Below are positions 1-64,000 of a DNA stretch of 64,000 nt, piece after piece. Both the position numbers and the translations under genes were made by a program. Position 1 is the stretch's first letter, and the number at the start of each line of letters is the position of its first letter. The notes beneath the pieces are model-generated. The model saw only the letters and a list, made by a program, of their open reading frames with translations. It was not told the origin of the DNA and ran no database searches. The stretch covers positions 124,001 to 188,000 of the IMG/VR virus record IMGVR_UViG_3300046171_000252; one strand, 5' to 3'.

Positions 1-71
1 GGTTGATACAGAAGTGTATCAACATGATACACTATACTCTATATAATTATGTAATCGATTAGGAGGTATTA

Positions 72-155
72 ATGAACTTCACCACCACTGCCTTAGCAGC
101 TGGAACTCTAATGACTATTTTTATTGGAGTTCCCATTACTACATTTGTTTCTTAG
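72..155 (+). CDS. 27-aa hydrophobic peptide (MNFTTTALAAGTLMTIFIGVPITTFVS)
   Basis: AGGAGG Shine-Dalgarno at 61-66, ATG..TAG; below ORF-track cutoff. Confidence 0.55.
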   Translation: MNFTTTALAAGTLMTIFIGVPITTFVS

Positions 156-158
156 CAC

Positions 159-233
159 ATGGAAATCTTAGCAACCTTTGTCATTTTTGGCGCAGTAATG
201 AGTGGAGCATTTGCACTCACCCCTAAAAAATAA
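159..233 (+). CDS. 24-aa hydrophobic peptide (MEILATFVIFGAVMSGAFALTPKK)
   Basis: ATG..TAA directly after the previous small ORF; single TM-like stretch. Confidence 0.45.
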   Translation: MEILATFVIFGAVMSGAFALTPKK

Positions 234-249
234 ATACTAAATAAAACTG

Positions 250-310
250 AATATCGTCGTCGCAGATGGAGGGGTAACTGGCAAAATCCAGTTAATGCCC
301 CTCTTTTTTT
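250..310 (+). ncRNA. candidate late small RNA ending in an intrinsic terminator
   Basis: TAAATA late-promoter cores at 231-236 and 238-243; GC-rich 5' tail TATCGTCGTCGCAG; hairpin GAGGGGTAACTGG/CCAGTTAATGCCCCTC followed by T7. Confidence 0.5.
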
Positions 311-341
311 GTATCTAAATATCAACGTTAGTGAGAGGAGT

Positions 342-656
342 ATGCTATCTACTCAGTATAGATTGAGATTAGAGTTCATCTGTAAATGTATTGCTAATGG
401 TGAGGAAGTAAAATTAGATGACATGATTTGGGCAGAGAAACTAGCAAAGAGTCATACTACTGCTAGAGATTGGTTGCAAAAAGCACGGAGACAATCTGCT
501 CAACAGATTGAAGAAGGTAGTGCAGATGATTTTCTGAATAGGATGGGATTAGGTGATCCCGACCCATCCAATCATAAAACGGGATTTACTGATGCTGATG
601 ATATTAAAGATTGGTTTCATACTGACAAACCTGATGATTGGAGGCAACGTGATTAA
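342..656 (+). CDS. hypothetical protein (cyanobacterial/cyanophage type)
   Basis: ORF; GAGGAG RBS before ATG 342. Confidence 0.75.
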   Translation: MLSTQYRLRLEFICKCIANGEEVKLDDMIWAEKLAKSHTTARDWLQKARRQSAQQIEEGSADDFLNRMGLGDPDPSNHKTGFTDADDIKDWFHTDKPDDWRQRD

Positions 657-961
657 TGGCAAGTGAATTTGATTACGTTGAAGCACCTACTGAAGGTGAA
701 GTTGATAGGTGGGGATTTACAATTAAACCTTCTATTAGTGATAATGAATTGATTATTATATGTTTAAAAAACGCCCCTTGTGGATCAGACAAGAAACAAG
801 TTGAACGATTGATAAAACATTATGAAGAATAAAGAATCAGATTATGTTTGTGTCACGACATGGAATGCCATGTTTGAATGTATGCGGTATCATTGGGTAC
901 ATAAATCTGAAAAGGATCCTGTGCAATTCGTAAAAAATCTCAACCCAGATGAGGTAATTCT

Positions 962-1255
962 TTGAAGAAACTATTCATAGTTAGTATTGGTGAGAATGAA
1001 TGTGTCACTCACGATGGTTATATTCAAATTGGTATCTTTAATCATTCTGTAGAAAAGCATCTAGAGTTAAATCCTACTATTGATTGGCAAGTAACTTATT
1101 GGATGCCAGATATCTGGGCAAATAGATATAAGAGAGTATCATTTCAACTTACTGAAAAGAAAAACGAAGGTTCACCTAGAACCGATAACGCAACAGACAG
1201 TCGTCCCAGAGATTTTCCAGATCAAGCGACTAATAGATTGGAAAGAACATTATGA
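962..1255 (+). CDS. hypothetical protein
   Basis: ORF with GAGGT RBS, within a run of small ORFs. Confidence 0.6.
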   Translation: MKKLFIVSIGENECVTHDGYIQIGIFNHSVEKHLELNPTIDWQVTYWMPDIWANRYKRVSFQLTEKKNEGSPRTDNATDSRPRDFPDQATNRLERTL

Positions 1256-1710
1256 AAATGTGGGAGACAAAATGCGTCGAGTGTGGTAAAATGGTTCCAG
1301 CGAATCAAGCACCTCAGATAGGGCACCAAGCACCTGATGGTAGTTGGACAAATTCGCTATGTAAACCTTGCTGGATAAAGAAGAACAATGGATAAAATTG
1401 ATACACAAGGCATGAGTCTTCCTGGTAAATCAAAAAAACCAAGTAGTTATGATCCTATGCCAGTAAAGAACCGTACAATCTTCACGCCAGAAGAACGTAT
1501 TGAGTTGAAGCAGATTATCAACGAAGCACTTGATGAGAGAGAAAAAAATGAAGCATTATAATAACTATTACGTCAAGTTTGACGATGATGAATTGCGACA
1601 GATCTTGAAAGAGATTAGTAACGAAGAAGTTAAAGTAAGAATAAGGAGTGCATTGGGAGAGACTGTTGATCCCATAGATAAGTTCCATGCAACTATCGCA
1701 TATTATAATA

Positions 1711-1992
1711 ATGAAGTTTAAAGCACTTGTATTTGTTCGTTTGAGGTCACAGGTTGATGACTCTCCTGGTAATGCTGTGAGAGATGCCTGTAAGCGATTG
1801 TCTGAGTTAGATATTAAAAAACTTAGATTGGGTAAAGTGATTGATGTTTGGTTGGAATCAGAGAGTAGAGAGTATGCTGAGAAGGAACTTGAAATGCTTT
1901 CTGATAGATTCCTTGCTAACACAGTTATGGAAGACTGGGACTATGAACTGACCGAGATTGAAAACTTTCCCAAAGGTATTGACAATGGATGA
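1711..1992 (+). CDS. purS: phosphoribosylformylglycinamidine synthase subunit PurS
   Basis: MKFKALVFVRLRSQVDDSPGNAV...RLGKVID...LANTVMEDW resembles PurS (DPxG, GK, LANxVxE); purC also in window. Confidence 0.85.
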   Translation: MKFKALVFVRLRSQVDDSPGNAVRDACKRLSELDIKKLRLGKVIDVWLESESREYAEKELEMLSDRFLANTVMEDWDYELTEIENFPKGIDNG

Positions 1993-2175
1993 TTTTAACG
2001 CACCAGGATCTAATAAGTCAGGACTCACTCCTGTATTCAAAGATTTTGTAGTTAATATGCAGATAGATAATGTAGTGAAGATCTTAGATGCTAAGATTGA
2101 ACGTTGTAATGTGTACAACAGTGATAATCGAGATGAAGTATACAAACAAATAACTATTACCTACAAAGAAAAACC

Positions 2176-2412
2176 ATGCAAGCAGTAATTTATTCTAACG
2201 GTAGTCAAGAATGTGAGCGTATAGCAGCACTCTTAAGAGCACTAGATGGGGAGTTTTTGGAATATAATCTCAATGAACACTTCACTCAAAGAGCATTTGA
2301 AGCAGAGTTTGGATCTGAAGCAACATATCCACAGGTCTCTATTGGTGCCAAGCATCTTGGTAATATGCACGATACACTTCATTATATGAGCGACAAAGGT
2401 ATGCTTGTTTAG
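2176..2412 (+). CDS. glutaredoxin-like protein (no CxxC)
   Basis: TYPQVSIGAKHLG resembles the glutaredoxin TxPQI..G motif; single Cys. Confidence 0.65.
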   Translation: MQAVIYSNGSQECERIAALLRALDGEFLEYNLNEHFTQRAFEAEFGSEATYPQVSIGAKHLGNMHDTLHYMSDKGMLV

Positions 2413-2413
2413 C

Positions 2414-2442
2414 TTGACAAACTTTTAGTTATCTTCTATAAT
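2414..2442 (+). promoter_or_regulatory. sigma70-type promoter
   Basis: TTGACA-17bp-TATAAT. Confidence 0.8.
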
Positions 2443-2617
2443 GAAAATCTGCATAAATCACAATGGCAAAGAAAAAATACACAAATAAATCTGGAGACAC
2501 TTTTGAGTGGGAGGAGACTGAAGAGATGCGTAAAGCAATAGAAAAATTGCATGAAGACATTCGCAGAAGGAAATTAAAAGAACAAGATGACAAACTAAAC
2601 TATGATACAGGAGGAAA

Positions 2618-2929
2618 ATGAGTATTAAACTTGTAATATTAAAATCCGGTGAATCCGTAATCACTGATGCAAAAGAACTTATTGTTGAAGATAAGGTATG
2701 TGGATATCTTTTTGGTAAACCTCATAAAATAGAATATCGCAAACCAATTCTTCTTTCTGAAGAAAAACAGGTTTCTGATGGAGAAGTTCAAGTTGCATTA
2801 TCTCCATGGATTTTATTGACATCTGAGGATCAAATTCCGGTTCCAACTGATTGGTTAGTTACCATGGTTGACCCCATACAATCAATCAAAGAAATGTATG
2901 TAGAAAGAGTAGGGGAAGAAGATGATTAA
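2618..2929 (+). CDS. conserved T4-like cyanophage protein upstream of gp43 (Sm-like fold suspected)
   Basis: MSIKLVILKSGESVI..., LSPWILL; GGAGG RBS; position. Confidence 0.7.
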   Translation: MSIKLVILKSGESVITDAKELIVEDKVCGYLFGKPHKIEYRKPILLSEEKQVSDGEVQVALSPWILLTSEDQIPVPTDWLVTMVDPIQSIKEMYVERVGEEDD

Positions 2930-3167
2930 ATGTTTAGTTCTTCAAAATGGTTTAATTCTTATTGCAAAAATTGAAGAAATTGATGCAGAAATTGGAGATC
3001 CAAATTGCAAAATCTCTGATGTTGCTTTAGTCAATTCTGATGATACAGTAAGTTCTTGGTTGACCTGTACGGAACAAAAGGATTTGTTGTTTAGATCTGA
3101 AGATATTTTAACAATCGTTGAACCAAAAAGTTCTATTATTAAAGCATACATGGAAATCTCTGAATGA
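2922..3167 (+). CDS. hypothetical protein, paralog-like to the upstream gene
   Basis: MIKCLVLQNG..; overlapping start/stop. Confidence 0.7.
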   Translation: MIKCLVLQNGLILIAKIEEIDAEIGDPNCKISDVALVNSDDTVSSWLTCTEQKDLLFRSEDILTIVEPKSSIIKAYMEISE

Positions 3168-3910
3168 GAGTCTTAAGCATTGATCTAGATTACATTATGG
3201 GTCCGGTCATTGAACTCTATAATGGTCTGATGTTTAATGAAAATCCAACAATAAGATGGGAACAATTTTTTAACAAAACTGATTTTAATGAAAGTCATTT
3301 TCGTATTGATCAGTCAAATCTATTGTTTTGTTATAATACTTTTTTAAAGGCACTTCGCAATTGCGATAGTGTCTCTTTTGGTTATGAGCATGATTCTATT
3401 CTATTCAGTATTGCCGAGCATGAAAATATTGATCTAATTAATATAGATCATCATGATGATGTTTTTGGTGGAGATTATACTGGAGAGATGCCTGATGAAT
3501 ACGCATATCAGGCAGAGTTTTATGAAATTATGGAACACAATAGAGTTCATGAAGGAAACTGGGGTGCCTGGTTAGGGGGGAAAGGAAAGTTAAATTCTTT
3601 TACCTGGATTGGTAATAAGAATAGTGGAAATAAAATACGTAATAAATTTAATGCTGAGGTAGTTCCCAACTATCAAAATGTAGAGAAAGAAGATTATAAG
3701 TTTGATAGTTATAATTTTGACCACATCTTTGTGTGTATGTCTCCGCAATATATTCCACCAAATCACTGGCACTACTTTGCCATGTTCATCAGTGCATTTG
3801 AGGAATTTTCTGGAAAGGATGCTATAATATACACAGAGAAGTTTGAGACCAACGTTCGTCACCAAAGGATTCATAATGAGATTTTACACCAACGTTCAAA
3901 TGGTCGGTGA
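3164..3910 (+). CDS. arginase/deacetylase-fold metallohydrolase (UPF0489-like)
   Basis: VLSIDLDY, LINIDHHDD, EGNW, CMSPQYIP motifs. Confidence 0.6.
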   Translation: MRVLSIDLDYIMGPVIELYNGLMFNENPTIRWEQFFNKTDFNESHFRIDQSNLLFCYNTFLKALRNCDSVSFGYEHDSILFSIAEHENIDLINIDHHDDVFGGDYTGEMPDEYAYQAEFYEIMEHNRVHEGNWGAWLGGKGKLNSFTWIGNKNSGNKIRNKFNAEVVPNYQNVEKEDYKFDSYNFDHIFVCMSPQYIPPNHWHYFAMFISAFEEFSGKDAIIYTEKFETNVRHQRIHNEILHQRSNGR

Positions 3911-6377
3911 CCACTTTCTGGTCCGTGGATATGAGAATGGAAGACACTTTGCTACGAGGGAAAAGTTTTACCCTACACTTTTTGTACCCTCCAATAAAAA
4001 GACAAAGTATAAAACTCTTGAGGGAGACTATGTTGAATCAATAGAACCTGGCACTGTTCGTGATTGTAGGGAGTTTATCAAGAAATATGATGGTGTAGAA
4101 AACTTCAAAATCTATGGAAATGAAAGATACATCTATCAGTATCTCTCTGAGATGTATCCTGAGGAAGAGATTAAATTTGACACTAGTAAAGTTAAAATTT
4201 CTACAATTGATATTGAGGTCAAATCTGAAAATGGATTCCCCGATGTAGAGTCTGCAGCAGAAGAAATTTTGCTTATTACGGTGCAAGATTATACTACTAA
4301 GCAAATTCGTACTTGGGGTCAGGGACCTTTCAATAACAAACAAGAGAATGTTATCTACAAAAGTTTCAGAACAGAATATGAGTTACTGAATGACTTTATA
4401 AACTGGTGGATGATTGAAACCAATACTCCTGAAGTTGTGACCGGATGGAATAGTGAACTTTATGATATGCCATATCTGGTTCGTCGTATTGATCGTATTC
4501 TTGGCGAAAAATTAATGAAACGACTTTCACCTTGGGGGTTGGTGACGGAACGTGAAACTATTATCATGGGTCGCAAACATATTTCTTATGATGTTGGTGG
4601 CGTCACTCAACTTGATTATTTAAATCTGTATAAGAAATTCACTTACAAGGCACAAGAATCTTATCGGTTGGATTATATTGCGAGTGTGGAACTTGGGCAG
4701 AAAAAACTTGATCACTCCGAGTTTGATACTTTTAAAGATTTCTATACAAAGGGGTGGCAGAAGTTTGTAGAATATAATATCATTGACGTGGAACTTGTTG
4801 ACCGAATGGAAGACAAGATGAAATTGATTGAACTTGCAATCACCATGGCATACGATGCTAAGGTGAATTATAATGATGTGTTCTATCAGGTTCGCATGTG
4901 GGATGCGATCATTTACAATTATCTTAAAAAGAGAAACATTGTAATTCCACCCAAAGAACGTTCAGACAAGGATGCAAAGTATGCGGGCGCGTATGTTAAA
5001 CAACCGGTTCCGGGAAAGTATGATTGGGTTGTGTCTTTTGACCTTAACTCTCTCTACCCTCACCTTATTATGCAATACAATATCTCTCCGGAAACACTCC
5101 GGGAGACTAGGCACCCATCAGTTACAGTTGATAAGATACTTAACGAAGAACTAACTTTTGAACTGTATAAGGACAGTGCAGTGTGTGCTAATGGTGCCAT
5201 GTATCGTAAAGATGTCCGTGGGTTCCTACCTGAACTGATGGAGAAGATTTATAAGGATCGCACCATCTACAAGAAGAAGATGCTTATTGCAAAACAAGAT
5301 TATGAAAAAACTCCAACTAAGGTATTGGAAAAAGAGATTGCGAGATGCAACAACATTCAGATGGCTCGCAAGATTCAACTCAACTCTGCATATGGTGCTA
5401 TTGGTAATCAATATTTCCGTTACTACAAACTGGCCAATGCGGAAGCGATTACGCTTTCTGGTCAAGTCTCTATCCGTTGGATTGAGAATAAGATGAACGG
5501 ATTTCTAAATAAGATTTTAAAAACCGAAGAAGTCGATTATGTCATTGCATCTGACACTGACTCAATCTATCTTAATATGGGACCTCTTGTTGATAAATTT
5601 CTTAGTCATAAGTCTGATGATAAAACAAAAGTTGTTGAGTTACTTGATAAGATCTGTGAAGACAAATTGGAACCATTCATCGAACGATCTTATAAGGAAC
5701 TTGCGGATTACGTTGCGGCATATGATCAAAAAATGATTATGAAGCGTGAGAATATTGCAGAACGCGGTATTTGGACTGCGAAGAAACGTTATATTCTCAA
5801 TGTATGGAACAGTGAAGGGGTTCAGTATTCTGAACCTAAACTGAAGATGATGGGTATTGAGGCAGTTAAATCATCCACTCCTGCACCCTGTAGAACGATG
5901 ATTAAGGATGGTCTCAAACTCATGATGAACGGAACTGAAGAGGAAGTAATTAACTTTATCGATAAGTGTCGTAATGACTTTAAGGCACTTCCTCCAGAAC
6001 AAATTGCGTTCCCTCGTTCAGTATCTGATGTCATTAAATACAAATCTCATTCTAGTATCTACACAAAAGGAACCCCAATTCATTGTCGCGGAGCACTTCT
6101 ATTCAATCATTATGTCAAAGAGAAGAAACTGACAAATAAATACTCTCTTATTACTAATGGCGAAAAAATCAAATTTGTTTATTTGAAGAAACCAAATATC
6201 ATTCATGAGAATGTCATCTCATTTATTCAAGACTTTCCTCATGAACTTGGTCTTGACAAATACATAGACTATGACCTACAATTTGAAAAGTCATTTGTCG
6301 AACCACTCAAAGCAATTCTTGATGCGATTGGATGGAATGTGGAGAAAACTGTAAACCTTGAACTATTTTTTGTATAA
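3876..6377 (+). CDS. gp43: family B DNA polymerase, T4 gp43
   Basis: DIEV exonuclease, SFDLNSLYP, KIQLNSAYG, SDTDS, KKRY motifs. Confidence 0.98.
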   Translation: MRFYTNVQMVGDHFLVRGYENGRHFATREKFYPTLFVPSNKKTKYKTLEGDYVESIEPGTVRDCREFIKKYDGVENFKIYGNERYIYQYLSEMYPEEEIKFDTSKVKISTIDIEVKSENGFPDVESAAEEILLITVQDYTTKQIRTWGQGPFNNKQENVIYKSFRTEYELLNDFINWWMIETNTPEVVTGWNSELYDMPYLVRRIDRILGEKLMKRLSPWGLVTERETIIMGRKHISYDVGGVTQLDYLNLYKKFTYKAQESYRLDYIASVELGQKKLDHSEFDTFKDFYTKGWQKFVEYNIIDVELVDRMEDKMKLIELAITMAYDAKVNYNDVFYQVRMWDAIIYNYLKKRNIVIPPKERSDKDAKYAGAYVKQPVPGKYDWVVSFDLNSLYPHLIMQYNISPETLRETRHPSVTVDKILNEELTFELYKDSAVCANGAMYRKDVRGFLPELMEKIYKDRTIYKKKMLIAKQDYEKTPTKVLEKEIARCNNIQMARKIQLNSAYGAIGNQYFRYYKLANAEAITLSGQVSIRWIENKMNGFLNKILKTEEVDYVIASDTDSIYLNMGPLVDKFLSHKSDDKTKVVELLDKICEDKLEPFIERSYKELADYVAAYDQKMIMKRENIAERGIWTAKKRYILNVWNSEGVQYSEPKLKMMGIEAVKSSTPAPCRTMIKDGLKLMMNGTEEEVINFIDKCRNDFKALPPEQIAFPRSVSDVIKYKSHSSIYTKGTPIHCRGALLFNHYVKEKKLTNKYSLITNGEKIKFVYLKKPNIIHENVISFIQDFPHELGLDKYIDYDLQFEKSFVEPLKAILDAIGWNVEKTVNLELFFV

Positions 6378-7384
6378 TGGATTTTTTAAACGAAATTGTA
6401 AAAGAGATTGGAGATGACTATACCAAACTGGCAAAAGACATCGACGACACAGAAACTTACGTGGACACAGGTTCGTACATCTTTAACGGACTCGTTTCAG
6501 GTAGTATATTTGGTGGCGTATCTGGGAATAAGATTACTGCCATTGCTGGCGAGTCTTCTACTGGCAAGACTTTCTTTTCTCTCGCTGTCGTCAAAAACTT
6601 TCTTGATTCTAATCCTGACGGATATTGCCTTTATTTTGACACCGAGGCAGCAGTTAATAAATCTCTTCTCGAAAGCAGAGGAATCGATCTTTCACGTCTG
6701 GTCGTGGTTAATGTAGTAACTGTTGAAGAGTTCCGTAGTAAGGCACTCAAGGCAGTGGATATGTACTTAAAAAAATCTGAAGATGAACGCAAACCCTGCA
6801 TGTTTGTGCTAGACTCTTTAGGAATGCTTTCCACAGAGAAGGAGATTACCGACGCACTCAACGAAAAGCAAGTTCGTGATATGACAAAATCACAACTGAT
6901 TAAAGGTGCGTTTAGGATGTTGACACTTAAACTGGGACAGGCTAAAATTCCTATGATCGTCACCAATCATACCTATGATGTTATCGGCTCTTATGTTCCT
7001 ACTAAAGAGATGGGAGGTGGTAGTGGTCTTAAGTATGCTGCCAGTACCATTATTCATCTCAGCAAGAAGAAAGAAAAGGATGGAACAGAAGTCATTGGAA
7101 ATCTTATCAAGGCAAAGACTGCTAAGTCACGTTTAAGTAAGGAGAATCAAATTGTTACGGTGCGTCTTTATTACGATGAGCGTGGTCTTGATCGATATTA
7201 TGGTCTTCTTGAACTCGGTGAAGCTGCTGGGATGTGGAAAAACGTTGCTGGTCGATATGAGATAGATGGTAAGAAAGTTTATGCCAAGGCAATTCTGAAA
7301 GACCCTGATACGTATTTTACCGAAGAAGTAATGCAGCAACTTGATGCTGCCGCGAAGAAGATTTTCTCCTATGGAACGAATTGA
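6377..7384 (+). CDS. uvsX: RecA-like recombinase UvsX
   Basis: AGESSTGKT Walker A, VLDSLGML, MGGGSGLKYAAS. Confidence 0.95.
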   Translation: MDFLNEIVKEIGDDYTKLAKDIDDTETYVDTGSYIFNGLVSGSIFGGVSGNKITAIAGESSTGKTFFSLAVVKNFLDSNPDGYCLYFDTEAAVNKSLLESRGIDLSRLVVVNVVTVEEFRSKALKAVDMYLKKSEDERKPCMFVLDSLGMLSTEKEITDALNEKQVRDMTKSQLIKGAFRMLTLKLGQAKIPMIVTNHTYDVIGSYVPTKEMGGGSGLKYAASTIIHLSKKKEKDGTEVIGNLIKAKTAKSRLSKENQIVTVRLYYDERGLDRYYGLLELGEAAGMWKNVAGRYEIDGKKVYAKAILKDPDTYFTEEVMQQLDAAAKKIFSYGTN

Positions 7385-8744
7385 GACTACAATTCTCAGA
7401 AACTTAATATGTAACGAAAATTATTCTCGCAAAGTCATTCCATTTATAGAACCAACATATTTTGAGCAAAGAGGTGAAAAAGTAATCTTTGAGGAGATTA
7501 CTCAGTTCATTGTGAAGTACGGTTCTGCCATCACAACAGAAGCACTAAATATTGAGGTTGAAAATCGGACAGATTTAAACGAGAGTGAGATTAAAGAAAC
7601 CAGAGACATCTGCAATTCGTTTACGGATCTTCCAGTAGATAATGAATGGTTAACGGATGCTACTGAAAAGTGGTGTCGTGATCGTGCGATTTATCTTGCA
7701 CTGATGGAATCTATTCACATTGCAGATGGAAATGACGAGAAGAAGAGTAGAGATGCAATTCCTTCCATTCTTTCTGATGCACTGGCAGTTTCTTTTGACA
7801 ACAACATTGGACACGATTACCTAGAAAATTATCAAGAAAGATATGAGTACTATCACAGGAAGGAGGAGAAGGTTTCGTTTGATCTCGAATACCTTAATAA
7901 GATTACGAGCGGGGGCATATCTAATAAGACTCTTACTATCGCGCTTGCTGGTACTGGCGTCGGGAAGTCTTTATTCATGTGCCATGTTGCTAGCTCCGTG
8001 TTGCTCCAAGGGAAAAACGTTCTCTACATTACAATGGAGATGGCAGAAGAGAAAATTGCTGAACGAATTGACGCAAACTTATTAGATGTTGCCATTCAGA
8101 ATATTGTAGATTTGCCTAAGTCAACGTTTGAGAATAAAGTCACTAAGTTGGCAGCAAAAACTCAGGGCACACTTATAATTAAAGAGTATCCAACTGCGAG
8201 CGCACACAGTGGACATTTTAAAGCACTTCTTAGTGAGCTTGCACTTAAGAAATCATTTAGACCTGATATTATTTTCATTGATTACCTTAATATATGTGCT
8301 TCCTCCCGTTATAAGTCGGGGATGTCTGTTAATTCATATAGCTATATTAAGTCTATTGCAGAGGAGCTTAGAGGGTTGGCTGGCGAAGCCGAGGTCCCTA
8401 TCGTATCTGCCACCCAGACCACTCGTAGCGGTTATGGTAGCTCTGACGTTGACCTTACTGACACTTCTGAGTCCTTTGGTCTCCCTGCTACTGCTGATCT
8501 TATGTTTGCCCTTATTAGCACTGAGGAACTTGAACTGATGGGACAGATAATGGTGAAGCAATTAAAGAACAGATACAATGATACTGTAGTCAATAAGAGA
8601 TTTGTGATTGGAATTGATCGTGCCAAGATGCGTCTTTATGATTGCGAACAATCAGCACAAGATAATATACTTGACTCCGGACAGGAAGAGGAGTATAATA
8701 ACGAGGATAGACCCAAGAAATCATTTGAGGGATTTAAGTTTTGA
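7371..8744 (+). CDS. gp41: DnaB-like replicative helicase, T4 gp41
   Basis: AGTGVGKSLFMC, IFIDYLNIC, SATQTTRSG, ESFGLPATAD, KQLKNRYND. Confidence 0.97.
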   Translation: MERIETTILRNLICNENYSRKVIPFIEPTYFEQRGEKVIFEEITQFIVKYGSAITTEALNIEVENRTDLNESEIKETRDICNSFTDLPVDNEWLTDATEKWCRDRAIYLALMESIHIADGNDEKKSRDAIPSILSDALAVSFDNNIGHDYLENYQERYEYYHRKEEKVSFDLEYLNKITSGGISNKTLTIALAGTGVGKSLFMCHVASSVLLQGKNVLYITMEMAEEKIAERIDANLLDVAIQNIVDLPKSTFENKVTKLAAKTQGTLIIKEYPTASAHSGHFKALLSELALKKSFRPDIIFIDYLNICASSRYKSGMSVNSYSYIKSIAEELRGLAGEAEVPIVSATQTTRSGYGSSDVDLTDTSESFGLPATADLMFALISTEELELMGQIMVKQLKNRYNDTVVNKRFVIGIDRAKMRLYDCEQSAQDNILDSGQEEEYNNEDRPKKSFEGFKF

Positions 8745-9034
8745 GAGGATACTATTCAGTCTTTGATCCTGATGGCAAGAAAATTGCTGATTGCGGTGCT
8801 ATCAAAGATGCCGTTAATCTTATTAGAACAAGAGGCGATGGGCATTACTATCAATTTAACCCAATCTATGAAACAGTTGACGTTCAACTCTTGGAAAGAC
8901 CAGAACTTCCTACTAGAGATATTACTATTGATGTGAATAGTAATTCTTATGAAGTAGAAGAACCTGAATACATTGAAGTTCAAGGACAAAAATTACAAAT
9001 ACAACAATCCGAACAACCCAAATTAGACTTATGA
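8741..9034 (+). CDS. hypothetical protein
   Basis: ORF overlapping both gp41 and mazG ends. Confidence 0.6.
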   Translation: MRGYYSVFDPDGKKIADCGAIKDAVNLIRTRGDGHYYQFNPIYETVDVQLLERPELPTRDITIDVNSNSYEVEEPEYIEVQGQKLQIQQSEQPKLDL

Positions 9035-9438
9035 GTAATGTAAACACTGATGCATATCTTGAGTTTGTGAATGCCGTCACATCTCAACCCAGTCAAGATG
9101 CCGATGCCTTTGAGTATCGTATTCAAGAACTTCGTGGAGAGGGATTTGAAACACACCGACTTCTTACTGCTGCTGTAGGAATGTCTGCCGAAGCAGGTGA
9201 GTTTACTGAAGTTGTAAAGAAGATTATCTTTCAAGGTAAACCAGTCAACGAAGAGAATCTGTTTCATCTTAAACGAGAACTTGGAGACATTATGTGGTAT
9301 GTTGCACAAGCATGTATGGGTCTCAATATTTCTCTTGATGATATCATTGAGATGAATGTTGATAAACTCAAATCACGATATCCTGGTGGTGAGTTTGATG
9401 TCCATTATTCTGAAAATCGTGTTGAGGGAGACCTATGA
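9031..9438 (+). CDS. mazG: MazG-like nucleotide pyrophosphohydrolase
   Basis: AEAGEFTEVVKK, ELGDIMWYVAQ, KLKSRYP. Confidence 0.92.
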   Translation: MSNVNTDAYLEFVNAVTSQPSQDADAFEYRIQELRGEGFETHRLLTAAVGMSAEAGEFTEVVKKIIFQGKPVNEENLFHLKRELGDIMWYVAQACMGLNISLDDIIEMNVDKLKSRYPGGEFDVHYSENRVEGDL

Positions 9439-9612
9439 GTCAAGATAAAAAAGTAACATTAGAACTATCTGTCTATCAGGCAGCAGCAGTTCGTCAGTCA
9501 TTATTTACTGATATAAAAGGATATACTTATGATCCTACATGTTGTCCGCAACGTGTGATTGATATTCGTCAAGCAATTGTAAGTATTGATGAACAAATTG
9601 AGGAAATTGTGA

Positions 9613-10653
9613 ATGATAACGAAAGTAGTTGAATCTATTTTAAAGAATGAACTCTATATGGGTTACATCTTTGGTATTATGATCTTGGGTGGTTTCATCC
9701 GGGATTATTCTGCATTAGAAGATGTATATGCTTTAGCAAAGAAATACATCAAGGATAATCGTGTCCTTGTTATTATCACATCATTGTTGGGTGGTATTCT
9801 TCCTATTCCAGGACGTGTTGCTTTATCGGCACCACTTCTTGATGCAATTGCACCACCTGATAAACAACGTCGTTCTGATTTTGGTGTGATTGATTATCTA
9901 TCTGTTCATCATTATTATTGGTGGTCTCCATTAGAGAAGACAGTTGTTCTTCCTATGGCAGTGATGGGAGTTTCTTATTCAACTTTTCTTGGATATACAA
10001 TCATTCCACTTATCATTACTCTTACTTATACCTGGTGGTATATTTTCACAAAAGTTCCTGCCACTTCTGTTATTCCTAATCTAGAATATGTTAGAGAATT
10101 TAATTGGAGACGTGCCATTACTGGGTGGGCACCTCTAATTGCTACTGTTATCCTTCTACTGAATACCGGTAAGGGGGGAGCAATATTCTTTTTCCCTTGG
10201 TTCCTTGGAATGGCAATCTATTATTCTATTGTGTTTAAGGATTGGAAGTGGGGTAAGTGGTTAGATGGTAAGTTTGCTATCATTGCTACTCTTGTCCTTG
10301 CCCTTGGTGGAGTGGTAGGATTAATCAAAGGTCCAGTCATGAACTATCTCCAAGCAGCAACGCCTGAAATGTTAGTTCCTGCATCTCTTGTTGCTATGGT
10401 TGCTGCCTACATTATGGGTTCATCTGGCAAGTATGCTGGTATGACCTCTGCACTTGTGGCAATCTTTGGACCTCAATATCTTGTTTGGTTTCTTTGTACC
10501 GAGTATTCTGGATACTTGATCTCACCCGCACATAAATGTTTGATGATCGGGCAACAATACTTTGGAACACCAATCAGAAAATACTACAACGTTCTTTCTA
10601 GATTGTGTGTTATACTGGTTGGATATGCGGCACTAGTTACATTCGTATTCTAA
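9613..10653 (+). CDS. multi-pass membrane transporter (ion-transporter superfamily, CitMHS/DUF401-like)
   Basis: about 9-10 hydrophobic segments; GGILPIPG, MGSSG, YLISPAHKCL. Confidence 0.65.
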   Translation: MITKVVESILKNELYMGYIFGIMILGGFIRDYSALEDVYALAKKYIKDNRVLVIITSLLGGILPIPGRVALSAPLLDAIAPPDKQRRSDFGVIDYLSVHHYYWWSPLEKTVVLPMAVMGVSYSTFLGYTIIPLIITLTYTWWYIFTKVPATSVIPNLEYVREFNWRRAITGWAPLIATVILLLNTGKGGAIFFFPWFLGMAIYYSIVFKDWKWGKWLDGKFAIIATLVLALGGVVGLIKGPVMNYLQAATPEMLVPASLVAMVAAYIMGSSGKYAGMTSALVAIFGPQYLVWFLCTEYSGYLISPAHKCLMIGQQYFGTPIRKYYNVLSRLCVILVGYAALVTFVF

Positions 10654-10851
10654 TGTATACAATCCTCAACTATCTCATATCATTCTGGACGGTAGTTGTG
10701 ATGAATTGTATACAACCTGTGAACTGGAAATATTGTTATCGTGTTGACCAATGGTTAGTTCCAGAACTTCATGAGGGATGGAAACATTATACTGGTGAGA
10801 TAGTTCCCTATCAGACAGAAAAAGAGTATTTAAAGTCAATAAGAGATTAAT

Positions 10852-10859
10852 TATAAATA
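10852..10859 (+). promoter_or_regulatory. T4-type late promoter
   Basis: TATAAATA; further TAAATA cores at 11896, 13585, 14990 and TATAAATA at 19916. Confidence 0.75.
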
Positions 10860-10886
10860 TCTTTATAAGAATTGTGTTGTCTGGAA

Positions 10887-11711
10887 ATGAACTCCAAAGA
10901 AATTAATAGTATTGCAGAAGCATATGCTAAAATGAATATCCGAGGAAATGATTCTGAGGAGCAAAAAAAGCGTCTTGAGAAGAAGCGTGGTATGAAACTG
11001 GACGATCATCCACAATTTAAAAAGGAAGCAAAATTAGATCCTGTTGGTCAGGAAGATGAAGATATTAATAATGATGGTAAGAAAGACAAAACAGATAAGT
11101 ATTTGAAGAATCGTCGTAAGGCAATCGGTAATGCAATTGCCAAAGAGCAAGTTCATCTAAATGATATTTCCAAGACTTACTTAGATCAGATTGCGACTAA
11201 TGAAGATGAAATTGATGAGGCACTGACTGGTGAGCGTCGTCAGGCAGCTGCAAAGAAAATGAATACCGCAAAGTCTGGTAGTGATCGTGCCACTGCATTT
11301 AATCTTGCCACTCGCAATGACATGGGTTCTTCTTACCAGAAGAAATCAACCGGTGGTAAGGGTAGTAGATTCCCTGGATATGGAGACAGAGGTGCTGGTA
11401 ATGCAGCAGCACGTCGTCAAGGTAAGGAACCTATGAGACAAGGACCTGAAAAGAAAGTTTCTGAAGAAACCTTGAAAGCAACCGGATTGTTCTCTGAAAA
11501 AGAGATTGCTGCTATAGAAGAAGCAATGAGTTCTTATGACAAAAATCGTAAGAGAGCAGCACAAAGAGCAGCAGACAGAAATGCTGCCAGAGCTGCTGGT
11601 AAGACTGGTGTAGTTCCTGGTGTAGGTTATGTAACTCCTAATAAGGAGAGAGAAACTTATACTGATGAGAAGGGCACCGAACGCCATAAGTCAGGAGCAA
11701 AAATGTCATGA
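10887..11711 (+). CDS. basic modular protein, putative internal head protein
   Basis: K/R/G-rich modules between acidic IDEA/VSEE/IEEA linkers; DxNNDG Ca-loop-like motif. Confidence 0.65.
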   Translation: MNSKEINSIAEAYAKMNIRGNDSEEQKKRLEKKRGMKLDDHPQFKKEAKLDPVGQEDEDINNDGKKDKTDKYLKNRRKAIGNAIAKEQVHLNDISKTYLDQIATNEDEIDEALTGERRQAAAKKMNTAKSGSDRATAFNLATRNDMGSSYQKKSTGGKGSRFPGYGDRGAGNAAARRQGKEPMRQGPEKKVSEETLKATGLFSEKEIAAIEEAMSSYDKNRKRAAQRAADRNAARAAGKTGVVPGVGYVTPNKERETYTDEKGTERHKSGAKMS

Positions 11712-11902
11712 TGAAGTCCTATCGGAATTTCTCTGAGGACATTGAGCAGCGTCGTCAGGCAATGAAGCAAAGGTCTAGTCAGCAACTACAAAAATTTAAA
11801 GCAAGAACTGCTGGTGCTCAACAAGAAAGACAGGCAGATACTGCTGATCGCGAAAACCTAAAAAAAGAAATCAAAAAAGAATTGCAACAAGACTCTAAAT
11901 AA
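11708..11902 (+). CDS. small coiled-coil protein with capsid-targeting-like N-terminus
   Basis: MKSYRNFSEDIE start. Confidence 0.6.
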   Translation: MMKSYRNFSEDIEQRRQAMKQRSSQQLQKFKARTAGAQQERQADTADRENLKKEIKKELQQDSK

Positions 11903-11919
11903 TTTAAAATTTTTTTGAT

Positions 11920-13440
11920 ATGTCTAAAAATATTACTATTCCGGGATATCTTGATGGTCCTTTGGGAGTTATTCTAGAGGCGATTGATAGCACTCGTGGT
12001 GTGGAAACTTCTCCTATTCCAATGAGTGTTAATCAAAGCGATGTTGATGAAAACCCTGACACTACCAAAACAGTTCTTTTTAAGGCAAAGATTCATGTAA
12101 ATCCGAGTAGAAGAACTGCTATTAGAGATGAGATTGTTGAGTATTTAAATGGTGTTTTGGATAAGGGCAATTTTAGTGATTTTGTAGAAGTAAGAAGTGG
12201 TACACCAACAAAACCTGACTCTGAGCAATTTGATGTTGTAGTCAAATATTCTGGCAAAAAACCACAAGTAATTAGAATACTAGTTAAACCAACTAATGCT
12301 GGTGGTTCTGGCGGTGGTGCTGCTAAAACTAAAATACAAGAAGTTGGTCAAGCATTATTCACTGCCATAAGATATCTTAAGAATAAAGACCTTGAGTGTC
12401 ATCCCGATGATATTTCAAACTGTTTGACGACTGCTGATTATGAGGCAGGTATGGAGTATGTGGATTGTAATAAAGAAGTCAAAATAGATGAAATAATGGG
12501 ACTTGAGCAGCAATGGAAAGATGCATTTATTTTAGGTGCTAATAAAATTCATAAGGAAGTTGGTGAAAGTGGATGGGAATTTTTGAGGGGAGATAGAATA
12601 GTTGATGATGGAGCACTTAAGAAAGCTTTCACTAGAGTAAAGAAAAATAGTCCGGCTGCACCAGATAATGAAGATAAATGGAATCCCTCTGACATATGGA
12701 TGATAAAGAAAAGTGAAAAGAATGCCATAGTATCAAAACTTGCAGAAGAAAATACGATAGATTGCTTAAATGAATATATTGCTTCAAAGTTTAAAGATAA
12801 AGAATTTATTGGATTATCTTTGAAGAAACTTGGTTCAAGTGCTAGATGGACTACGATGAATCCACCTAATACAAAACAACTTGATAAAGCAAAAAAGGTC
12901 AGATTTATTAGATCTAAAACTTTGCAGGAACTGACAGCATTCTCTGCCATGGATGTATATTTTGTTTTTGCACCATCAGGAAGTAAGACTAAGGATAGTT
13001 TTCAGGCAAGAAATTTTGCAGGAACTAATAGGGGAGATTGGAAGTTGGAAATTAAAGGGGAATTTGCTGCTCAGGGAAAAATTCAGGGGCAGGTAATGAG
13101 AAATCTTTTGACTGCTGCTGGTTTTTCTAAACCTGTTCCTAATGAACCATCTTTTGATGATTGCAAACCAGGATCTAATAAGGTGCAGGCAATTAATAAA
13201 GAAATTTACGATATAATGAATGGGTTAAGTCCTAAACCAAAAGGATGGAATGCTAAAACTGCACAAGCAGAAATTCGCACAAAGGATGCTTCATGGAGGT
13301 ATAGTAAGTTGGCAGGACTAAGACTTTTGGAATGGTTGATGAGTCTCCCTCAATCGGATGCAAATCGTGCTACGAAGGAGATGTATCTTTATGCATCTTC
13401 TCAAACTGATAAATCATCTGTTCATTATAAAATTTATTAG
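11920..13440 (+). CDS. putative PD-(D/E)XK-family nuclease
   Basis: TKIQE...DKWNPSDIW...IGLSLKK; TAAATA at 11896. Confidence 0.55.
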   Translation: MSKNITIPGYLDGPLGVILEAIDSTRGVETSPIPMSVNQSDVDENPDTTKTVLFKAKIHVNPSRRTAIRDEIVEYLNGVLDKGNFSDFVEVRSGTPTKPDSEQFDVVVKYSGKKPQVIRILVKPTNAGGSGGGAAKTKIQEVGQALFTAIRYLKNKDLECHPDDISNCLTTADYEAGMEYVDCNKEVKIDEIMGLEQQWKDAFILGANKIHKEVGESGWEFLRGDRIVDDGALKKAFTRVKKNSPAAPDNEDKWNPSDIWMIKKSEKNAIVSKLAEENTIDCLNEYIASKFKDKEFIGLSLKKLGSSARWTTMNPPNTKQLDKAKKVRFIRSKTLQELTAFSAMDVYFVFAPSGSKTKDSFQARNFAGTNRGDWKLEIKGEFAAQGKIQGQVMRNLLTAAGFSKPVPNEPSFDDCKPGSNKVQAINKEIYDIMNGLSPKPKGWNAKTAQAEIRTKDASWRYSKLAGLRLLEWLMSLPQSDANRATKEMYLYASSQTDKSSVHYKIY

Positions 13441-13441
13441 T

Positions 13442-13666
13442 ATGAAACCTGAAATAAAAGAACTAGTAAAATCCTTCAAATCAAAGAAGAAAAATGAGCG
13501 GGAAAGATATAATGATTTTCTTTATCATTGCTTTATGGCATATCATGATAAAGTAAAATCAAAATCGCCAGATAAGGTTAAGAATAAATATATTATTATG
13601 AGGGATAGTATGCTTAAATACCTCATAGCACATGAACAAGAAGTAATAGAACAATTAAGTAAATGA
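13442..13666 (+). CDS. hypothetical protein
   Basis: ORF filling the gap and coupled to the next gene. Confidence 0.55.
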   Translation: MKPEIKELVKSFKSKKKNERERYNDFLYHCFMAYHDKVKSKSPDKVKNKYIIMRDSMLKYLIAHEQEVIEQLSK

Positions 13667-15012
13667 AGTCTTTCTTTCAATTTCTGCGTGAGAGTACTGC
13701 TGTTCAACAAGCCACCCGTCTTGGATTAAAGACTGATGGTCATGGTGGATGGTATGATAATAAGGGAGAGTTTGTTGCAAAGACAGAAAAGGGAACACTA
13801 AAATTTTTTAATAAGCGTCAGAGAGTAGGAAAGCAAGATCCGCCACAAACTGATAAAGAAAAGAATTTATCTGCAACATCATCGGCACCTGCTGCCGCAC
13901 CAGAGGAACCCACACAGGCAAAAGCAGCACCGGAACAAGAACCACAAAAAGATGCCAACACTCCTGTAGTATTAGAACCACCTGAAGTTGAGAAGACAAA
14001 AGGAACTCTCACAATTGCCTTTGGTAGATTTAATCCTCCTACTACCGGACATGAAAAACTTTTGGATACAGTTTCCAAGTCATCCGATGATGGTGATTAT
14101 GTTATTGTTCCATCGCGTAGTCAAGACCCCAAAAAGAATCCATTAGATACTGATACTAAAGTCTCTATCATGAGACAGATGTTCCCTCAACACAGTGAGA
14201 GAATTGTTAATGACCCTCAGAACAGAACCATCTTTGATGTCTTGAAGAAGGCACATATGGATGGGTATGCCAATGTAAGAATTGTTGGTGGTGCAGATCG
14301 CCAGAAAGAATTTGACAAGTTGGTTAATAATTATAATGGTAAGATGTATCAGTTTGATAATGTAGAGGTTCGTTCTGCCGGTGATCGTGATCCGGACTCT
14401 GATGATGTAGAAGGAATGTCTGCATCAAAGCAAAGAAAGGCAGCAGTAGAAAATAATTTTGATGCATTCTATAAAGGTATTCCCTCCTCAATGTCTAAGA
14501 AGGCAGCAAAGGAAATGTTTAATAATATTCGTCTTGCGATGAATGTTTCTGAAGGATGGAACATGTGGGAAATCTCTCCTATATTTGATTGGAAGAATCT
14601 TCGTGAAAATTATATCAAAAAGAATATATTCAACCTGGGTGAAATTGTTGAAAATTTAAATCATGGACTGGTTGGTAGAATTATTCGTAGAGGCACTAAT
14701 TATCTAATCTGTGTCACAGAGGATAACATTATGTTTAAGTCCTGGATTAAGGATGTTATGGAATCTAAGAAAGAAATGCCTAATGTTGCACCCAAAGATA
14801 GAGCAGCAATTAATGCTCGTGCGAAGAATGTTTTTAAGAAAGATTTAAAAGGAACTGTGGTTGGCATAAACGAACAAAAGAATACTGAGGTGTCTGGAGT
14901 TCCTGGTGATCAACGACTTATTGGAACTGATGCACACTTTAAATATGTAAAGTCTTTGGTTCCTGGAAGTGACTGGGGAAAACAATTCATAAATAAGTAT
15001 AGAAAAAAGTAA
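13663..15012 (+). CDS. HIGH-class cytidylyltransferase-like nucleotidyltransferase
   Basis: FGRFNPPTTGHEKL, KNPL, VGGADR, GMSASK. Confidence 0.85.
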   Translation: MKSFFQFLRESTAVQQATRLGLKTDGHGGWYDNKGEFVAKTEKGTLKFFNKRQRVGKQDPPQTDKEKNLSATSSAPAAAPEEPTQAKAAPEQEPQKDANTPVVLEPPEVEKTKGTLTIAFGRFNPPTTGHEKLLDTVSKSSDDGDYVIVPSRSQDPKKNPLDTDTKVSIMRQMFPQHSERIVNDPQNRTIFDVLKKAHMDGYANVRIVGGADRQKEFDKLVNNYNGKMYQFDNVEVRSAGDRDPDSDDVEGMSASKQRKAAVENNFDAFYKGIPSSMSKKAAKEMFNNIRLAMNVSEGWNMWEISPIFDWKNLRENYIKKNIFNLGEIVENLNHGLVGRIIRRGTNYLICVTEDNIMFKSWIKDVMESKKEMPNVAPKDRAAINARAKNVFKKDLKGTVVGINEQKNTEVSGVPGDQRLIGTDAHFKYVKSLVPGSDWGKQFINKYRKK

Positions 15013-15030
15013 CTATTTGTTTGTTTCCAA

Positions 15031-16257
15031 ATGAGTAACACGATATCTGAAGAACCAAATACACAACAACCAGGTGGTGCTGTTGATAAAGTAAGGAAGG
15101 CTGCGAGGCAACTTGCTTATGATGTTCGCTACAAAGTAAAGGGACAATTTAAGGATGGCCAGAAATCTGATGCCGCATCCTTGAAGCGTGCTTACATGCA
15201 GCAACTGGGTAAGTCTCCTGCTCCTGGTCCTGTCAAAGTAATGGCAAAAAAGATGCTTATTGGAGAAGCATATGATTTAGTTGATGTATCTGATACTGTC
15301 AATGAATCTGTTGTCAATGCACTTCTGAAAGTCTTTGCCAAGAAGACTCAGTTGGAAGATGCAGATGGAAATGTCGCATATGAGGTGACTGACATCGTTC
15401 AGGAGGAGATGAAGGATACGAAGTATAAAATTAGAGTTACTGATAAATCAACCGGTAAGACTTATGTCAGAATGGCAGACCGTGAAAAGATTAGTCAGTT
15501 GAGAGCAGACCCTAGAATCTCTTCTGTTGAGATGACCGGATACGGTGATTCATATGACAAACCTGTCGGTAAAGGAAAGGGTGAAGAAGAAAAGAAGGAG
15601 ACCGCAAAGGAAGAATTCATCCATGAGGTAAATGTAGAGGATGATAATCCTGATGCAAATACCAAGAAGATTGATGTAATGAAAGGTAAGAATAAAATTA
15701 TCATCAATCCAACTCAGTCTGAGGAGATGAAACCCGGAGAGGATACATCTGCAGAAAAGACCAAAGAGAGTTCTGCCGATAAGAGAATCAGAATGGTTAA
15801 GAGAAAGATTCTCCAGAGCAAGATGCAAGCAGTTCGTCAGGGTGCCGGTGCAGATATTGTTGCTCATACTGAATTAGAGGGTGAAGAAATTTCTGAGAAA
15901 GCAGGAAGCGAGTGTCCTCCCGAGTCTTCTTCCAAAAAAGAAAAAGAAGATACTGATGATTACAGAAGTATGCCTGCAAAGGTCAATATGGTTAGAAACA
16001 AATTGAGAGCAATGGGTCTCAAGATGTCGTATGAACCAGAAGGTGATATGGTTGAAGCAACTGAAGATTCATTGAAGGATCGCCGCATGGAGCGTGGTGG
16101 TGTTGGTGGCAACATTCGTTATGACAAAGCACCTAAACCTACCAACACTGCTGGTAAAAAGAAACCCTATGATGGTATGTCTGCAGTTGAAAAAGTAAAG
16201 GCAAGTATCCGTGCCAAGTACGGACAGGGTGCCATTATTGATACTAAGAAAAAGTAA
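15031..16257 (+). CDS. modular acidic/basic protein, putative internal head protein
   Basis: repeated (I/V)xE linkers; SYEPEGDMVE and HTELEGEEISE. Confidence 0.65.
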   Translation: MSNTISEEPNTQQPGGAVDKVRKAARQLAYDVRYKVKGQFKDGQKSDAASLKRAYMQQLGKSPAPGPVKVMAKKMLIGEAYDLVDVSDTVNESVVNALLKVFAKKTQLEDADGNVAYEVTDIVQEEMKDTKYKIRVTDKSTGKTYVRMADREKISQLRADPRISSVEMTGYGDSYDKPVGKGKGEEEKKETAKEEFIHEVNVEDDNPDANTKKIDVMKGKNKIIINPTQSEEMKPGEDTSAEKTKESSADKRIRMVKRKILQSKMQAVRQGAGADIVAHTELEGEEISEKAGSECPPESSSKKEKEDTDDYRSMPAKVNMVRNKLRAMGLKMSYEPEGDMVEATEDSLKDRRMERGGVGGNIRYDKAPKPTNTAGKKKPYDGMSAVEKVKASIRAKYGQGAIIDTKKK

Positions 16258-16457
16258 TGCCTGCAGTATCACAAAAGCAACAGAAGTTCTTTGGAATAGT
16301 TCGTGCCATCCAAAAAGGAGAAATGGCACCGACGACTCCTGAGACTGCAAAGGCAGCTGCCGATATGAAGAAGAAAGATGTGAAGGACTTTGCATCTACT
16401 AAACATAAAGGTCTTCCTGAGAAAAAATCTCTCAAAGAGTTTTTGGAGAATATATAG
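16257..16457 (+). CDS. small basic protein (DUF3008-like)
   Basis: MPAVSQKQQKF...DFASTKHKGLPEKK. Confidence 0.7.
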   Translation: MPAVSQKQQKFFGIVRAIQKGEMAPTTPETAKAAADMKKKDVKDFASTKHKGLPEKKSLKEFLENI

Positions 16458-16478
16458 TATTAGTAATTGAGATTTACC

Positions 16479-16679
16479 ATGCTTGCATTCCTATTACCAT
16501 TAGCATCCAAAATCATTAAAGATGCAGTATCTAAAATTCCAGAAAATGAAGAACTGGGTGAGAAAATGGTTGAGATCTGTCTTGTTATTCTTGCTAAGGC
16601 AGTTAAGTTGACCAAAACTGATATGGATGATCAACTTCTTGAAGTCGTAACCAAATCAATTAACGCACGTAAAGAGTAG
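16479..16679 (+). CDS. conserved cyanophage hypothetical protein
   Basis: amphipathic helix, TKTDMDDQL. Confidence 0.65.
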   Translation: MLAFLLPLASKIIKDAVSKIPENEELGEKMVEICLVILAKAVKLTKTDMDDQLLEVVTKSINARKE

Positions 16680-16682
16680 AAA

Positions 16683-18170
16683 ATGAACCAGAAACACATT
16701 AAGGAAGAGGGTCTGCGTGATTGGTTTGGTAAATCTAAATCAAAAGGTGGCAAAAAAGGATGGGTCAATGTCGTGACAGGAGATTCCTGTGCAAGTGACA
16801 AACCCGGTGAAGGTATTCCTAAATGTGTTTCTTCTTCTAAAAGGGCAAGTATGTCCAAGAAAGAAAGAGTTGCTGCTCAGGCAGCAAAGAGAAGAGAAGA
16901 TCCTGGTCAACAAAAGAAGTCTGGAGCATCTAAACCCACTATGGTAAAAACTGACCGTAAAGTAAGAAAAGAGGCAATGGAAGTTAATGGCGCACTTGAT
17001 GAAAATGTTTCATCTGGAAAATCACGTCTGGCTAAAATGGGTAGGGTTTCCGGAAAACCTACTGGTGCCATTACTAATACAGAAAAATCGGCAGAATTAA
17101 AAAAACAAAAAGACACAGAAAAGTCAAAGGATAAAGCAGTTGCAAATAAAGTTGATGTATCAGGAATGAGTCCTTTTGATGCAGCCAGGGTAAAGAAGAG
17201 AGCAGAATTTAAAGCAGAAAAGGAAAGATTGAGAGCACAGAAAAAAATGAGAAGAGAAGAGACTGAAGTACTTGATGAAGCAAAAGATAAGAAAGGTAAA
17301 GGCAGTGGATCTAAAGATGCCTGTTATCATAAGGTGAAGTCTCGTTATTCTGTATGGCCTTCTGCTTATGCATCTGGAGCACTTGTAAAATGTCGTAAGG
17401 TTGGTGCTGCCAACTGGGGTAATAAGAGTGAAGAGACTGAATTTGATTCTATCTCCTTCCAACAATTTCAAGAGAAGTGTTGGAAAGGTTATGAGAAGAA
17501 AGGTATGAAAAAAATGTTTGGTAAGAAATATCCAAACTGTGTTAAGAAGGAGGGATATGCACCTGGTGATGTGGATCAGAAAGTCGGTGCTGTCACTGCT
17601 ATTCCTAAGAGCGAACAGGATGCTGCCAAAGCAAGAATACTTGCAAAGACAAAGGCAAAAATGAAGAAAGAGGAAGTTGAAGAAATTGGTGAGGGTAAGT
17701 ATTCTAGTTCAGTCAGAGCCACCTATGGCGGAAAGACAGAAACTTTCCCTGTAGAGATTTATAGAAAAAAGTCAAAAAAAGCAGAGGCAAAAAAAGTAGA
17801 GGTAAAAGAAGGTGATGGCGATCCTTGCTGGGATACTCATAAACAAGTTGGCATGAAGAAGAAAGGTGGCAAGATGGTGCCTAACTGTGTGCCAAAAAAC
17901 GAGGAGGTAGAGACTCAGAATGAAGGAGCAGCATGGACAAAAAAATCCGGTAAGTCAGAATCCGGAGGACTCAATGAAAAAGGACGTAAGTCTTATGAAA
18001 GAGAAAATCCTGGTAGTGATCTAAAAGCACCATCTAAAAAGAAAGGCAACAAACGTAGAGCATCATTCTGTGCTAGAATGAAAGGTATGAAAAAGAAACT
18101 AACCTCTGCTAAAACTGCAAGAGATCCTGATAGCAGAATTAATAAGTCTCTTAGAGCTTGGAATTGCTGA
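16683..18170 (+). CDS. Lys-rich polyprotein-like protein with about 8 modules
   Basis: modules separated by Glu-rich linkers; two CW...GMKK..GK..PNCV repeats. Confidence 0.75.
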   Translation: MNQKHIKEEGLRDWFGKSKSKGGKKGWVNVVTGDSCASDKPGEGIPKCVSSSKRASMSKKERVAAQAAKRREDPGQQKKSGASKPTMVKTDRKVRKEAMEVNGALDENVSSGKSRLAKMGRVSGKPTGAITNTEKSAELKKQKDTEKSKDKAVANKVDVSGMSPFDAARVKKRAEFKAEKERLRAQKKMRREETEVLDEAKDKKGKGSGSKDACYHKVKSRYSVWPSAYASGALVKCRKVGAANWGNKSEETEFDSISFQQFQEKCWKGYEKKGMKKMFGKKYPNCVKKEGYAPGDVDQKVGAVTAIPKSEQDAAKARILAKTKAKMKKEEVEEIGEGKYSSSVRATYGGKTETFPVEIYRKKSKKAEAKKVEVKEGDGDPCWDTHKQVGMKKKGGKMVPNCVPKNEEVETQNEGAAWTKKSGKSESGGLNEKGRKSYERENPGSDLKAPSKKKGNKRRASFCARMKGMKKKLTSAKTARDPDSRINKSLRAWNC

Positions 18171-18272
18171 CAAATAAATTTTTTGGTGAATACAAATAGT
18201 TAAATAATAATTGTATAGCAACGATACAATTTAACTACACTAGATTAGAATCCAATCACATACTATAAACAT

Positions 18273-18539
18273 ATGGACGAAACTAAAGAGGTGTCTGATT
18301 TTTCTATGACCAGGAATGAATGTCCTAAGTGTGGGGCATTATGGTTAAATGGTCAGCATTATTGGGTAGGCACTGGAAAGTTGGGAGACCCTCATGATTT
18401 GGCTGGACTAGTTTGTAATAAACATGCCGATAACCAATGTATAAATCCTTGTAGGGGTTCTACTTCTGGAGATACTTGGGAGAAACGTCTTGAATTCTTA
18501 AATAAAGCACTTGAATCTTATGAGTCACCGAATAACTGA
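18273..18539 (+). CDS. Cys-rich (zinc-finger-like) protein
   Basis: CPKC...C...C..C. Confidence 0.65.
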   Translation: MDETKEVSDFSMTRNECPKCGALWLNGQHYWVGTGKLGDPHDLAGLVCNKHADNQCINPCRGSTSGDTWEKRLEFLNKALESYESPNN

Positions 18540-18702
18540 AATAAAACCTGAACATTTTTTGACAAAAGAAGAATGTCAGGAAATGATTGATAAAGCAATT
18601 GACAAACACAATAAAACTGCTACAATTATTAGTGCTATTCTTGGGGGAATTCTTTTAACCTTTTATTCTCATGGAGTTCTTTCGTTAGTTGGTCGTGTTT
18701 AA
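18520..18702 (+). CDS. small membrane protein
   Basis: C-terminal TM helix. Confidence 0.6.
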   Translation: MSHRITEIKPEHFLTKEECQEMIDKAIDKHNKTATIISAILGGILLTFYSHGVLSLVGRV

Positions 18703-18788
18703 TACTAAAAGTTCGTCATGAACTCATAACAAAAGTTGAGTATAATCACGCAAAAATATTATAGATAGTGTAGTTATTTGAGATTAAT

Positions 18789-19112
18789 ATGAAGTACTTT
18801 TTTGCACTTCTCATTACACTATTTTTTGCCATGCCAGCATGGGCAGTTGATGTCTCAATGGGTTCTGACGGAAACCTAGTATTTGAACCAAATGAGATTA
18901 CAATCTCTGCTGGTGAGACAGTTCATTTTGTAAACGAAGCATTACCTCCTCACAATATTATTGTAGAGGCTCGTCCGGATCTTTCTAGAGAAGCACTATT
19001 ATTTGCTCCCGGAGAAACACAGGATGTTGTATTTGCTGATGCAGGAGACTATAATTTCTTCTGTGGTCCTCATCAGGGAGCAGGTATGACTGGCGTCATT
19101 CACGTAAATTAA
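18789..19112 (+). CDS. petE: plastocyanin
   Basis: signal peptide ..AWA, PPHN, FFCGPHQGAGM copper ligands. Confidence 0.95.
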   Translation: MKYFFALLITLFFAMPAWAVDVSMGSDGNLVFEPNEITISAGETVHFVNEALPPHNIIVEARPDLSREALLFAPGETQDVVFADAGDYNFFCGPHQGAGMTGVIHVN

Positions 19113-19122
19113 ATTAATTAAA

Positions 19123-19593
19123 ATGAAAGTAGGAATGATTGGGTTAGGTCGTACTGGTGAAGGTATGGCCCGCCGTATGATCGAAAAAGGAATTGAAGTT
19201 TGGGGTTATAGTAGTACTAACTATGAAAATGCCTGTGGACAATATGAAGCAGGGCACCTTAGTGGATGTGTAACTTCAATAGAGTATCTTGTCCGAGCAG
19301 TTAAAACTGATAATAAAAAATTTACTAGTGCTGGTAGAATTCCTGGCATCTTTCAGATTACACTCCCAGAGCAAAAGGCAGAAGACACACTTGATGAGTT
19401 GCTACCTTTACTTGAAGAGGGTGATATTATTATTGATCACAGCACCAGTGACATAAAAAAATGTCAGGAACTTGAAAAGTATTGTTCTAAGTTAGGTATA
19501 TCCTATATCTTCTCTGGTGTATATGGATCACCTGGTTCTATTAATGTTTGTTCAAAAATTTTTCAATCCTTATCACCAGGTAATATTAAATGA
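19123..19593 (+). CDS. NAD(P)-binding domain of 6-phosphogluconate dehydrogenase family (N-terminal domain only)
   Basis: MKVGMIGLGRTGEGMARRM, GDIIIDHS; catalytic C-terminal domain absent. Confidence 0.75.
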   Translation: MKVGMIGLGRTGEGMARRMIEKGIEVWGYSSTNYENACGQYEAGHLSGCVTSIEYLVRAVKTDNKKFTSAGRIPGIFQITLPEQKAEDTLDELLPLLEEGDIIIDHSTSDIKKCQELEKYCSKLGISYIFSGVYGSPGSINVCSKIFQSLSPGNIK

Positions 19594-19721
19594 CCTTAGC
19601 TGATGTCTTACTTTTCGGATCACTACCCTTTATATGTGCCACCGCATATTTCGGGTACAGAAGAGGTGAAAATAACTATTATGAAACCGACTCCTACTCA
19701 GGAAATGGAACAGCGCATTAG
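19590..19721 (+). CDS. ndhP: NdhP-like single-TM subunit of NDH-1L (43 aa)
   Basis: MTLADVLLFGSLPFICATAYFGYRRGENNYYETDSYSGNGTAH; TM plus FG..N.YY.TD.Y.GNG.AH tail as in cyanobacterial NdhP; ATGA overlap with upstream gene. Confidence 0.75.
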   Translation: MTLADVLLFGSLPFICATAYFGYRRGENNYYETDSYSGNGTAH

Positions 19722-19902
19722 AATGCGATTTGCATTCGCAATGTCTTCCTTTGGTAGAATGTTCATGCCAAATAAAATCACACATGAGATGAGAGCACTT
19801 TGTAATGAATGGTCTATGATTGAAGAGCAACCACCTCAAGGTGATTTATATAAAGTAGATAGATATTTTTTGGAATTGTGGAAAAGTCGTGGTGAAGACT
19901 AA
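19705..19902 (+). CDS. hypothetical protein
   Basis: 3' part of ORF 19603..19902; start codon uncertain. Confidence 0.55.
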   Translation: MEQRIRMRFAFAMSSFGRMFMPNKITHEMRALCNEWSMIEEQPPQGDLYKVDRYFLELWKSRGED

Positions 19903-19957
19903 ACTAATTATATTTTATAAATATCTTTAGGAAAAGATTCTTGCGGGTACAAAAACA

Positions 19958-21052
19958 ATGTCTCTTTGGGGAAAAAATGACAATAAACTTTCAACAGGAA
20001 CAGTTTCGGTAAATCATGCTAACCGAACTGTAGTTGGAAGCGGAACAACTTTTGGAGTAGCAGGTAATGGTGTAGTTGGTGATATTATCCGATTCGGTCA
20101 ACCATTAAGTGGTGCTGATGGATATTTTGGAGAAGCAGTTATCGTATCCGTTGCCAGTACTTTATCAATTAAAATTGATTCAGTAGAAGGATTGAGTGCG
20201 CGAGATATTACCGATAAAGCTTATCAGGTGACACAATCTCCAAAATCTACTCCTACTGATGCTGCTTTTAATAAGTTTTCAAGAGCAGTTGAAGAGCGTG
20301 GTGATCTCAAAATAACAACGGCAGTCAGTGGTGATGTCGCGGTTGGTGGAACTTCTATCACTATTACGGGTGATGCATCGGCATCTAGTCTTTTAGATAG
20401 TGACGTTCTTATCATCACTCATGGTGAGAGAAGAAAGAGGAGACAATTTAGTGAAGTCTATGGTATTGTAAGTGGTGGAAGCACTATTCTTGTTAAGAAT
20501 GGATTGAAAGGCGTACATAATATTTACAAAACTGATGGTACGGAATATAACATTGGTGCTAGTTCTATCATCCTTAGAGAGGCACTTTTCCGTACTGCTT
20601 TTGATGGTGGCATCGATGGAGCACATATAGACGAACTTTCTGTAGGTGATACATTTACTGCTGGAACCAACTCCATTGGAATTGGAACCATAAACGATAG
20701 AACTGAAACGAGTGCTACGGTTGTATTAAATACTGGTCTTACACAAAAAATTGATGCAAGTATTTTTGGAGCAAAAGTCACTATAAAGAGGGGAGCACTT
20801 AGTGGTTCCTTAGTTGAAGTTCGTGGTAAAGAAACTGTATCAGGTGATGAGACACAAGTTCTTGGTGTTTCAACTGATGGTACTGCACATGCTAATGGCA
20901 GTGCTTGGGAAGTTCCTCATGCTGGATGGGTGGGTGTTACGACATACATGGACATGCATGGAAATCTAAGAGTTAAGAAAGAAACTCTTGTTGCCATGTC
21001 TGGCATTGCAACTGGTAATGCACCAATCTACGATTCGAACCCATTTGCATAA
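19958..21052 (+). CDS. probable virion structural protein
   Basis: TATAAATA at 19916; G/T/S-rich beta character; MSLWG.. and HAGWVG..RVKKETLVAMS. Confidence 0.65.
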   Translation: MSLWGKNDNKLSTGTVSVNHANRTVVGSGTTFGVAGNGVVGDIIRFGQPLSGADGYFGEAVIVSVASTLSIKIDSVEGLSARDITDKAYQVTQSPKSTPTDAAFNKFSRAVEERGDLKITTAVSGDVAVGGTSITITGDASASSLLDSDVLIITHGERRKRRQFSEVYGIVSGGSTILVKNGLKGVHNIYKTDGTEYNIGASSIILREALFRTAFDGGIDGAHIDELSVGDTFTAGTNSIGIGTINDRTETSATVVLNTGLTQKIDASIFGAKVTIKRGALSGSLVEVRGKETVSGDETQVLGVSTDGTAHANGSAWEVPHAGWVGVTTYMDMHGNLRVKKETLVAMSGIATGNAPIYDSNPFA

Positions 21053-21068
21053 TTTGTAATAATATAAT

Positions 21069-21440
21069 ATGAGATTTGATGAATTGAACGAAAGTAATTA
21101 TTTACTTTTTGCTATAAAATTTTATAACAACCCTCAATCTGTTACTAGAGAAGATTTTGAGGATGATTTGAAGCGAATAAAATATATTAAAAGACTTCTG
21201 AAACGGTATAAAAATACTGGTGAATTAAAAATTCATCTAATTTTAAATCATTTGACTGTATTGTTTAATGTATTTGATGAGGCTGCCGTGCCTCTTTTAT
21301 TTTATAACTTAGAAAGAGAACTTTGGCCTTTCATAAAAAGTTTCTTATTATATTTGAATAGATTACCAGAATACCCATACACTGAAATAAATAGTATACA
21401 AGAAGATCTAAATTGTTTATCATCTCTTAATTCGGTCTAA
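21069..21440 (+). CDS. conserved T4-like hypothetical protein
   Basis: FEDDLKRIKYIKRLLKRY..LILNHL. Confidence 0.75.
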   Translation: MRFDELNESNYLLFAIKFYNNPQSVTREDFEDDLKRIKYIKRLLKRYKNTGELKIHLILNHLTVLFNVFDEAAVPLLFYNLERELWPFIKSFLLYLNRLPEYPYTEINSIQEDLNCLSSLNSV

Positions 21441-21934
21441 TGGATAAAGTAGATACACTCATTACTAAAATTAGACAACTTAGAGAAGCAGCACCTACTA
21501 ACTCTACTGGTGCTGGAATTGCTAGGTTTGATAAATTTCTATTTCCCATTGATGATGATACTTTAACTCAAGACTACCAAACTCCTGCTGAGGTTGGATT
21601 AGCAAAGGATGAGTTCATGGGTGTATATCCTGTTATGAAGTTGCAACTCAATAAGAGTAGTGACGGACCTTCAATTGATTCTATGGTAGATGCGTCAAAG
21701 GAGTATATGAACGTGATAGATGATAGAAGACTTAGTAATATTATGAATTTGTCCAGATCAATTAAAGAAGAGGTTGCAGCAGCACCTACGAATAATGTTG
21801 GTGGTGGTGCAATTGCCGGAACTGCACCTGCCGGTGATGATCCTCCGGTTAGGTTAAAGAAGAAAAGAAAACCAACACCAATTGGTCGCTATGGAACCCG
21901 TAGAACCTGGATGCAAAATCTCAGAAATGGATAA
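21440..21934 (+). CDS. protein with two (L/I)xE-APTN..G.G.IA modules
   Basis: LREAAPTNSTGAGIA and IKEEVAAAPTNNVGGGAIA. Confidence 0.7.
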   Translation: MDKVDTLITKIRQLREAAPTNSTGAGIARFDKFLFPIDDDTLTQDYQTPAEVGLAKDEFMGVYPVMKLQLNKSSDGPSIDSMVDASKEYMNVIDDRRLSNIMNLSRSIKEEVAAAPTNNVGGGAIAGTAPAGDDPPVRLKKKRKPTPIGRYGTRRTWMQNLRNG

Positions 21935-22313
21935 AGATAGCGTTAATTCAGCAATACTAGAAAGAGTTGAGAGAGTTGTAGAAGCACTGCAAGATAACTC
22001 CATCAAGATGGGTGAGTTATTAGCAGTTCATAATGAGAAATTAGATAAGCAAGATCGTATTGATGCAGTTCTCTTTGAGAAAATAGAATCCTTGCATAAG
22101 GATATGGATCGTGCCACGGATGAAATAAAGAAAGGATGTGAAAGGGATATAAGAAAGATTGATGATCGTCTTCGTCTTATGGAAAAGAAGATGTGGAGCA
22201 TTGCTGGTTCTCTCATTGTAATATCATTTTTGGTTAGCGTGCCGGGTCAAAGAATTATGGCAAACGTCTTGACACCAAACGCATCACCGACTATAATAAG
22301 AGAAGCAAAATAG
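21927..22313 (+). CDS. coiled-coil protein with C-terminal TM helix
   Basis: heptad pattern, then MWSIAGSLIVISFLVSV. Confidence 0.7.
   Translation: MDKDSVNSAILERVERVVEALQDNSIKMGELLAVHNEKLDKQDRIDAVLFEKIESLHKDMDRATDEIKKGCERDIRKIDDRLRLMEKKMWSIAGSLIVISFLVSVPGQRIMANVLTPNASPTIIREAK
22269..22297 (+). promoter_or_regulatory. sigma70-type promoter for primase/nrdAB
   Basis: TTGACA-17-TATAAT inside the upstream CDS. Confidence 0.7.
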
Positions 22314-22326
22314 TAAATTATTTGTA

Positions 22327-23298
22327 ATGGATTTGGTTGACGCCAAATATATTGGACTAGTTTCTTCACGACTTAAGAAATTTAAGAGAATCAAGGAAAA
22401 CCTTTTTAATTTTCGTTGTCCTATTTGTGGAGACTCGCAGAAGCAAAAAAATAAAGCACGAGGATATTTCTATCGTGTAAAAAATAACGTCAACTTCAAG
22501 TGCCATAATTGTGGTGCCAGTTTATCGTTTAATAATTTTCTTAAGCAGATAGATGCGACTCTTCACAAACAATATACACTTGAGAAATTCAAAGAAGGTC
22601 ATACAGGAAAAAACTTTGTAGTTCAAGAACCTAAGTTTGAATTTACCAAACCTGTATTCAAAAAATCTCTAGGGTTGCCAAAGGCATCTTCAAGTCCTAT
22701 TTCGTCAGAATATCTCACAAAACGTGGGATAGATCCTGACAAGTTTTATTTTGCCGACAAGTTCATGGAGTGGACAAATAGTCAGAAATCAACCTTTGAT
22801 AATATCATTAGGGATGAGAATCGCATTGTAATCCCAATGTATGATGAGGATAAAAATCTTATTGGTTTTCAGGGTAGAGCACTGGGCAAATCATTCACTA
22901 AATACATCACCGTAATGTTGAATGAGGATGCACCAAAAGTATATGGACTTGACACTATTGACAAAAAATCTACCGTTTACATTACAGAAGGACCATTCGA
23001 CAGCACGTTCATTTGCAACTCAATTGCTATGTGCGGAGCTGATGTTGATGTCAGTGGTTGGGGTATTAGCAATCCTGTTTGGGTCTATGATAACGAACCA
23101 CGCAATCGAGAAATCGTCAATCGAATCAGTAGAACAATCGATAATGGCAACTCCATAGTGATTTGGCCAAATAACATAATTGAGAAAGATATTAATGATA
23201 TGGTTCTTTCTGGACATGATGTCATGTCTATGGTAAAATCAAACACCTACTCGGGTTTAGAAGCAAAAATTAAATTTAACAATTGGAAAAAAATATGA
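22327..23298 (+). CDS. gp61: DNA primase, T4 gp61
   Basis: CPICGDS..CHNC zinc finger, FQGR, ITEGPFDS, YDNEPRN, KDINDM. Confidence 0.95.
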   Translation: MDLVDAKYIGLVSSRLKKFKRIKENLFNFRCPICGDSQKQKNKARGYFYRVKNNVNFKCHNCGASLSFNNFLKQIDATLHKQYTLEKFKEGHTGKNFVVQEPKFEFTKPVFKKSLGLPKASSSPISSEYLTKRGIDPDKFYFADKFMEWTNSQKSTFDNIIRDENRIVIPMYDEDKNLIGFQGRALGKSFTKYITVMLNEDAPKVYGLDTIDKKSTVYITEGPFDSTFICNSIAMCGADVDVSGWGISNPVWVYDNEPRNREIVNRISRTIDNGNSIVIWPNNIIEKDINDMVLSGHDVMSMVKSNTYSGLEAKIKFNNWKKI

Positions 23299-25595
23299 CC
23301 AATGGAATCAATGTAAAAAAGCGCAACGGAAGAGGGAAGGAACCACTTCTTCTTGAGAAGATGCATAGAATGGTTGATGAGGCATGTACCGACCTTGCAG
23401 GAGTCTCTGCATCGCAGGTAGAGATGCAATCTGGTATTCAGTTCTATGATGGTATTACAACTGCAGAAATTCAAGAGATTTTGATTCGCTCTGCTTCAGA
23501 CTTGATCGACTTAGACCATCCTAATTATCAGTTTGTCGCTGCTCGTCTCTTATTGTTTTCTATCCGCAAGCAATTGTATGGACGTAGGCATGAAATTCCA
23601 AAGGTAAAGGACCATATATCAAGTTGTGTAGAAAAGGGTGTATATGATCCAGAACTTTTAACTTTATATTCAGATGAGGAGTTTGATAAACTTCAGTCGT
23701 TTATCGACCATGATCGTGATTATTTGTTTACATTTGCCGGTCTTCGTCAGGTTGCGGATAAATACCTAGTGCAGGATAGAAGCAGCGGTGTTTTATATGA
23801 AACTCCACAGTTCATGTATATTTTGATTGCTGCTACAATTTTTTCAAAATATCCAAAAGAAACCCGTCTGGATTACGTTAAAAAATATTATGATGCAATC
23901 TCCAAACACAGACTCAACATCCCCACGCCAATCATGGCAGGAGTTAGAACACCTCTTAGACAGTATGCCAGCTGTGTTCTTGTTGATGTTGATGACACCC
24001 TCGATAGTATCTTTACTAGCGATATGGCTATTGGGAAATATGTTGCTCAACGTGCAGGCATCGGTATCAACGCAGGCAGAATCCGTGGCATCAACAGTAA
24101 GATCCGAGGTGGAGAAGTACAACACACAGGTGTTGTCCCGTTCCTTAAAAAGTTTGAATCAACTGTACGATGTTGCACTCAGAATGGGATTCGTGGTGGT
24201 TCCGCAACAGTCCACTTCCCAATCTGGCACATCGAAATCGAAGACATCCTAGTTCTTAAGAACAATAAGGGTACAGAAGACAACCGAGTGAGGAAACTTG
24301 ACTACTCAATCCAAATTTCAAAACTTTTCTACGAACGTTTCATTACGAATGGAGAGATTAGCTTATTCTCACCGAATGACGTACCAGGTCTCTATGATGC
24401 TTTTGGTACTGACGCATTTGACGATTGCTATGTGGACTATGAATCAGATCAGTCTGTTCCAAGAAAGACTGTCAAGGCACAGGATCTCTTTCTAGACCTT
24501 TTAAAAGAAAGGGCAGAGACTGGTCGTCTTTACATTATGAATATTGACCACTGTAACTCTCATTCTTCTTTTATTGACAAAGTTGAGATGAGCAATCTAT
24601 GTCAAGAAATTACTCTACCTACGAAACCTTTACAACATATTGATGATGAAGATGGGGAAATTGCTTTGTGCATCCTTAGTGCTATTAACATTGGTAAAAT
24701 TAGGGACCTTGAAGATCTTGATGTTCTTTGTGATCTTGCTGTTAGGAGTCTTGATGAACTCATTGACTTTCAAGGATACCCCGTCAGAGCAGCAGAGATT
24801 GCCACTAAGGCACGTCGTTCGTTAGGAATCGGTTATATTGGTCTGGCACATTATCTTGCCAAACATGGAGTCAAATACGACCAACCAGATTCTTGGAAAC
24901 TGGTTCATGATTTAACTGAGGCATTCCAATACTATTTGATTCAGGCAACTGTCAACGTTGCAAAAGAAAAGGGTGCATGTGAATACAGTCATCGCACCAA
25001 GTACGGGAATGGAATTCTTCCGATTGATACATATAAACATGATGTAGATGAAATTGTGCCGAATGAGCTTCAGTACGATTGGGAGAGTCTTAGAACTCAG
25101 GTTTTGGAATACGGGGTACGGAACTCAACATTGTCCGCACAAATGCCTTCGGAGAGCAGTTCCGTTGTGTCAAACGCAACAAATGGAATTGAACCACCTA
25201 GAGGATACTTGTCCGTTAAGAAATCGAAGAAAGGTCCTTTGAAGCAAATAGTTCCACAATATGGAACCCTTAAAAATAATTATACGTTGCTTTGGGATAT
25301 GCCTGGGAATACTGGGTATATTAATATTGTTGCAGTTATGCAGAAATTCTTCGATCAAGCAATTTCTGGAAACTGGTCCTATAATCCAGAGCATTATGAA
25401 AATTCTGAAGTTCCTGTTAGTGTAATGGCACAGGATCTTTTAACTACATATAAGTACGGTTGGAAGACCTCTTATTACCAAAATACATACGATAATAAAA
25501 ACGATGAAGTAGAGGAATCTACGGAGTCTCTTGATAGTTTAATTTCTCAATTAGAAAACGCGGAGGAGGAAGACTGTGAGTCTTGTACAATTTAA
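23295..25595 (+). CDS. nrdA: class Ia ribonucleotide reductase alpha subunit
   Basis: ATP cone, SCVL, SNLCQEI, C-terminal CESC. Confidence 0.97.
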   Translation: MTNGINVKKRNGRGKEPLLLEKMHRMVDEACTDLAGVSASQVEMQSGIQFYDGITTAEIQEILIRSASDLIDLDHPNYQFVAARLLLFSIRKQLYGRRHEIPKVKDHISSCVEKGVYDPELLTLYSDEEFDKLQSFIDHDRDYLFTFAGLRQVADKYLVQDRSSGVLYETPQFMYILIAATIFSKYPKETRLDYVKKYYDAISKHRLNIPTPIMAGVRTPLRQYASCVLVDVDDTLDSIFTSDMAIGKYVAQRAGIGINAGRIRGINSKIRGGEVQHTGVVPFLKKFESTVRCCTQNGIRGGSATVHFPIWHIEIEDILVLKNNKGTEDNRVRKLDYSIQISKLFYERFITNGEISLFSPNDVPGLYDAFGTDAFDDCYVDYESDQSVPRKTVKAQDLFLDLLKERAETGRLYIMNIDHCNSHSSFIDKVEMSNLCQEITLPTKPLQHIDDEDGEIALCILSAINIGKIRDLEDLDVLCDLAVRSLDELIDFQGYPVRAAEIATKARRSLGIGYIGLAHYLAKHGVKYDQPDSWKLVHDLTEAFQYYLIQATVNVAKEKGACEYSHRTKYGNGILPIDTYKHDVDEIVPNELQYDWESLRTQVLEYGVRNSTLSAQMPSESSSVVSNATNGIEPPRGYLSVKKSKKGPLKQIVPQYGTLKNNYTLLWDMPGNTGYINIVAVMQKFFDQAISGNWSYNPEHYENSEVPVSVMAQDLLTTYKYGWKTSYYQNTYDNKNDEVEESTESLDSLISQLENAEEEDCESCTI

Positions 25596-26760
25596 GATAA
25601 ACAAAGAAAAAAAACCAGTGGTTGAATCCATGACTGTTTTTAACTCTGAGGAAGTTGACACTAAAAAGCAACCAATGTTTTTTGGTAAACCACTGGGTAT
25701 TCAGAGATACGATTCTTATAAGTATCCAATTTTTGACAAACTCACAACGCAGCAGTTGGGATATTTCTGGAGACCAGAGGAAGTTTCTCTTCAGAAAGAT
25801 CGTGCTGATTATCAAACACTACGTCCAGAACAAAAGCATATTTTTACTTCTAACTTGAAGTATCAGATTATGCTTGATTCGGTTCAGGGTCGTGGTCCTG
25901 GTATGGCATTTATCCCATATTGCTCTCTTCCTGAATTAGAGGCATGTATGGAGGTCTGGGGGTTCATGGAGATGATCCATAGTCGTTCATATACTCATAT
26001 CATCAAGAACATTTATCCTGACCCCTCTGATGTATTTGATCACATTCTGAATGATGATCGCATTGTTGAACGTGCCATGACGGTTACTCAGGCATATAAT
26101 GAGTTTATTAATGCAGCACATCATTATGATAATTCTAATGATTGGCAACATGCATTGGAGCAAGTTCCTTATGCATTAGAATCCAGATATGAACTCAAGC
26201 GCAAACTCTTTAGAGCAGTTGCGAATGTTAATATCCTTGAAGGTATTCGCTTTTACGTATCATTTGCTTGTAGTTTTGCTTTTGGTGAACTCAAACTTAT
26301 GGAAGGAAGTGCAAAGATCATCTCACTGATTGCTAGAGATGAGAATCAGCATCTTGCTATTACTCAGAATATTCTGAAGAAGTGGAGAGAAGGTGATGAT
26401 CCTGATATGAAAAAAATCTTTAAAGAAGAAGAACAATGGTTGATTGGTGCATTTGAAAACTGTGTTAATCAAGAAAAACTTTGGGCAGAATATCTGTTCA
26501 AGAATGGTTCAATGATTGGTTTGAATGATAAATTGCTTCAGCAATATGTAGAATGGATTGCCAATCGTAGAATGAAAGCAATTGGACTAAAACCAATCTA
26601 TGACATACCCGCAAAGAATAACCCACTCCCCTGGACGGAACATTGGATTTCGTCGAAGGGTCTTCAAGTTGCTCCTCAAGAAACTGAGGTTGAGTCTTAC
26701 ATCGTCGGAGGAATCAAACAAGATGTCACCGAAAACACATTCGCAGGATTTAGTCTCTGA
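25576..26760 (+). CDS. nrdB: ribonucleotide reductase beta subunit
   Basis: FWRPEE, EMIHSRSY, EGIRFY, RDENQH, APQETEVESY. Confidence 0.97.
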   Translation: MSLVQFKINKEKKPVVESMTVFNSEEVDTKKQPMFFGKPLGIQRYDSYKYPIFDKLTTQQLGYFWRPEEVSLQKDRADYQTLRPEQKHIFTSNLKYQIMLDSVQGRGPGMAFIPYCSLPELEACMEVWGFMEMIHSRSYTHIIKNIYPDPSDVFDHILNDDRIVERAMTVTQAYNEFINAAHHYDNSNDWQHALEQVPYALESRYELKRKLFRAVANVNILEGIRFYVSFACSFAFGELKLMEGSAKIISLIARDENQHLAITQNILKKWREGDDPDMKKIFKEEEQWLIGAFENCVNQEKLWAEYLFKNGSMIGLNDKLLQQYVEWIANRRMKAIGLKPIYDIPAKNNPLPWTEHWISSKGLQVAPQETEVESYIVGGIKQDVTENTFAGFSL

Positions 26761-26886
26761 TTCTGAAGAAGAAAAATCTTTAGAGGCATACAGAGAGGCA
26801 GCAAAATCGGATGCCTTTCTGTTTGGTGACTATGATGGATACTCTGCTTTTACTGAAGATAAATAAATTCCAGATGATGGAGTGAT

Positions 26887-27327
26887 TTGACAGATTATGA
26901 AAATCCCTGGAAGTTTAAGGGAACCGATTTTTTATCTGAGAATATTGACGATAACTTCGGTTTTGTCTATCTCATTACAAATCTCAAAAACGGTCGCCAG
27001 TATATTGGAAGAAAATACTTCTGGTCAAATAGAAAGCCTAGAGGTAAATCTAGGAGAGTTAAATCTGAAAGCGACTGGAAAAAATACTACGGCAGTTCTG
27101 ATGAACTTAACAAAGACCGTAAAGAGATTGGAAACGAATTTTTTACAAGAGAAATTTTAAGTCTACATAAGACCAAAGGAAAGGTCAATTATGAAGAGAC
27201 GAAACAACTTTTCATCAATAACGTTCTAACCGAAGCCCTTGACGACGGAGGACCTCTCTACTATAATAGCAATATTCTAGGAAGGTACATGAAGAAAAAT
27301 TATGGTAACTTTGGAACAAACTCTTGA
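26887..27327 (+). CDS. GIY-YIG endonuclease (position as for T4 denA)
   Basis: GFVYLITN...YIGRK, YNSNI; downstream of nrdB. Confidence 0.8.
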   Translation: MTDYENPWKFKGTDFLSENIDDNFGFVYLITNLKNGRQYIGRKYFWSNRKPRGKSRRVKSESDWKKYYGSSDELNKDRKEIGNEFFTREILSLHKTKGKVNYEETKQLFINNVLTEALDDGGPLYYNSNILGRYMKKNYGNFGTNS

Positions 27328-27517
27328 ACGCAATTACCATTGGGTCATAGATCGTATTCATTATCTTTGTGAAATTGATAAGGAAAAAACATTAACTTTG
27401 GATGCTTTAGATGATGCTTATGCTATTCAAAAAGAATTCTCTGAATGGTTGGACCCAAACATAGATGATCATGATGTATTTTCTCTTGAATACATAGGAG
27501 ATGACTCCTTGTCTTGA
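27302..27517 (+). CDS. hypothetical protein
   Basis: ORF. Confidence 0.6.
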   Translation: MVTLEQTLERNYHWVIDRIHYLCEIDKEKTLTLDALDDAYAIQKEFSEWLDPNIDDHDVFSLEYIGDDSLS

Positions 27518-27542
27518 CAACCTTGAAATGATGTCCTATAAT
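27514..27542 (+). promoter_or_regulatory. sigma70-type promoter
   Basis: TTGACA-17-TATAAT. Confidence 0.8.
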
Positions 27543-27576
27543 ACGAAAGCACTGAAGAGGTTCCTTTTTTAATGGT

Positions 27577-27975
27577 ATGATTTTAGAAACACTCCTGGCA
27601 CTAACGCCCATTGACTACGACCATTTGGCAAGAGCAGTCAAGGTTGAAGCAGCCCCTAACACTATGGATGAATACTGTGTAGCAGTGTCTATCCTTAATC
27701 GTGTCAGATCTCCTCTTTACCCAAATACTGTTGCTGGCGTAGTTTATGCTCCCGGACAATATGAAGGATTTCGTTATTGGAGACCAGTTGCTTCTACAAC
27801 TTTAGTGAATGAATTCAAATCTGATAAGGGAAGAGAAAACTTTCTCAAAGCATACAGTATCATTGGGGACCGAACAAGTTTCAAAGGACAGCGGATGCTA
27901 CCGTATCGTGTTGTATCAGAAGATCCAATGTGCGATTCAAAAGGCAATTTCTTCCATTATCACTGGCAGTCATGA
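27577..27975 (+). CDS. SleB/Hydrolase_2-like cell wall hydrolase
   Basis: LARAVKVEA, VAVSILNRV, YPNTVAGVVYAPGQYEG. Confidence 0.8.
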   Translation: MILETLLALTPIDYDHLARAVKVEAAPNTMDEYCVAVSILNRVRSPLYPNTVAGVVYAPGQYEGFRYWRPVASTTLVNEFKSDKGRENFLKAYSIIGDRTSFKGQRMLPYRVVSEDPMCDSKGNFFHYHWQS

Positions 27976-28259
27976 CCTATCCAGCACCAATTATTGCACC
28001 TTATGATGAGTGGTTCAGTGAACCAATTTTAACAGAAACTCAAATGGAGTATCAAAAACTAATGAAAGAATCTGGCGACGACATTATTGTAAATATGGAT
28101 GGTGGAGTTGGTGGTTCTTGGAAAGTCGAAACTGAACCTGTCAATATTCATGAAGTGATGTATGATATGGCAACCAAAACTGGCAAGACTACAACTCAAT
28201 TAGACCCTATTGGCGCATCGGAAAATTTTCAAGGAGGTTCGGAAAATCTATATGGATAA
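27972..28259 (+). CDS. hypothetical protein
   Basis: coupled ORF. Confidence 0.55.
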   Translation: MTYPAPIIAPYDEWFSEPILTETQMEYQKLMKESGDDIIVNMDGGVGGSWKVETEPVNIHEVMYDMATKTGKTTTQLDPIGASENFQGGSENLYG

Positions 28260-28473
28260 TGATTGGCGTTATAGTGAAGATAAATTAAAAATTCGTCAAC
28301 AAGCACTTAGTATTCTTTTGAAAAAATATGGTTCTGAACTTAATTCAACAAGAGAATCTAAATACAAATCCCAATCTATATACGAATGTGCCCATGATTG
28401 GGTATCCCAAGGTAATGTAAATTGTAATGGCATTGCCAAATACTACGAGGCTTATTATGCAAAAAGTAATTAA
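28252..28473 (+). CDS. hypothetical protein
   Basis: IYECAHDWVSQG. Confidence 0.6.
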   Translation: MDNDWRYSEDKLKIRQQALSILLKKYGSELNSTRESKYKSQSIYECAHDWVSQGNVNCNGIAKYYEAYYAKSN

Positions 28474-28711
28474 TGTTTTAGCAGTCCTATCATTTGTAGG
28501 AACTGCAGGTATCGTCGGTGGCGGTACTGCACTATATCTCAATAAGGATTCTATTATTGAGAACGCAAAGAACCAAATTGCAGCAGCTGCCGGAGAAGCA
28601 ATTGCTGGTGCTCTTCCTGGAATGATGGATTCTGCAATGCCAGAACTTCCTAGTGCCACTGGTGGTGCTCTACCACTTCCTACAACTACTGGACCCGCTC
28701 TACCTTTCTGA
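28457..28711 (+). CDS. small membrane-anchored protein
   Basis: N-terminal TM, Pro-rich tail. Confidence 0.7.
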   Translation: MQKVINVLAVLSFVGTAGIVGGGTALYLNKDSIIENAKNQIAAAAGEAIAGALPGMMDSAMPELPSATGGALPLPTTTGPALPF

Positions 28712-28712
28712 T

Positions 28713-29384
28713 ATGAAAAAGATTATTATGGCCTTGATGGCAGCATGTCTTGCTGTCCCTGCTGCAATTGCAGATCCTCTTAAAGATGAAGATTACTTCA
28801 CCATGCATTCTATGGGATGTATGATTCTTCAAGAGTGTACTGATGATGTAGATGAAGTGTCCTCTCTTCTGGATGTTTCTTCTCAGTATAATAACACTGA
28901 AGCATTTACTCCAGTAGCAAATGAGTTTAACAATATGCTTATGTCATTGAACCAAGTGGGAGTGAATGTATATCTTGCGGATGAGAAGTATTTTCCAGTA
29001 GGGCATCGTGGTGTCTATCATACTGTTTCTAATAACTTCTTTTTAAATAGAAGGTTCATGAATCGTCCTGGTACACTGATGTCCGTGATGCGTCATGAAG
29101 GATGGCACGCTGCACAAGATTGTATGGCAGGGACTATTGATAATAGTTTGATTGCTATCATCAAACCTGAAGATCAAGTTCCACCACTATGGAAAGAGAT
29201 TGTGGAACGTACATATCCACCTTCAGCACAACCCTGGGAAGCAGAAGCAACCTGGGCAGGTAAGACTGAGGGTATGACTATGGCAGCACTGAGTGCATGT
29301 GCAACTGGTGAGATGTGGAATGTATATCCTCCTACACCACTGACTAGAGAGTATCTAGTCAAAGAAGGTTATATTTCTAAATAA
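28713..29384 (+). CDS. secreted HExxH zinc metallopeptidase-like protein
   Basis: signal peptide; MRHEGWHAAQDC; distal EAEA. Confidence 0.7.
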   Translation: MKKIIMALMAACLAVPAAIADPLKDEDYFTMHSMGCMILQECTDDVDEVSSLLDVSSQYNNTEAFTPVANEFNNMLMSLNQVGVNVYLADEKYFPVGHRGVYHTVSNNFFLNRRFMNRPGTLMSVMRHEGWHAAQDCMAGTIDNSLIAIIKPEDQVPPLWKEIVERTYPPSAQPWEAEATWAGKTEGMTMAALSACATGEMWNVYPPTPLTREYLVKEGYISK

Positions 29385-29405
29385 AGGTGCGTTGCTCCAT
29401 ACGGA

Positions 29406-29849
29406 ATGCCGGAAGAAGTTAAGAAGGAAGATACCAAGAAAAAAGGTATTCTTGGAAAGATGAAGGAGGCAGCAAGTGACAAAGAAGAGCAGCTTGATAT
29501 TCTTTCTACTTTTGTTAGGCTTGGCATCCTTGTTTGGAGCGGCGGAATACTCACGCTGGCGTACATCCAGTTACCACCTGTACTCGGTATTCCCGAGCAA
29601 AAACTAGATCCAACTTTTATCGCGAGTGTCTTTACTGGGGTGCTCGCGACTTTTGGTGTTCAGGCAGCAAAGAAAGGTGGCAATGGAAATGGTAATGGAT
29701 CTTCCACTGGTGGTATCAGTAAAGCAGATATGGAAAGATTGATTGCTGCTGCAGCACAAACTGCACCTGCTCAAACCATTCGTGTAGAGCAAGCACCAAT
29801 CAAGTTCATCACTAAGGATGATGAACCACCCGTAAAACCTACCGTATAA
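29406..29849 (+). CDS. two-TM membrane protein
   Basis: two hydrophobic helices; TAAATA near 29378. Confidence 0.75.
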   Translation: MPEEVKKEDTKKKGILGKMKEAASDKEEQLDILSTFVRLGILVWSGGILTLAYIQLPPVLGIPEQKLDPTFIASVFTGVLATFGVQAAKKGGNGNGNGSSTGGISKADMERLIAAAAQTAPAQTIRVEQAPIKFITKDDEPPVKPTV

Positions 29850-29853
29850 TCTT

Positions 29854-30422
29854 ATGACCTTCTTTAAATGGACTGCATTAGGAGTTGGTGGTGTTGTTGC
29901 CGTAGCACACATCGGTGTTTTGGGACACATCATTACATCAACCAAAGTGCCAGAAGCACCAGTTATTAATTTTCCTAGGGGAGATTATTCCTCATATAAA
30001 ATTGAGGCAGATAAAGAAGGTTATAGTGTAGAGTATAAAGCAAACGACCCTGCTGTTCTTGAGTCCCAAAAATCTTATCTTTAGATAAAAATAAGAGCGG
30101 ATTCTTCGGCGGAAAAACTAATGAAGTTAGAAGAGAGTGGCGTAAAGATCAATTTACTATGGATGGCACTAGAAATATAGGAGGTGCCGTTGGAGACGGC
30201 GAGGGAAAGTCTGCAAAAGAAATAGAGTGTATCGTGGCGGACGCTGGAGCACGGTCACAAGGTGCGATGGCAGGAAGTAGTATTGCTGCTGGAGTCGGTG
30301 TTCCTGCTGTGATTGGAATCCCATATGTTGGATGGTTAGCAGCTGGTTGGGTAGCACTTTTGGGTGGTAGAGTAGGTTCTAATATTGGTTCTACTGTTGG
30401 TTCTGTGTTTAACGATTGTTAG
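29854..30422 (+). CDS. membrane protein with C-terminal glycine zipper (one frameshift near 30073, probable sequencing indel)
   Basis: ORFs 29854..30084 and 30159..30422 join after a 1-nt correction. Confidence 0.65.
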
Positions 30423-30505
30423 TATTTTAAGGTCATGAAGTCATAACAAAAGGGGTAAAAATAAACGCTAATTGAATAGATAAGATATACTACGAAGTAT
30501 ATAAA

Positions 30506-30637
30506 ATGATCCCTCAATTTGCACACTGGATCGGACAAAACCCTTTGTTAATTGAGTGTGGGAGCGTATTAATGCTTGCTCCCATAGCATACTACTGTAA
30601 TGATTCTCTCAAGAATCCTCAAAAATATAAAGAATAA
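30506..30637 (+). CDS. 43-aa peptide
   Basis: MIPQFAHWIGQNPLL..; downstream of the repeated 21-bp motif. Confidence 0.45.
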   Translation: MIPQFAHWIGQNPLLIECGSVLMLAPIAYYCNDSLKNPQKYKE

Positions 30638-30741
30638 TAATATAGAATTATGAGCGCAATATTCGTGTTTTCCTTTGTTTCATTGCTGTGTTTTGCAATG
30701 CATATTACTTGGCCCCTACCACATAGGAGTGGGTTTAAAAA

Positions 30742-30939
30742 ATGAATTTACTACTAAGTCCTCATGTCAACCCAAATGATCCTGTGTGGTCGGTGATTCT
30801 ATGCGTAATCATTGGTGTCGGATTGACACTGGGTTATGTTATATACATATTAAAGATATCATACATGGAGTTAGAAGATGGGCGCTATGGTTCCACCCAG
30901 CAGAAAAAGCTGCTACAACTTCCGAGTGACGGAGATTAA
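30742..30939 (+). CDS. small membrane protein
   Basis: single TM. Confidence 0.55.
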   Translation: MNLLLSPHVNPNDPVWSVILCVIIGVGLTLGYVIYILKISYMELEDGRYGSTQQKKLLQLPSDGD

Positions 30940-31339
30940 TCGTGTTCTTGACGGGGATACTATTGATGTCACCATTGATCTTGGGTTTGATCTATACAAG
31001 AAAGAAAGAGTTAGAGTTGCAGGAGTTGATACGCCGGAGAAGAGAACTAGAAACTTAGAGGAGAAGGCACTTGGAATCGACGCAACCAACTGGCTCGAAG
31101 CGAAACTGGAAAGTACTTTGGCTGGTGATGATGAGTTGTCTGTTAGGACTGAACTTGTTGGTGGCACTGGGAAATACGGGCGTCTTCTGGGTTGGCTTTA
31201 CATTGGGGACGCAGATGTGTCCCTCAACGAACAAATGATTGAGCAAGGTTATGCTCATCCATATGATGGAGGAACAAAGGACATGAACTTAGAAGCACTT
31301 AGAGAAATTAGGAGGGCACATGGTACGCTTGTTGACTAA
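30878..31339 (+). CDS. staphylococcal nuclease (thermonuclease)-like protein
   Basis: VLDGDTI, RVRVAGVDTPE, GKYGRLLG, LNEQMIEQGYA. Confidence 0.9.
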   Translation: MGAMVPPSRKSCYNFRVTEINRVLDGDTIDVTIDLGFDLYKKERVRVAGVDTPEKRTRNLEEKALGIDATNWLEAKLESTLAGDDELSVRTELVGGTGKYGRLLGWLYIGDADVSLNEQMIEQGYAHPYDGGTKDMNLEALREIRRAHGTLVD

Positions 31340-31456
31340 AATTAAAGATTGGGATAAGGCAATGGCAAATAAAATTCAGGACAAGTTTAACTTGACTGAT
31401 TATCAGATGCTTTGTCTTGCATTTGGAAAAGGATTTATTATTGGAGCAATTCTATT

Positions 31457-31660
31457 ATGAGAAGAGAAATGTTAGATGCTCTCAAGGCACTTGCTATTGG
31501 GAACATTAAAAAAGCAAAGATGAATATTGAAATTTATCTTGTCAATCCAGTTGGCATTGGTGAGCACCCAGATGTGCTTGGTGCAATCCAGGATCAAATT
31601 GATGCGATTGCAAAGGAAGAAGAACGTCTGGAAGTTATTAAAAAGTATTTGGAAGATTAA
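31457..31660 (+). CDS. conserved phage hypothetical protein
   Basis: NPVGIGEHPD. Confidence 0.7.
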   Translation: MRREMLDALKALAIGNIKKAKMNIEIYLVNPVGIGEHPDVLGAIQDQIDAIAKEEERLEVIKKYLED

Positions 31661-31897
31661 CTAGTGGACACATCTGACCTGGATGATTATTCCCTTGGAG
31701 ATGGTGAATGGTACACAGAAATGACACTTGGCATAGATGAGGTTCGTGCATTATATGAACATTTTTCTTTTGCTTTAGAAACTTGGCCGGGGTCTCCTAG
31801 AAGACCCACACATGAACAAGAACTGCTTATGGTAATGAAAATGAGATTTTTTGCAATGCTACAGGATTATAATTTTTATAATAACTAAGAACTTATA

Positions 31898-32698
31898 ATG
31901 ATTCCAGAAATCCAGTTAGGTAATATTGATATTGGAGTTAATCAAGTTAGTAATTTGATTATTAATGATACACCTGACTGGTTAAAAACTCCGCCTGCAG
32001 CAATGCCAATATACCCACCCGTGACTACACAGGTGGGTGTTCCTATTGTTAATATACCTGGATGTGTTGAGTCTCACAGAGATAGTAGTGAGAATCAAAC
32101 ACTCAAAGAAGAAGATAGAGATGGCGTCCAAGTATTCTGTGATGCAGGAACACCTAGCTATAGTCCAATAGATTATGATCCACGCAGACTAGAGATAACA
32201 ACAACATCTCCGCCACCCCCACCATACAAAGCACCTGATACAAAACCACCAGAGACACCCAAATCTCCTACACCACCACCTCCACCTGCGAAGGCAGAGT
32301 GTCCGAGTAGAGCACAAGAATTAAAAAACCCTGTAGGAAAGATCCTAGAGGGTAATAAAAAGATTACTAGGTATGAGACAGTCGGAAAAGAATGTCTTCC
32401 TGTATTTGAAAATTTAAATATACCGGATCAGATTGTCCAGAACATACCATCAGCAGGTGCAGTAACTGTTACCGCATCTATCGCTGTGGTGGCAACGACC
32501 TCGGCACTGCTTGCAAAACCTCTTGCTGATCTTTTGTTAAAAGTGGTGAAACCTGTGACGAAGAAAGTGGTGAAGAAGATTGCTGCCTTACGGGGTAAGA
32601 AACCCCCGGTACTGTCTGAGTCTGAGAGGAAGGCGGAGCAACGTGATCGGAACCGTGCGATAAAGGTCCTACGTTCGGCACTGAAACCGAAGGGATAG
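31898..32698 (+). CDS. Pro-rich membrane-associated protein
   Basis: PGCV, poly-Pro linker, C-terminal TM and basic tail. Confidence 0.75.
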   Translation: MIPEIQLGNIDIGVNQVSNLIINDTPDWLKTPPAAMPIYPPVTTQVGVPIVNIPGCVESHRDSSENQTLKEEDRDGVQVFCDAGTPSYSPIDYDPRRLEITTTSPPPPPYKAPDTKPPETPKSPTPPPPPAKAECPSRAQELKNPVGKILEGNKKITRYETVGKECLPVFENLNIPDQIVQNIPSAGAVTVTASIAVVATTSALLAKPLADLLLKVVKPVTKKVVKKIAALRGKKPPVLSESERKAEQRDRNRAIKVLRSALKPKG

Positions 32699-33758
32699 TA
32701 TGACGATGTTGCTTGACGGTATTAACATTTTGTACTACGACATCGGCACATATTTTAAAATAAGGACTTCTGGGATGGAAACTGATTCCTCTCTGCATTA
32801 ATTCTCCACAATTCTTAAGTCTCGCAATCTCAAAATCTAATCTCTTATTGGCAACCAATTGTTGTTGCATTTGGATCTGAGTATCTGCTGCTTGTTTACA
32901 ACGTTCTTGTAGTCCACCATCAAGTGGGAAAGAAAGTGTTGCAGATAAACCAAGACTGGTACTGTAATTTCTACTATCACCAGTTCTCACTGGTTTTTGC
33001 CAGAGTTCACGGCCTGGATTATCGGGGACACCATCACCCTGCATTTCCATAACAATGATAGTCATGTCTGCACCATCTTCATAGGCACGAACAGTTTCTC
33101 CAGCAGTATTCGTATATGTTCTATTATCATAGTGTGGTTCCCACGGCCAATTCTTTACTACCTTTTGAGTCTCTACTAACTGACCATTAAAATCTCTATT
33201 GTCATATTGAGGTTCCATGTAGTGTGTTTCAAATGGATCCTTTTCATTACGAGCATGAGTAATGAATGGTGTGATGTTAGCAGTCGGACCTTGACAAGCA
33301 ATACCCCCACCATATTGGTTAGTGATATATGGTCCTTGTAAGACCTGAATAGCTTGGTTCGTAACTGAGCCTGAACTATTAGCTATTGGGTTTGCTGTCG
33401 CACTTACACCCCCGACATCTGCCGCCAGTGTGGCAGGGACAGTCGCAAGTTGAGTTAGACATAGTACTATTGGGTAAAGATACTTGTTGTGTCGGTTACG
33501 CTGGTAACTTCTGTTGTTCTTTGAATCACAGTTTGATTTGTCACTCCTGGTCCCATGTAGGTCTGAGTGAACTGAAATGCTGCTCCTGGTTCTGCGATTG
33601 TGAAATTCTGTCCATTTAAATCGAGACCAGAGTTGGCACTTGTTACTTGCCCCTCTGTTCCTCCTAATGGATTCACTATCACTGAATTTGTTGTTGGGTT
33701 CGGACTCAGGGATTGTCCCCCGTTGGTCACGTTTGTTCCCGATACTGAATATTGCCAT
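32478..33758 (-). CDS. secreted protein, true start unclear (signal-like segment begins near 33491)
   Basis: KYLYPIVLCL..ATLA|ADVGGVSATANP..; no in-frame ATG at the signal peptide. Confidence 0.7.
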   Translation of the reverse strand: MAIFSIGNKRDQRGTIPESEPNNKFSDSESIRRNRGASNKCQLWSRFKWTEFHNRRTRSSISVHSDLHGTRSDKSNCDSKNNRSYQRNRHNKYLYPIVLCLTQLATVPATLAADVGGVSATANPIANSSGSVTNQAIQVLQGPYITNQYGGGIACQGPTANITPFITHARNEKDPFETHYMEPQYDNRDFNGQLVETQKVVKNWPWEPHYDNRTYTNTAGETVRAYEDGADMTIIVMEMQGDGVPDNPGRELWQKPVRTGDSRNYSTSLGLSATLSFPLDGGLQERCKQAADTQIQMQQQLVANKRLDFEIARLKNCGELMQRGISFHPRSPYFKICADVVVQNVNTVKQHRHTIPSVSVPNVGPLSHGSDHVAPPSSQTQTVPGVSYPVRQQSSSPLSSSQVSPLLTKDQQEVLQAVPRSLPPQR

Positions 33759-33937
33759 CCTGTTGCATAATCTATAGAGTTAATCGTCTCAGTCACTTTA
33801 CTTGTCGTTTCCGTGTGACTCGTCATACTTCCCTGTGTGAAATTTGGGACCACGGGGACCGCCAGGGCAGCGGCAGGAATAAGACTTACTCCCACCGCAG
33901 ACATCACAATATATATGATTGTCTTTCCAGAAGTCAT
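33467..33937 (-). CDS. secreted Thr/Ser-rich beta protein
   Basis: signal peptide ..AALA|VPVVPNF; GGAGG RBS. Confidence 0.75.
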   Translation of the reverse strand: MTSGKTIIYIVMSAVGVSLIPAAALAVPVVPNFTQGSMTSHTETTSKVTETINSIDYATGWQYSVSGTNVTNGGQSLSPNPTTNSVIVNPLGGTEGQVTSANSGLDLNGQNFTIAEPGAAFQFTQTYMGPGVTNQTVIQRTTEVTSVTDTTSIFTQ

Positions 33938-33957
33938 GTTTTCTGACCTCCATTTAT

Positions 33958-34452
33958 TTAGTGTAGAATTGAGAGCTCACTTACGAATTGGCCAGTAGCA
34001 TTCGTACCAGCTCCACCAGCTGTCAAAGTAATTGCACCAGCAGTAGAGAGAGTACCTGCAAGAGAACCAGCAGCTCCTGCAGTTGTAGATGTAACATTAC
34101 CAAAGTTTGCTACATCACCAACAGTGACTGCACTAGTTGGAATCGCATCAGCCTGTGTGTAAGACTGAGAGAAACTAAAAGCACTACCAGGATTATCTTG
34201 AGTGGCAGCAATTGTACCAGGAGCATAAACTCCACTACTAATTGCACCAGTAGAAATTGTATTAACTGTTGTTCCGTCAGTAGTATCTACACCGCTGCCT
34301 GAAATTGAAAATGTACTGCCAAGTCTTGTGACATTAGAAGCAGCAGCATCAACGGTTAACTGAACACTAGAAGATATTTTATGAGTAAGAGCACCTGCAT
34401 TTGCTGCTGGTGCGGTCATCAATAACATTATGAAAGGTAGAAACCGTTTCAT
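33958..34452 (-). CDS. secreted Ser/Thr/Gly/Ala-rich beta protein
   Basis: MKRFLPFIMLLMTAPAANA signal; minus-strand TAAATA at 34485-34490. Confidence 0.8.
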   Translation of the reverse strand: MKRFLPFIMLLMTAPAANAGALTHKISSSVQLTVDAAASNVTRLGSTFSISGSGVDTTDGTTVNTISTGAISSGVYAPGTIAATQDNPGSAFSFSQSYTQADAIPTSAVTVGDVANFGNVTSTTAGAAGSLAGTLSTAGAITLTAGGAGTNATGQFVSELSILH

Positions 34453-34540
34453 ACTTTTTACCAAAAATGGTGTATAGGTATTTTTATTTAGCTTGACCTT
34501 TTTTTAATTTGGTGTTATAGTACCTAAAGATACAACAAAT

Positions 34541-34614
<74 letters not shown>

Positions 34615-34633
34615 TTGTCCTTTTCTATTTCTT

Positions 34634-34837
34634 ATGGGCAAATATGATTTTGGTGGGCAACCACCAATAGCAGTCAACATCCTCAGACTCATTAGTGAGT
34701 TAGAAGGTTCTTCCCAAATGCTTAAATATATGGGATTTGAAGAAGATATGAATGCGATCAATGAAATGAAGAAGAGATACTATAAACTCTACTTCAAGAC
34801 CAATAAGGAAGAAAAGGCAAAAAACAATCCTCTGTAG
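34634..34837 (+). CDS. hypothetical protein; stop codon lies inside tRNA-Asn
   Basis: ORF track. Confidence 0.6.
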   Translation: MGKYDFGGQPPIAVNILRLISELEGSSQMLKYMGFEEDMNAINEMKKRYYKLYFKTNKEEKAKNNPL

Positions 34838-34899
34838 CTCAGCGGTAGAGCCGACGACTGTTAATCGTCTGGTCGCAGGTTCGAATCCTGCCGGGGGAG
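34828..34899 (+). tRNA. tRNA-Asn(GTT)
   Basis: TCCTCTG/CGGGGGA, GACGA-CTGTTAA-TCGTC, GTTCGAA. Confidence 0.93.
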
Positions 34900-34979
34900 T
34901 TGACAGGATATTCATCTTGTCGTATACTATGCTTGTCCGTGTGAAGGAAGTGTTTGAGGGATTTTTCTCTCACCACTCT

Positions 34980-35050
34980 GCGGGTTTAGTTTAGAGGTAA
35001 AACTAAAGGTTTCCAACCTTTCGTCAGGAGTTCGATTCTCCTAACCCGCT
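34980..35050 (+). tRNA. tRNA-Gly(TCC)
   Basis: GCGGGTT/AACCCGC, AAAGG-TTTCCAA-CCTTT. Confidence 0.92.
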
Positions 35051-35198
35051 TTCGGATTCCCGTAATCCGAGCATAGTATAAATACTTAACCATTTGTCTT
35101 TCAGTAATTAAAGTAACAAATGGTGATATTAACACGGGACAGTCGAGTCCCTATTCATCTGCGGGTATCCATTCCGCAAGTAACTAAAGGTAAAACAA

Positions 35199-35568
35199 AT
35201 GTTTAAAACGACTATCGCTGCAGCTGCCGCTGCAATTGCTCTTGCTCCAGCTGCTGCCCTAGCCGGTCCCTACGTCAACGTAGAGACAAATGCAGGTTGG
35301 GTTGGCGACGATTATACTGCTGCCACGACAGATCTTCACGTAGGATTTGAAGGCGAAGTAGGTGCTGCTTCTTACTACGTCCAGGCTGGTCCTGCAATCG
35401 TCGCTGTTGACGGTGAAGAGACTGACACCCAGTTCTCTGGTAAAGGCAGGAGTTGGCGTCCCCGTTTCCGATGCTATCGGAGTATACGGTGAGCTCTCCT
35501 TCTTGACCGCAGAAGACGATGATGATTTCGGTGTTGGTGGTAAGTTGGGCGTCAAGTACAACTTCTGA
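35199..35568 (+). CDS. small outer-membrane beta-barrel protein (frameshift near 35443, probable sequencing indel)
   Basis: signal peptide, alternating beta strands, C-terminal KLGVKYNF. Confidence 0.75.
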
Positions 35569-35606
35569 TCTTCAATATAGACACATAAACATCTAGATGT
35601 TATACT

Positions 35607-35634
35607 GGGGGTGCGACGGCATCCCCTTTTTTTT
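35607..35634 (+). terminator. intrinsic terminator
   Basis: GGGGGTGC-GACG-GCATCCCC followed by a T-run. Confidence 0.8.
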
Positions 35635-35839
35635 ATGAAAAAATATTTATAACTTTCATAACGAATCCAGGAACGCTGACCTCCCTTCTGTTACTGGGAA
35701 TGATAGCACTGATAGGGACACTGCATAACCATGCTCACTATGCAATGACTATGGATGCAGATTCTTACGTTAGACAATGGTGTAGAGCATCAGCAGAAAA
35801 CAAAAAGACCTGCATTCGTTATGGTGGAGACATGGACTA

Positions 35840-35868
35840 TTGACAAAACTTTATCTTTCCTATATAAT
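35840..35868 (+). promoter_or_regulatory. sigma70-type promoter of the hli cluster
   Basis: TTGACA-17-TATAAT. Confidence 0.8.
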
Positions 35869-35895
35869 ATGTAAAGAAACATTACGGAGTGTATC

Positions 35896-36114
35896 GTGAC
35901 TGTAACAACCAATGATCGTGGACAACAGAATCTGTTTGCCAAAGAACCCCAGATGTACGTCTCTCAGACTGATGCAGAGCGTTACGGTTATGAGTCATAT
36001 GCAGAACGTGCAGAGAAATTGAATGGACGCACTGCTATGCTTGGATTTGTTGCTGCTGTCATCTCTTATGCTACTTCCGGTAGTGTATTTTTCTTTGGTG
36101 TCTTCGGATTCTGA
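35896..36114 (+). CDS. hli: high-light inducible protein
   Basis: AEKLNGRTAMLGF chlorophyll-binding motif. Confidence 0.9.
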   Translation: MTVTTNDRGQQNLFAKEPQMYVSQTDAERYGYESYAERAEKLNGRTAMLGFVAAVISYATSGSVFFFGVFGF

Positions 36115-36199
36115 TGACTGAAGTTATTTTCACCGTCACGACAGTTGCTTTTTTCTGTCTTCTCGGTTATACTGTGGAACAACTTTCAGAAACCTACTG

Positions 36200-36427
36200 A
36201 TGGAAAACTCTCTACTTGAAATTCTGACTTATTATGTAATTGGAGGAGCACTGCTTGTCGGTGCGCCAGCAGTATTCTTTTTCGTAGTCTTCATGTCAGC
36301 TCTTCAAAATACGAAGGGTCGCATGGTAGGATACAAAGACCACAAACAGTATGGTGACATTTCATCTTATGAGAATGCACCAGTAGACCAAAGCAAATTT
36401 TATTTTACACTAGGAGAAAACACATGA
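36200..36427 (+). CDS. small membrane protein
   Basis: N-terminal TM. Confidence 0.65.
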   Translation: MENSLLEILTYYVIGGALLVGAPAVFFFVVFMSALQNTKGRMVGYKDHKQYGDISSYENAPVDQSKFYFTLGENT

Positions 36428-36531
36428 ACGAAAACGCAGAACGCATCAATGGTTGGGCAGCAATGATCGGAGTCATTGCCGCAATGGGTAGTTATGCAAC
36501 AACAGGACAAATCATTCCAGGTATTTGGTGA
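36424..36531 (+). CDS. hli: high-light inducible protein (35 aa)
   Basis: MNENAERINGWAAMIG...TGQIIPGIW. Confidence 0.92.
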   Translation: MNENAERINGWAAMIGVIAAMGSYATTGQIIPGIW

Positions 36532-36595
36532 TGGGATTTGTAGTAGCAGCACTGCTGTTTCTTATTCCAATTGGTGCAGCAGTTAGGAAATCATC

Positions 36596-36739
36596 ATGAG
36601 TATAGAATGGGCACAGGCAATTATTTTTTTCTTGGCACCCCTATTCTTTATGCTCCTCTTCATAGAAACTAATGAAGATGATGATGGACCACCAGATGGT
36701 GGAATGATGACGCCAGTATATGCACCAAACCCTGTGTAG
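36596..36739 (+). CDS. small membrane protein with DDDGPPDGGMMTPVY tail
   Basis: translated by eye. Confidence 0.55.
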   Translation: MSIEWAQAIIFFLAPLFFMLLFIETNEDDDGPPDGGMMTPVYAPNPV

Positions 36740-36972
36740 TAACCAACACATTTAATTGACAGATAATAATCTTACTGCTTAAATAAAGGCAGTAGGATTA
36801 TTTTTATGCCTCGCAATTCAATAACAAAAGAACAATTAAAATGTGATGTTCTTAAATTAAAAAATCAATTGAAAGATGAGTTTTGTTCTGAATCTAAAAA
36901 AGAAATTGCAGACATGTATTTAAATTTAGTTCTTGACAAAATTAATGAGTATAGATTATAATATTGTCATGG

Positions 36973-37044
36973 GGGCGATTAGCGCAGCGGTAGCGCAGTT
37001 GCTTTACACGCAATTGGTCGGCGGTTCGAATCCGTCATCGCCCA
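36973..37044 (+). tRNA. tRNA-Val(TAC)
   Basis: GGGCGAT/ATCGCCC, GTTGC-TTTACAC-GCAAT, GTTCGAA. Confidence 0.93.
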
Positions 37045-37090
37045 TATAAATAAATGAAATACTGAAGAAGTAAGATTTCATTATAAACCA

Positions 37091-37339
37091 ATGATTAAAA
37101 TTAGGTGTCTCTCCTGCAACACGGAGTTAGTAAGCACTAGTAAAGTGCAATTTTGTGGATGTTCAAATCAAATGAGTATTGTAGATAATAAAATTGGTGC
37201 CAAAGATTTGGATAAAGTTGTAATGGTATCTAATAATATAGAAAGAAAAATTGATAGTCATTTTTCTAGAGATGAACTTTGCTATCAAGAAGAAAGGCGC
37301 AAACGTAAAATTCGTAAATTAGATTTTGAAATAAGATAA
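37091..37339 (+). CDS. zinc-ribbon protein
   Basis: CLSC..CGC. Confidence 0.65.
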   Translation: MIKIRCLSCNTELVSTSKVQFCGCSNQMSIVDNKIGAKDLDKVVMVSNNIERKIDSHFSRDELCYQEERRKRKIRKLDFEIR

Positions 37340-37600
37340 ATAATAATACTTAAATCCACAACTTACCGTGTAGCTTTTGGTGAGGAGGTTTAAGAGAAGC
37401 ATTTTAAAATCAAAATGACAGATAGATCTATTGGGTCTGAACTAAATGAGGTTCGCAAAAAACTCAATGATATAGAAAAGAAACAAGAGTTTCTTGAGAA
37501 AGTTATTCAATTAGAAAGAGAGAGGCAACAACGAAGAGGTGAAATACCTTCATAAAATATAGTCGTTGCCGAAAAGTAAATAACATGCTATACTCAACAA

Positions 37601-37690
37601 GTTGAGAAATCAACTGCGGTAATCCCCTTGGCAGTTTAGGATTAGCGGCGATAGGAACTGCCGAGTGCCAGAATTAAAACTGGCACTCTT
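37601..37690 (+). ncRNA. candidate pseudoknotted small RNA
   Basis: TTGCCG-17-TATACT promoter (37566-37594, extended -10); GAAA hairpin; P1 TAATCC/GGATTA crossing P2 GGCAGTT/AACTGCC; terminal hairpin GAGTGCCAG/CTGGCACTC. Confidence 0.6.
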
Positions 37691-37739
37691 GACTACATAA
37701 TTACTATACCGTATAATACACAGGTAAACAAACAGGACA

Positions 37740-37958
37740 ATGGTACTGACTGAAAAATTCAAGAAAGACATTCAAACTCTTTGGGGAGCAGTGAATGGCG
37801 ATTTTTATCTTGATGTAAAGAATCCAAAACTTTTCAAAAAAGTTCGTCGTTTTTATGAATCTCAGGGAGTCATCTTTTCTGATGATGCTCTTGATAATTA
37901 TGAAATTTTGATTGATTGTATTATTCAGGATCTAGAAACTAGTGAGGTTTCACGATGA
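37740..37958 (+). CDS. conserved cyanophage hypothetical protein
   Basis: LDVKNPKLFKKVRRFYE; promoter TTGACT-17-TATAAT upstream. Confidence 0.75.
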   Translation: MVLTEKFKKDIQTLWGAVNGDFYLDVKNPKLFKKVRRFYESQGVIFSDDALDNYEILIDCIIQDLETSEVSR

Positions 37959-38236
37959 ACGATCTAGATCCCAAGTCTGTTGTTTCAACAAAGACTACTG
38001 TCATTCACGAGAGGTTTCCCTATCGTTTTGTACAGAGAGGTTACATTCAATTGAATGGTAAACCTGACTTCCGTTTGCAAAAAGCAAATGAGTATACTAA
38101 GAAGTATTCTGACATTTATCTGTTTGACAATGGAGATCAGATGCTCCTTGCTATTGAAGACCCTGAGTACCCTAAATGGTTAGATCCAGATGGTGTTCCT
38201 TGTTATGTTAAAGACTCTGTGTCATTTGAAAACTAA
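37955..38236 (+). CDS. conserved cyanophage hypothetical protein
   Basis: ERFPYRFVQ..NGKPDFRLQK. Confidence 0.75.
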   Translation: MNDLDPKSVVSTKTTVIHERFPYRFVQRGYIQLNGKPDFRLQKANEYTKKYSDIYLFDNGDQMLLAIEDPEYPKWLDPDGVPCYVKDSVSFEN

Positions 38237-38246
38237 GTCAACCCCC

Positions 38247-38287
38247 TGAGAGTTTCTTGCTTCTCTCAAGAGCAAGTGGCGTGCATG
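38247..38287 (+). ncRNA. pseudoknot-like RNA element upstream of an epimerase gene (wcaG/manA-motif-like)
   Basis: GAGAG/CTCTC interleaved with CTTGCT/AGCAAG, then TGGCGTGCATG. Confidence 0.5.
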
Positions 38288-38300
38288 TAAAGACCTTCAG

Positions 38301-38335
38301 GGAGAGTTGCATAAACTCTCCTTTTTTGGTATAAT
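38301..38335 (+). terminator. terminator overlapping the sigma70 promoter of the glycan island
   Basis: GGAGAGTT/AACTCTCC followed by T6; TTGCAT-17-TATAAT embedded. Confidence 0.7.
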
Positions 38336-38364
38336 CTAAATATACGGACTAACAATATTTAAAT

Positions 38365-39386
38365 ATGAAAAGAGCATTGATTACTGGTGGTGCGGGGTTC
38401 ATCGCACACCATTTGATTTCCCAAATTTTAAAGAATACTGACTGGGAAGTTGTGACTCTTGATCGTCTTGATTTTAGTGGCAATCTGAACCGCCTTCAGG
38501 ATGTTCTCCAAGAGTTTTCTCCAGAAGATCGCTCTCGTGTGAGAGTTGTATTTCATGATTTGAAAGCAGCAGTCAATCCACTTATTGCTGCCGATATTGG
38601 TAGAGTGGATTATATTCTGCATCTTGCTGCTGGTTCTCATGTCGATCGTAGTATTGATTATCCCATGGAATTTGTCATGGATAATGTTGTGGAACTTGCA
38701 ACATCCTTGACTATGCTCGTGGTCTTGACCACATTGAGAGGTTTGTATACTTCAGCACTGATGAAGTATTTGGTCCTGCTCCTAATGGAATCAACTATGG
38801 TGAGTATGATAGGTACAATTCTACCAACCCATATAGTGCAGCTAAGGCAGGTGGAGAAGAACTGGCAGTAGCATTTGAGAATACTTACGGACTTCCTGTA
38901 TACATTACTCACACGATGAATGTATTCGGTCAGCGTCAGCATCCAGAAAAGTTCATTCCGATGTGTATCAAGCGTGTTCGTGATGGTGAAGCAATCACCA
39001 TTCATAGTGATGAGACCAAAACAATTCCTGGTTCTCGTCATTATATTCATGCGGAGGATGTTTCTGATGCTCTGCTCTTCCTTCTGGCACAAGACACTGT
39101 GGTTGAAAATGGAAACTATGGTGGTGCCAAGTGTCCTAAATTCAACATTGTTGGTGCCGAGGAACTAAACAACCTGCAACTGGCACAGATCATTGCAGAT
39201 GTTCAGGGTAAAGAACTCAAGTATGATATGGTTGATTTCCATTCCACACGTCCGGGACATGATCTTCGCTATGCACTTTCGGGTGAAAAAATGCGTAAGA
39301 TGGGATGGGAACCAGAAAACATTCGTGATCGTATTCGTGAAGTTGTTGAGTGGACACTTGCCAATGAGCGTTGGATCAAACTATAA
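38365..39386 (+). CDS. rfbB: dTDP-glucose 4,6-dehydratase (frameshift near 38690, probable sequencing indel)
   Basis: TGGAGFIA, HLAAGSHVDRSI, STDEVFG, YSAAK, RPGHDLRY across two frames. Confidence 0.85.
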
Positions 39387-39411
39387 TAGATAAAGGAGGT
39401 TTATTACTAAC

Positions 39412-40455
39412 ATGTCTGAATATACAAAGACGGCACTAGTTCTTGGTGCTGGTGGTTTTATCGGAAGTCACATGGTTAAGCAACTTCGTTCCGAAGGATA
39501 CTGGGTTCGTGGTGTTGATTTAAAGCGTCCTGAGTTCTCTGACACGGAAGCAAATGAATTCATTCAAGGTGACTTGCGTGATAGAAGTTTTGTTCGCCGT
39601 TGCATTCGTACCACTGGCGTTAATGGTGGGTTCTATGCACAGATCGTAGATAAGTTTCTTTCACCTTTTGATGAGATTTATCAGTTTGCTGCTGATATGG
39701 GTGGTGCAGGTTTCGTATTCACTGGTGAGAATGATGCAGACATCATGCACAATTCTGTGTCTATCAATCTGAATGTTCTTGAGGAACAACATCTACTTAA
39801 TTTGGATAAGGATGTAAATAAAACTAAAATTTTCTATTCTGGTTCAGCATGTATGTATCCAGAACACAATCAACTAGACCCCGATAACCCCGACTGCCGT
39901 GAAGAATCAGCATATCCAGCAAACCCTGATTCGGAATATGGGTGGGAGAAATTATTTTCTGAGAGATTATACTTTGCTTATAATCGCAATCATGGTATTC
40001 CTGTCAGGGTGGCACGTTACCACAATATTTTTGGTCCCGAAGGAACCTGGGACGGTGGAAGGGAGAAGGCACCAGCTGCAATCTGCCGTAAAGTTGCTTA
40101 CCTCCCGGAGTCAGGTGGAGCAATCGAGGTGTGGGGAGATGGCCTACAAACTCGTTCCTTCCTGTTCGTTGACGAATGCGTTGAAGCAACTAGAAGACTG
40201 ATGGACAGTGACTTTATGGGTCCTGTGAATATTGGTTCCGAAGAGATGGTTACTATTAACCAACTTGTAGATACTGCTGCTAAGGTTGCTGACAAGGAAG
40301 TCACCAAGATTCATATTGATGGACCTCTGGGAGTTCGTGGACGCAACTCTAATAATGATGTGATCCGTAAGGAACTTGGGTGGGACTATTCTCAAACTCT
40401 TGAGGAGGGTATTCGTAAGACTTATAATTGGATTCAGGAACAAATTCAAAAATGA
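39412..40455 (+). CDS. GDP-mannose 3,5-epimerase-like SDR
   Basis: AADMGGAGF, SACMYPE, GGREKAPAA, WGDGLQTRSF, GVRGRNS. Confidence 0.85.
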   Translation: MSEYTKTALVLGAGGFIGSHMVKQLRSEGYWVRGVDLKRPEFSDTEANEFIQGDLRDRSFVRRCIRTTGVNGGFYAQIVDKFLSPFDEIYQFAADMGGAGFVFTGENDADIMHNSVSINLNVLEEQHLLNLDKDVNKTKIFYSGSACMYPEHNQLDPDNPDCREESAYPANPDSEYGWEKLFSERLYFAYNRNHGIPVRVARYHNIFGPEGTWDGGREKAPAAICRKVAYLPESGGAIEVWGDGLQTRSFLFVDECVEATRRLMDSDFMGPVNIGSEEMVTINQLVDTAAKVADKEVTKIHIDGPLGVRGRNSNNDVIRKELGWDYSQTLEEGIRKTYNWIQEQIQK

Positions 40456-41519
40456 TTAAAATTTATACTTATTCTCACAATAGACCCGACCTAATCAAAC
40501 CTCAATACGAAAGTCTTAAAAGACATATTAAAGATGACTTTGAATTTATCGTATTCAATAATGAACGGGCAGGATCTAATCCATTTAGTGGATACTCACC
40601 TGATAGAGTTCAGGAGATTTTTGATGTTTGTAATGAGATTGGTATAGAATGTATCAGAGTTGACCTAGACCCTCAGTATCAGTTCATTAATGGATACAAA
40701 CAATTTGAAGGTGATTCATTTACTGGTGATGGAAGTCAAGTTTGTGGGTATGCATTCACATGGGGATGGCAACATTACATCTCCAAGAATGATTGTATCT
40801 CTTTGATAATTGATTCTGATATGTTCTTCATCAAAGACATATCAATTGCAGAAATGATTGAAGGATACAACCTGTCTATCATTCCATCCTATAGATATAG
40901 TAGAAAATATAGTGATGGTGATCCTGGAGAGATTGCTTTGAAGTATCCTTGGAATGGTATTGTCATTGCTGATATTCCTAATCTTCCCAATCCTTCTGAA
41001 CTTAAATGGGATCTTGGAATATTCAACGGACAACCATGTGATGTTGGTGGAGGAGGACATAAGTATCTTTCTGATTATGAGAATGAATTAAAAATTAAAT
41101 ACATGGATCAGGTAAGCGTTCAAAGGGATGCTGACTCTGGGGATAAGCATAGTCCTCCTCCTGGATATATTGAAATGGGATTTAATGGATGCTCTCCAAT
41201 GCATGTCAATCTTGTAGAGAAAGAGTTTCACATTCTTGATTACCAACATTCCGATACTCAAACTTTTCCTCATCAAAAGGAAAGAGAGAACTACTGGCAG
41301 TATGTTTATGATTGCTTTACTTACATGGTTGACTATGGAAGTTATTATCAGTTTCCCAAACCAACATTTATTGACTTGATAAAATTTGAGGAAGATGATA
41401 GTATGGAGGATGCATTCGTTCTACATTATAAAAATGCAAGCAATGGAAATGCTTGGCAATCTGATGATTATAATGCATTGAAAACAAGATCACTCAATAG
41501 AGTTTTAGGTGTAAATTAA
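40452..41519 (+). CDS. putative GT-A glycosyltransferase
   Basis: IIDSDMF DxD motif, DVGG, LHY. Confidence 0.55.
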   Translation: MIKIYTYSHNRPDLIKPQYESLKRHIKDDFEFIVFNNERAGSNPFSGYSPDRVQEIFDVCNEIGIECIRVDLDPQYQFINGYKQFEGDSFTGDGSQVCGYAFTWGWQHYISKNDCISLIIDSDMFFIKDISIAEMIEGYNLSIIPSYRYSRKYSDGDPGEIALKYPWNGIVIADIPNLPNPSELKWDLGIFNGQPCDVGGGGHKYLSDYENELKIKYMDQVSVQRDADSGDKHSPPPGYIEMGFNGCSPMHVNLVEKEFHILDYQHSDTQTFPHQKERENYWQYVYDCFTYMVDYGSYYQFPKPTFIDLIKFEEDDSMEDAFVLHYKNASNGNAWQSDDYNALKTRSLNRVLGVN

Positions 41520-42377
41520 ATGAATATTGCTATTTTAGGATCTGCTGGACAGATCGGTGCTTATCTAGAAGAGTATCTAAAAGAGAAAGGGCACGATGTT
41601 ATTGGTGTTGATATAGTTGAAGGTCCACAGAATGATCTTCGTGTAACACCAAACACTTATGTTGAAAGTATTATTAAGAATGCAGACTTTGTATTCTTTC
41701 TATCTTTTGATGTGGGTGGTTCTCGCTATTTGAAAAAGTATCAACATACTTTTCAGTTCATTAATAACAATACTCGTATGATGGCAAATACTTTTGCCTT
41801 ACTTGAGAAGTATCGGAAGAGGTTTGTGTTCGCATCATCTCAGATGAGTAACATGACTTATTCACCTTATGGTGTCATGAAGCGTGTTGGTGAACTTCAT
41901 ACCACAGCATTGAACGGATTGATTGTTAAGTTCTGGAATGTGTATGGTATTGAAAAAGATATGGAGAAGGCTCATGTGATTACTGACTTCATCCGTAAGG
42001 GATTCGAAGAAGGAGAATTTGAAATGATGACTGACGGCACAGAAGAGCGTCAGTTCCTGTATGCCGAGGACTGCTGTGAGGCACTGGAAACTGTAATGGA
42101 AAACTTTACAGATTTCAAACCAGAAGACCCACTTCACATTACATCATTCCACTCTAATACTGTTAGAGAGATTGCTAATATTATCCAGGGTTGTTTTGGA
42201 TTAATTGATAAGTATGATGTAAAGATCAACTCTGGACTTGCTAAAGACAGTGTTCAGATGGATAAAAGAAATGAGGCAGACAATTATATTTTAAACTGGT
42301 GGGTTCCCAAGACTACTATTGATGTGGGCATCAGAAAAGTATTCAACGAAATGAAGAAGGACTATGAGAATATTTGA
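41520..42377 (+). CDS. NAD-dependent epimerase/dehydratase
   Basis: GSAGQIG, YGVMK, RQFLYAED. Confidence 0.85.
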   Translation: MNIAILGSAGQIGAYLEEYLKEKGHDVIGVDIVEGPQNDLRVTPNTYVESIIKNADFVFFLSFDVGGSRYLKKYQHTFQFINNNTRMMANTFALLEKYRKRFVFASSQMSNMTYSPYGVMKRVGELHTTALNGLIVKFWNVYGIEKDMEKAHVITDFIRKGFEEGEFEMMTDGTEERQFLYAEDCCEALETVMENFTDFKPEDPLHITSFHSNTVREIANIIQGCFGLIDKYDVKINSGLAKDSVQMDKRNEADNYILNWWVPKTTIDVGIRKVFNEMKKDYENI

Positions 42378-43140
42378 TTGTTTTATTTTCAATCATGAGG
42401 TAGAACTCTTAGAAATAAGAATGAATATCTTAAATGATTATGTTGATAAGTTTGTTATTACTGAAGGTAATATGACTTTCTCTGGACTACCCAAAGAGAG
42501 TCATTTTTTGAATAACAAAGATAGATTTGCCAAGTGGGAAGATAAGATTATCTTAAATCAGATTGAATTACCAGATCTTGAAGGTCCATGGCACAGAGAA
42601 ATCTATTCACGAAATGCTATGGTAAGACCTGACATTTTTAATGATGATGATCTGATTTTGATGAGTGATGGTGATGAGATTCCTAATCCCGAAATCTTAG
42701 AACATGCATCCGAGTGGGTCTCTGATGATACTCACTTCACATTTGAACAGTCTTGCTATGCATATTGGATAAACAATCTATACTCCAATAAGTGGTTTGG
42801 TAGTAGAGCAGCTACTTATAAACACATCAAAAATACTACAGTTGATGATATACGAGAAGGAACAGAGGATGAAAATAAGATATCTGGATCTATTATAACT
42901 AATGGTGGATGGCACTTTACGTATTTGGGTAATGAGGAACACATCCGACAGAAGATAAATTCATTCTGTGATAGACAATTTGATATTCCGGAAGTAACAG
43001 AGAACATCTCTAAGAATCTGGAAAGCGGTCAGGATGTTCTTAACAGGTCTCATATCTCTTATCAAAGAGTAGAACTTGATGAGTCATTCCCGCAACATAT
43101 TATTGACAACCAAGAAAAATATTCGCACTTAATTAAATGA
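42364..43140 (+). CDS. GT17-like glycosyltransferase (MGAT3 type)
   Basis: FDCFIFNHEVELLEIR, SDGDEIP, GGWHFTYLG. Confidence 0.85.
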   Translation: MRIFDCFIFNHEVELLEIRMNILNDYVDKFVITEGNMTFSGLPKESHFLNNKDRFAKWEDKIILNQIELPDLEGPWHREIYSRNAMVRPDIFNDDDLILMSDGDEIPNPEILEHASEWVSDDTHFTFEQSCYAYWINNLYSNKWFGSRAATYKHIKNTTVDDIREGTEDENKISGSIITNGGWHFTYLGNEEHIRQKINSFCDRQFDIPEVTENISKNLESGQDVLNRSHISYQRVELDESFPQHIIDNQEKYSHLIK

Positions 43141-44180
43141 TTGTTTCTGAAATTTATAATGGTTCTGGTCTTGGAAACCAGTTGTGGAATATCGTAGCAC
43201 CACGATGTATTGCCGAGCATCGTGGATTTAGATGGGGTGTGCGAAGAGACACTAATAATAGTGCTCAGGGTAGTAGTAAAGTTCCTTCGGTTGGATTGAA
43301 AACATTTAAAGGATGTCAGTTCCTACCAGACATTGATTTTGGTGATGAAGTAATCGGTGGTGTCACCACTGTTGAAGGTCAAGAACCAGATGTTCTTCCT
43401 GATGGTATTGAATATTATGCCAGAGAAAGAGTTGATGAATATCCTTTAGGTCTTCATGCTCTGTCTGGCGAAGATGCTATGATTTATGATGAACTTCTTT
43501 ATAATACGATTCCTGATAATACTAAGGTTGATGGAACATTTCAGAGACTGAGATATATTAATGATCGTCGTGATGACATTATTCAGTGGTTGAAACCTAG
43601 TATTACAGTCACAGAATATAGTAGTGATGATTTTTGTGTAATTCAGTTCAGGGGTGGTGAGTATCTTATCACCTCTGCCTGGTGCCCTCCTGAGTATTAC
43701 AGAATGGCAGCAGATAGAATGTTGGAGATTAATCCTAACATGAAGTTTGGCGTGATTACAGACGACCCAGAGAATGCACGAAAGTTTATTCCTTGGGCTC
43801 CGATTATCGGTTCCTCTGCAACCAGTGAAGTTGATCCACTTGCTCATCTACAGGGTTCGGGATTCTATGAATACAAGGGTGGTCCAATCGGTATTGATTA
43901 TTCCATTCTTAATAATGCAGTCAACTCTATTATTACTTCATCCACCTTTGCTTTTTGGCCAGCATGGACTAATACTAAAGCAGAGATTATCATTGCTCCT
44001 AAGTATTGGAATGATTACAAACGTTCTGATGGATACTGGAGAGGCGATGATAACATTGTAGATGACTGGGATTATATTGATATGAAAGGTGCTATGATGA
44101 GTGGTGTGGATTGTAAGGAAGAGTATAGGAAGTATAGAAAAAAACATGCTTTCTATTTTAATAAACCCGAAGTTGTGTAA
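43137..44180 (+). CDS. GT11-like (alpha-1,2-fucosyltransferase-type) glycosyltransferase
   Basis: GLGNQLW, QFRGGEY, SSTFAFWPAW. Confidence 0.75.
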   Translation: MIVSEIYNGSGLGNQLWNIVAPRCIAEHRGFRWGVRRDTNNSAQGSSKVPSVGLKTFKGCQFLPDIDFGDEVIGGVTTVEGQEPDVLPDGIEYYARERVDEYPLGLHALSGEDAMIYDELLYNTIPDNTKVDGTFQRLRYINDRRDDIIQWLKPSITVTEYSSDDFCVIQFRGGEYLITSAWCPPEYYRMAADRMLEINPNMKFGVITDDPENARKFIPWAPIIGSSATSEVDPLAHLQGSGFYEYKGGPIGIDYSILNNAVNSIITSSTFAFWPAWTNTKAEIIIAPKYWNDYKRSDGYWRGDDNIVDDWDYIDMKGAMMSGVDCKEEYRKYRKKHAFYFNKPEVV

Positions 44181-44860
44181 TGTTTAATACTGATAATATT
44201 CAGTCTGGTAATGACCCTTTTGACTATTGGATTCTTGATAACTTTTTAGATATTGAGGATGCAAAACAACTTAGTAAAGAATTCATTGACTATGATAGTC
44301 CTGCAGAGGACATCGTTCATTATCAAGGATGGATTGCCGAGAAGAAGACATGTAATAAGTGGGATAGATTTCCACCTTTAACTTACAAGGTCTTTACTAA
44401 TTTACTGGCATCTAATTTTATTTCTACACTTTCTGACATCACCGGAGTTAATCCTTTGTATCCTGACATTGGATTGCACGGTGGGGGTTGGCATATGCAT
44501 GGAAAGGGTGGTAGACTATCAGTTCACTTAGACTATTCTATTCATCCAAAATTGAACTTGCAGAGAAAACTAAATCTTATTCTATATCTTGAAGAAGATT
44601 ATGATCCTGCATGGGGTGGCAGTCTTCAGTTCTGGTCTCATGACGAGAAGACGAAAAAACCAAAGGATAAGATAAGAGAAGTAGAACCAATCTTTAATAG
44701 AGCAGTTCTATTTGACACAACTCAAAACTCATGGCATGGATTTCCAGAACCAATCCATCCACCTGCAGGTAAGATGAGAAAAAGTTTCGCAGTATATTAC
44801 ATGACTGACATCACACAAACTGCAGAAGAAAGATACAGAGCACATTATGTTGGAGTATAA
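44180..44860 (+). CDS. 2OG-Fe(II) oxygenase
   Basis: HLD, SWHG, RKS. Confidence 0.85.
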   Translation: MFNTDNIQSGNDPFDYWILDNFLDIEDAKQLSKEFIDYDSPAEDIVHYQGWIAEKKTCNKWDRFPPLTYKVFTNLLASNFISTLSDITGVNPLYPDIGLHGGGWHMHGKGGRLSVHLDYSIHPKLNLQRKLNLILYLEEDYDPAWGGSLQFWSHDEKTKKPKDKIREVEPIFNRAVLFDTTQNSWHGFPEPIHPPAGKMRKSFAVYYMTDITQTAEERYRAHYVGV

Positions 44861-45628
44861 ATGCTAGACCTAAGAAAAGTTACTTTATTTGCAATCTATG
44901 TTCCTTGGGACAAATCAAATATTTCTGCTGAAGATTTTCAGGATGGTGAACAAGAAAAATCAATTGACAACGGACTTCGGGATACAATCAAAGCAATCTA
45001 TACATGCATGGAGAGCGCAAAGTTTGGTGCTGTTCGGTTAATAACATCAAAAGAAGTTATTAATGAATATGCTGGCAAACTCTCCTCAGATGGAATCAGC
45101 GTTGAACTACCGAATATTCCCATATGTAATATGAAAGATTATGCCAGATACATGATCTATCATCTAACAGAACATGTGGATACTAAATTTGTTTTAACAA
45201 TTCAACATGATGGGTTTATTCTAAATCCAAGTGCATGGAGAGATGACTTCTTTGATTATGATTACGTTGGTGCTCCATGGCCATGGCGAGAGCAAGGATT
45301 TGTGACTCCTTTCGGGGAGCACATTGCTGTTGGTAATGGTGGTTTCTCACTGAGAAGTAAGAAACTTTTAGATGTTCCTGGTAAGGTTGATGTTCCTTTT
45401 GATGTTGTTGCCATGAATGACTTCTATAAGATGTTTGGTGGGGTCAATTGGAATGAGGATGGAAACATCTGTGTGCATAATAGGCACATTTTTGAAGAGC
45501 AGGGATGTAAGTTTGCACCTGTGGAGGTTGCAAAAGACTTCTCCCATGAAAGTCCATTAGATGTTAATCGCGGTATTATACCCTTTGGATATCATGGCAA
45601 TTTGCCTGCAGGCGTAGTAATTAATTAA
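44861..45628 (+). CDS. DUF5672-like putative glycosyltransferase
   Basis: IQHDG, YDYVGAPW, GNGGFSLRS, NED, FGYH. Confidence 0.8.
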   Translation: MLDLRKVTLFAIYVPWDKSNISAEDFQDGEQEKSIDNGLRDTIKAIYTCMESAKFGAVRLITSKEVINEYAGKLSSDGISVELPNIPICNMKDYARYMIYHLTEHVDTKFVLTIQHDGFILNPSAWRDDFFDYDYVGAPWPWREQGFVTPFGEHIAVGNGGFSLRSKKLLDVPGKVDVPFDVVAMNDFYKMFGGVNWNEDGNICVHNRHIFEEQGCKFAPVEVAKDFSHESPLDVNRGIIPFGYHGNLPAGVVIN

Positions 45629-45637
45629 GGAGTTCAA

Positions 45638-46426
45638 ATGAAATTTGACATAGATCATTCCACACCATACTTCATGGAAATCTTCCAGAATGTATCTGAT
45701 GATGATATGACTGGTGGTTCTGAGGCAATCAAAGTCATCTCTGAGTATCATAAGAAGAATCATTATCTTTTGAATACTGGTGCTGTGGGGTATGACCCAC
45801 CTTCCTGGTCTGAGGAGGATAATGTATTCCCATCTGATGCCCCCGTGCATCCTATGACTCACATTGAGTGGGCTGCAATTCTGAAGAGCATGAATCTTGA
45901 AGGTGATGTTCTTGAATTTGGTGTTGCATGTGGAGGAACGATTAGAGACATTGCCTTTATCAATCCCGACAAGAGGATTCATGGATTTGATCACTTTCAA
46001 GGACTAGAGCAAACTTCACAATTCATTCCGGATTATGCTGGTTGGCACGAAGGTGCATTCTGTCTTAATGGTCCTGAATATCCTCAGACCTATGAGCGTG
46101 TGATTGAAGACCTTTCTCAGTGGGATAATATTGGTATTGTGGTTGAGGATGTTCATAAACTTACCGAACCCGAAGAGTTTGAAATTGGTAAGATTTGTGC
46201 AGTGCATATTGATGTTGACATCTATGAACCAACAGTTTCATCACTGAAGTTTGTTGATAAGTGTGAGTGGGATAAAATCTATATGAGGTTTGATGACTGG
46301 CACGGACACGAACCTGATTATGATTCACATGAAAGACTTGCATGTAAGGAGTGGATTGAGAAGAACAACTATACATTTGAACTTCTACGAAACGGATTGC
46401 ATGGTGAGATGATTGTTTCACGATGA
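45638..46426 (+). CDS. TylF/MycF-like sugar O-methyltransferase
   Basis: LEFGVACG, GFDHFQGL, HIDVDIYE, FDDW. Confidence 0.75.
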   Translation: MKFDIDHSTPYFMEIFQNVSDDDMTGGSEAIKVISEYHKKNHYLLNTGAVGYDPPSWSEEDNVFPSDAPVHPMTHIEWAAILKSMNLEGDVLEFGVACGGTIRDIAFINPDKRIHGFDHFQGLEQTSQFIPDYAGWHEGAFCLNGPEYPQTYERVIEDLSQWDNIGIVVEDVHKLTEPEEFEIGKICAVHIDVDIYEPTVSSLKFVDKCEWDKIYMRFDDWHGHEPDYDSHERLACKEWIEKNNYTFELLRNGLHGEMIVSR

Positions 46427-47223
46427 CTGTAGCATTTAATCATCTAGGTAAACTGGGGCAACTGGGAAACCAGATGTTTCAGTATGCTGCTACCAAGGGT
46501 ATTGCATCTAAAGTAGGTGCTTCATTCATGATTCCCAATCATCAAGAAATTTTTGATGATGGCATAGGAAATCGATATACGATTCTATTGTTTGATGCAT
46601 TCAAACTTACGAGTGCCACGAATCTTGGGACTCTGCAAACTGAAAAGTATGTCCAAGAACCAAAATTTGAATTTACCCCTGAATTTTTTGATCTTAACGG
46701 GTCAGAAGATTTTTCTTTGTGGGGATTCTTTCAGACTGAAAAATACTTCAAGCACATTGAAGATGAGATAAGAAATGACTTTGCTTTCCGTGATGAGATT
46801 GTGGAAGAGTGTAGTGCAATCATGGAGGGATTTGATAATCCAATAGCACTTCATGTTCGCAGAGGTGATTTTCTTCATAACTCTGGCAATCATCCCCCAT
46901 TAGGACTTGAATATTATGCCGAAGCATTAAAAAACTTTAATGATGATAGAGAGGTTATAATATTTTCTAATGACCCAGAGTGGTGTAAAGAGCAAGAGTT
47001 GTTTGAGAGTGATAGATTTGCCGTGTCAGAAGGTGGCAATCAGTTCTATGATTTGTGCCTGATGTCTATGTGTAATGATTTTATTATTGCCAACTCATCA
47101 TTCTCTTGGTGGGGTGCATGGTTAGCAAACAGGGGTAAGGTGATTGCTCCTAAGAAGTGGTTTGGACCTAATCTAAATCATGATACAAAAGATTTGTATT
47201 GTAACGACTGGAAAGTATTATGA
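46423..47223 (+). CDS. GT11 glycosyltransferase
   Basis: GQLGNQMFQYA, HVRRGDF, NSSFSWWGAWL. Confidence 0.9.
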   Translation: MTVAFNHLGKLGQLGNQMFQYAATKGIASKVGASFMIPNHQEIFDDGIGNRYTILLFDAFKLTSATNLGTLQTEKYVQEPKFEFTPEFFDLNGSEDFSLWGFFQTEKYFKHIEDEIRNDFAFRDEIVEECSAIMEGFDNPIALHVRRGDFLHNSGNHPPLGLEYYAEALKNFNDDREVIIFSNDPEWCKEQELFESDRFAVSEGGNQFYDLCLMSMCNDFIIANSSFSWWGAWLANRGKVIAPKKWFGPNLNHDTKDLYCNDWKVL

Positions 47224-47927
47224 AAGTATCAATAGCATGTCCGACATTTGAATACTATGGTAGAGGTGTAGAAGTTCTGGATGATATGTTCAGGACTATT
47301 GCTGCTCAGACATTTAAGGATATTGAGGTTGTCATTTCAGATCACAGTAAAACCGATGTGATTGAAGATTACTGCAAAGAGAATGAGCACAACCTGAATA
47401 TCAAATACATTCGCAATGAGAATGGCAGAGGTAATCCTTCCATCAATACTAACAATGCGATTGATAATTGTAGTGGTGAGATTATTAAAATCTTTCAACA
47501 GGATGACTTCTTCTATGATACAGAGGCAGTAGAGAAGATGTATGATGCCATGACAAACTCAGATGCTAAATGGTTTGTATGTGGTGCGGTCCATACTCGT
47601 GATGACGGACATACATTCTTTAATCCCATGTATCCGAGATGGGATGATAAGATAATGCTAGAACCAGGTTATAACTTTATTGGTGGTGTATCTGTCACGG
47701 CAATCAAAAAAGAGGTGACTGTAAGGTATGACCCTGAACTCAGAATGTTACTGGATGTAGATTTTTACTATCAGAATGTGTTAAACTATGGTATGCCAAT
47801 CTTCTATCGTGATACTTTGATTGTTAATAGAGTCCGAGATAATGATACTCTGATGGCAGAAGTGAGTGAAGAAGAGATTGAAGAAGAATTTCAGTATTGT
47901 TTCAAGAAGCATGGTATTAGTAGATGA
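47220..47927 (+). CDS. GT2 glycosyltransferase
   Basis: KVSIACPT, VVISDHS, QDDF. Confidence 0.8.
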   Translation: MKVSIACPTFEYYGRGVEVLDDMFRTIAAQTFKDIEVVISDHSKTDVIEDYCKENEHNLNIKYIRNENGRGNPSINTNNAIDNCSGEIIKIFQQDDFFYDTEAVEKMYDAMTNSDAKWFVCGAVHTRDDGHTFFNPMYPRWDDKIMLEPGYNFIGGVSVTAIKKEVTVRYDPELRMLLDVDFYYQNVLNYGMPIFYRDTLIVNRVRDNDTLMAEVSEEEIEEEFQYCFKKHGISR

Positions 47928-48757
47928 ATCATAAGTATTATTTTTCAGTTGCCGCAATGTTCAAGAATGAAAGTTGGACATTGAAGGAATGGGTTGAACA
48001 CTATAAGTTGCATGGAGCAGATCATATCTATCTGGTAGATGACTTCAGTGATGATGATTATCTGCCTATCCTGCAACCTTATATTGATTCTGGATATGTG
48101 ACTCTGTTTAAGAGTGATGTAGATGAGAGATTTACGGGGCGACAAGTTCATGTCACGAATAAGTATTTCCTTCCTATTGCAAAAGAATCTAAGTGGATTG
48201 CACAGGTTGATGTAGATGAGTTTCTGTATAGTCCAAAGGTTGTTGATATTAAAAAAATTCTAAAACAATATGAAGACTATGGTAGAGTAATTACTAACTG
48301 GGTATGGTTCAACTCTAATGATTTTATTGAACATCCTGAAGGTGGCATTGTCAATAACTTCAATAAGAGAGCAGAGTATAATGTAAGAGTCTGGGCTACA
48401 TTGTATAGTCATGCCAATCCAAAAGGACAGGATGAACCAGAGTGGCAGAACCTAGATGCTCCGAAGTGCATTGTGAATACTGACTTTGGTATTGAACATT
48501 TTGCAGTTCATGATGCATTTAATAATGGAGAGACAATCAATCTATCATACAAGACAAATGAAAATGACCCAGAATTGCTTTTGAATCATTATCAATTACA
48601 ATCTAGAGAGTATTGGGAAACTGTTAAGATGAATAGAGGTGATTGCAATCACTGGTATACTGGAAACAAAAGAGGATGGCACGCTTTCTATTCATTAGAC
48701 GTTGGTAATATAATTGATGACAGACTTAAAGAACAAAATATGGAGATAGTTCTATGA
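47924..48757 (+). CDS. GT92/GT2-like glycosyltransferase
   Basis: FKNES..LKEWVEHY, VDVDEF, LNHY. Confidence 0.8.
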   Translation: MNHKYYFSVAAMFKNESWTLKEWVEHYKLHGADHIYLVDDFSDDDYLPILQPYIDSGYVTLFKSDVDERFTGRQVHVTNKYFLPIAKESKWIAQVDVDEFLYSPKVVDIKKILKQYEDYGRVITNWVWFNSNDFIEHPEGGIVNNFNKRAEYNVRVWATLYSHANPKGQDEPEWQNLDAPKCIVNTDFGIEHFAVHDAFNNGETINLSYKTNENDPELLLNHYQLQSREYWETVKMNRGDCNHWYTGNKRGWHAFYSLDVGNIIDDRLKEQNMEIVL

Positions 48758-49620
48758 CAATTGGAATGAATAATCTAGGCACGAATGGGAGACTGGGAAA
48801 CCAGATGTTTCAATATGCCGCACTAGTAGGTATTGCCAAACAAGGTGGATTTGATTTTAGAATCCCCGACCATTCAAAGGCAACATACTTTGACCGCAAA
48901 TCTGGTCCAAATATTATTACGGAGTATCATCAATTGCAGCACTGCTTTGAGATGCTCCATTGTGGTGATAGGTATGGACTGGTGGATGGTGATGAGATTG
49001 AATTGCATGAATCTCATGAGTTCTGTGAGGAGTTATTCAATGAGTGTCCAAATCATGTATCCCTGAACGGATACTTTCAAACAGAAAAGTATTTTAAGAA
49101 TGCAGAGAAACTTATCCGACTGGACTTTAGATTCAAGAAGCATATCATTGAAGAGGTTCAATCGCACTTCAAGGAATATCTAGATCAAAAACCTGTATGT
49201 ATTTTGGTAAGAGATTTCAACCCAGAATTTGATTATCCAAATTGTGAGAACAATCATATCAATGTCTCACTAGAGTTTTATGAGAAGGCAATTGAATCCT
49301 TAGGTAAGGACAGAACTTATATTGTATGCTCTAATAGTATTGACCTTTGTAAGAAGCAAAAGTTATTTCAAGGAGACAATTTTATCTTCAATGAGGTTGT
49401 TCCCGAAGAGATATATAAAGGACACTTTGACTTATGTTTAATGTCAATGTGTCAGGACTTCATCGTTTCCAATAGCACATTTGGATGGTGGGGTGCCTGG
49501 TTAGGAAATGGAGAAGGGAAGAGAGTTATACTACCGTCCCCTTGGTATGGACCCGGACTTTCTCATATTAGTGTTGATGATTTGTATCCAGATGGATGGG
49601 AGAAAATTGAATGGAAGTAA
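48754..49620 (+). CDS. GT11 glycosyltransferase
   Basis: GRLGNQMFQYA, NSTFGWWGAWL. Confidence 0.88.
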   Translation: MTIGMNNLGTNGRLGNQMFQYAALVGIAKQGGFDFRIPDHSKATYFDRKSGPNIITEYHQLQHCFEMLHCGDRYGLVDGDEIELHESHEFCEELFNECPNHVSLNGYFQTEKYFKNAEKLIRLDFRFKKHIIEEVQSHFKEYLDQKPVCILVRDFNPEFDYPNCENNHINVSLEFYEKAIESLGKDRTYIVCSNSIDLCKKQKLFQGDNFIFNEVVPEEIYKGHFDLCLMSMCQDFIVSNSTFGWWGAWLGNGEGKRVILPSPWYGPGLSHISVDDLYPDGWEKIEWK

Positions 49621-50384
49621 CAGTTGTAAGTCATGCCGGTATTGCCAATAGAATTAAGAATCTATTGAGTGCCATGGCACAACATGATAAAGTTTATACT
49701 CCACATGATACAATCTCATTTCTCTTTCCATCTATTTCTAAGGTAGATGAAGTTGTGAATCCTTATCCAGAGGATTGGAGATTGTATGTTGATCCTGAAG
49801 AAGAAAAATACATAGACAACTACAAAACAATTGACCTGATGTATGAGAAGACTCCGCAGTATTTTGTGGATAAGTATCTCAATCTACTTGGAACTCTAGA
49901 AATCAATCAGGATATTCTTGATTATGTAAATGAGTTTACCGAATCTTGGGATGATATGGTTGGTGTTCATATTAGGTCATGGTATTGTGCCAAGAAAGTT
50001 TTTCATGATAATAGCATCTTTGAAAGAGAGATAGATAGGTTAGCAGAAGACAAGAAATTCTTTTTCTGTTCTGACAACTCTGATGTCTATAAACATTTTG
50101 CAGACAGATATCCCGACAGAGTAATTTTATACGATAGACAAATATTCAATGACCCCAAATTGGCTGAGTCCGGACATCATGATGATATTCAATTAACTAC
50201 TGATGCCTTTATTGAGTTGTTGATACTATCCAAGTGTGCTACAATTGTTGGTACATATGCCAGTTCTTTTGATGAACTCGCATGGTGGATGAGTGGGTGT
50301 AAATCAAAAGTGATTATACCAGAACCAATTAATTGTGAGCAAGAACTGAACAACTTTAACGATCTGATTTACGTAAAAAAATGA
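49611..50384 (+). CDS. GT-B fucosyltransferase-like protein (NodZ/GT23-like)
   Basis: GIANR, GVHIR, FFCSD, SSF. Confidence 0.7.
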   Translation: MEVTVVSHAGIANRIKNLLSAMAQHDKVYTPHDTISFLFPSISKVDEVVNPYPEDWRLYVDPEEEKYIDNYKTIDLMYEKTPQYFVDKYLNLLGTLEINQDILDYVNEFTESWDDMVGVHIRSWYCAKKVFHDNSIFEREIDRLAEDKKFFFCSDNSDVYKHFADRYPDRVILYDRQIFNDPKLAESGHHDDIQLTTDAFIELLILSKCATIVGTYASSFDELAWWMSGCKSKVIIPEPINCEQELNNFNDLIYVKK

Positions 50385-51139
50385 TTACATTAGAAGCAAC
50401 GAAACAAGTGGCAGATGATTCTCCGGATCATATCTGTCCGGTTGGTGCGATTAGAGATAACTTCACATCAGAGGGATTGATTGAAGAAGTCAAAGATGGA
50501 TTTGAGAACGAACAAATTTCCATGCTAGATCTTGGATGTGCCGGTGCTCAGTTTGTTGTTGATTTTATTAATAGAGGTGATATTGGTATAGGATTGGAGG
50601 GTAGTAGTAATTCTCTTGGTGGTATTGGTAAGGACAACTGGGATAAGTATCACAATAAAAATTTGTTCCTATGTGATATCACAAAAGATTATCAACTCTA
50701 TGATGATGGAGAACCCATGGAGTTTGATTTCATTCACTCGGAAGAAGTGTTTGAACACATTGCACCCGAAGATATTGACAACATGCTTATTAATATCTTT
50801 AAGCATCTGAAGGAGGGTGGTCTTTGTGTATTTGGAGTTTCTCTTGTTCCTGATGTAAGGAATGAGAAAGGTGAGGACATGGTGCCACCTTTTGCTCCAG
50901 AAGATAGAACTATCGGATATGAAGGAGAACTCTTTACTCTTCATCAATCTGTGTTCCCTGCAACCTGGTGGAAAGAAAAAATTGAGTCAGCAGGGTTTAA
51001 AATTTTCGAGGAAGGACTTCATGATGAGAACCACTTTGGATATCTTTTTAATCACATTGTTCGTGGTGCCGGATACTCTGGCAATGTTCCTGGTTATAAA
51101 GGATGGGATGAGTCCGCGTATTTCTGTTGCACAAAATGA
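50381..51139 (+). CDS. class I SAM-dependent methyltransferase
   Basis: LDLGCAGA, EVFEHI. Confidence 0.85.
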   Translation: MITLEATKQVADDSPDHICPVGAIRDNFTSEGLIEEVKDGFENEQISMLDLGCAGAQFVVDFINRGDIGIGLEGSSNSLGGIGKDNWDKYHNKNLFLCDITKDYQLYDDGEPMEFDFIHSEEVFEHIAPEDIDNMLINIFKHLKEGGLCVFGVSLVPDVRNEKGEDMVPPFAPEDRTIGYEGELFTLHQSVFPATWWKEKIESAGFKIFEEGLHDENHFGYLFNHIVRGAGYSGNVPGYKGWDESAYFCCTK

Positions 51140-51963
51140 TTGATCTTAAGAATTGTACTTTTATCATTCCCGTAAGGATTGAGAGTGAAGATAGAATGCG
51201 TAATGTTATTACAGTTCTGTGTTATCTTCTTGAAAACTTTGATACTAAAGTTATTCTCAAAGAAGTGGATGTAGAGTCTGTATTTCAGGAAGCAGTTCTA
51301 CCACAAATTAAAGAATATCTTGGTGATGCACTTAACAATCTAACGCATGTCTTTGAGAAATCTGATGACCCTGTGTTCTATAGGATGAAGATTCTTAATG
51401 AAATGATTGATATGGCAGACACTCCAGTCATTGCCAACTATGACTGTGATGTTCTGTTCAGACCAGAAACATATACAGAATCGGTTGAGATGGTCATGAA
51501 TGGATGTGATATTGTATATCCATATGGATTTGGTGAGTATCAGAGACAAGTCTTTGCCGATGATGAAGATGTGAGTGAGTTTCTTTCTAATGATTTTAAC
51601 TTTGACATCCTTGATAATAAGTCAAAGATGTATGATGCTCAGTATGGGCACGTTCAATTTGTAGATAGAAAATCCTATATTGATGCAGGTATGGAGAATG
51701 AAAACTTCCGAGGTTCTTCTCCTGAAGATAAGGAGAGATTCTATAGATTTGAAAAAATGGGTTATAATGTTGGTAGAATAGATCATCAGGTTTATCACCT
51801 AGAACATAGTAGAGGTAGAAACTCTTGGCCAAATTCAGTTCAAGGCAATCCATACATGAGAGAAAACTTTGAGGTATGGGAATCAATTCAGAACATGTCT
51901 GGTGAAGAGTTGAGAGAATACTATTCCAATCAAGAGTATCTGAAAAAGTATGTTAATTGCTAG
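51136..51963 (+). CDS. GT2/GT7-like glycosyltransferase
   Basis: FIIPVR, YDCD, ENENFRGSSPED, YHLEH. Confidence 0.8.
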   Translation: MIDLKNCTFIIPVRIESEDRMRNVITVLCYLLENFDTKVILKEVDVESVFQEAVLPQIKEYLGDALNNLTHVFEKSDDPVFYRMKILNEMIDMADTPVIANYDCDVLFRPETYTESVEMVMNGCDIVYPYGFGEYQRQVFADDEDVSEFLSNDFNFDILDNKSKMYDAQYGHVQFVDRKSYIDAGMENENFRGSSPEDKERFYRFEKMGYNVGRIDHQVYHLEHSRGRNSWPNSVQGNPYMRENFEVWESIQNMSGEELREYYSNQEYLKKYVNC

Positions 51964-52897
51964 TTGTCCATTAAGAATTTCCCTGTTCGGAGGTTCTACT
52001 GATAATCCATATTTCGTAGAGAAGTATGGGTATGGTTCTGTAATTAGTTTCACATGTGATCTTAAGACATATGTAACTATCAGTCAGGACAAAATTGGTT
52101 TCAATAAAGAACAACACAAATATATCATCAACTATTCAAAGAGAGAGGAAGTCTCCAAGGTTGAGGATATACAGAATGAAGTTGTAAGAACTGTATTGGA
52201 GCATTTTAATATGCCACCAGTACAGGTTACTCTTACCAGTGATGCTTATTCACAAGGAAGTGGATTGGCATCTTCGTCTTCTTATACAATAAGTCTTATC
52301 AAGGCATGTTCTTTGTTCTTGAAGATTACAATGACAGAAAGTGAGATATGTAAATTGGCATATCAACTTGAAAGAGTATATAATCCTTATTGTGGATATC
52401 AAGATCCGTATGGATGTGGTGTCGGTGGATTTAAAAGAATTGAATTCATGAATAATGATTGTATCAAGTATGAGTTTCTTCCAACAGAACTATTTGATAA
52501 GTATGATACTCATCTTATCTTCACAGGTGTCACGAGAAACTCTAAGAAGATTCTTAAAAATGTAACTGATAATTTGGAGAAAGTAAAACCACTTCTTGAC
52601 ACAGTAGTCTGTGCATATCAAAGTCTTTCTCAAAATGACTATGAGTTGTTTTTCAAGTATCTAAATCATGGATGGCAACAAAAGAAAGAAACGAGTAGTT
52701 CAATATGTGAGAATGAACTCATTAAAGAGATTGATTCTTCTTTGGAAAATAGTCCATCGGTCTTGTCGCATAAATTATGTGGGGCAGGTAATGGAGGATT
52801 TTTCTTAGTATTCTCTAATAAGGACAGCTTGAATATTCCTTATGAATCTGTTAGAATAAATGTATCGCCAAATGGGGTAACGGGTAGATGTCTTTGA
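51950..52897 (+). CDS. hddA: HddA-like GHMP sugar (heptose-7-P) kinase
   Basis: PLRISLFGGSTD, GSGLASSS, GYQD, KLCGAGNGG. Confidence 0.8.
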   Translation: MLIASCPLRISLFGGSTDNPYFVEKYGYGSVISFTCDLKTYVTISQDKIGFNKEQHKYIINYSKREEVSKVEDIQNEVVRTVLEHFNMPPVQVTLTSDAYSQGSGLASSSSYTISLIKACSLFLKITMTESEICKLAYQLERVYNPYCGYQDPYGCGVGGFKRIEFMNNDCIKYEFLPTELFDKYDTHLIFTGVTRNSKKILKNVTDNLEKVKPLLDTVVCAYQSLSQNDYELFFKYLNHGWQQKKETSSSICENELIKEIDSSLENSPSVLSHKLCGAGNGGFFLVFSNKDSLNIPYESVRINVSPNGVTGRCL

Positions 52898-53694
52898 TTA
52901 CGTTAGAAACTGAAAATCCTGTTGCGATTGATTCTCCCGATCATATTGCACCAGCAGGAACGATTGTAGATAATCGCACGAATGTTGATTATGTAAATGC
53001 AGTAAAGAATTACTTTGATAGACCATTCAAAGTATTGGATATGGGATGTGCTGGAGCACAGATGATTGCAGATTATATTGATGCTGGATATGTTGCCGTA
53101 GGACTTGAGGGTTCTACGCATGTTCTTACGGGTGCAGGGTCTCACAACTGGGACAAGTATCATAATAAGAATCTATTCAATGTAGATTTGTCAAAACCAT
53201 TTCAACTGAAAGAAGATGGTGGGGACATGAAGTTTGACTTTATCCATAGTTGGGATGTTGTTGAGCATATTCATCCTGATGATCTGGGTGTCTGGTTTGA
53301 TAATGTTAAGAATCACCTGACAGATGATGGTGTGTTCTGTTGTGTTCTTGCAACTACTCCTGATTATGAAATGAAAGATGGTGAACTTGTAATTCGTCAT
53401 CGGTCAATGTTCAACTCTGCGGAGTGGGTCAACATCTTCTTTGATAATGGATTTGAACTCTGCGTTGAGAATAATTGGCACTCTTATCCTGTGGGTAGAA
53501 ACTATCCCGACAGTGTAAAACCACAATGCTATCATGAAGCAGCAGGTGTAGTCGGAACAGAAAATGGATTATACTTTGGTTATCTCTTTGGTGATGCTCA
53601 GTTCAGCAACCATGACAACAAAGGTGCAAACATTTATTTCTGTGTAAGAAAAAAACAAAACCACGAACAGCGTATTCCATCTAACTGGGACTGA
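52888..53694 (+). CDS. class I SAM-dependent methyltransferase, paralog of 50381
   Basis: LDMGCAGA, DVVEHI. Confidence 0.85.
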   Translation: MSLITLETENPVAIDSPDHIAPAGTIVDNRTNVDYVNAVKNYFDRPFKVLDMGCAGAQMIADYIDAGYVAVGLEGSTHVLTGAGSHNWDKYHNKNLFNVDLSKPFQLKEDGGDMKFDFIHSWDVVEHIHPDDLGVWFDNVKNHLTDDGVFCCVLATTPDYEMKDGELVIRHRSMFNSAEWVNIFFDNGFELCVENNWHSYPVGRNYPDSVKPQCYHEAAGVVGTENGLYFGYLFGDAQFSNHDNKGANIYFCVRKKQNHEQRIPSNWD

Positions 53695-53697
53695 ATT

Positions 53698-54201
53698 ATG
53701 AATCCATTTAAAGAGTATATTGAAGTTCTTGAATGTGCCCACATGGGCAATGAGTTTGAGAAGTTTCAAGAAGCATTCAAAAATCACAGCAGAATTATCA
53801 TCCTTGGCAACGGAGGTAGCAGTTCAGTTGCATCTCATATCTCTCAGGACTATATGAAGTTCAGGGGTAAGAAAGTTTCGATTCTTTCTGACCCATCCAT
53901 GTTGACCATGCTTACAAATGATTTTGGGTATGAAAATGCATATCAAAAGTTTCTAGAGTATTATGTGGAGGATGAAACTCTTGTTGTTCTGATGAGTTCT
54001 GGTGGAGAATCAAAGAATATTTTGAATTGTTTAACCTGGTGTGAAGAAAACAAGGTCAACTATGGTATTCTGACGGGGTTCTCTCCTGAAAATACTATTA
54101 GAACTAGGGCAACCAATGCCCTTTGGAATTACTATATCTCTAGTCAAGACTATGGTGTGGTAGAATGTGTTCATCAGATTTTCCTGCACGGAGTCGTATG
54201 A
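53698..54201 (+). CDS. gmhA: sedoheptulose-7-P isomerase (SIS domain)
   Basis: GNGGSSSVASH, NDFGYE, SSGGESKN, ECVH. Confidence 0.82.
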   Translation: MNPFKEYIEVLECAHMGNEFEKFQEAFKNHSRIIILGNGGSSSVASHISQDYMKFRGKKVSILSDPSMLTMLTNDFGYENAYQKFLEYYVEDETLVVLMSSGGESKNILNCLTWCEENKVNYGILTGFSPENTIRTRATNALWNYYISSQDYGVVECVHQIFLHGVV

Positions 54202-54950
54202 GATATTGCTTTGATATTGATGGCACACTTTGCCATACTCCTTGCAATCCAGATGGACATGGTATGAGGTATGAAGAAGCAACTTCATTTCCATGGATGG
54301 TTGGTCATGTTAATCGTCTTTATGATGAAGGACATTACATTATTATGATGACTGCTCGTGGAAGAGGGTCTGGAATTGATCATGGTGATTTGACTCGCAA
54401 TCAACTTGCAATGTGGGGATACAAGTATCATGAACTTGAACCTATGTTTCATAAACCAACTGCGGACCTTTTTATTGATGATAAGGGTATTGATGTAAAT
54501 GAGTGGTTAAAACAACAACCACAAACTAAAGGTGTTATTGCCGGTGCATTTGATGTTATTCATCCTGGATACATTAGAATGTTTTCTGAAGCAAAACAAT
54601 ACTGTAATCATTTAACTGTTGCTCTTCATGTTGACCCATCCACCGAAAGGTCTCATAAACTTTCACCGGTCCAATCTGCCGATGAGCGTAAAGAGATTCT
54701 TCTGGGAATGAAGAACATTGATGATGTTGTTCTTTATAATAATGAGGAAGAATATCTGTCCTATCTCAAGAGTGGTGATTATGAGATTCGTTTTCTTGGC
54801 ACAGACTATAAGGATGGAACATATTCAGGTAAAGAAATAGACATTGATATTGTTTGGTTGGATAGAGAAAATCATAATTACTCTACTACAAAACTAAAAA
54901 CAGATATTTTTAAATCAATTTTACCAAGGGCATCTGAGAACTATGATTAA
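54198..54950 (+). CDS. fusion of HAD phosphatase and cytidylyltransferase-like domain
   Basis: FDIDGT, TARG, FIDDK; then GAFDVIHPGY, GTDY, YSTT. Confidence 0.82.
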   Translation: MRYCFDIDGTLCHTPCNPDGHGMRYEEATSFPWMVGHVNRLYDEGHYIIMMTARGRGSGIDHGDLTRNQLAMWGYKYHELEPMFHKPTADLFIDDKGIDVNEWLKQQPQTKGVIAGAFDVIHPGYIRMFSEAKQYCNHLTVALHVDPSTERSHKLSPVQSADERKEILLGMKNIDDVVLYNNEEEYLSYLKSGDYEIRFLGTDYKDGTYSGKEIDIDIVWLDRENHNYSTTKLKTDIFKSILPRASENYD

Positions 54951-55839
54951 AAGTTTAGTAACTGGAGGAGCAGGATTCATCGGATCTAATCTGGTGGATG
55001 CATTACTTGAACAAGGACACATGGTCGTATGTGTTGATAATGAAAGTGCAAGTAATGAAGAGTTCTATTGGAATAGAGATGCTATTAACATTAAGGCAGA
55101 TGTAACTGATTATAAAATAATGAGAAACTGCATGACAGACATTGATTATGTTTTTCATCTAGCAGCAGAGTCGCGTCTTCAACCTGCAATTGAGAATCCA
55201 ATTGAAGCTATTGTAAAGAACTGCGTTGGAACTACAACTATTCTGCAGTGTGCCAGAGAAGCAGGTGTAAAGAAAGTTATGTATTCTTCCACTTCTTCTG
55301 GATATGGAATGAACTCATATCCGAATGTTGAAACACAACCAGATGATTGTTTGAATCCTTACTCTGCATCTAAGGTTGCAGCAGAAAAATTCTGTAAGAT
55401 GTATACAGATCTATATGGACTTAAGACTGTTGTATTCAGATACTTTAATGTATATGGAGAAAGGTCTCCTGTCTTTGGTCAGTATGCTCCTGTCATTGGA
55501 ATCTTCCTGAAGCAAAAGAACGAAGGTCAACCTCTTACTATTGTGGGTGATGGGTCTCAAAGGAGAGACTTTATTCATGTGAAAGATGTTGCTGCCGCAA
55601 ATATTCTTGCCGCAACTGCTGATATTCCTGAGGAGTATTATGGTCAGGTGTTTAATATTGGTAGTAGTGACAGCATTTCTATTCAGGAGATTGCAAATCT
55701 AATTTCAGATGATCAGGTTTATATTCCGAAGAGAGAAGGTGAAATGGAGACTACTTTTGCTAATATAGATAAGGCAAAAGAAATTCTTGGTTGGACTCCC
55801 AAGATTAATGTTTCGGATTGGATTCGTGAAAACCTATGA
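54943..55839 (+). CDS. NAD-dependent epimerase (UDP-glucose 4-epimerase-like)
   Basis: TGGAGFIGS, YSASK, RYFNVYG, RDFIHV. Confidence 0.88.
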   Translation: MIKSLVTGGAGFIGSNLVDALLEQGHMVVCVDNESASNEEFYWNRDAINIKADVTDYKIMRNCMTDIDYVFHLAAESRLQPAIENPIEAIVKNCVGTTTILQCAREAGVKKVMYSSTSSGYGMNSYPNVETQPDDCLNPYSASKVAAEKFCKMYTDLYGLKTVVFRYFNVYGERSPVFGQYAPVIGIFLKQKNEGQPLTIVGDGSQRRDFIHVKDVAAANILAATADIPEEYYGQVFNIGSSDSISIQEIANLISDDQVYIPKREGEMETTFANIDKAKEILGWTPKINVSDWIRENL

Positions 55840-56747
55840 GCAAGTTTGTAGTATTGAAGTCTGCGGGACTGGGTAATAGAATTAAGTTATATGTGTCTTA
55901 CCTGCAGAGGTATGACGAACTTTTGATTGAAAAGGAACCTGACTTATATCTCTTTGAGAATTTCAAGTTATGTAATAAGGAAGAGGATATCAAAATCTAT
56001 CCTTGGACTCATTCTGGATGGAGACTTCTAGTTAATGAAGATGAGGTTCAATACTGCGACAAATACAAAACTATAGATCAACTCTATAATGATACTCCAC
56101 AATACTTTATTGATAAGTATCTTCCTGTATGGCAGAAGTTAAGAATTCAACCAGACATTCAAAAGATTATTGACGACTTTACGCAGGACTGGGACAAGGA
56201 AGATATGGTTGGAATCCATGTTAGAACTAATCTGCCACCAGTTGATGACGGAAGTCGTAGTGTCTGGATGGACTATGAAGGATTTGAGAAAGAGATTGAG
56301 AAGTATCCATCTACTCAGAAGTTTTTCCTTGCCACAGACCATGAACCAATAGTCGGATATTACAAGTCTAGATATCCTGGACAGATTATTACATTCCCTA
56401 GGAACGATATTGTTAGGCACGACAATCATACTGATAATGTGAGTCAGACAATCGGTGCATTTCTTGATATGTATTTGTTGTCTCAATGCTATAAGAAGTT
56501 GATTCTTACATGGGGAACTTCTTTCTCGGAATGTTCCTGGTGGTTTGGTGGATGTAGAGCTGAAGTGGTGATGCCAACACTTTGGGACAAAATTCCAACA
56601 GACTTTTACGATATCATTTACAATAAGAAGAATGTGTCCTATAATCTAGGAGGAGAATCAGTCTTTGCTGAGGGTTGTCGCACGTATGCTCCTCTCAGTT
56701 TCGGAAATAACTACACTATCAAAAATTGGATGGTCCATCATGAATAG
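55836..56747 (+). CDS. fucosyltransferase-like protein, paralog of 49611
   Basis: GLGNRIK, GIHVR, FLATD, TSFS. Confidence 0.7.
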   Translation: MSKFVVLKSAGLGNRIKLYVSYLQRYDELLIEKEPDLYLFENFKLCNKEEDIKIYPWTHSGWRLLVNEDEVQYCDKYKTIDQLYNDTPQYFIDKYLPVWQKLRIQPDIQKIIDDFTQDWDKEDMVGIHVRTNLPPVDDGSRSVWMDYEGFEKEIEKYPSTQKFFLATDHEPIVGYYKSRYPGQIITFPRNDIVRHDNHTDNVSQTIGAFLDMYLLSQCYKKLILTWGTSFSECSWWFGGCRAEVVMPTLWDKIPTDFYDIIYNKKNVSYNLGGESVFAEGCRTYAPLSFGNNYTIKNWMVHHE

Positions 56748-57495
56748 GATAGAAGACTACAACAAATTAAAAATAGGTATTGTAACCTGGATTAAAGATT
56801 ATGTTGAAAAGAATGAGATTAAATCCCTTGTTATAGGAGTATCTGGAGGAATTGATTCTGCAGTAGTCTCTACCTTATGTGCAGAAACAGGACTACCAAC
56901 CTATGTGGTTGCCATGCCTCTGCATTCTAAAATTGAAAATAGTACATTATCAAGTGATCATTGTAAATTTTTGCAAGAGAGATACGCCAACATCAGGCAT
57001 AACCGAGTAGAACTGTCGGGTGTTTATGATCAGTTCATGCACAGTTTAACTTGGTGGACTGGTGATAAATTTAATGGCAATGAACTCTCCAATGCAAATA
57101 CAAAGTCTCGTCTTCGTATGGTGACTCTGTATCAAATTGCCGGATCTGTTGGTGGCATCGTTGTCGGCACCGGTAATAAGGTTGAAGATTATGGTGTAGG
57201 ATTCTACACTAAATATGGTGATGGCGGTGTTGATATAGCACCCATCGCAGACTTATACAAAACTGAAGTATGGGAACTTGGAAAGCATCTTAATATAGAT
57301 AAACGAATTATAGATGCAAAACCAACGGATGGTCTGTGGAATGATGGACGAACTGATGAAGATCAAATTGGTGCATCCTATGAGGACTTAGAACATGCCA
57401 TGGAATATGGTAATGGTCCTGCCGTAAGAATCTTGCATGATTATAACTGCAAGAACAAGCATAAGATGAACCCTATTCCGACTTTTAAATTATGA
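56740..57495 (+). CDS. nadE: NH3-dependent NAD+ synthetase
   Basis: GVSGGIDS, SRLRM, GFYTKYGDG, KTEV, PTDGLW..RTDEDQIG. Confidence 0.92.
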   Translation: MNRIEDYNKLKIGIVTWIKDYVEKNEIKSLVIGVSGGIDSAVVSTLCAETGLPTYVVAMPLHSKIENSTLSSDHCKFLQERYANIRHNRVELSGVYDQFMHSLTWWTGDKFNGNELSNANTKSRLRMVTLYQIAGSVGGIVVGTGNKVEDYGVGFYTKYGDGGVDIAPIADLYKTEVWELGKHLNIDKRIIDAKPTDGLWNDGRTDEDQIGASYEDLEHAMEYGNGPAVRILHDYNCKNKHKMNPIPTFKL

Positions 57496-58604
57496 AAATT
57501 GGACTTATTGGTGCAGGAAGACTTGGTATCTGTCTTGCTCTCTTGATTGAAAGAGCAGGATATGATGTCTTAGTGTCTGATATCAGAGAAGACTACGTTT
57601 CTAATCTGAATAAAAAGAGAATTAATACCAATGAACCGGGGGTCGGATGGTATCTCAAACAAACTGAAAGATTTGAAGCAACCACCGACAATCAACGTGT
57701 CATCAATGAGTGTGATATTATAATTTGTCTTGTTGCAACTCCTTCTCTTGATGATGGTTCTTATGATGTAAGTTCTGTCTGGAAAGTTGTTGAAGACTTC
57801 AAGAGTTCATCTGCAAAACTAAGTGGTAAAACTTTTATAGTTGGTTGCACGACAAATCCAGGTGACTGCGAACAATTTGCAGAACAATTAGATTCCTTTG
57901 GTATTGATGTTTTCTATAATCCAGAGTTTATTGCTCAGGGTTCTGTCATCAAAGATTTGCAGAATGCAGACATGGTTCTGATTGGTGGTGAAGGTAAGTA
58001 TCTTGAAGAGATTAAACAGATCTACTTTAAGATTCAAGTCAGTGCACCAAAAATTTATACGATGAGCACTACTGCTGCCGAACTTGTAAAGTTGGCAGTC
58101 AATTGTTATTTGACTACTAAGATTTCATATGCCAATATGGTGGGCGAGGTCATGTCTCTGTCCGGAATGGGAGATGAAATAGAAGATGTTTTATCTGCTA
58201 TTGGTGCTGATAGTCGTGTCGGGTCTAAGTATCTTAAGTTTGGATATGGGTATGGTGGTCCTTGTCTTCCTAGGGACAATCGTGCCTTTGCTGCTCATGC
58301 TAAAAAACTTGGATTGGAATATAATCTTGGGTCAACCACAGATAAATTTAATACCGAACACAATAAGTTTTTGGTTGACTGGGTAGTTCGCAATAATGAA
58401 AAAGAACTTCCTTTTGCTTTTTCATATGTTTCATACAAAGAAGGAACCGATATTGTAGAAGAAAGTCAACAATATCGTCTATGTCTTGAATTATTAAATC
58501 TTGGTTATAAAGTTTATGTTGTGGATGATCTTGTAGAATCCCAATGTGATGATAGAATTATTTGGGGAATCCCTTCTGAAGAAGTATTTTGGATTGAATT
58601 ATGA
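57492..58604 (+). CDS. ugd: UDP-glucose/GDP-mannose dehydrogenase
   Basis: GAGRLG, NPEF, AELVKLAVN, GGPCLPRD. Confidence 0.88.
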   Translation: MKIGLIGAGRLGICLALLIERAGYDVLVSDIREDYVSNLNKKRINTNEPGVGWYLKQTERFEATTDNQRVINECDIIICLVATPSLDDGSYDVSSVWKVVEDFKSSSAKLSGKTFIVGCTTNPGDCEQFAEQLDSFGIDVFYNPEFIAQGSVIKDLQNADMVLIGGEGKYLEEIKQIYFKIQVSAPKIYTMSTTAAELVKLAVNCYLTTKISYANMVGEVMSLSGMGDEIEDVLSAIGADSRVGSKYLKFGYGYGGPCLPRDNRAFAAHAKKLGLEYNLGSTTDKFNTEHNKFLVDWVVRNNEKELPFAFSYVSYKEGTDIVEESQQYRLCLELLNLGYKVYVVDDLVESQCDDRIIWGIPSEEVFWIEL

Positions 58605-59403
58605 ATGATATCGGAGACAAAAATAAAGCAATACATAAACTCAAAGGACTTCCTCACATCTACTGCATCAATCTAGATGACAAGGTAGATAGATGGGAAT
58701 CAATGGAGTCTCAGTTTAAGTATTGGGAGATTGAAAATTATACTCGTGTGTCTGCTTATGATGGTCGTGAGGATGATCTTGGTTCAATGTTGAAGGGACG
58801 TTATCCTGATAATATGTCTTCTGGCGAGGTGGGGTGTGTTACATCTCATCTCAAAGCACTCAAAGAATTTTTGGATTCTGATGAAAAATGTGCTCTTATT
58901 ATGGAAGATGATTGTGATATCAATACTGTTAGTTACTGGCCTTTTTCTTGGAAGAACTTCTTTTGCAAAGTTCCTTATGATTATGATGTAGTTCAACTTG
59001 CAATCATTAATCCTGCACAGGTTAATGTAAAAATGCATAGAAGGTTTGTCAATGATTTTTCTACAGGCATGTTATTTAATTAATCGTCGGTATGCTCAGA
59101 AGTTGCTTGATCTTCATACCAGAGGCGATAAATACAAACTTGACAATGGAGTTAAACCTCGTGCTGTTGCCGATGATTTGATTTACAATTCTGGTAATAC
59201 TTTTGCCATTCCACTCTTTCTTTATAAGATAGAGTTGGGTTCAGACATTCATGATGCTCATGTTGATGTATTTCATAAAAGCAGTTATGAAGGGTCTATG
59301 GAACTTCTGGAAAAATGATGCATCATCTATTGAGGACTGGGATGGTCTGTTTGACTATGACCCATACTTTGGAACACTTCCTCCTGGATGGGAGGGCAAA
59401 TGA
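58601..59403 (+). CDS. GT25 glycosyltransferase (two +1 G indels near 59067 and 59292)
   Basis: YCINL, SGEVGCVTSH, IMEDD, ACYLINR. Confidence 0.8.
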
Positions 59404-59572
59404 TGAATGATGATAGTGTAAATGATCTATGGGAAGATATGGCACGACTCAATATGCTTTATGAAGAGTTGTGCTGGGATCACGATGATGTCCTTGAATT
59501 TGTTCCTGACTATAATGAGGACGTAATTGTCATCCGGAACAAAAGCAGGAAAAAATCATCCAGGCACAGGGG

Positions 59573-59606
59573 TTGACAGAGACCCAAAACAGTGGTATTA
59601 TAAATA
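59573..59606 (+). promoter_or_regulatory. overlapping sigma70 and T4-late promoters for psbA
   Basis: TTGACA-17-TATTAT with TATAAATA at 59599-59606. Confidence 0.8.
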
Positions 59607-59647
59607 AGTCAGCAGGTTAAGGAACCAACACATTTCTTAACAAGTCT

Positions 59648-59756
59648 TCACACCCCTCAAACCAAGACCTATAGGGTGTATAAAAACGTCTTTCATACCT
59701 GTATCTAAGGGTGATACAGGAATAGTAAAACCATCATTTCCCTGATGATCTTACTT
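59648..59756 (+). ncRNA. structured psbA leader (PhotoRC-II-like motif)
   Basis: CACCC/GGGTG, CCTGTATC/GATACAGG and ATCA/TGAT stems; complementary AGGG/CCCT loops; family name recalled, not searched. Confidence 0.65.
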
Positions 59757-59769
59757 TTTTTTCAGTACA

Positions 59770-60855
59770 ATGGCTAACGCTACACTTCAACAAAATCAAT
59801 CCCAATCGTCATGGAATAACTTCTGTGATTGGGTCACAAGCACTGACAACCGTCTGTATGTCGGTTGGTTCGGAGTCCTCATGATTCCAACTCTGCTTGC
59901 TGCTACAAAATTTGCTTCATCGTTGCATTCGTTGCTGCTCCTCCTGTGGACATTGACGGCATTCGCGAACCAGTTGCTGGTTCACTCATGTATGGAAACA
60001 ACATCATTTCTGGTGCTGTCGTCCCCTCTAGCAACGCAATCGGTCTCCACTTCTACCCCATCTGGGAAGCTGCATCTTTGGATGAATGGCTTTACAATGG
60101 CGGTCCTTTCCAACTGGTTATCTTCCACTTCCTTATCGGCATCTATGCATATATGGGACGTGAGTGGGAACTCTCTTACCGTTTAGGTATGCGTCCATGG
60201 ATCTGTGTTGCATACTCTGCACCAGTCGCTGCTGCGAGTGCAGTATTCCTCGTCTATCCTTTCGGTCAAGGTTCTTTCTCTGATGCTATGCCTCTTGGTA
60301 TCTCTGGTACTTTTAACTACATGCTTGTATTCCAAGCAGAACACAATATCCTTATGCACCCGTTCCACATGCTCGGTGTTGCTGGGGTATTCGGTGGATC
60401 TTTGTTCTCTGCTATGCACGGAAGTCTCGTTACTTCCTCGCTTGTTCGTGAAACGACTGAAACTGAGTCACAGAACTATGGTTATAAGTTCGGTCAAGAG
60501 GAAGAGACCGTACAACATCGTTGCTGCCCACGGGTACTTCGGTCGCTTGATCTTCCAATACGCATCATTCAACAACTCCCGTTCCTTGCACTTCTTCCTT
60601 GCTGCATGGCCTGTTGTCGGCATCTGGTTCACCGCACTTGGCGTCTCCACGATGGCATTCAACCTGAACGGTTTCAACTTCAACCAGTCCATCCTTGATG
60701 GTCAGGGTCGTGTGTTGAACACCTGGGCAGACGTTCTGAATCGTGCTGGTCTTGGTATGGAAGTTATGCATGAGCGTAACGCACACAACTTCCCACTCGA
60801 CCTTGCTGCTGCTGAGTCAACTCCTGTTGCACTCACCGCACCCACAGTCGGTTGA
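59770..60855 (+). CDS. psbA: photosystem II D1 (indels near 59908 and 60510, net +3)
   Basis: [38 protein letters not shown] across frames. Confidence 0.96.
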
Positions 60856-60882
60856 TATATCTGCTATAATTAATAGGAAGCA

Positions 60883-60911
60883 AGGGGGGTCTTCGGATCC
60901 CCTCTTTTTTT
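60883..60911 (+). terminator. intrinsic terminator with C(UUCG)G loop
   Basis: GGGGGGTC-TTCG-GATCCCCT followed by a T-run. Confidence 0.85.
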
Positions 60912-60944
60912 ACTTACAAATGTTAAGTTTAATTACTTATTCTC

Positions 60945-61208
60945 ATGAACGGAAAATTAGATCCAGAAGAAAGAATCTTGGATGATGTCTTACCAGAACC
61001 ACCGAAATGGTTTTCTCAAACTTCTGACGAACCATATGATAGACATCACTATCGATTTGTGTATTCAGACGGTCAAAGTAAAATCTTTGAGAGTTATGAA
61101 CGAGCACAACAAGAATGGTTCAATCTTCCAACAGTATTCAAATCTCATATAGAAGTTTTGGATATTAAAAACAAAAAACAAAAAAATTTAAAAGGAGGTT
61201 TTAAATAG
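60945..61208 (+). CDS. hypothetical protein between psbA and psbD
   Basis: [12 protein letters not shown]. Confidence 0.7.
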
Positions 61209-62274
61209 TGACAACATCAACATTAGTACAACAACAGGGGAGGGGATGGTTTGATGTACTCGACGACTGGCTTAAGCGGGATCGTTTCGTTTTTATTGGC
61301 TGGTCTGGACTTCTTCTTCTACCCACTGCTTATCTTGCTATTGGCGGTTGGCTTACTGGCACGACTTTCGTTACGAGCTGGTATACCCATGGTCTCGCTA
61401 GTTCCTATCTTGAGGGTGCAAACTTTCTTACAGCGTCAGTTAGCACTCCAGCTGACGCTATGGGTCATTCTCTTCTTCTTCTCTGGGGTCCTGAGGCTCA
61501 GGGGGATTTCGTCCGCTGGATCCAACTTGGGGGACTCTGGAATTTTGTGGCACTACACGGAGCATTTCGCCCTCATTGGTTTCATGCTTCGTCAATTCGA
61601 GTTGGCTAGGTTAATTGGAATCCGTCCCGTACAATGCTATTGCTTTCTCTGGGCCTATCGCTGTATTCGTGTCAGTGTGTTTCCTCATCTATCCTCTCGG
61701 ACAGTCCAGCTTGGTTCTTTGCGCCGACGTTTCGGTGTCGCGGCGATATTCAGGTTCCTTCTCTTCCTACAGGGCTTTCCATAACTGGACGCTCAACCCA
61801 TTCCATATGATGGGAGTTGCTGGTATACTGGGAGGAGCACTACTCAGTGCTATTCATGGCGTAACTGTAGAGAATACATTGTATGAAGATGGAGAGCAAG
61901 CAAATACCTTTAAGGCGTTTGATTCAACTCAGGAAGAGGAAACTTATTCTATGGTCACTGCAAACCGCTTCTGGTCGCAGATCTTCGGCATTGCGTTTTC
62001 TAACAAGCGTTGGCTTCATTTCTTCATGTTGTTTGTGCCTGTTATGGGTCTATGGACATCCAGTATTGGCATTATTGGTCTTGCTCTCAATCTTCGTGCT
62101 TACGATTTCGTGAGTCAAGAGATCAGAGCAGCAGAAGATCCTGAGTTTGAGACATTCTATACAAAGAATATCCTACTCAATGAAGGACTTCGTGCATGGT
62201 TGGCACCAGTTGATCAACCACATGAGTCATTCGTTTTTCCAGAGGAAGTTCTTCCTCGTGGTAATGCTTTATAA
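61208..62274 (+). CDS. psbD: photosystem II D2 (several insertions at 61560-61780)
   Basis: [36 protein letters not shown]. Confidence 0.95.
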
Positions 62275-62375
62275 TATTTTTATATCGTGAAGCGATTAGA
62301 ATTTTTTAATCGCTTCATTTATCCTTTAATAGGGATTCTTCTCATTAAAACTTCAACCTTAAACTTAAATAAGAT

Positions 62376-62630
62376 ATGATTAAATCACTCTTTAGTTTCA
62401 TGTTTGCTGCTCTAATGTGGGTGCAAGTTCCGCAGTGGAGTGACGACTGGTCTAAGTGTTCAGTTGATGTGCCAGACACAGCATGTCATTGGTATATCAC
62501 TGCCCCTGATAGCACGATGGGTGAAGGGTTCAGTTGGGCAAATGCTCCCTGGTTTAGTGTTGAAGGTCTCAGAGATATTGGAGAACTTCATGACACTATG
62601 GCATCAATTCAAAAAAGTTCCGAACTATGA
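62376..62630 (+). CDS. hypothetical secreted or membrane protein
   Basis: Trp-rich ORF after TAAATA. Confidence 0.6.
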   Translation: MIKSLFSFMFAALMWVQVPQWSDDWSKCSVDVPDTACHWYITAPDSTMGEGFSWANAPWFSVEGLRDIGELHDTMASIQKSSEL

Positions 62631-62842
62631 ATCACTATCTAGTATTTGTTTATGGTGTTTGCTTCGCACTTATTGGTGGTGCTGCATTCGCAATGATGTG
62701 GGCAAATATCATGTCAATTGATATGAAACCCAGACCAATCAGACCAATCAAATCTAAACATCCTGAAGCACCTGAACCAGGTGAAGAGTTGATGTATGTA
62801 GATTTGACCAGAGAAAAACTTGAGGATTTGTATAATGATTAA
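62627..62842 (+). CDS. DUF2973-like membrane protein
   Basis: TM, HPE, EELMYV. Confidence 0.55.
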   Translation: MNHYLVFVYGVCFALIGGAAFAMMWANIMSIDMKPRPIRPIKSKHPEAPEPGEELMYVDLTREKLEDLYND

Positions 62843-63233
62843 GTCATTGGGATTTTTACTTCTTCGTTTATCAATAGGCATCATGCTTATTCATCATGGA
62901 TACGAGAAACTAGAGAACATTGAAAACTTTGCGGATGCATTTGTAAGACCATTACATCTTCCATTCCCAGTTTTCTTCTCATATATCGCAGCATTCTCTG
63001 AGATTGTGGGAAGTTGGTTTGTTATCTTTGGACTTGCTACTCGGTTCGGTGCCTTGGCAATCTTGGGCACTGTATCATTTGGAATCTATCATGCCTTAGT
63101 TACAGCAGGATTCAATATCTATTTGTTAGAACTTCTGGTTCTTTATTGGGGAGGTGCAGCATGTATCGTTCTCAATGGTGGTGGTAAGTTCTCAATAGAT
63201 CATCTAATAGTAAGACAATTTAATTCATTGTAG
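62835..63233 (+). CDS. DoxX family membrane protein
   Basis: LLLRL..HGYEK, SEIVG, GLATR, GGGKFSID. Confidence 0.85.
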   Translation: MIKSLGFLLLRLSIGIMLIHHGYEKLENIENFADAFVRPLHLPFPVFFSYIAAFSEIVGSWFVIFGLATRFGALAILGTVSFGIYHALVTAGFNIYLLELLVLYWGGAACIVLNGGGKFSIDHLIVRQFNSL

Positions 63234-63242
63234 AAAAACTGT

Positions 63243-63320
63243 ATGAAGAAAAATAGAGGATGTTGCGGAGCAGGATGTTATGACTGTCCATTCAAACCAC
63301 CTCCTAGACCATCCTCTTGA
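63243..63320 (+). CDS. 25-aa Cys-rich peptide
   Basis: MKKNRGCCGAGCYDCPF. Confidence 0.5.
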   Translation: MKKNRGCCGAGCYDCPFKPPPRPSS

Positions 63321-63370
63321 CGGGGGTGGTTTCTTATTGTATAATATGAGGGTTAAACACCCTCTTTTTA

Positions 63371-64000
63371 ATGGAAGTAATTACAGAAGGCAAGGTTAAA
63401 ACTGTTTATCGGGGTGATGATGCACAGCAAGTCATTATTGAGTATCATGATAAAGTGACTGCTGGTAATGGAGAGAAGGAAGATCATCCTTTAGGAAAAG
63501 GATCTCTCTGTTGCAGCATCTCATCAATTATCTTTGAGAAACTTGCCAAAGAAAATATTCCAACACATTATATTAATATGGTTGGTGCTAATAAGATGGT
63601 ATGTAAGAAGGTAGAAATTGTCCCATTAGAAGTTATCTGTAGAAATCGTGCTGCCGGATCTATTGTTCGTGAGACAACTCTGGTAGAAGGTGCTCCACTA
63701 CCACAACCGATTGTTGAGTTCTTTCTGAAAGATGATAGCAAACACGATCCTCTCCTAACACCAGACCGAGTGCGTCTGATGGGATATGATCCCGAACCTT
63801 TCATTGAGATGACCCTACGGATTAACGATTATCTCAGGCAGATGTTCTACATCATGGGTATTGATCTGGTTGATTTTAAAGTTGAGTATGGTTATGATGC
63901 TCATGGTGATTTGTATCTTGCCGATGAGATTAGTCCTGATAGTATGAGACTGTGGAAGATTGGTAGTGATGAGAGATTTGATAAAGACTTATTCAGGAAT
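63371..64000 (+). CDS. purC: SAICAR synthetase (runs off the window end)
   Basis: EGKVK, PLEVICRN.AAGS, KDD..HDP, DFKVEYG, LADEISPDSMRLW, DKD; promoter at 63317-63345. Confidence 0.93.
   Translation, partial: MEVITEGKVKTVYRGDDAQQVIIEYHDKVTAGNGEKEDHPLGKGSLCCSISSIIFEKLAKENIPTHYINMVGANKMVCKKVEIVPLEVICRNRAAGSIVRETTLVEGAPLPQPIVEFFLKDDSKHDPLLTPDRVRLMGYDPEPFIEMTLRINDYLRQMFYIMGIDLVDFKVEYGYDAHGDLYLADEISPDSMRLWKIGSDERFDKDLFRN

Follow-up and report, generated by a model that had tools for sequence, protein, structure and literature searches.

The T4 proteins IPI, IPII, IPIII and Alt are small, highly basic and non-essential; they lie inside the phage head, are cut by the protease gp21 after L/I-x-E, are ejected with the DNA, and are hypervariable among relatives (PMC9026906, PMC8442874). 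T4 internal proteins carry an N-terminal targeting sequence of 10-19 residues (PMC9026906), and the T4 capsid-targeting sequence is MKTYQEFIAE (PMC8442874). gp21 also cuts gp22, gp67 and gp68, at many sites and into small peptides, and in the giant phages phiKZ and SPN3US a diverged S77 protease processes many packaged or ejected head and inner-body proteins, cleaving behind the Glu of a short motif (PMC9026906).

T4-like cyanophages are among the ocean's most abundant viruses, and one of their families, T4-GC119, still bears no annotation beyond hypothetical or structural, although it recurs in thousands of metagenomic clusters. Of 16 cyanomyoviruses, 15 have this 'structural protein' and S-PM2 does not; its gene ranges from 276 to 2985 nt (Sullivan et al. 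2010). The searchable literature holds no prior description of DUF6321, of cyanophage capsid-targeting sequences or of cyanophage internal head proteins, and we found in it no earlier account of the modular or polyprotein nature of T4-GC119 or of its junction motif.

Here we analyze one such protein, encoded in a 64,000-nt stretch of viral DNA (the window). We consider it rather likely that this is a precursor of small, basic, Cys-paired modules, cut by gp21 at the linkers into DNA-associated head fragments.

A T4-GC119 protein and its modules

The ORF and its parts are the following.

16683..18170, + strand: ORF encoding a GC119-type protein (ATG start, 495 aa, pI 9.9)
16683..16706, + strand: putative short propeptide MNQKHIKE, ending I-K-E (aa 1-8; pLDDT < 50)
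16707..16973, + strand: module M1, basic, Cys 36/48 (aa 9-97; invariant alignment block)
16974..17003, + strand: linker ending L-D-E (aa 98-107; pLDDT < 50)
17004..17279, + strand: variable cassette, a disordered stretch and two long helices, ending EETEVLDE (aa 108-199)
17280..17474, + strand: module M2, three helices, Cys 214/237 (aa 200-247), and a tail linker ending FQQFQE
17475..17552, + strand: CW hairpin 1, Cys 266/286 (aa 265-290; beta-hairpin, pLDDT ~84)
17553..17693, + strand: module M4, GYAPGD.. and a helix (aa 291-329), and linker EEVEEIGE
17694..17810, + strand: variable segment, predicted disordered, ending V-K-E (aa 338-376; pLDDT < 50)
17811..17924, + strand: CW hairpin 2, Cys 382/402 (aa 377-405), and linker EEVETQNE
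17925..18167, + strand: module M6, which is DUF6321, Cys 463/495, net charge +17 (aa 415-495; Pfam E 4.2e-22)

Judged by its sequence, the 495-aa protein is a member of the T4-GC119/DUF6321 family from a T4-like cyanomyovirus. Its C-terminal domain (aa 423-493) matches PF19846 (DUF6321) above the cut-off and is the sole domain that Pfam finds in the full-length protein, and tblastn matches it to the annotated T4-GC119 genes SSM2_109 of S-SM2 and SSM1_115 of S-SM1, whose notes read 'T4-LIKE GC: 119'. The SSM1_115 gene is also 1488 nt long, yet its module architecture differs from that of the window protein. Our search recovered 7389 clusters of the family at 50% identity. The genome that carries the window is 207.6 kb long and S-SKS1-like. 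The full-length protein has a mass of 55 kDa, and its composition is dominated by Lys (95 residues) and Gly (45), with 123 Lys plus Arg against 66 Asp plus Glu. A PDB sequence search returned nothing at E <= 10, and Foldseek with the AF2 model as query found no significant PDB match; together with Pfam, these searches gave no sequence or fold homology to the T4 IPI, IPII or IPIII families.

A first-pass annotation had read the ORF as about eight basic mini-domains joined by Glu linkers. The ORF ends and all eight linker strings are exactly as it gave them: IKE|E (aa 6-9), LDE|N (105-108), EETEVLDE|A (192-200), FQQFQE|K (259-265), KKE|G (288-291), EEVEEIGE|G (330-338), VKE|G (374-377) and EEVETQNE|G (407-415). 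The modules are real, but they are better described as six conserved modules and two variable segments. The ten Cys of the protein fall into five pairs (36/48, 214/237, 266/286, 382/402 and 463/495), which bears out the claim of five Cys-pair modules, and the two modules called paralogous, CW..PNCV at aa 266-287 and 382-403, have 11 of 22 residues in common and are matched by one and the same HMM. Nor is the pattern a chance one: more than 7000 clusters at 50% identity retain the modules, and the Cys pairs never vary among the distinct module copies compared, which number 167, 112, 93 and 159 (M1 has its pair in 167/167). Being invariant, the pairs offer no variation in which covariation could be measured.

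In the structure model, confident folds alternate with segments of pLDDT < 50, and for all the proposed linkers, which fall in the low-confidence segments, the model predicts disorder. The helices of the variable cassette (aa 134-199) reach a pLDDT of 70-88. In the alignment the M2 block is invariant, as are E199 and E264. The fragments that cutting would release were expected to be cationic; most are, but two of the eight predicted ones, aa 291-337 and 377-414, come out mildly acidic when their linker tails are counted.

Searched singly in Pfam, the modules gave one hit below threshold, of M2 to DUF5872 (E 0.04, 14.9 bits, with a cut-off of 27.5); a 99-aa protein labelled DUF5872 aligns with aa 1-93 at E 0.077. 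An ESM Atlas feature search with M1 returned unnamed viral clusters alone. We also considered whether the CW hairpin might be a defensin-like disulfide hairpin and rejected it: the Foldseek resemblance to alpha-defensins (E 3.5-9 over 22-26 residues) is not significant, and a match at E ~3.5 is one that chance provides.

Module exchange among homologs

The six module models resolve 269 proteins into 34 architectures, and homologs permute, duplicate, add or drop entire modules. As an example, homolog P0016 lacks exactly aa 108-199, the cassette between the two LDE sites, and has ..ALDE fused straight to AKDKK; this cassette is gained and lost as one unit among homologs. In P0021 FQQFQE-K runs directly into CWDTH, in P0058 M4 is absent as a whole unit, and the segment aa 338-376 is substituted or missing in homologs. 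The cassette indels stop at the junction motif. The modules are real cassettes, a conclusion that computation on the sequences supports, and the exchangeability that had been proposed for them is borne out by this comparison of module order. DNA repeats inside the gene are only 13-27 nt long, and the DNA offers no evidence that any part of the gene was duplicated recently.

The same modules also occur on their own. M1 is found in 86 phage records, M2 in 365 and M6 in 545. A 99-aa protein matches aa 1-93 (M1), a 65-aa protein matches aa 196-250 (M2), proteins of 38-47 aa match aa 367-409 (CW hairpin 2), and ORFs of 81-101 aa consist of M6, these last in five phages that lack the S77 protease. 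The single-module genes share their boundaries with the modules of the window protein, and their ends fall at the linkers; the first-pass annotation had suggested a search for such stand-alone homologs.

The junction motif

The linkers had been proposed as gp21 sites. Among 151 diverse representatives, counted as unique contexts that are not independent because the sequences are kin, [LIVMF]-x-E stands immediately before the module in 79/117 cases for M1, 62/90 for M2, 71/125 for CW and 46/113 for M6, a rate of 41-69% as opposed to 2.1% at random positions. Within -7..+3 of the junction the motif is present in 86/90, 112/125 and 94/113 (83-96%), and at random in 15.6%. Of the 445 contexts aligned at the junction, 280 have Glu at P1 and 39 have Asp; P2 and the remaining linker vary. 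The most frequent P3 is Val, where T4 gp21 prefers Leu or Ile, and in T4 an exchange of the cut-site Glu for Asp blocks cleavage. Inside modules the motif is rare, save for one conserved L-N-E. Conserved L/I-like-x-E sites lie in the linkers predicted to be disordered, and the junctions, by computation on these alignments, keep a gp21-type hydrophobic-x-Glu amid variable surroundings.

The motif holds at most junctions, but two of the eight linkers of the window protein are off-motif. CVKKE|G, between CW1 and M4, has a hydrophobic P3 in no homolog, and TQNE|G, between CW2 and M6, is shifted by one residue from the consensus V-x-E|G.

Could the linkers simply be spacers? An uncleaved virion protein, with basic DNA- or protein-binding modules strung like beads on flexible acidic linkers, would explain the two off-motif junctions, and since the linkers are Glu-rich, part of the motif matches comes from composition. 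The linkers contain 1444 motifs as against 1009 +/- 28 after shuffling, an enrichment, though of only about 1.4-fold over composition. Four unrelated types of module have the same hydrophobic-x-Glu upstream, in linkers that are otherwise variable, and P1 is Glu and not Asp. Natural N-termini moreover match the position of the predicted cut: in one M1 subtype, N-terminal copies begin M-A-x-KSGD, and internal copies follow [hyd]-x-E|xxKSGD. Finally, [IV]-x-E lies upstream of M1 in 115/115 close homologs, including those that retain a minimal M-I-x-E start. We regard an uncleaved protein as unlikely.

Protease and targeting sequences

Cutting at the linkers would probably be the work of the head-maturation protease, inside the capsid, and would yield mini-proteins; this much the sequences suggest. 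The same genome encodes a gp21 (S77) protease (genome record G000, 102603-103253; PF03420, E 6.9e-35), which matches the T4 gp21 structure 5JBL at E 6.8e-23 and retains the GHP and SRG motifs. The genome's gp23 has FLGE54|A55 aligned with the T4 cleavage site E65|A66. A complex prediction of gp21 with aa 170-300 scored 0.00, a value that we count neither way.

The window protein does not begin with a canonical T4-type targeting sequence, as MNQKHIKE is without the aromatic positions 4 and 7, and this is what one would also expect of a protein that is never cut. Relatives do carry T4-like targeting sequences, which counts against that alternative. Targeting-type starts are present in 26 of 104 unique N-termini of family members, and short members consist of such a start, then a module, the motif and M6 (examples are MKDFREFRELAE|A and MKSFNEFSE|S). 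One family member with a targeting start lies between gp16 and gp17, where T4-GC119 has its place; the contigs are T4-like and have S77. A strict targeting-sequence pattern finds 2 ORF starts in the genome, where 0.005 are expected.

Virion data and gene neighborhood

T4-GC119 was found in S-SM1 virions by mass spectrometry (13 counts), and the homolog SSCSM1_29 was found in S-SCSM1 virions, also by mass spectrometry. In Syn9 the gene is present, and virions gave no peptides. The cryo-EM study of P-SCSP1u contains no proteomics of virions. Shotgun proteomics does not distinguish precursor from fragments, and these detections fit an intact protein equally well.

The neighborhood of the gene contains the following features.

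13663..15012, + strand: cytidylyltransferase-like neighbor (T4-GC190), starts MKSFFQFLRE|S, resembling the T4 targeting sequence
15031..16257, + strand: 408-aa Lys/Glu-rich neighbor, starts MSNTISE|E
16257..16457, + strand: 66-aa DUF3008 neighbor, a module that other phages carry as a fused part of T4-GC119 proteins
10887..11902, + strand: two basic ORFs of 274 aa and 63 aa, propeptide-like starts MNSKEINSIAE|A and MKSYRNFSE|D
10852..10859, + strand: T4 late-promoter-like motif TATAAATA, just 5' of the cluster

Virions of S-SM1 and S-SCSM1 contain T4-GC190 homologs, and S-SCSM1_92, syntenic with the 408-aa neighbor, and S-SCSM1_93, the counterpart of the DUF3008 protein, are both annotated as virion proteins. 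The late-promoter-like motif recurs in weaker form, as ATAAATA, at 13584 and 14989. The late-promoter motif is not enriched across the window, and its placement is suggestive; sigma-70 and terminator scans were uninformative.

The protein is very basic and Lys-rich and has no recognized structural fold, as might be expected of a non-structural, host-directed protein that binds the nucleoid or RNA and merely contaminates virion preparations. We find this very improbable, given that the detections are independent and come from two phages that were both CsCl-purified, that the syntenic neighbors are virion proteins too, that the gene lies in a late-gene context, and that relatives carry targeting sequences.

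A different question is whether a cut protein would stay in the head. With its many gp21-type sites and acidic stretches, the window protein resembles gp22 of the same phage, in which [LI]-x-E occurs 17 times; T4 core proteins are cleaved into several fragments (PMC9026906), and the T4-GC119 gene lies among head and packaging genes in many genomes. All this would suit a scaffold- or core-like assembly factor, cut by gp21 as T4 gp22, gp67 and gp68 are, with pieces that are mostly expelled and clear space in the head. On the other hand, mature virions contain peptides of the protein, its modules have conserved folds in which the Cys pairs do not vary, and the same modules stand alone in phages without S77. 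An essential scaffold would also hardly be dispensed with in S-PM2 or vary so widely in gene length. We think this alternative quite improbable.

The first-pass idea of a head-packaged, cut precursor has on its side the S77 protease, the gp23 site, the virion homologs and the targeting starts of relatives, and against it the noncanonical N-terminus of the protein itself.

Proposed mechanism

In the reading that we prefer, of a precursor cut at its linkers, the protein would be incorporated into the prohead core late in infection. Its modules would fold independently, most of them basic, separated by disordered acidic linkers that end in hydrophobic-x-Glu. gp21 (S77) would then cut after the linker Glu, at E8, E107, E199, E264, E337 and/or E376, and near E414. 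The released fragments, of ~3-11 kDa and mostly of pI 9.4-10.6, would remain with the packaged DNA, where they may neutralize its charge and/or enter the host along with the genome. Any role in condensing DNA or as injected effectors is speculation.

Tentatively, and with more doubt than belief, we can carry this one step further, to a combinatorial polyprotein. Hypervariable, Cys-stapled cationic mini-proteins would be diced in the capsid and co-injected as anti-defense or takeover effectors and/or serve as DNA condensers; fusion together with a gp21 site would load many cargoes by one targeting event, and the same mini-proteins would be free-standing in phages that lack the protease. If the protein is indeed a protease-diced polyprotein, the T4 internal-protein paradigm would widen: beside the gene with a single cargo there would be a modular library of cargoes. 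Many orphan small basic phage proteins (DUF6321, DUF3008, DUF5872-like, CW hairpins) would thereby be explained, and a simple sequence rule, a targeting sequence plus [LIVMF]-x-E junctions, would predict capsid cargo in marine phages.

Comparison with known systems

Several products from one ORF are familiar from viral polyproteins, and the adenovirus core precursors pVII and pX/Mu are processed by the viral protease to basic, DNA-associated peptides inside the capsid. The proteins, proteases and viruses are unrelated to those described here, and the comparison is an analogy only. The phiKZ and SPN3US proteins are closer, but there a large protein loses a propeptide at another motif, and they are not chains of mini-domains. 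The T4 core proteins differ in being acidic and largely helical; they serve as scaffolds, and most of their pieces exit the head. The modules here are basic, Cys-paired and conserved in fold, and they occur as genes of their own as well. Among T4-GC119/DUF6321 proteins the window protein is at home, by its C-terminal DUF6321 domain.

The nearest comparison is with the T4 internal proteins. The first-pass interpretation of the ORF is partly supported. The likeness lies in the starts of family members and neighbors, which are near-identical (MK.[FY]..F[LIM].E). The window protein resembles the T4 proteins in neither sequence nor fold, and its own N-terminus departs from that pattern. And where in T4 one gene gives one product by one cut (two for Alt), here there are 6-8 modules per ORF, with a site at nearly every junction.

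The protein and its family

The protein under study is encoded by

window 16683-18170, + strand: ATG-initiated ORF of 495 aa, starting 4 nt downstream of the previous ORF's stop codon.

It is basic (123 K+R vs. 66 D+E, pI 9.9). The eight linker strings reported between its modules by the first-pass annotation are all there, as are five Cys pairs (ten Cys in total) and two paralogous CW..PNCV modules with 11 of 22 residues identical. Its sole Pfam match is DUF6321, at the C-terminus, and separate parts of it match separate PHROGs families of unknown function.

We find matches by tblastn in 494 phage records, at least 8000 hits in a word-indexed search, and in an exhaustive search 7389 clusters at 50% identity, 182-979 aa long. 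The S-SM2 homolog is labelled T4-GC119, and that family and its occurrence in virions are already known. It is present in 15 of 16 cyanomyoviruses (276-2985 nt; absent from S-PM2), is called a "structural protein" with 13 peptide counts in S-SM1 virions, and was undetected in those of Syn9 (Sullivan et al. 2010, Suppl. Table 8). For the S-SCSM1 homolog the annotation reads "virion protein," which in the S-SCSM1 paper denotes proteins detected by mass spectrometry. With two such detections, we give very little credence to a non-structural contaminant. In literature outside subscription journals we found no description of the family's modular polyprotein anatomy or junction motif, nor of T4-like targeting sequences in cyanophages.

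Genome setting

The source virus is a T4-like cyanomyovirus. The window covers bases 124001-188000 of the whole record, which has 207.6 kb. At both DNA and protein level the best matches are to Synechococcus myoviruses, S-SKS1 among them, and genes for gp20, gp21, gp22 and gp23 all occur in the same genome as the ORF. Downstream lie petE and a gnd fragment. Upstream of petE there is a strong sigma-70-like promoter (window 18599-18626; TTGACA, 16 nt spacer, TACAAT, TG extension), which suggests a transcription-unit boundary directly downstream of our ORF. The 6-phosphogluconate-dehydrogenase-like ORF (window 19123-19593, 156 aa) has the NAD-binding part only and may be truncated or split; the S-SM1 gnd has 1041 nt.

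Elsewhere, window 39412-58604 is a large glycan-biosynthesis island, with about 19 kb of back-to-back genes (NAD-dependent epimerase/dehydratases; GT2, GT11 and GT92-like glycosyltransferases; SAM methyltransferases; UDP-glucose/GDP-mannose dehydrogenase). GC content is 0.43-0.46 at window 32000-36000 and 60000-62000 vs. about 0.37-0.39 in the rest, and these two regions may be acquired islands; the first also has reversed GC skew and minus-strand ORFs at 32478-34464.

Modules and their exchange

Aligning homologs of different length leaves six invariant blocks with variable stretches between them, which we take as modules.

Modules of the protein, with small stand-alone proteins that each match one module (Foldseek, AlphaFold DB)
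M1: aa 9-97; stand-alone 99 aa, matching aa 1-93
M2: aa 200-247; stand-alone 65 aa, matching aa 196-250
CW1: aa 265-288
M4: aa 291-329
CW2: aa 380-405; stand-alone (CW) 38-47 aa, matching aa 367-409
M6 (DUF6321): aa 415-495; stand-alone 82 aa, matching aa 415-495

AlphaFold2, run on a 129-sequence alignment, confidently predicts the modules as small folds. The segments with pLDDT <50 (1-7, 80-85, 90-135, 197-210, 249-261, 292-306, 329-379 and 407-414) take in all proposed linkers. Conservation of the Cys pairs is without exception among module copies.

Homolog lengths differ by whole modules. One homolog (P0016) is without exactly aa 108-199, the stretch between both LDE sites; in another (P0021) CWDTH directly follows FQQFQE-K; a third (P0058) is missing M4; and others have additional modules. 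Six module HMMs give 34 architectures among 269 proteins, including permutations such as M1-CW-M2-M6, so that the proposal of exchangeable cassettes holds. By sequence comparison, modules also pass between this gene family and neighboring genes: DUF3008 has a 66-aa ORF of its own in this genome (window 16257-16457) and is fused inside S-RIM2 and S-SM1 proteins, and a Cys-rich module with its own ORF adjoining gp23 (whole-record coordinates 106098-106388) is an N-terminal fusion in S-SCSM1_29 and P-SSM3_75.

DUF6321 is a separate gene of 81-101 aa in five non-myoviruses (Pelagibacter phage Lederberg, podoviruses P-SCSP1b and S-CBP4, Methylophilales phage MEP401 and Planktothrix phage Pag-Yong1), starting only a few residues from the M6 boundary. 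A search with a positive control found no S77 protease, the family of T4 gp21, in any of the five. Module boundaries in homologs departing from the linkers had been set beforehand as one of the refuting observations. The boundaries coincide with the linkers, and by this test the earlier reading of a head-packaged precursor cut by gp21 is not refuted.

In the T7-like cyanopodoviruses, DUF6321 sits inside the structural module next to a gene for a tiny, very basic protein (KGLYANIHAKRKR..), and the pairs (P-SCSP1b 11941-12359; S-CBP4 25364-25807) adjoin capsid and tail-tube genes; both products may be unrecognized virion or internal proteins. The CW hairpin region (window 17811-17924) shares 56% identity with a 47-aa cellular "SSU ribosomal protein S31P" (AFDB clusters, E 0.03), perhaps a phage-derived mini-protein under a wrong label. 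The hairpin's weak resemblance to alpha-defensin is not significant.

The junction motif

Among 120 close homologs, M1 is preceded by [IV]-x-E in 115/115 cases, including minimal M-I-x-E starts, and M2 by [LIVMF]-x-E in 107/107.

Junction motif in unique contexts from 151 diverse representatives (exact; within -7..+3)
M1: 79/117 exact
M2: 62/90; 86/90
CW: 71/125; 112/125
M6: 46/113; 94/113
Random positions: 2.1%; 15.6%

At the aligned junction (P3-P2-P1/P1', the slash marking the predicted cut), Glu occupies P1 in 280 of 445 contexts; the 39 with Asp mostly reflect alignment shifts by one residue. One of L/I/V/M/F stands at P3 in 281, P2 varies, and P1' is mainly G, E, K, A or S. Linkers hold 1444 motifs vs. 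1009 ± 28 after shuffling, an enrichment above composition. N-terminal copies of an M1 subtype start M-A-x-KSGD, and internal copies have [hyd]-x-E/xxKSGD. Motif statistics, linker enrichment and these starts argue, at the level of sequence, for a constraint acting on the junction itself and not on any single fold.

The hydrophobic-x-Glu expected of protease-like linkers is thus common before M1, M2, CW and M6. Two junctions deviate: CVKKE/G between CW1 and M4 never has a hydrophobic P3, and the subgroup including our protein has I/T-Q-N-E/G before M6, out of register by one residue. Confidently folded modules on low-pLDDT linkers might also form a beads-on-a-string protein that stays uncleaved; with the motif kept at most junctions, we find this unlikely.

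Within modules the motif is almost restricted to one conserved L-N-E of M6. The Glu of this GGLNE (aa 430-432, window 17970-17978) is kept in the myovirus family and replaced by Ala or Lys in each stand-alone gene of the five S77-less phages. This Glu could mark an additional cleavage site, or the difference could be mere lineage drift.

Targeting-like starts and virion genes

T4 internal proteins carry N-terminal capsid-targeting sequences of 10-19 aa, with positions 4 and 7 for targeting and 8 and 10 for processing (PMC9026906); the T4 sequence is MKTYQEFIAE (PMC8442874). Two ORFs of this genome start with a strict form of the pattern, vs. 0.005 expected.

Targeting-like starts
window 13663-13692: cytidylyltransferase-like gene, MKSFFQFLRE/S (strict)
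whole record 106098-106127, outside the window: ORF beside gp23, MKDFNKFIEE/A (strict)
window 11711-11737: ORF, MKSYRNFSE (looser)

Such starts, which suggest that cyanomyoviruses have a T4-type cargo-loading system, are also seen in P-SSM3 and S-SCSM1 cytidylyltransferase homologs and S-RIM2 SWTG_00074. In both S-SM1 and S-SCSM1 the cytidylyltransferase family (T4-GC190) is represented among the virion proteins, and every member of the syntenic S-SCSM1 cluster (_89 to _93) is annotated virion protein. The + strand gene run at window 10887-16679 has S-SCSM1 counterparts that are all MS-detected virion proteins, and in most of its genes the initial short stretch ends in hydrophobic-x-Glu; TATAAATA lies just 5′ of it, at window 10852.

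Among short DUF6321 proteins, 26 of the 104 unique N-termini have MK.F..F-type starts; a module, a [hyd]-x-E junction and M6 come next. The gene for one such protein (P0383) sits between gp16 and gp17 on T4-like contigs with S77, gp22 and gp23; in the podoviruses this protein's first module (KRGLYANIH..) and DUF6321 are encoded by separate, adjacent genes. Our protein, starting MNQKHIKE/E, keeps the I-x-E part alone of a targeting sequence.

Protease and interpretation

T4 gp21 cleaves after L/I-x-E (PMC9026906). The cognate gp21 is clearly homologous to that of T4 and has the GHP and SRG motifs, and FLGE54/A55 in gp23 of the same genome aligns exactly with the T4 maturation site, which is given by the 65 residues that the mature T4 chain lacks relative to its precursor. 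The protein might instead be a scaffold-like factor that is degraded; given the peptides of the family in virions, we hold this to be distinctly improbable. The best-supported reading, and in our judgment a fairly probable one, is a prohead-packaged precursor that gp21 cuts into basic mini-proteins. Cutting would yield pieces of 10.7, 10.3, 7.2, 3.0, 5.1, 4.4, 4.2 and 9.0 kDa. If confirmed, this would add a new form to the internal-protein system known from T4.
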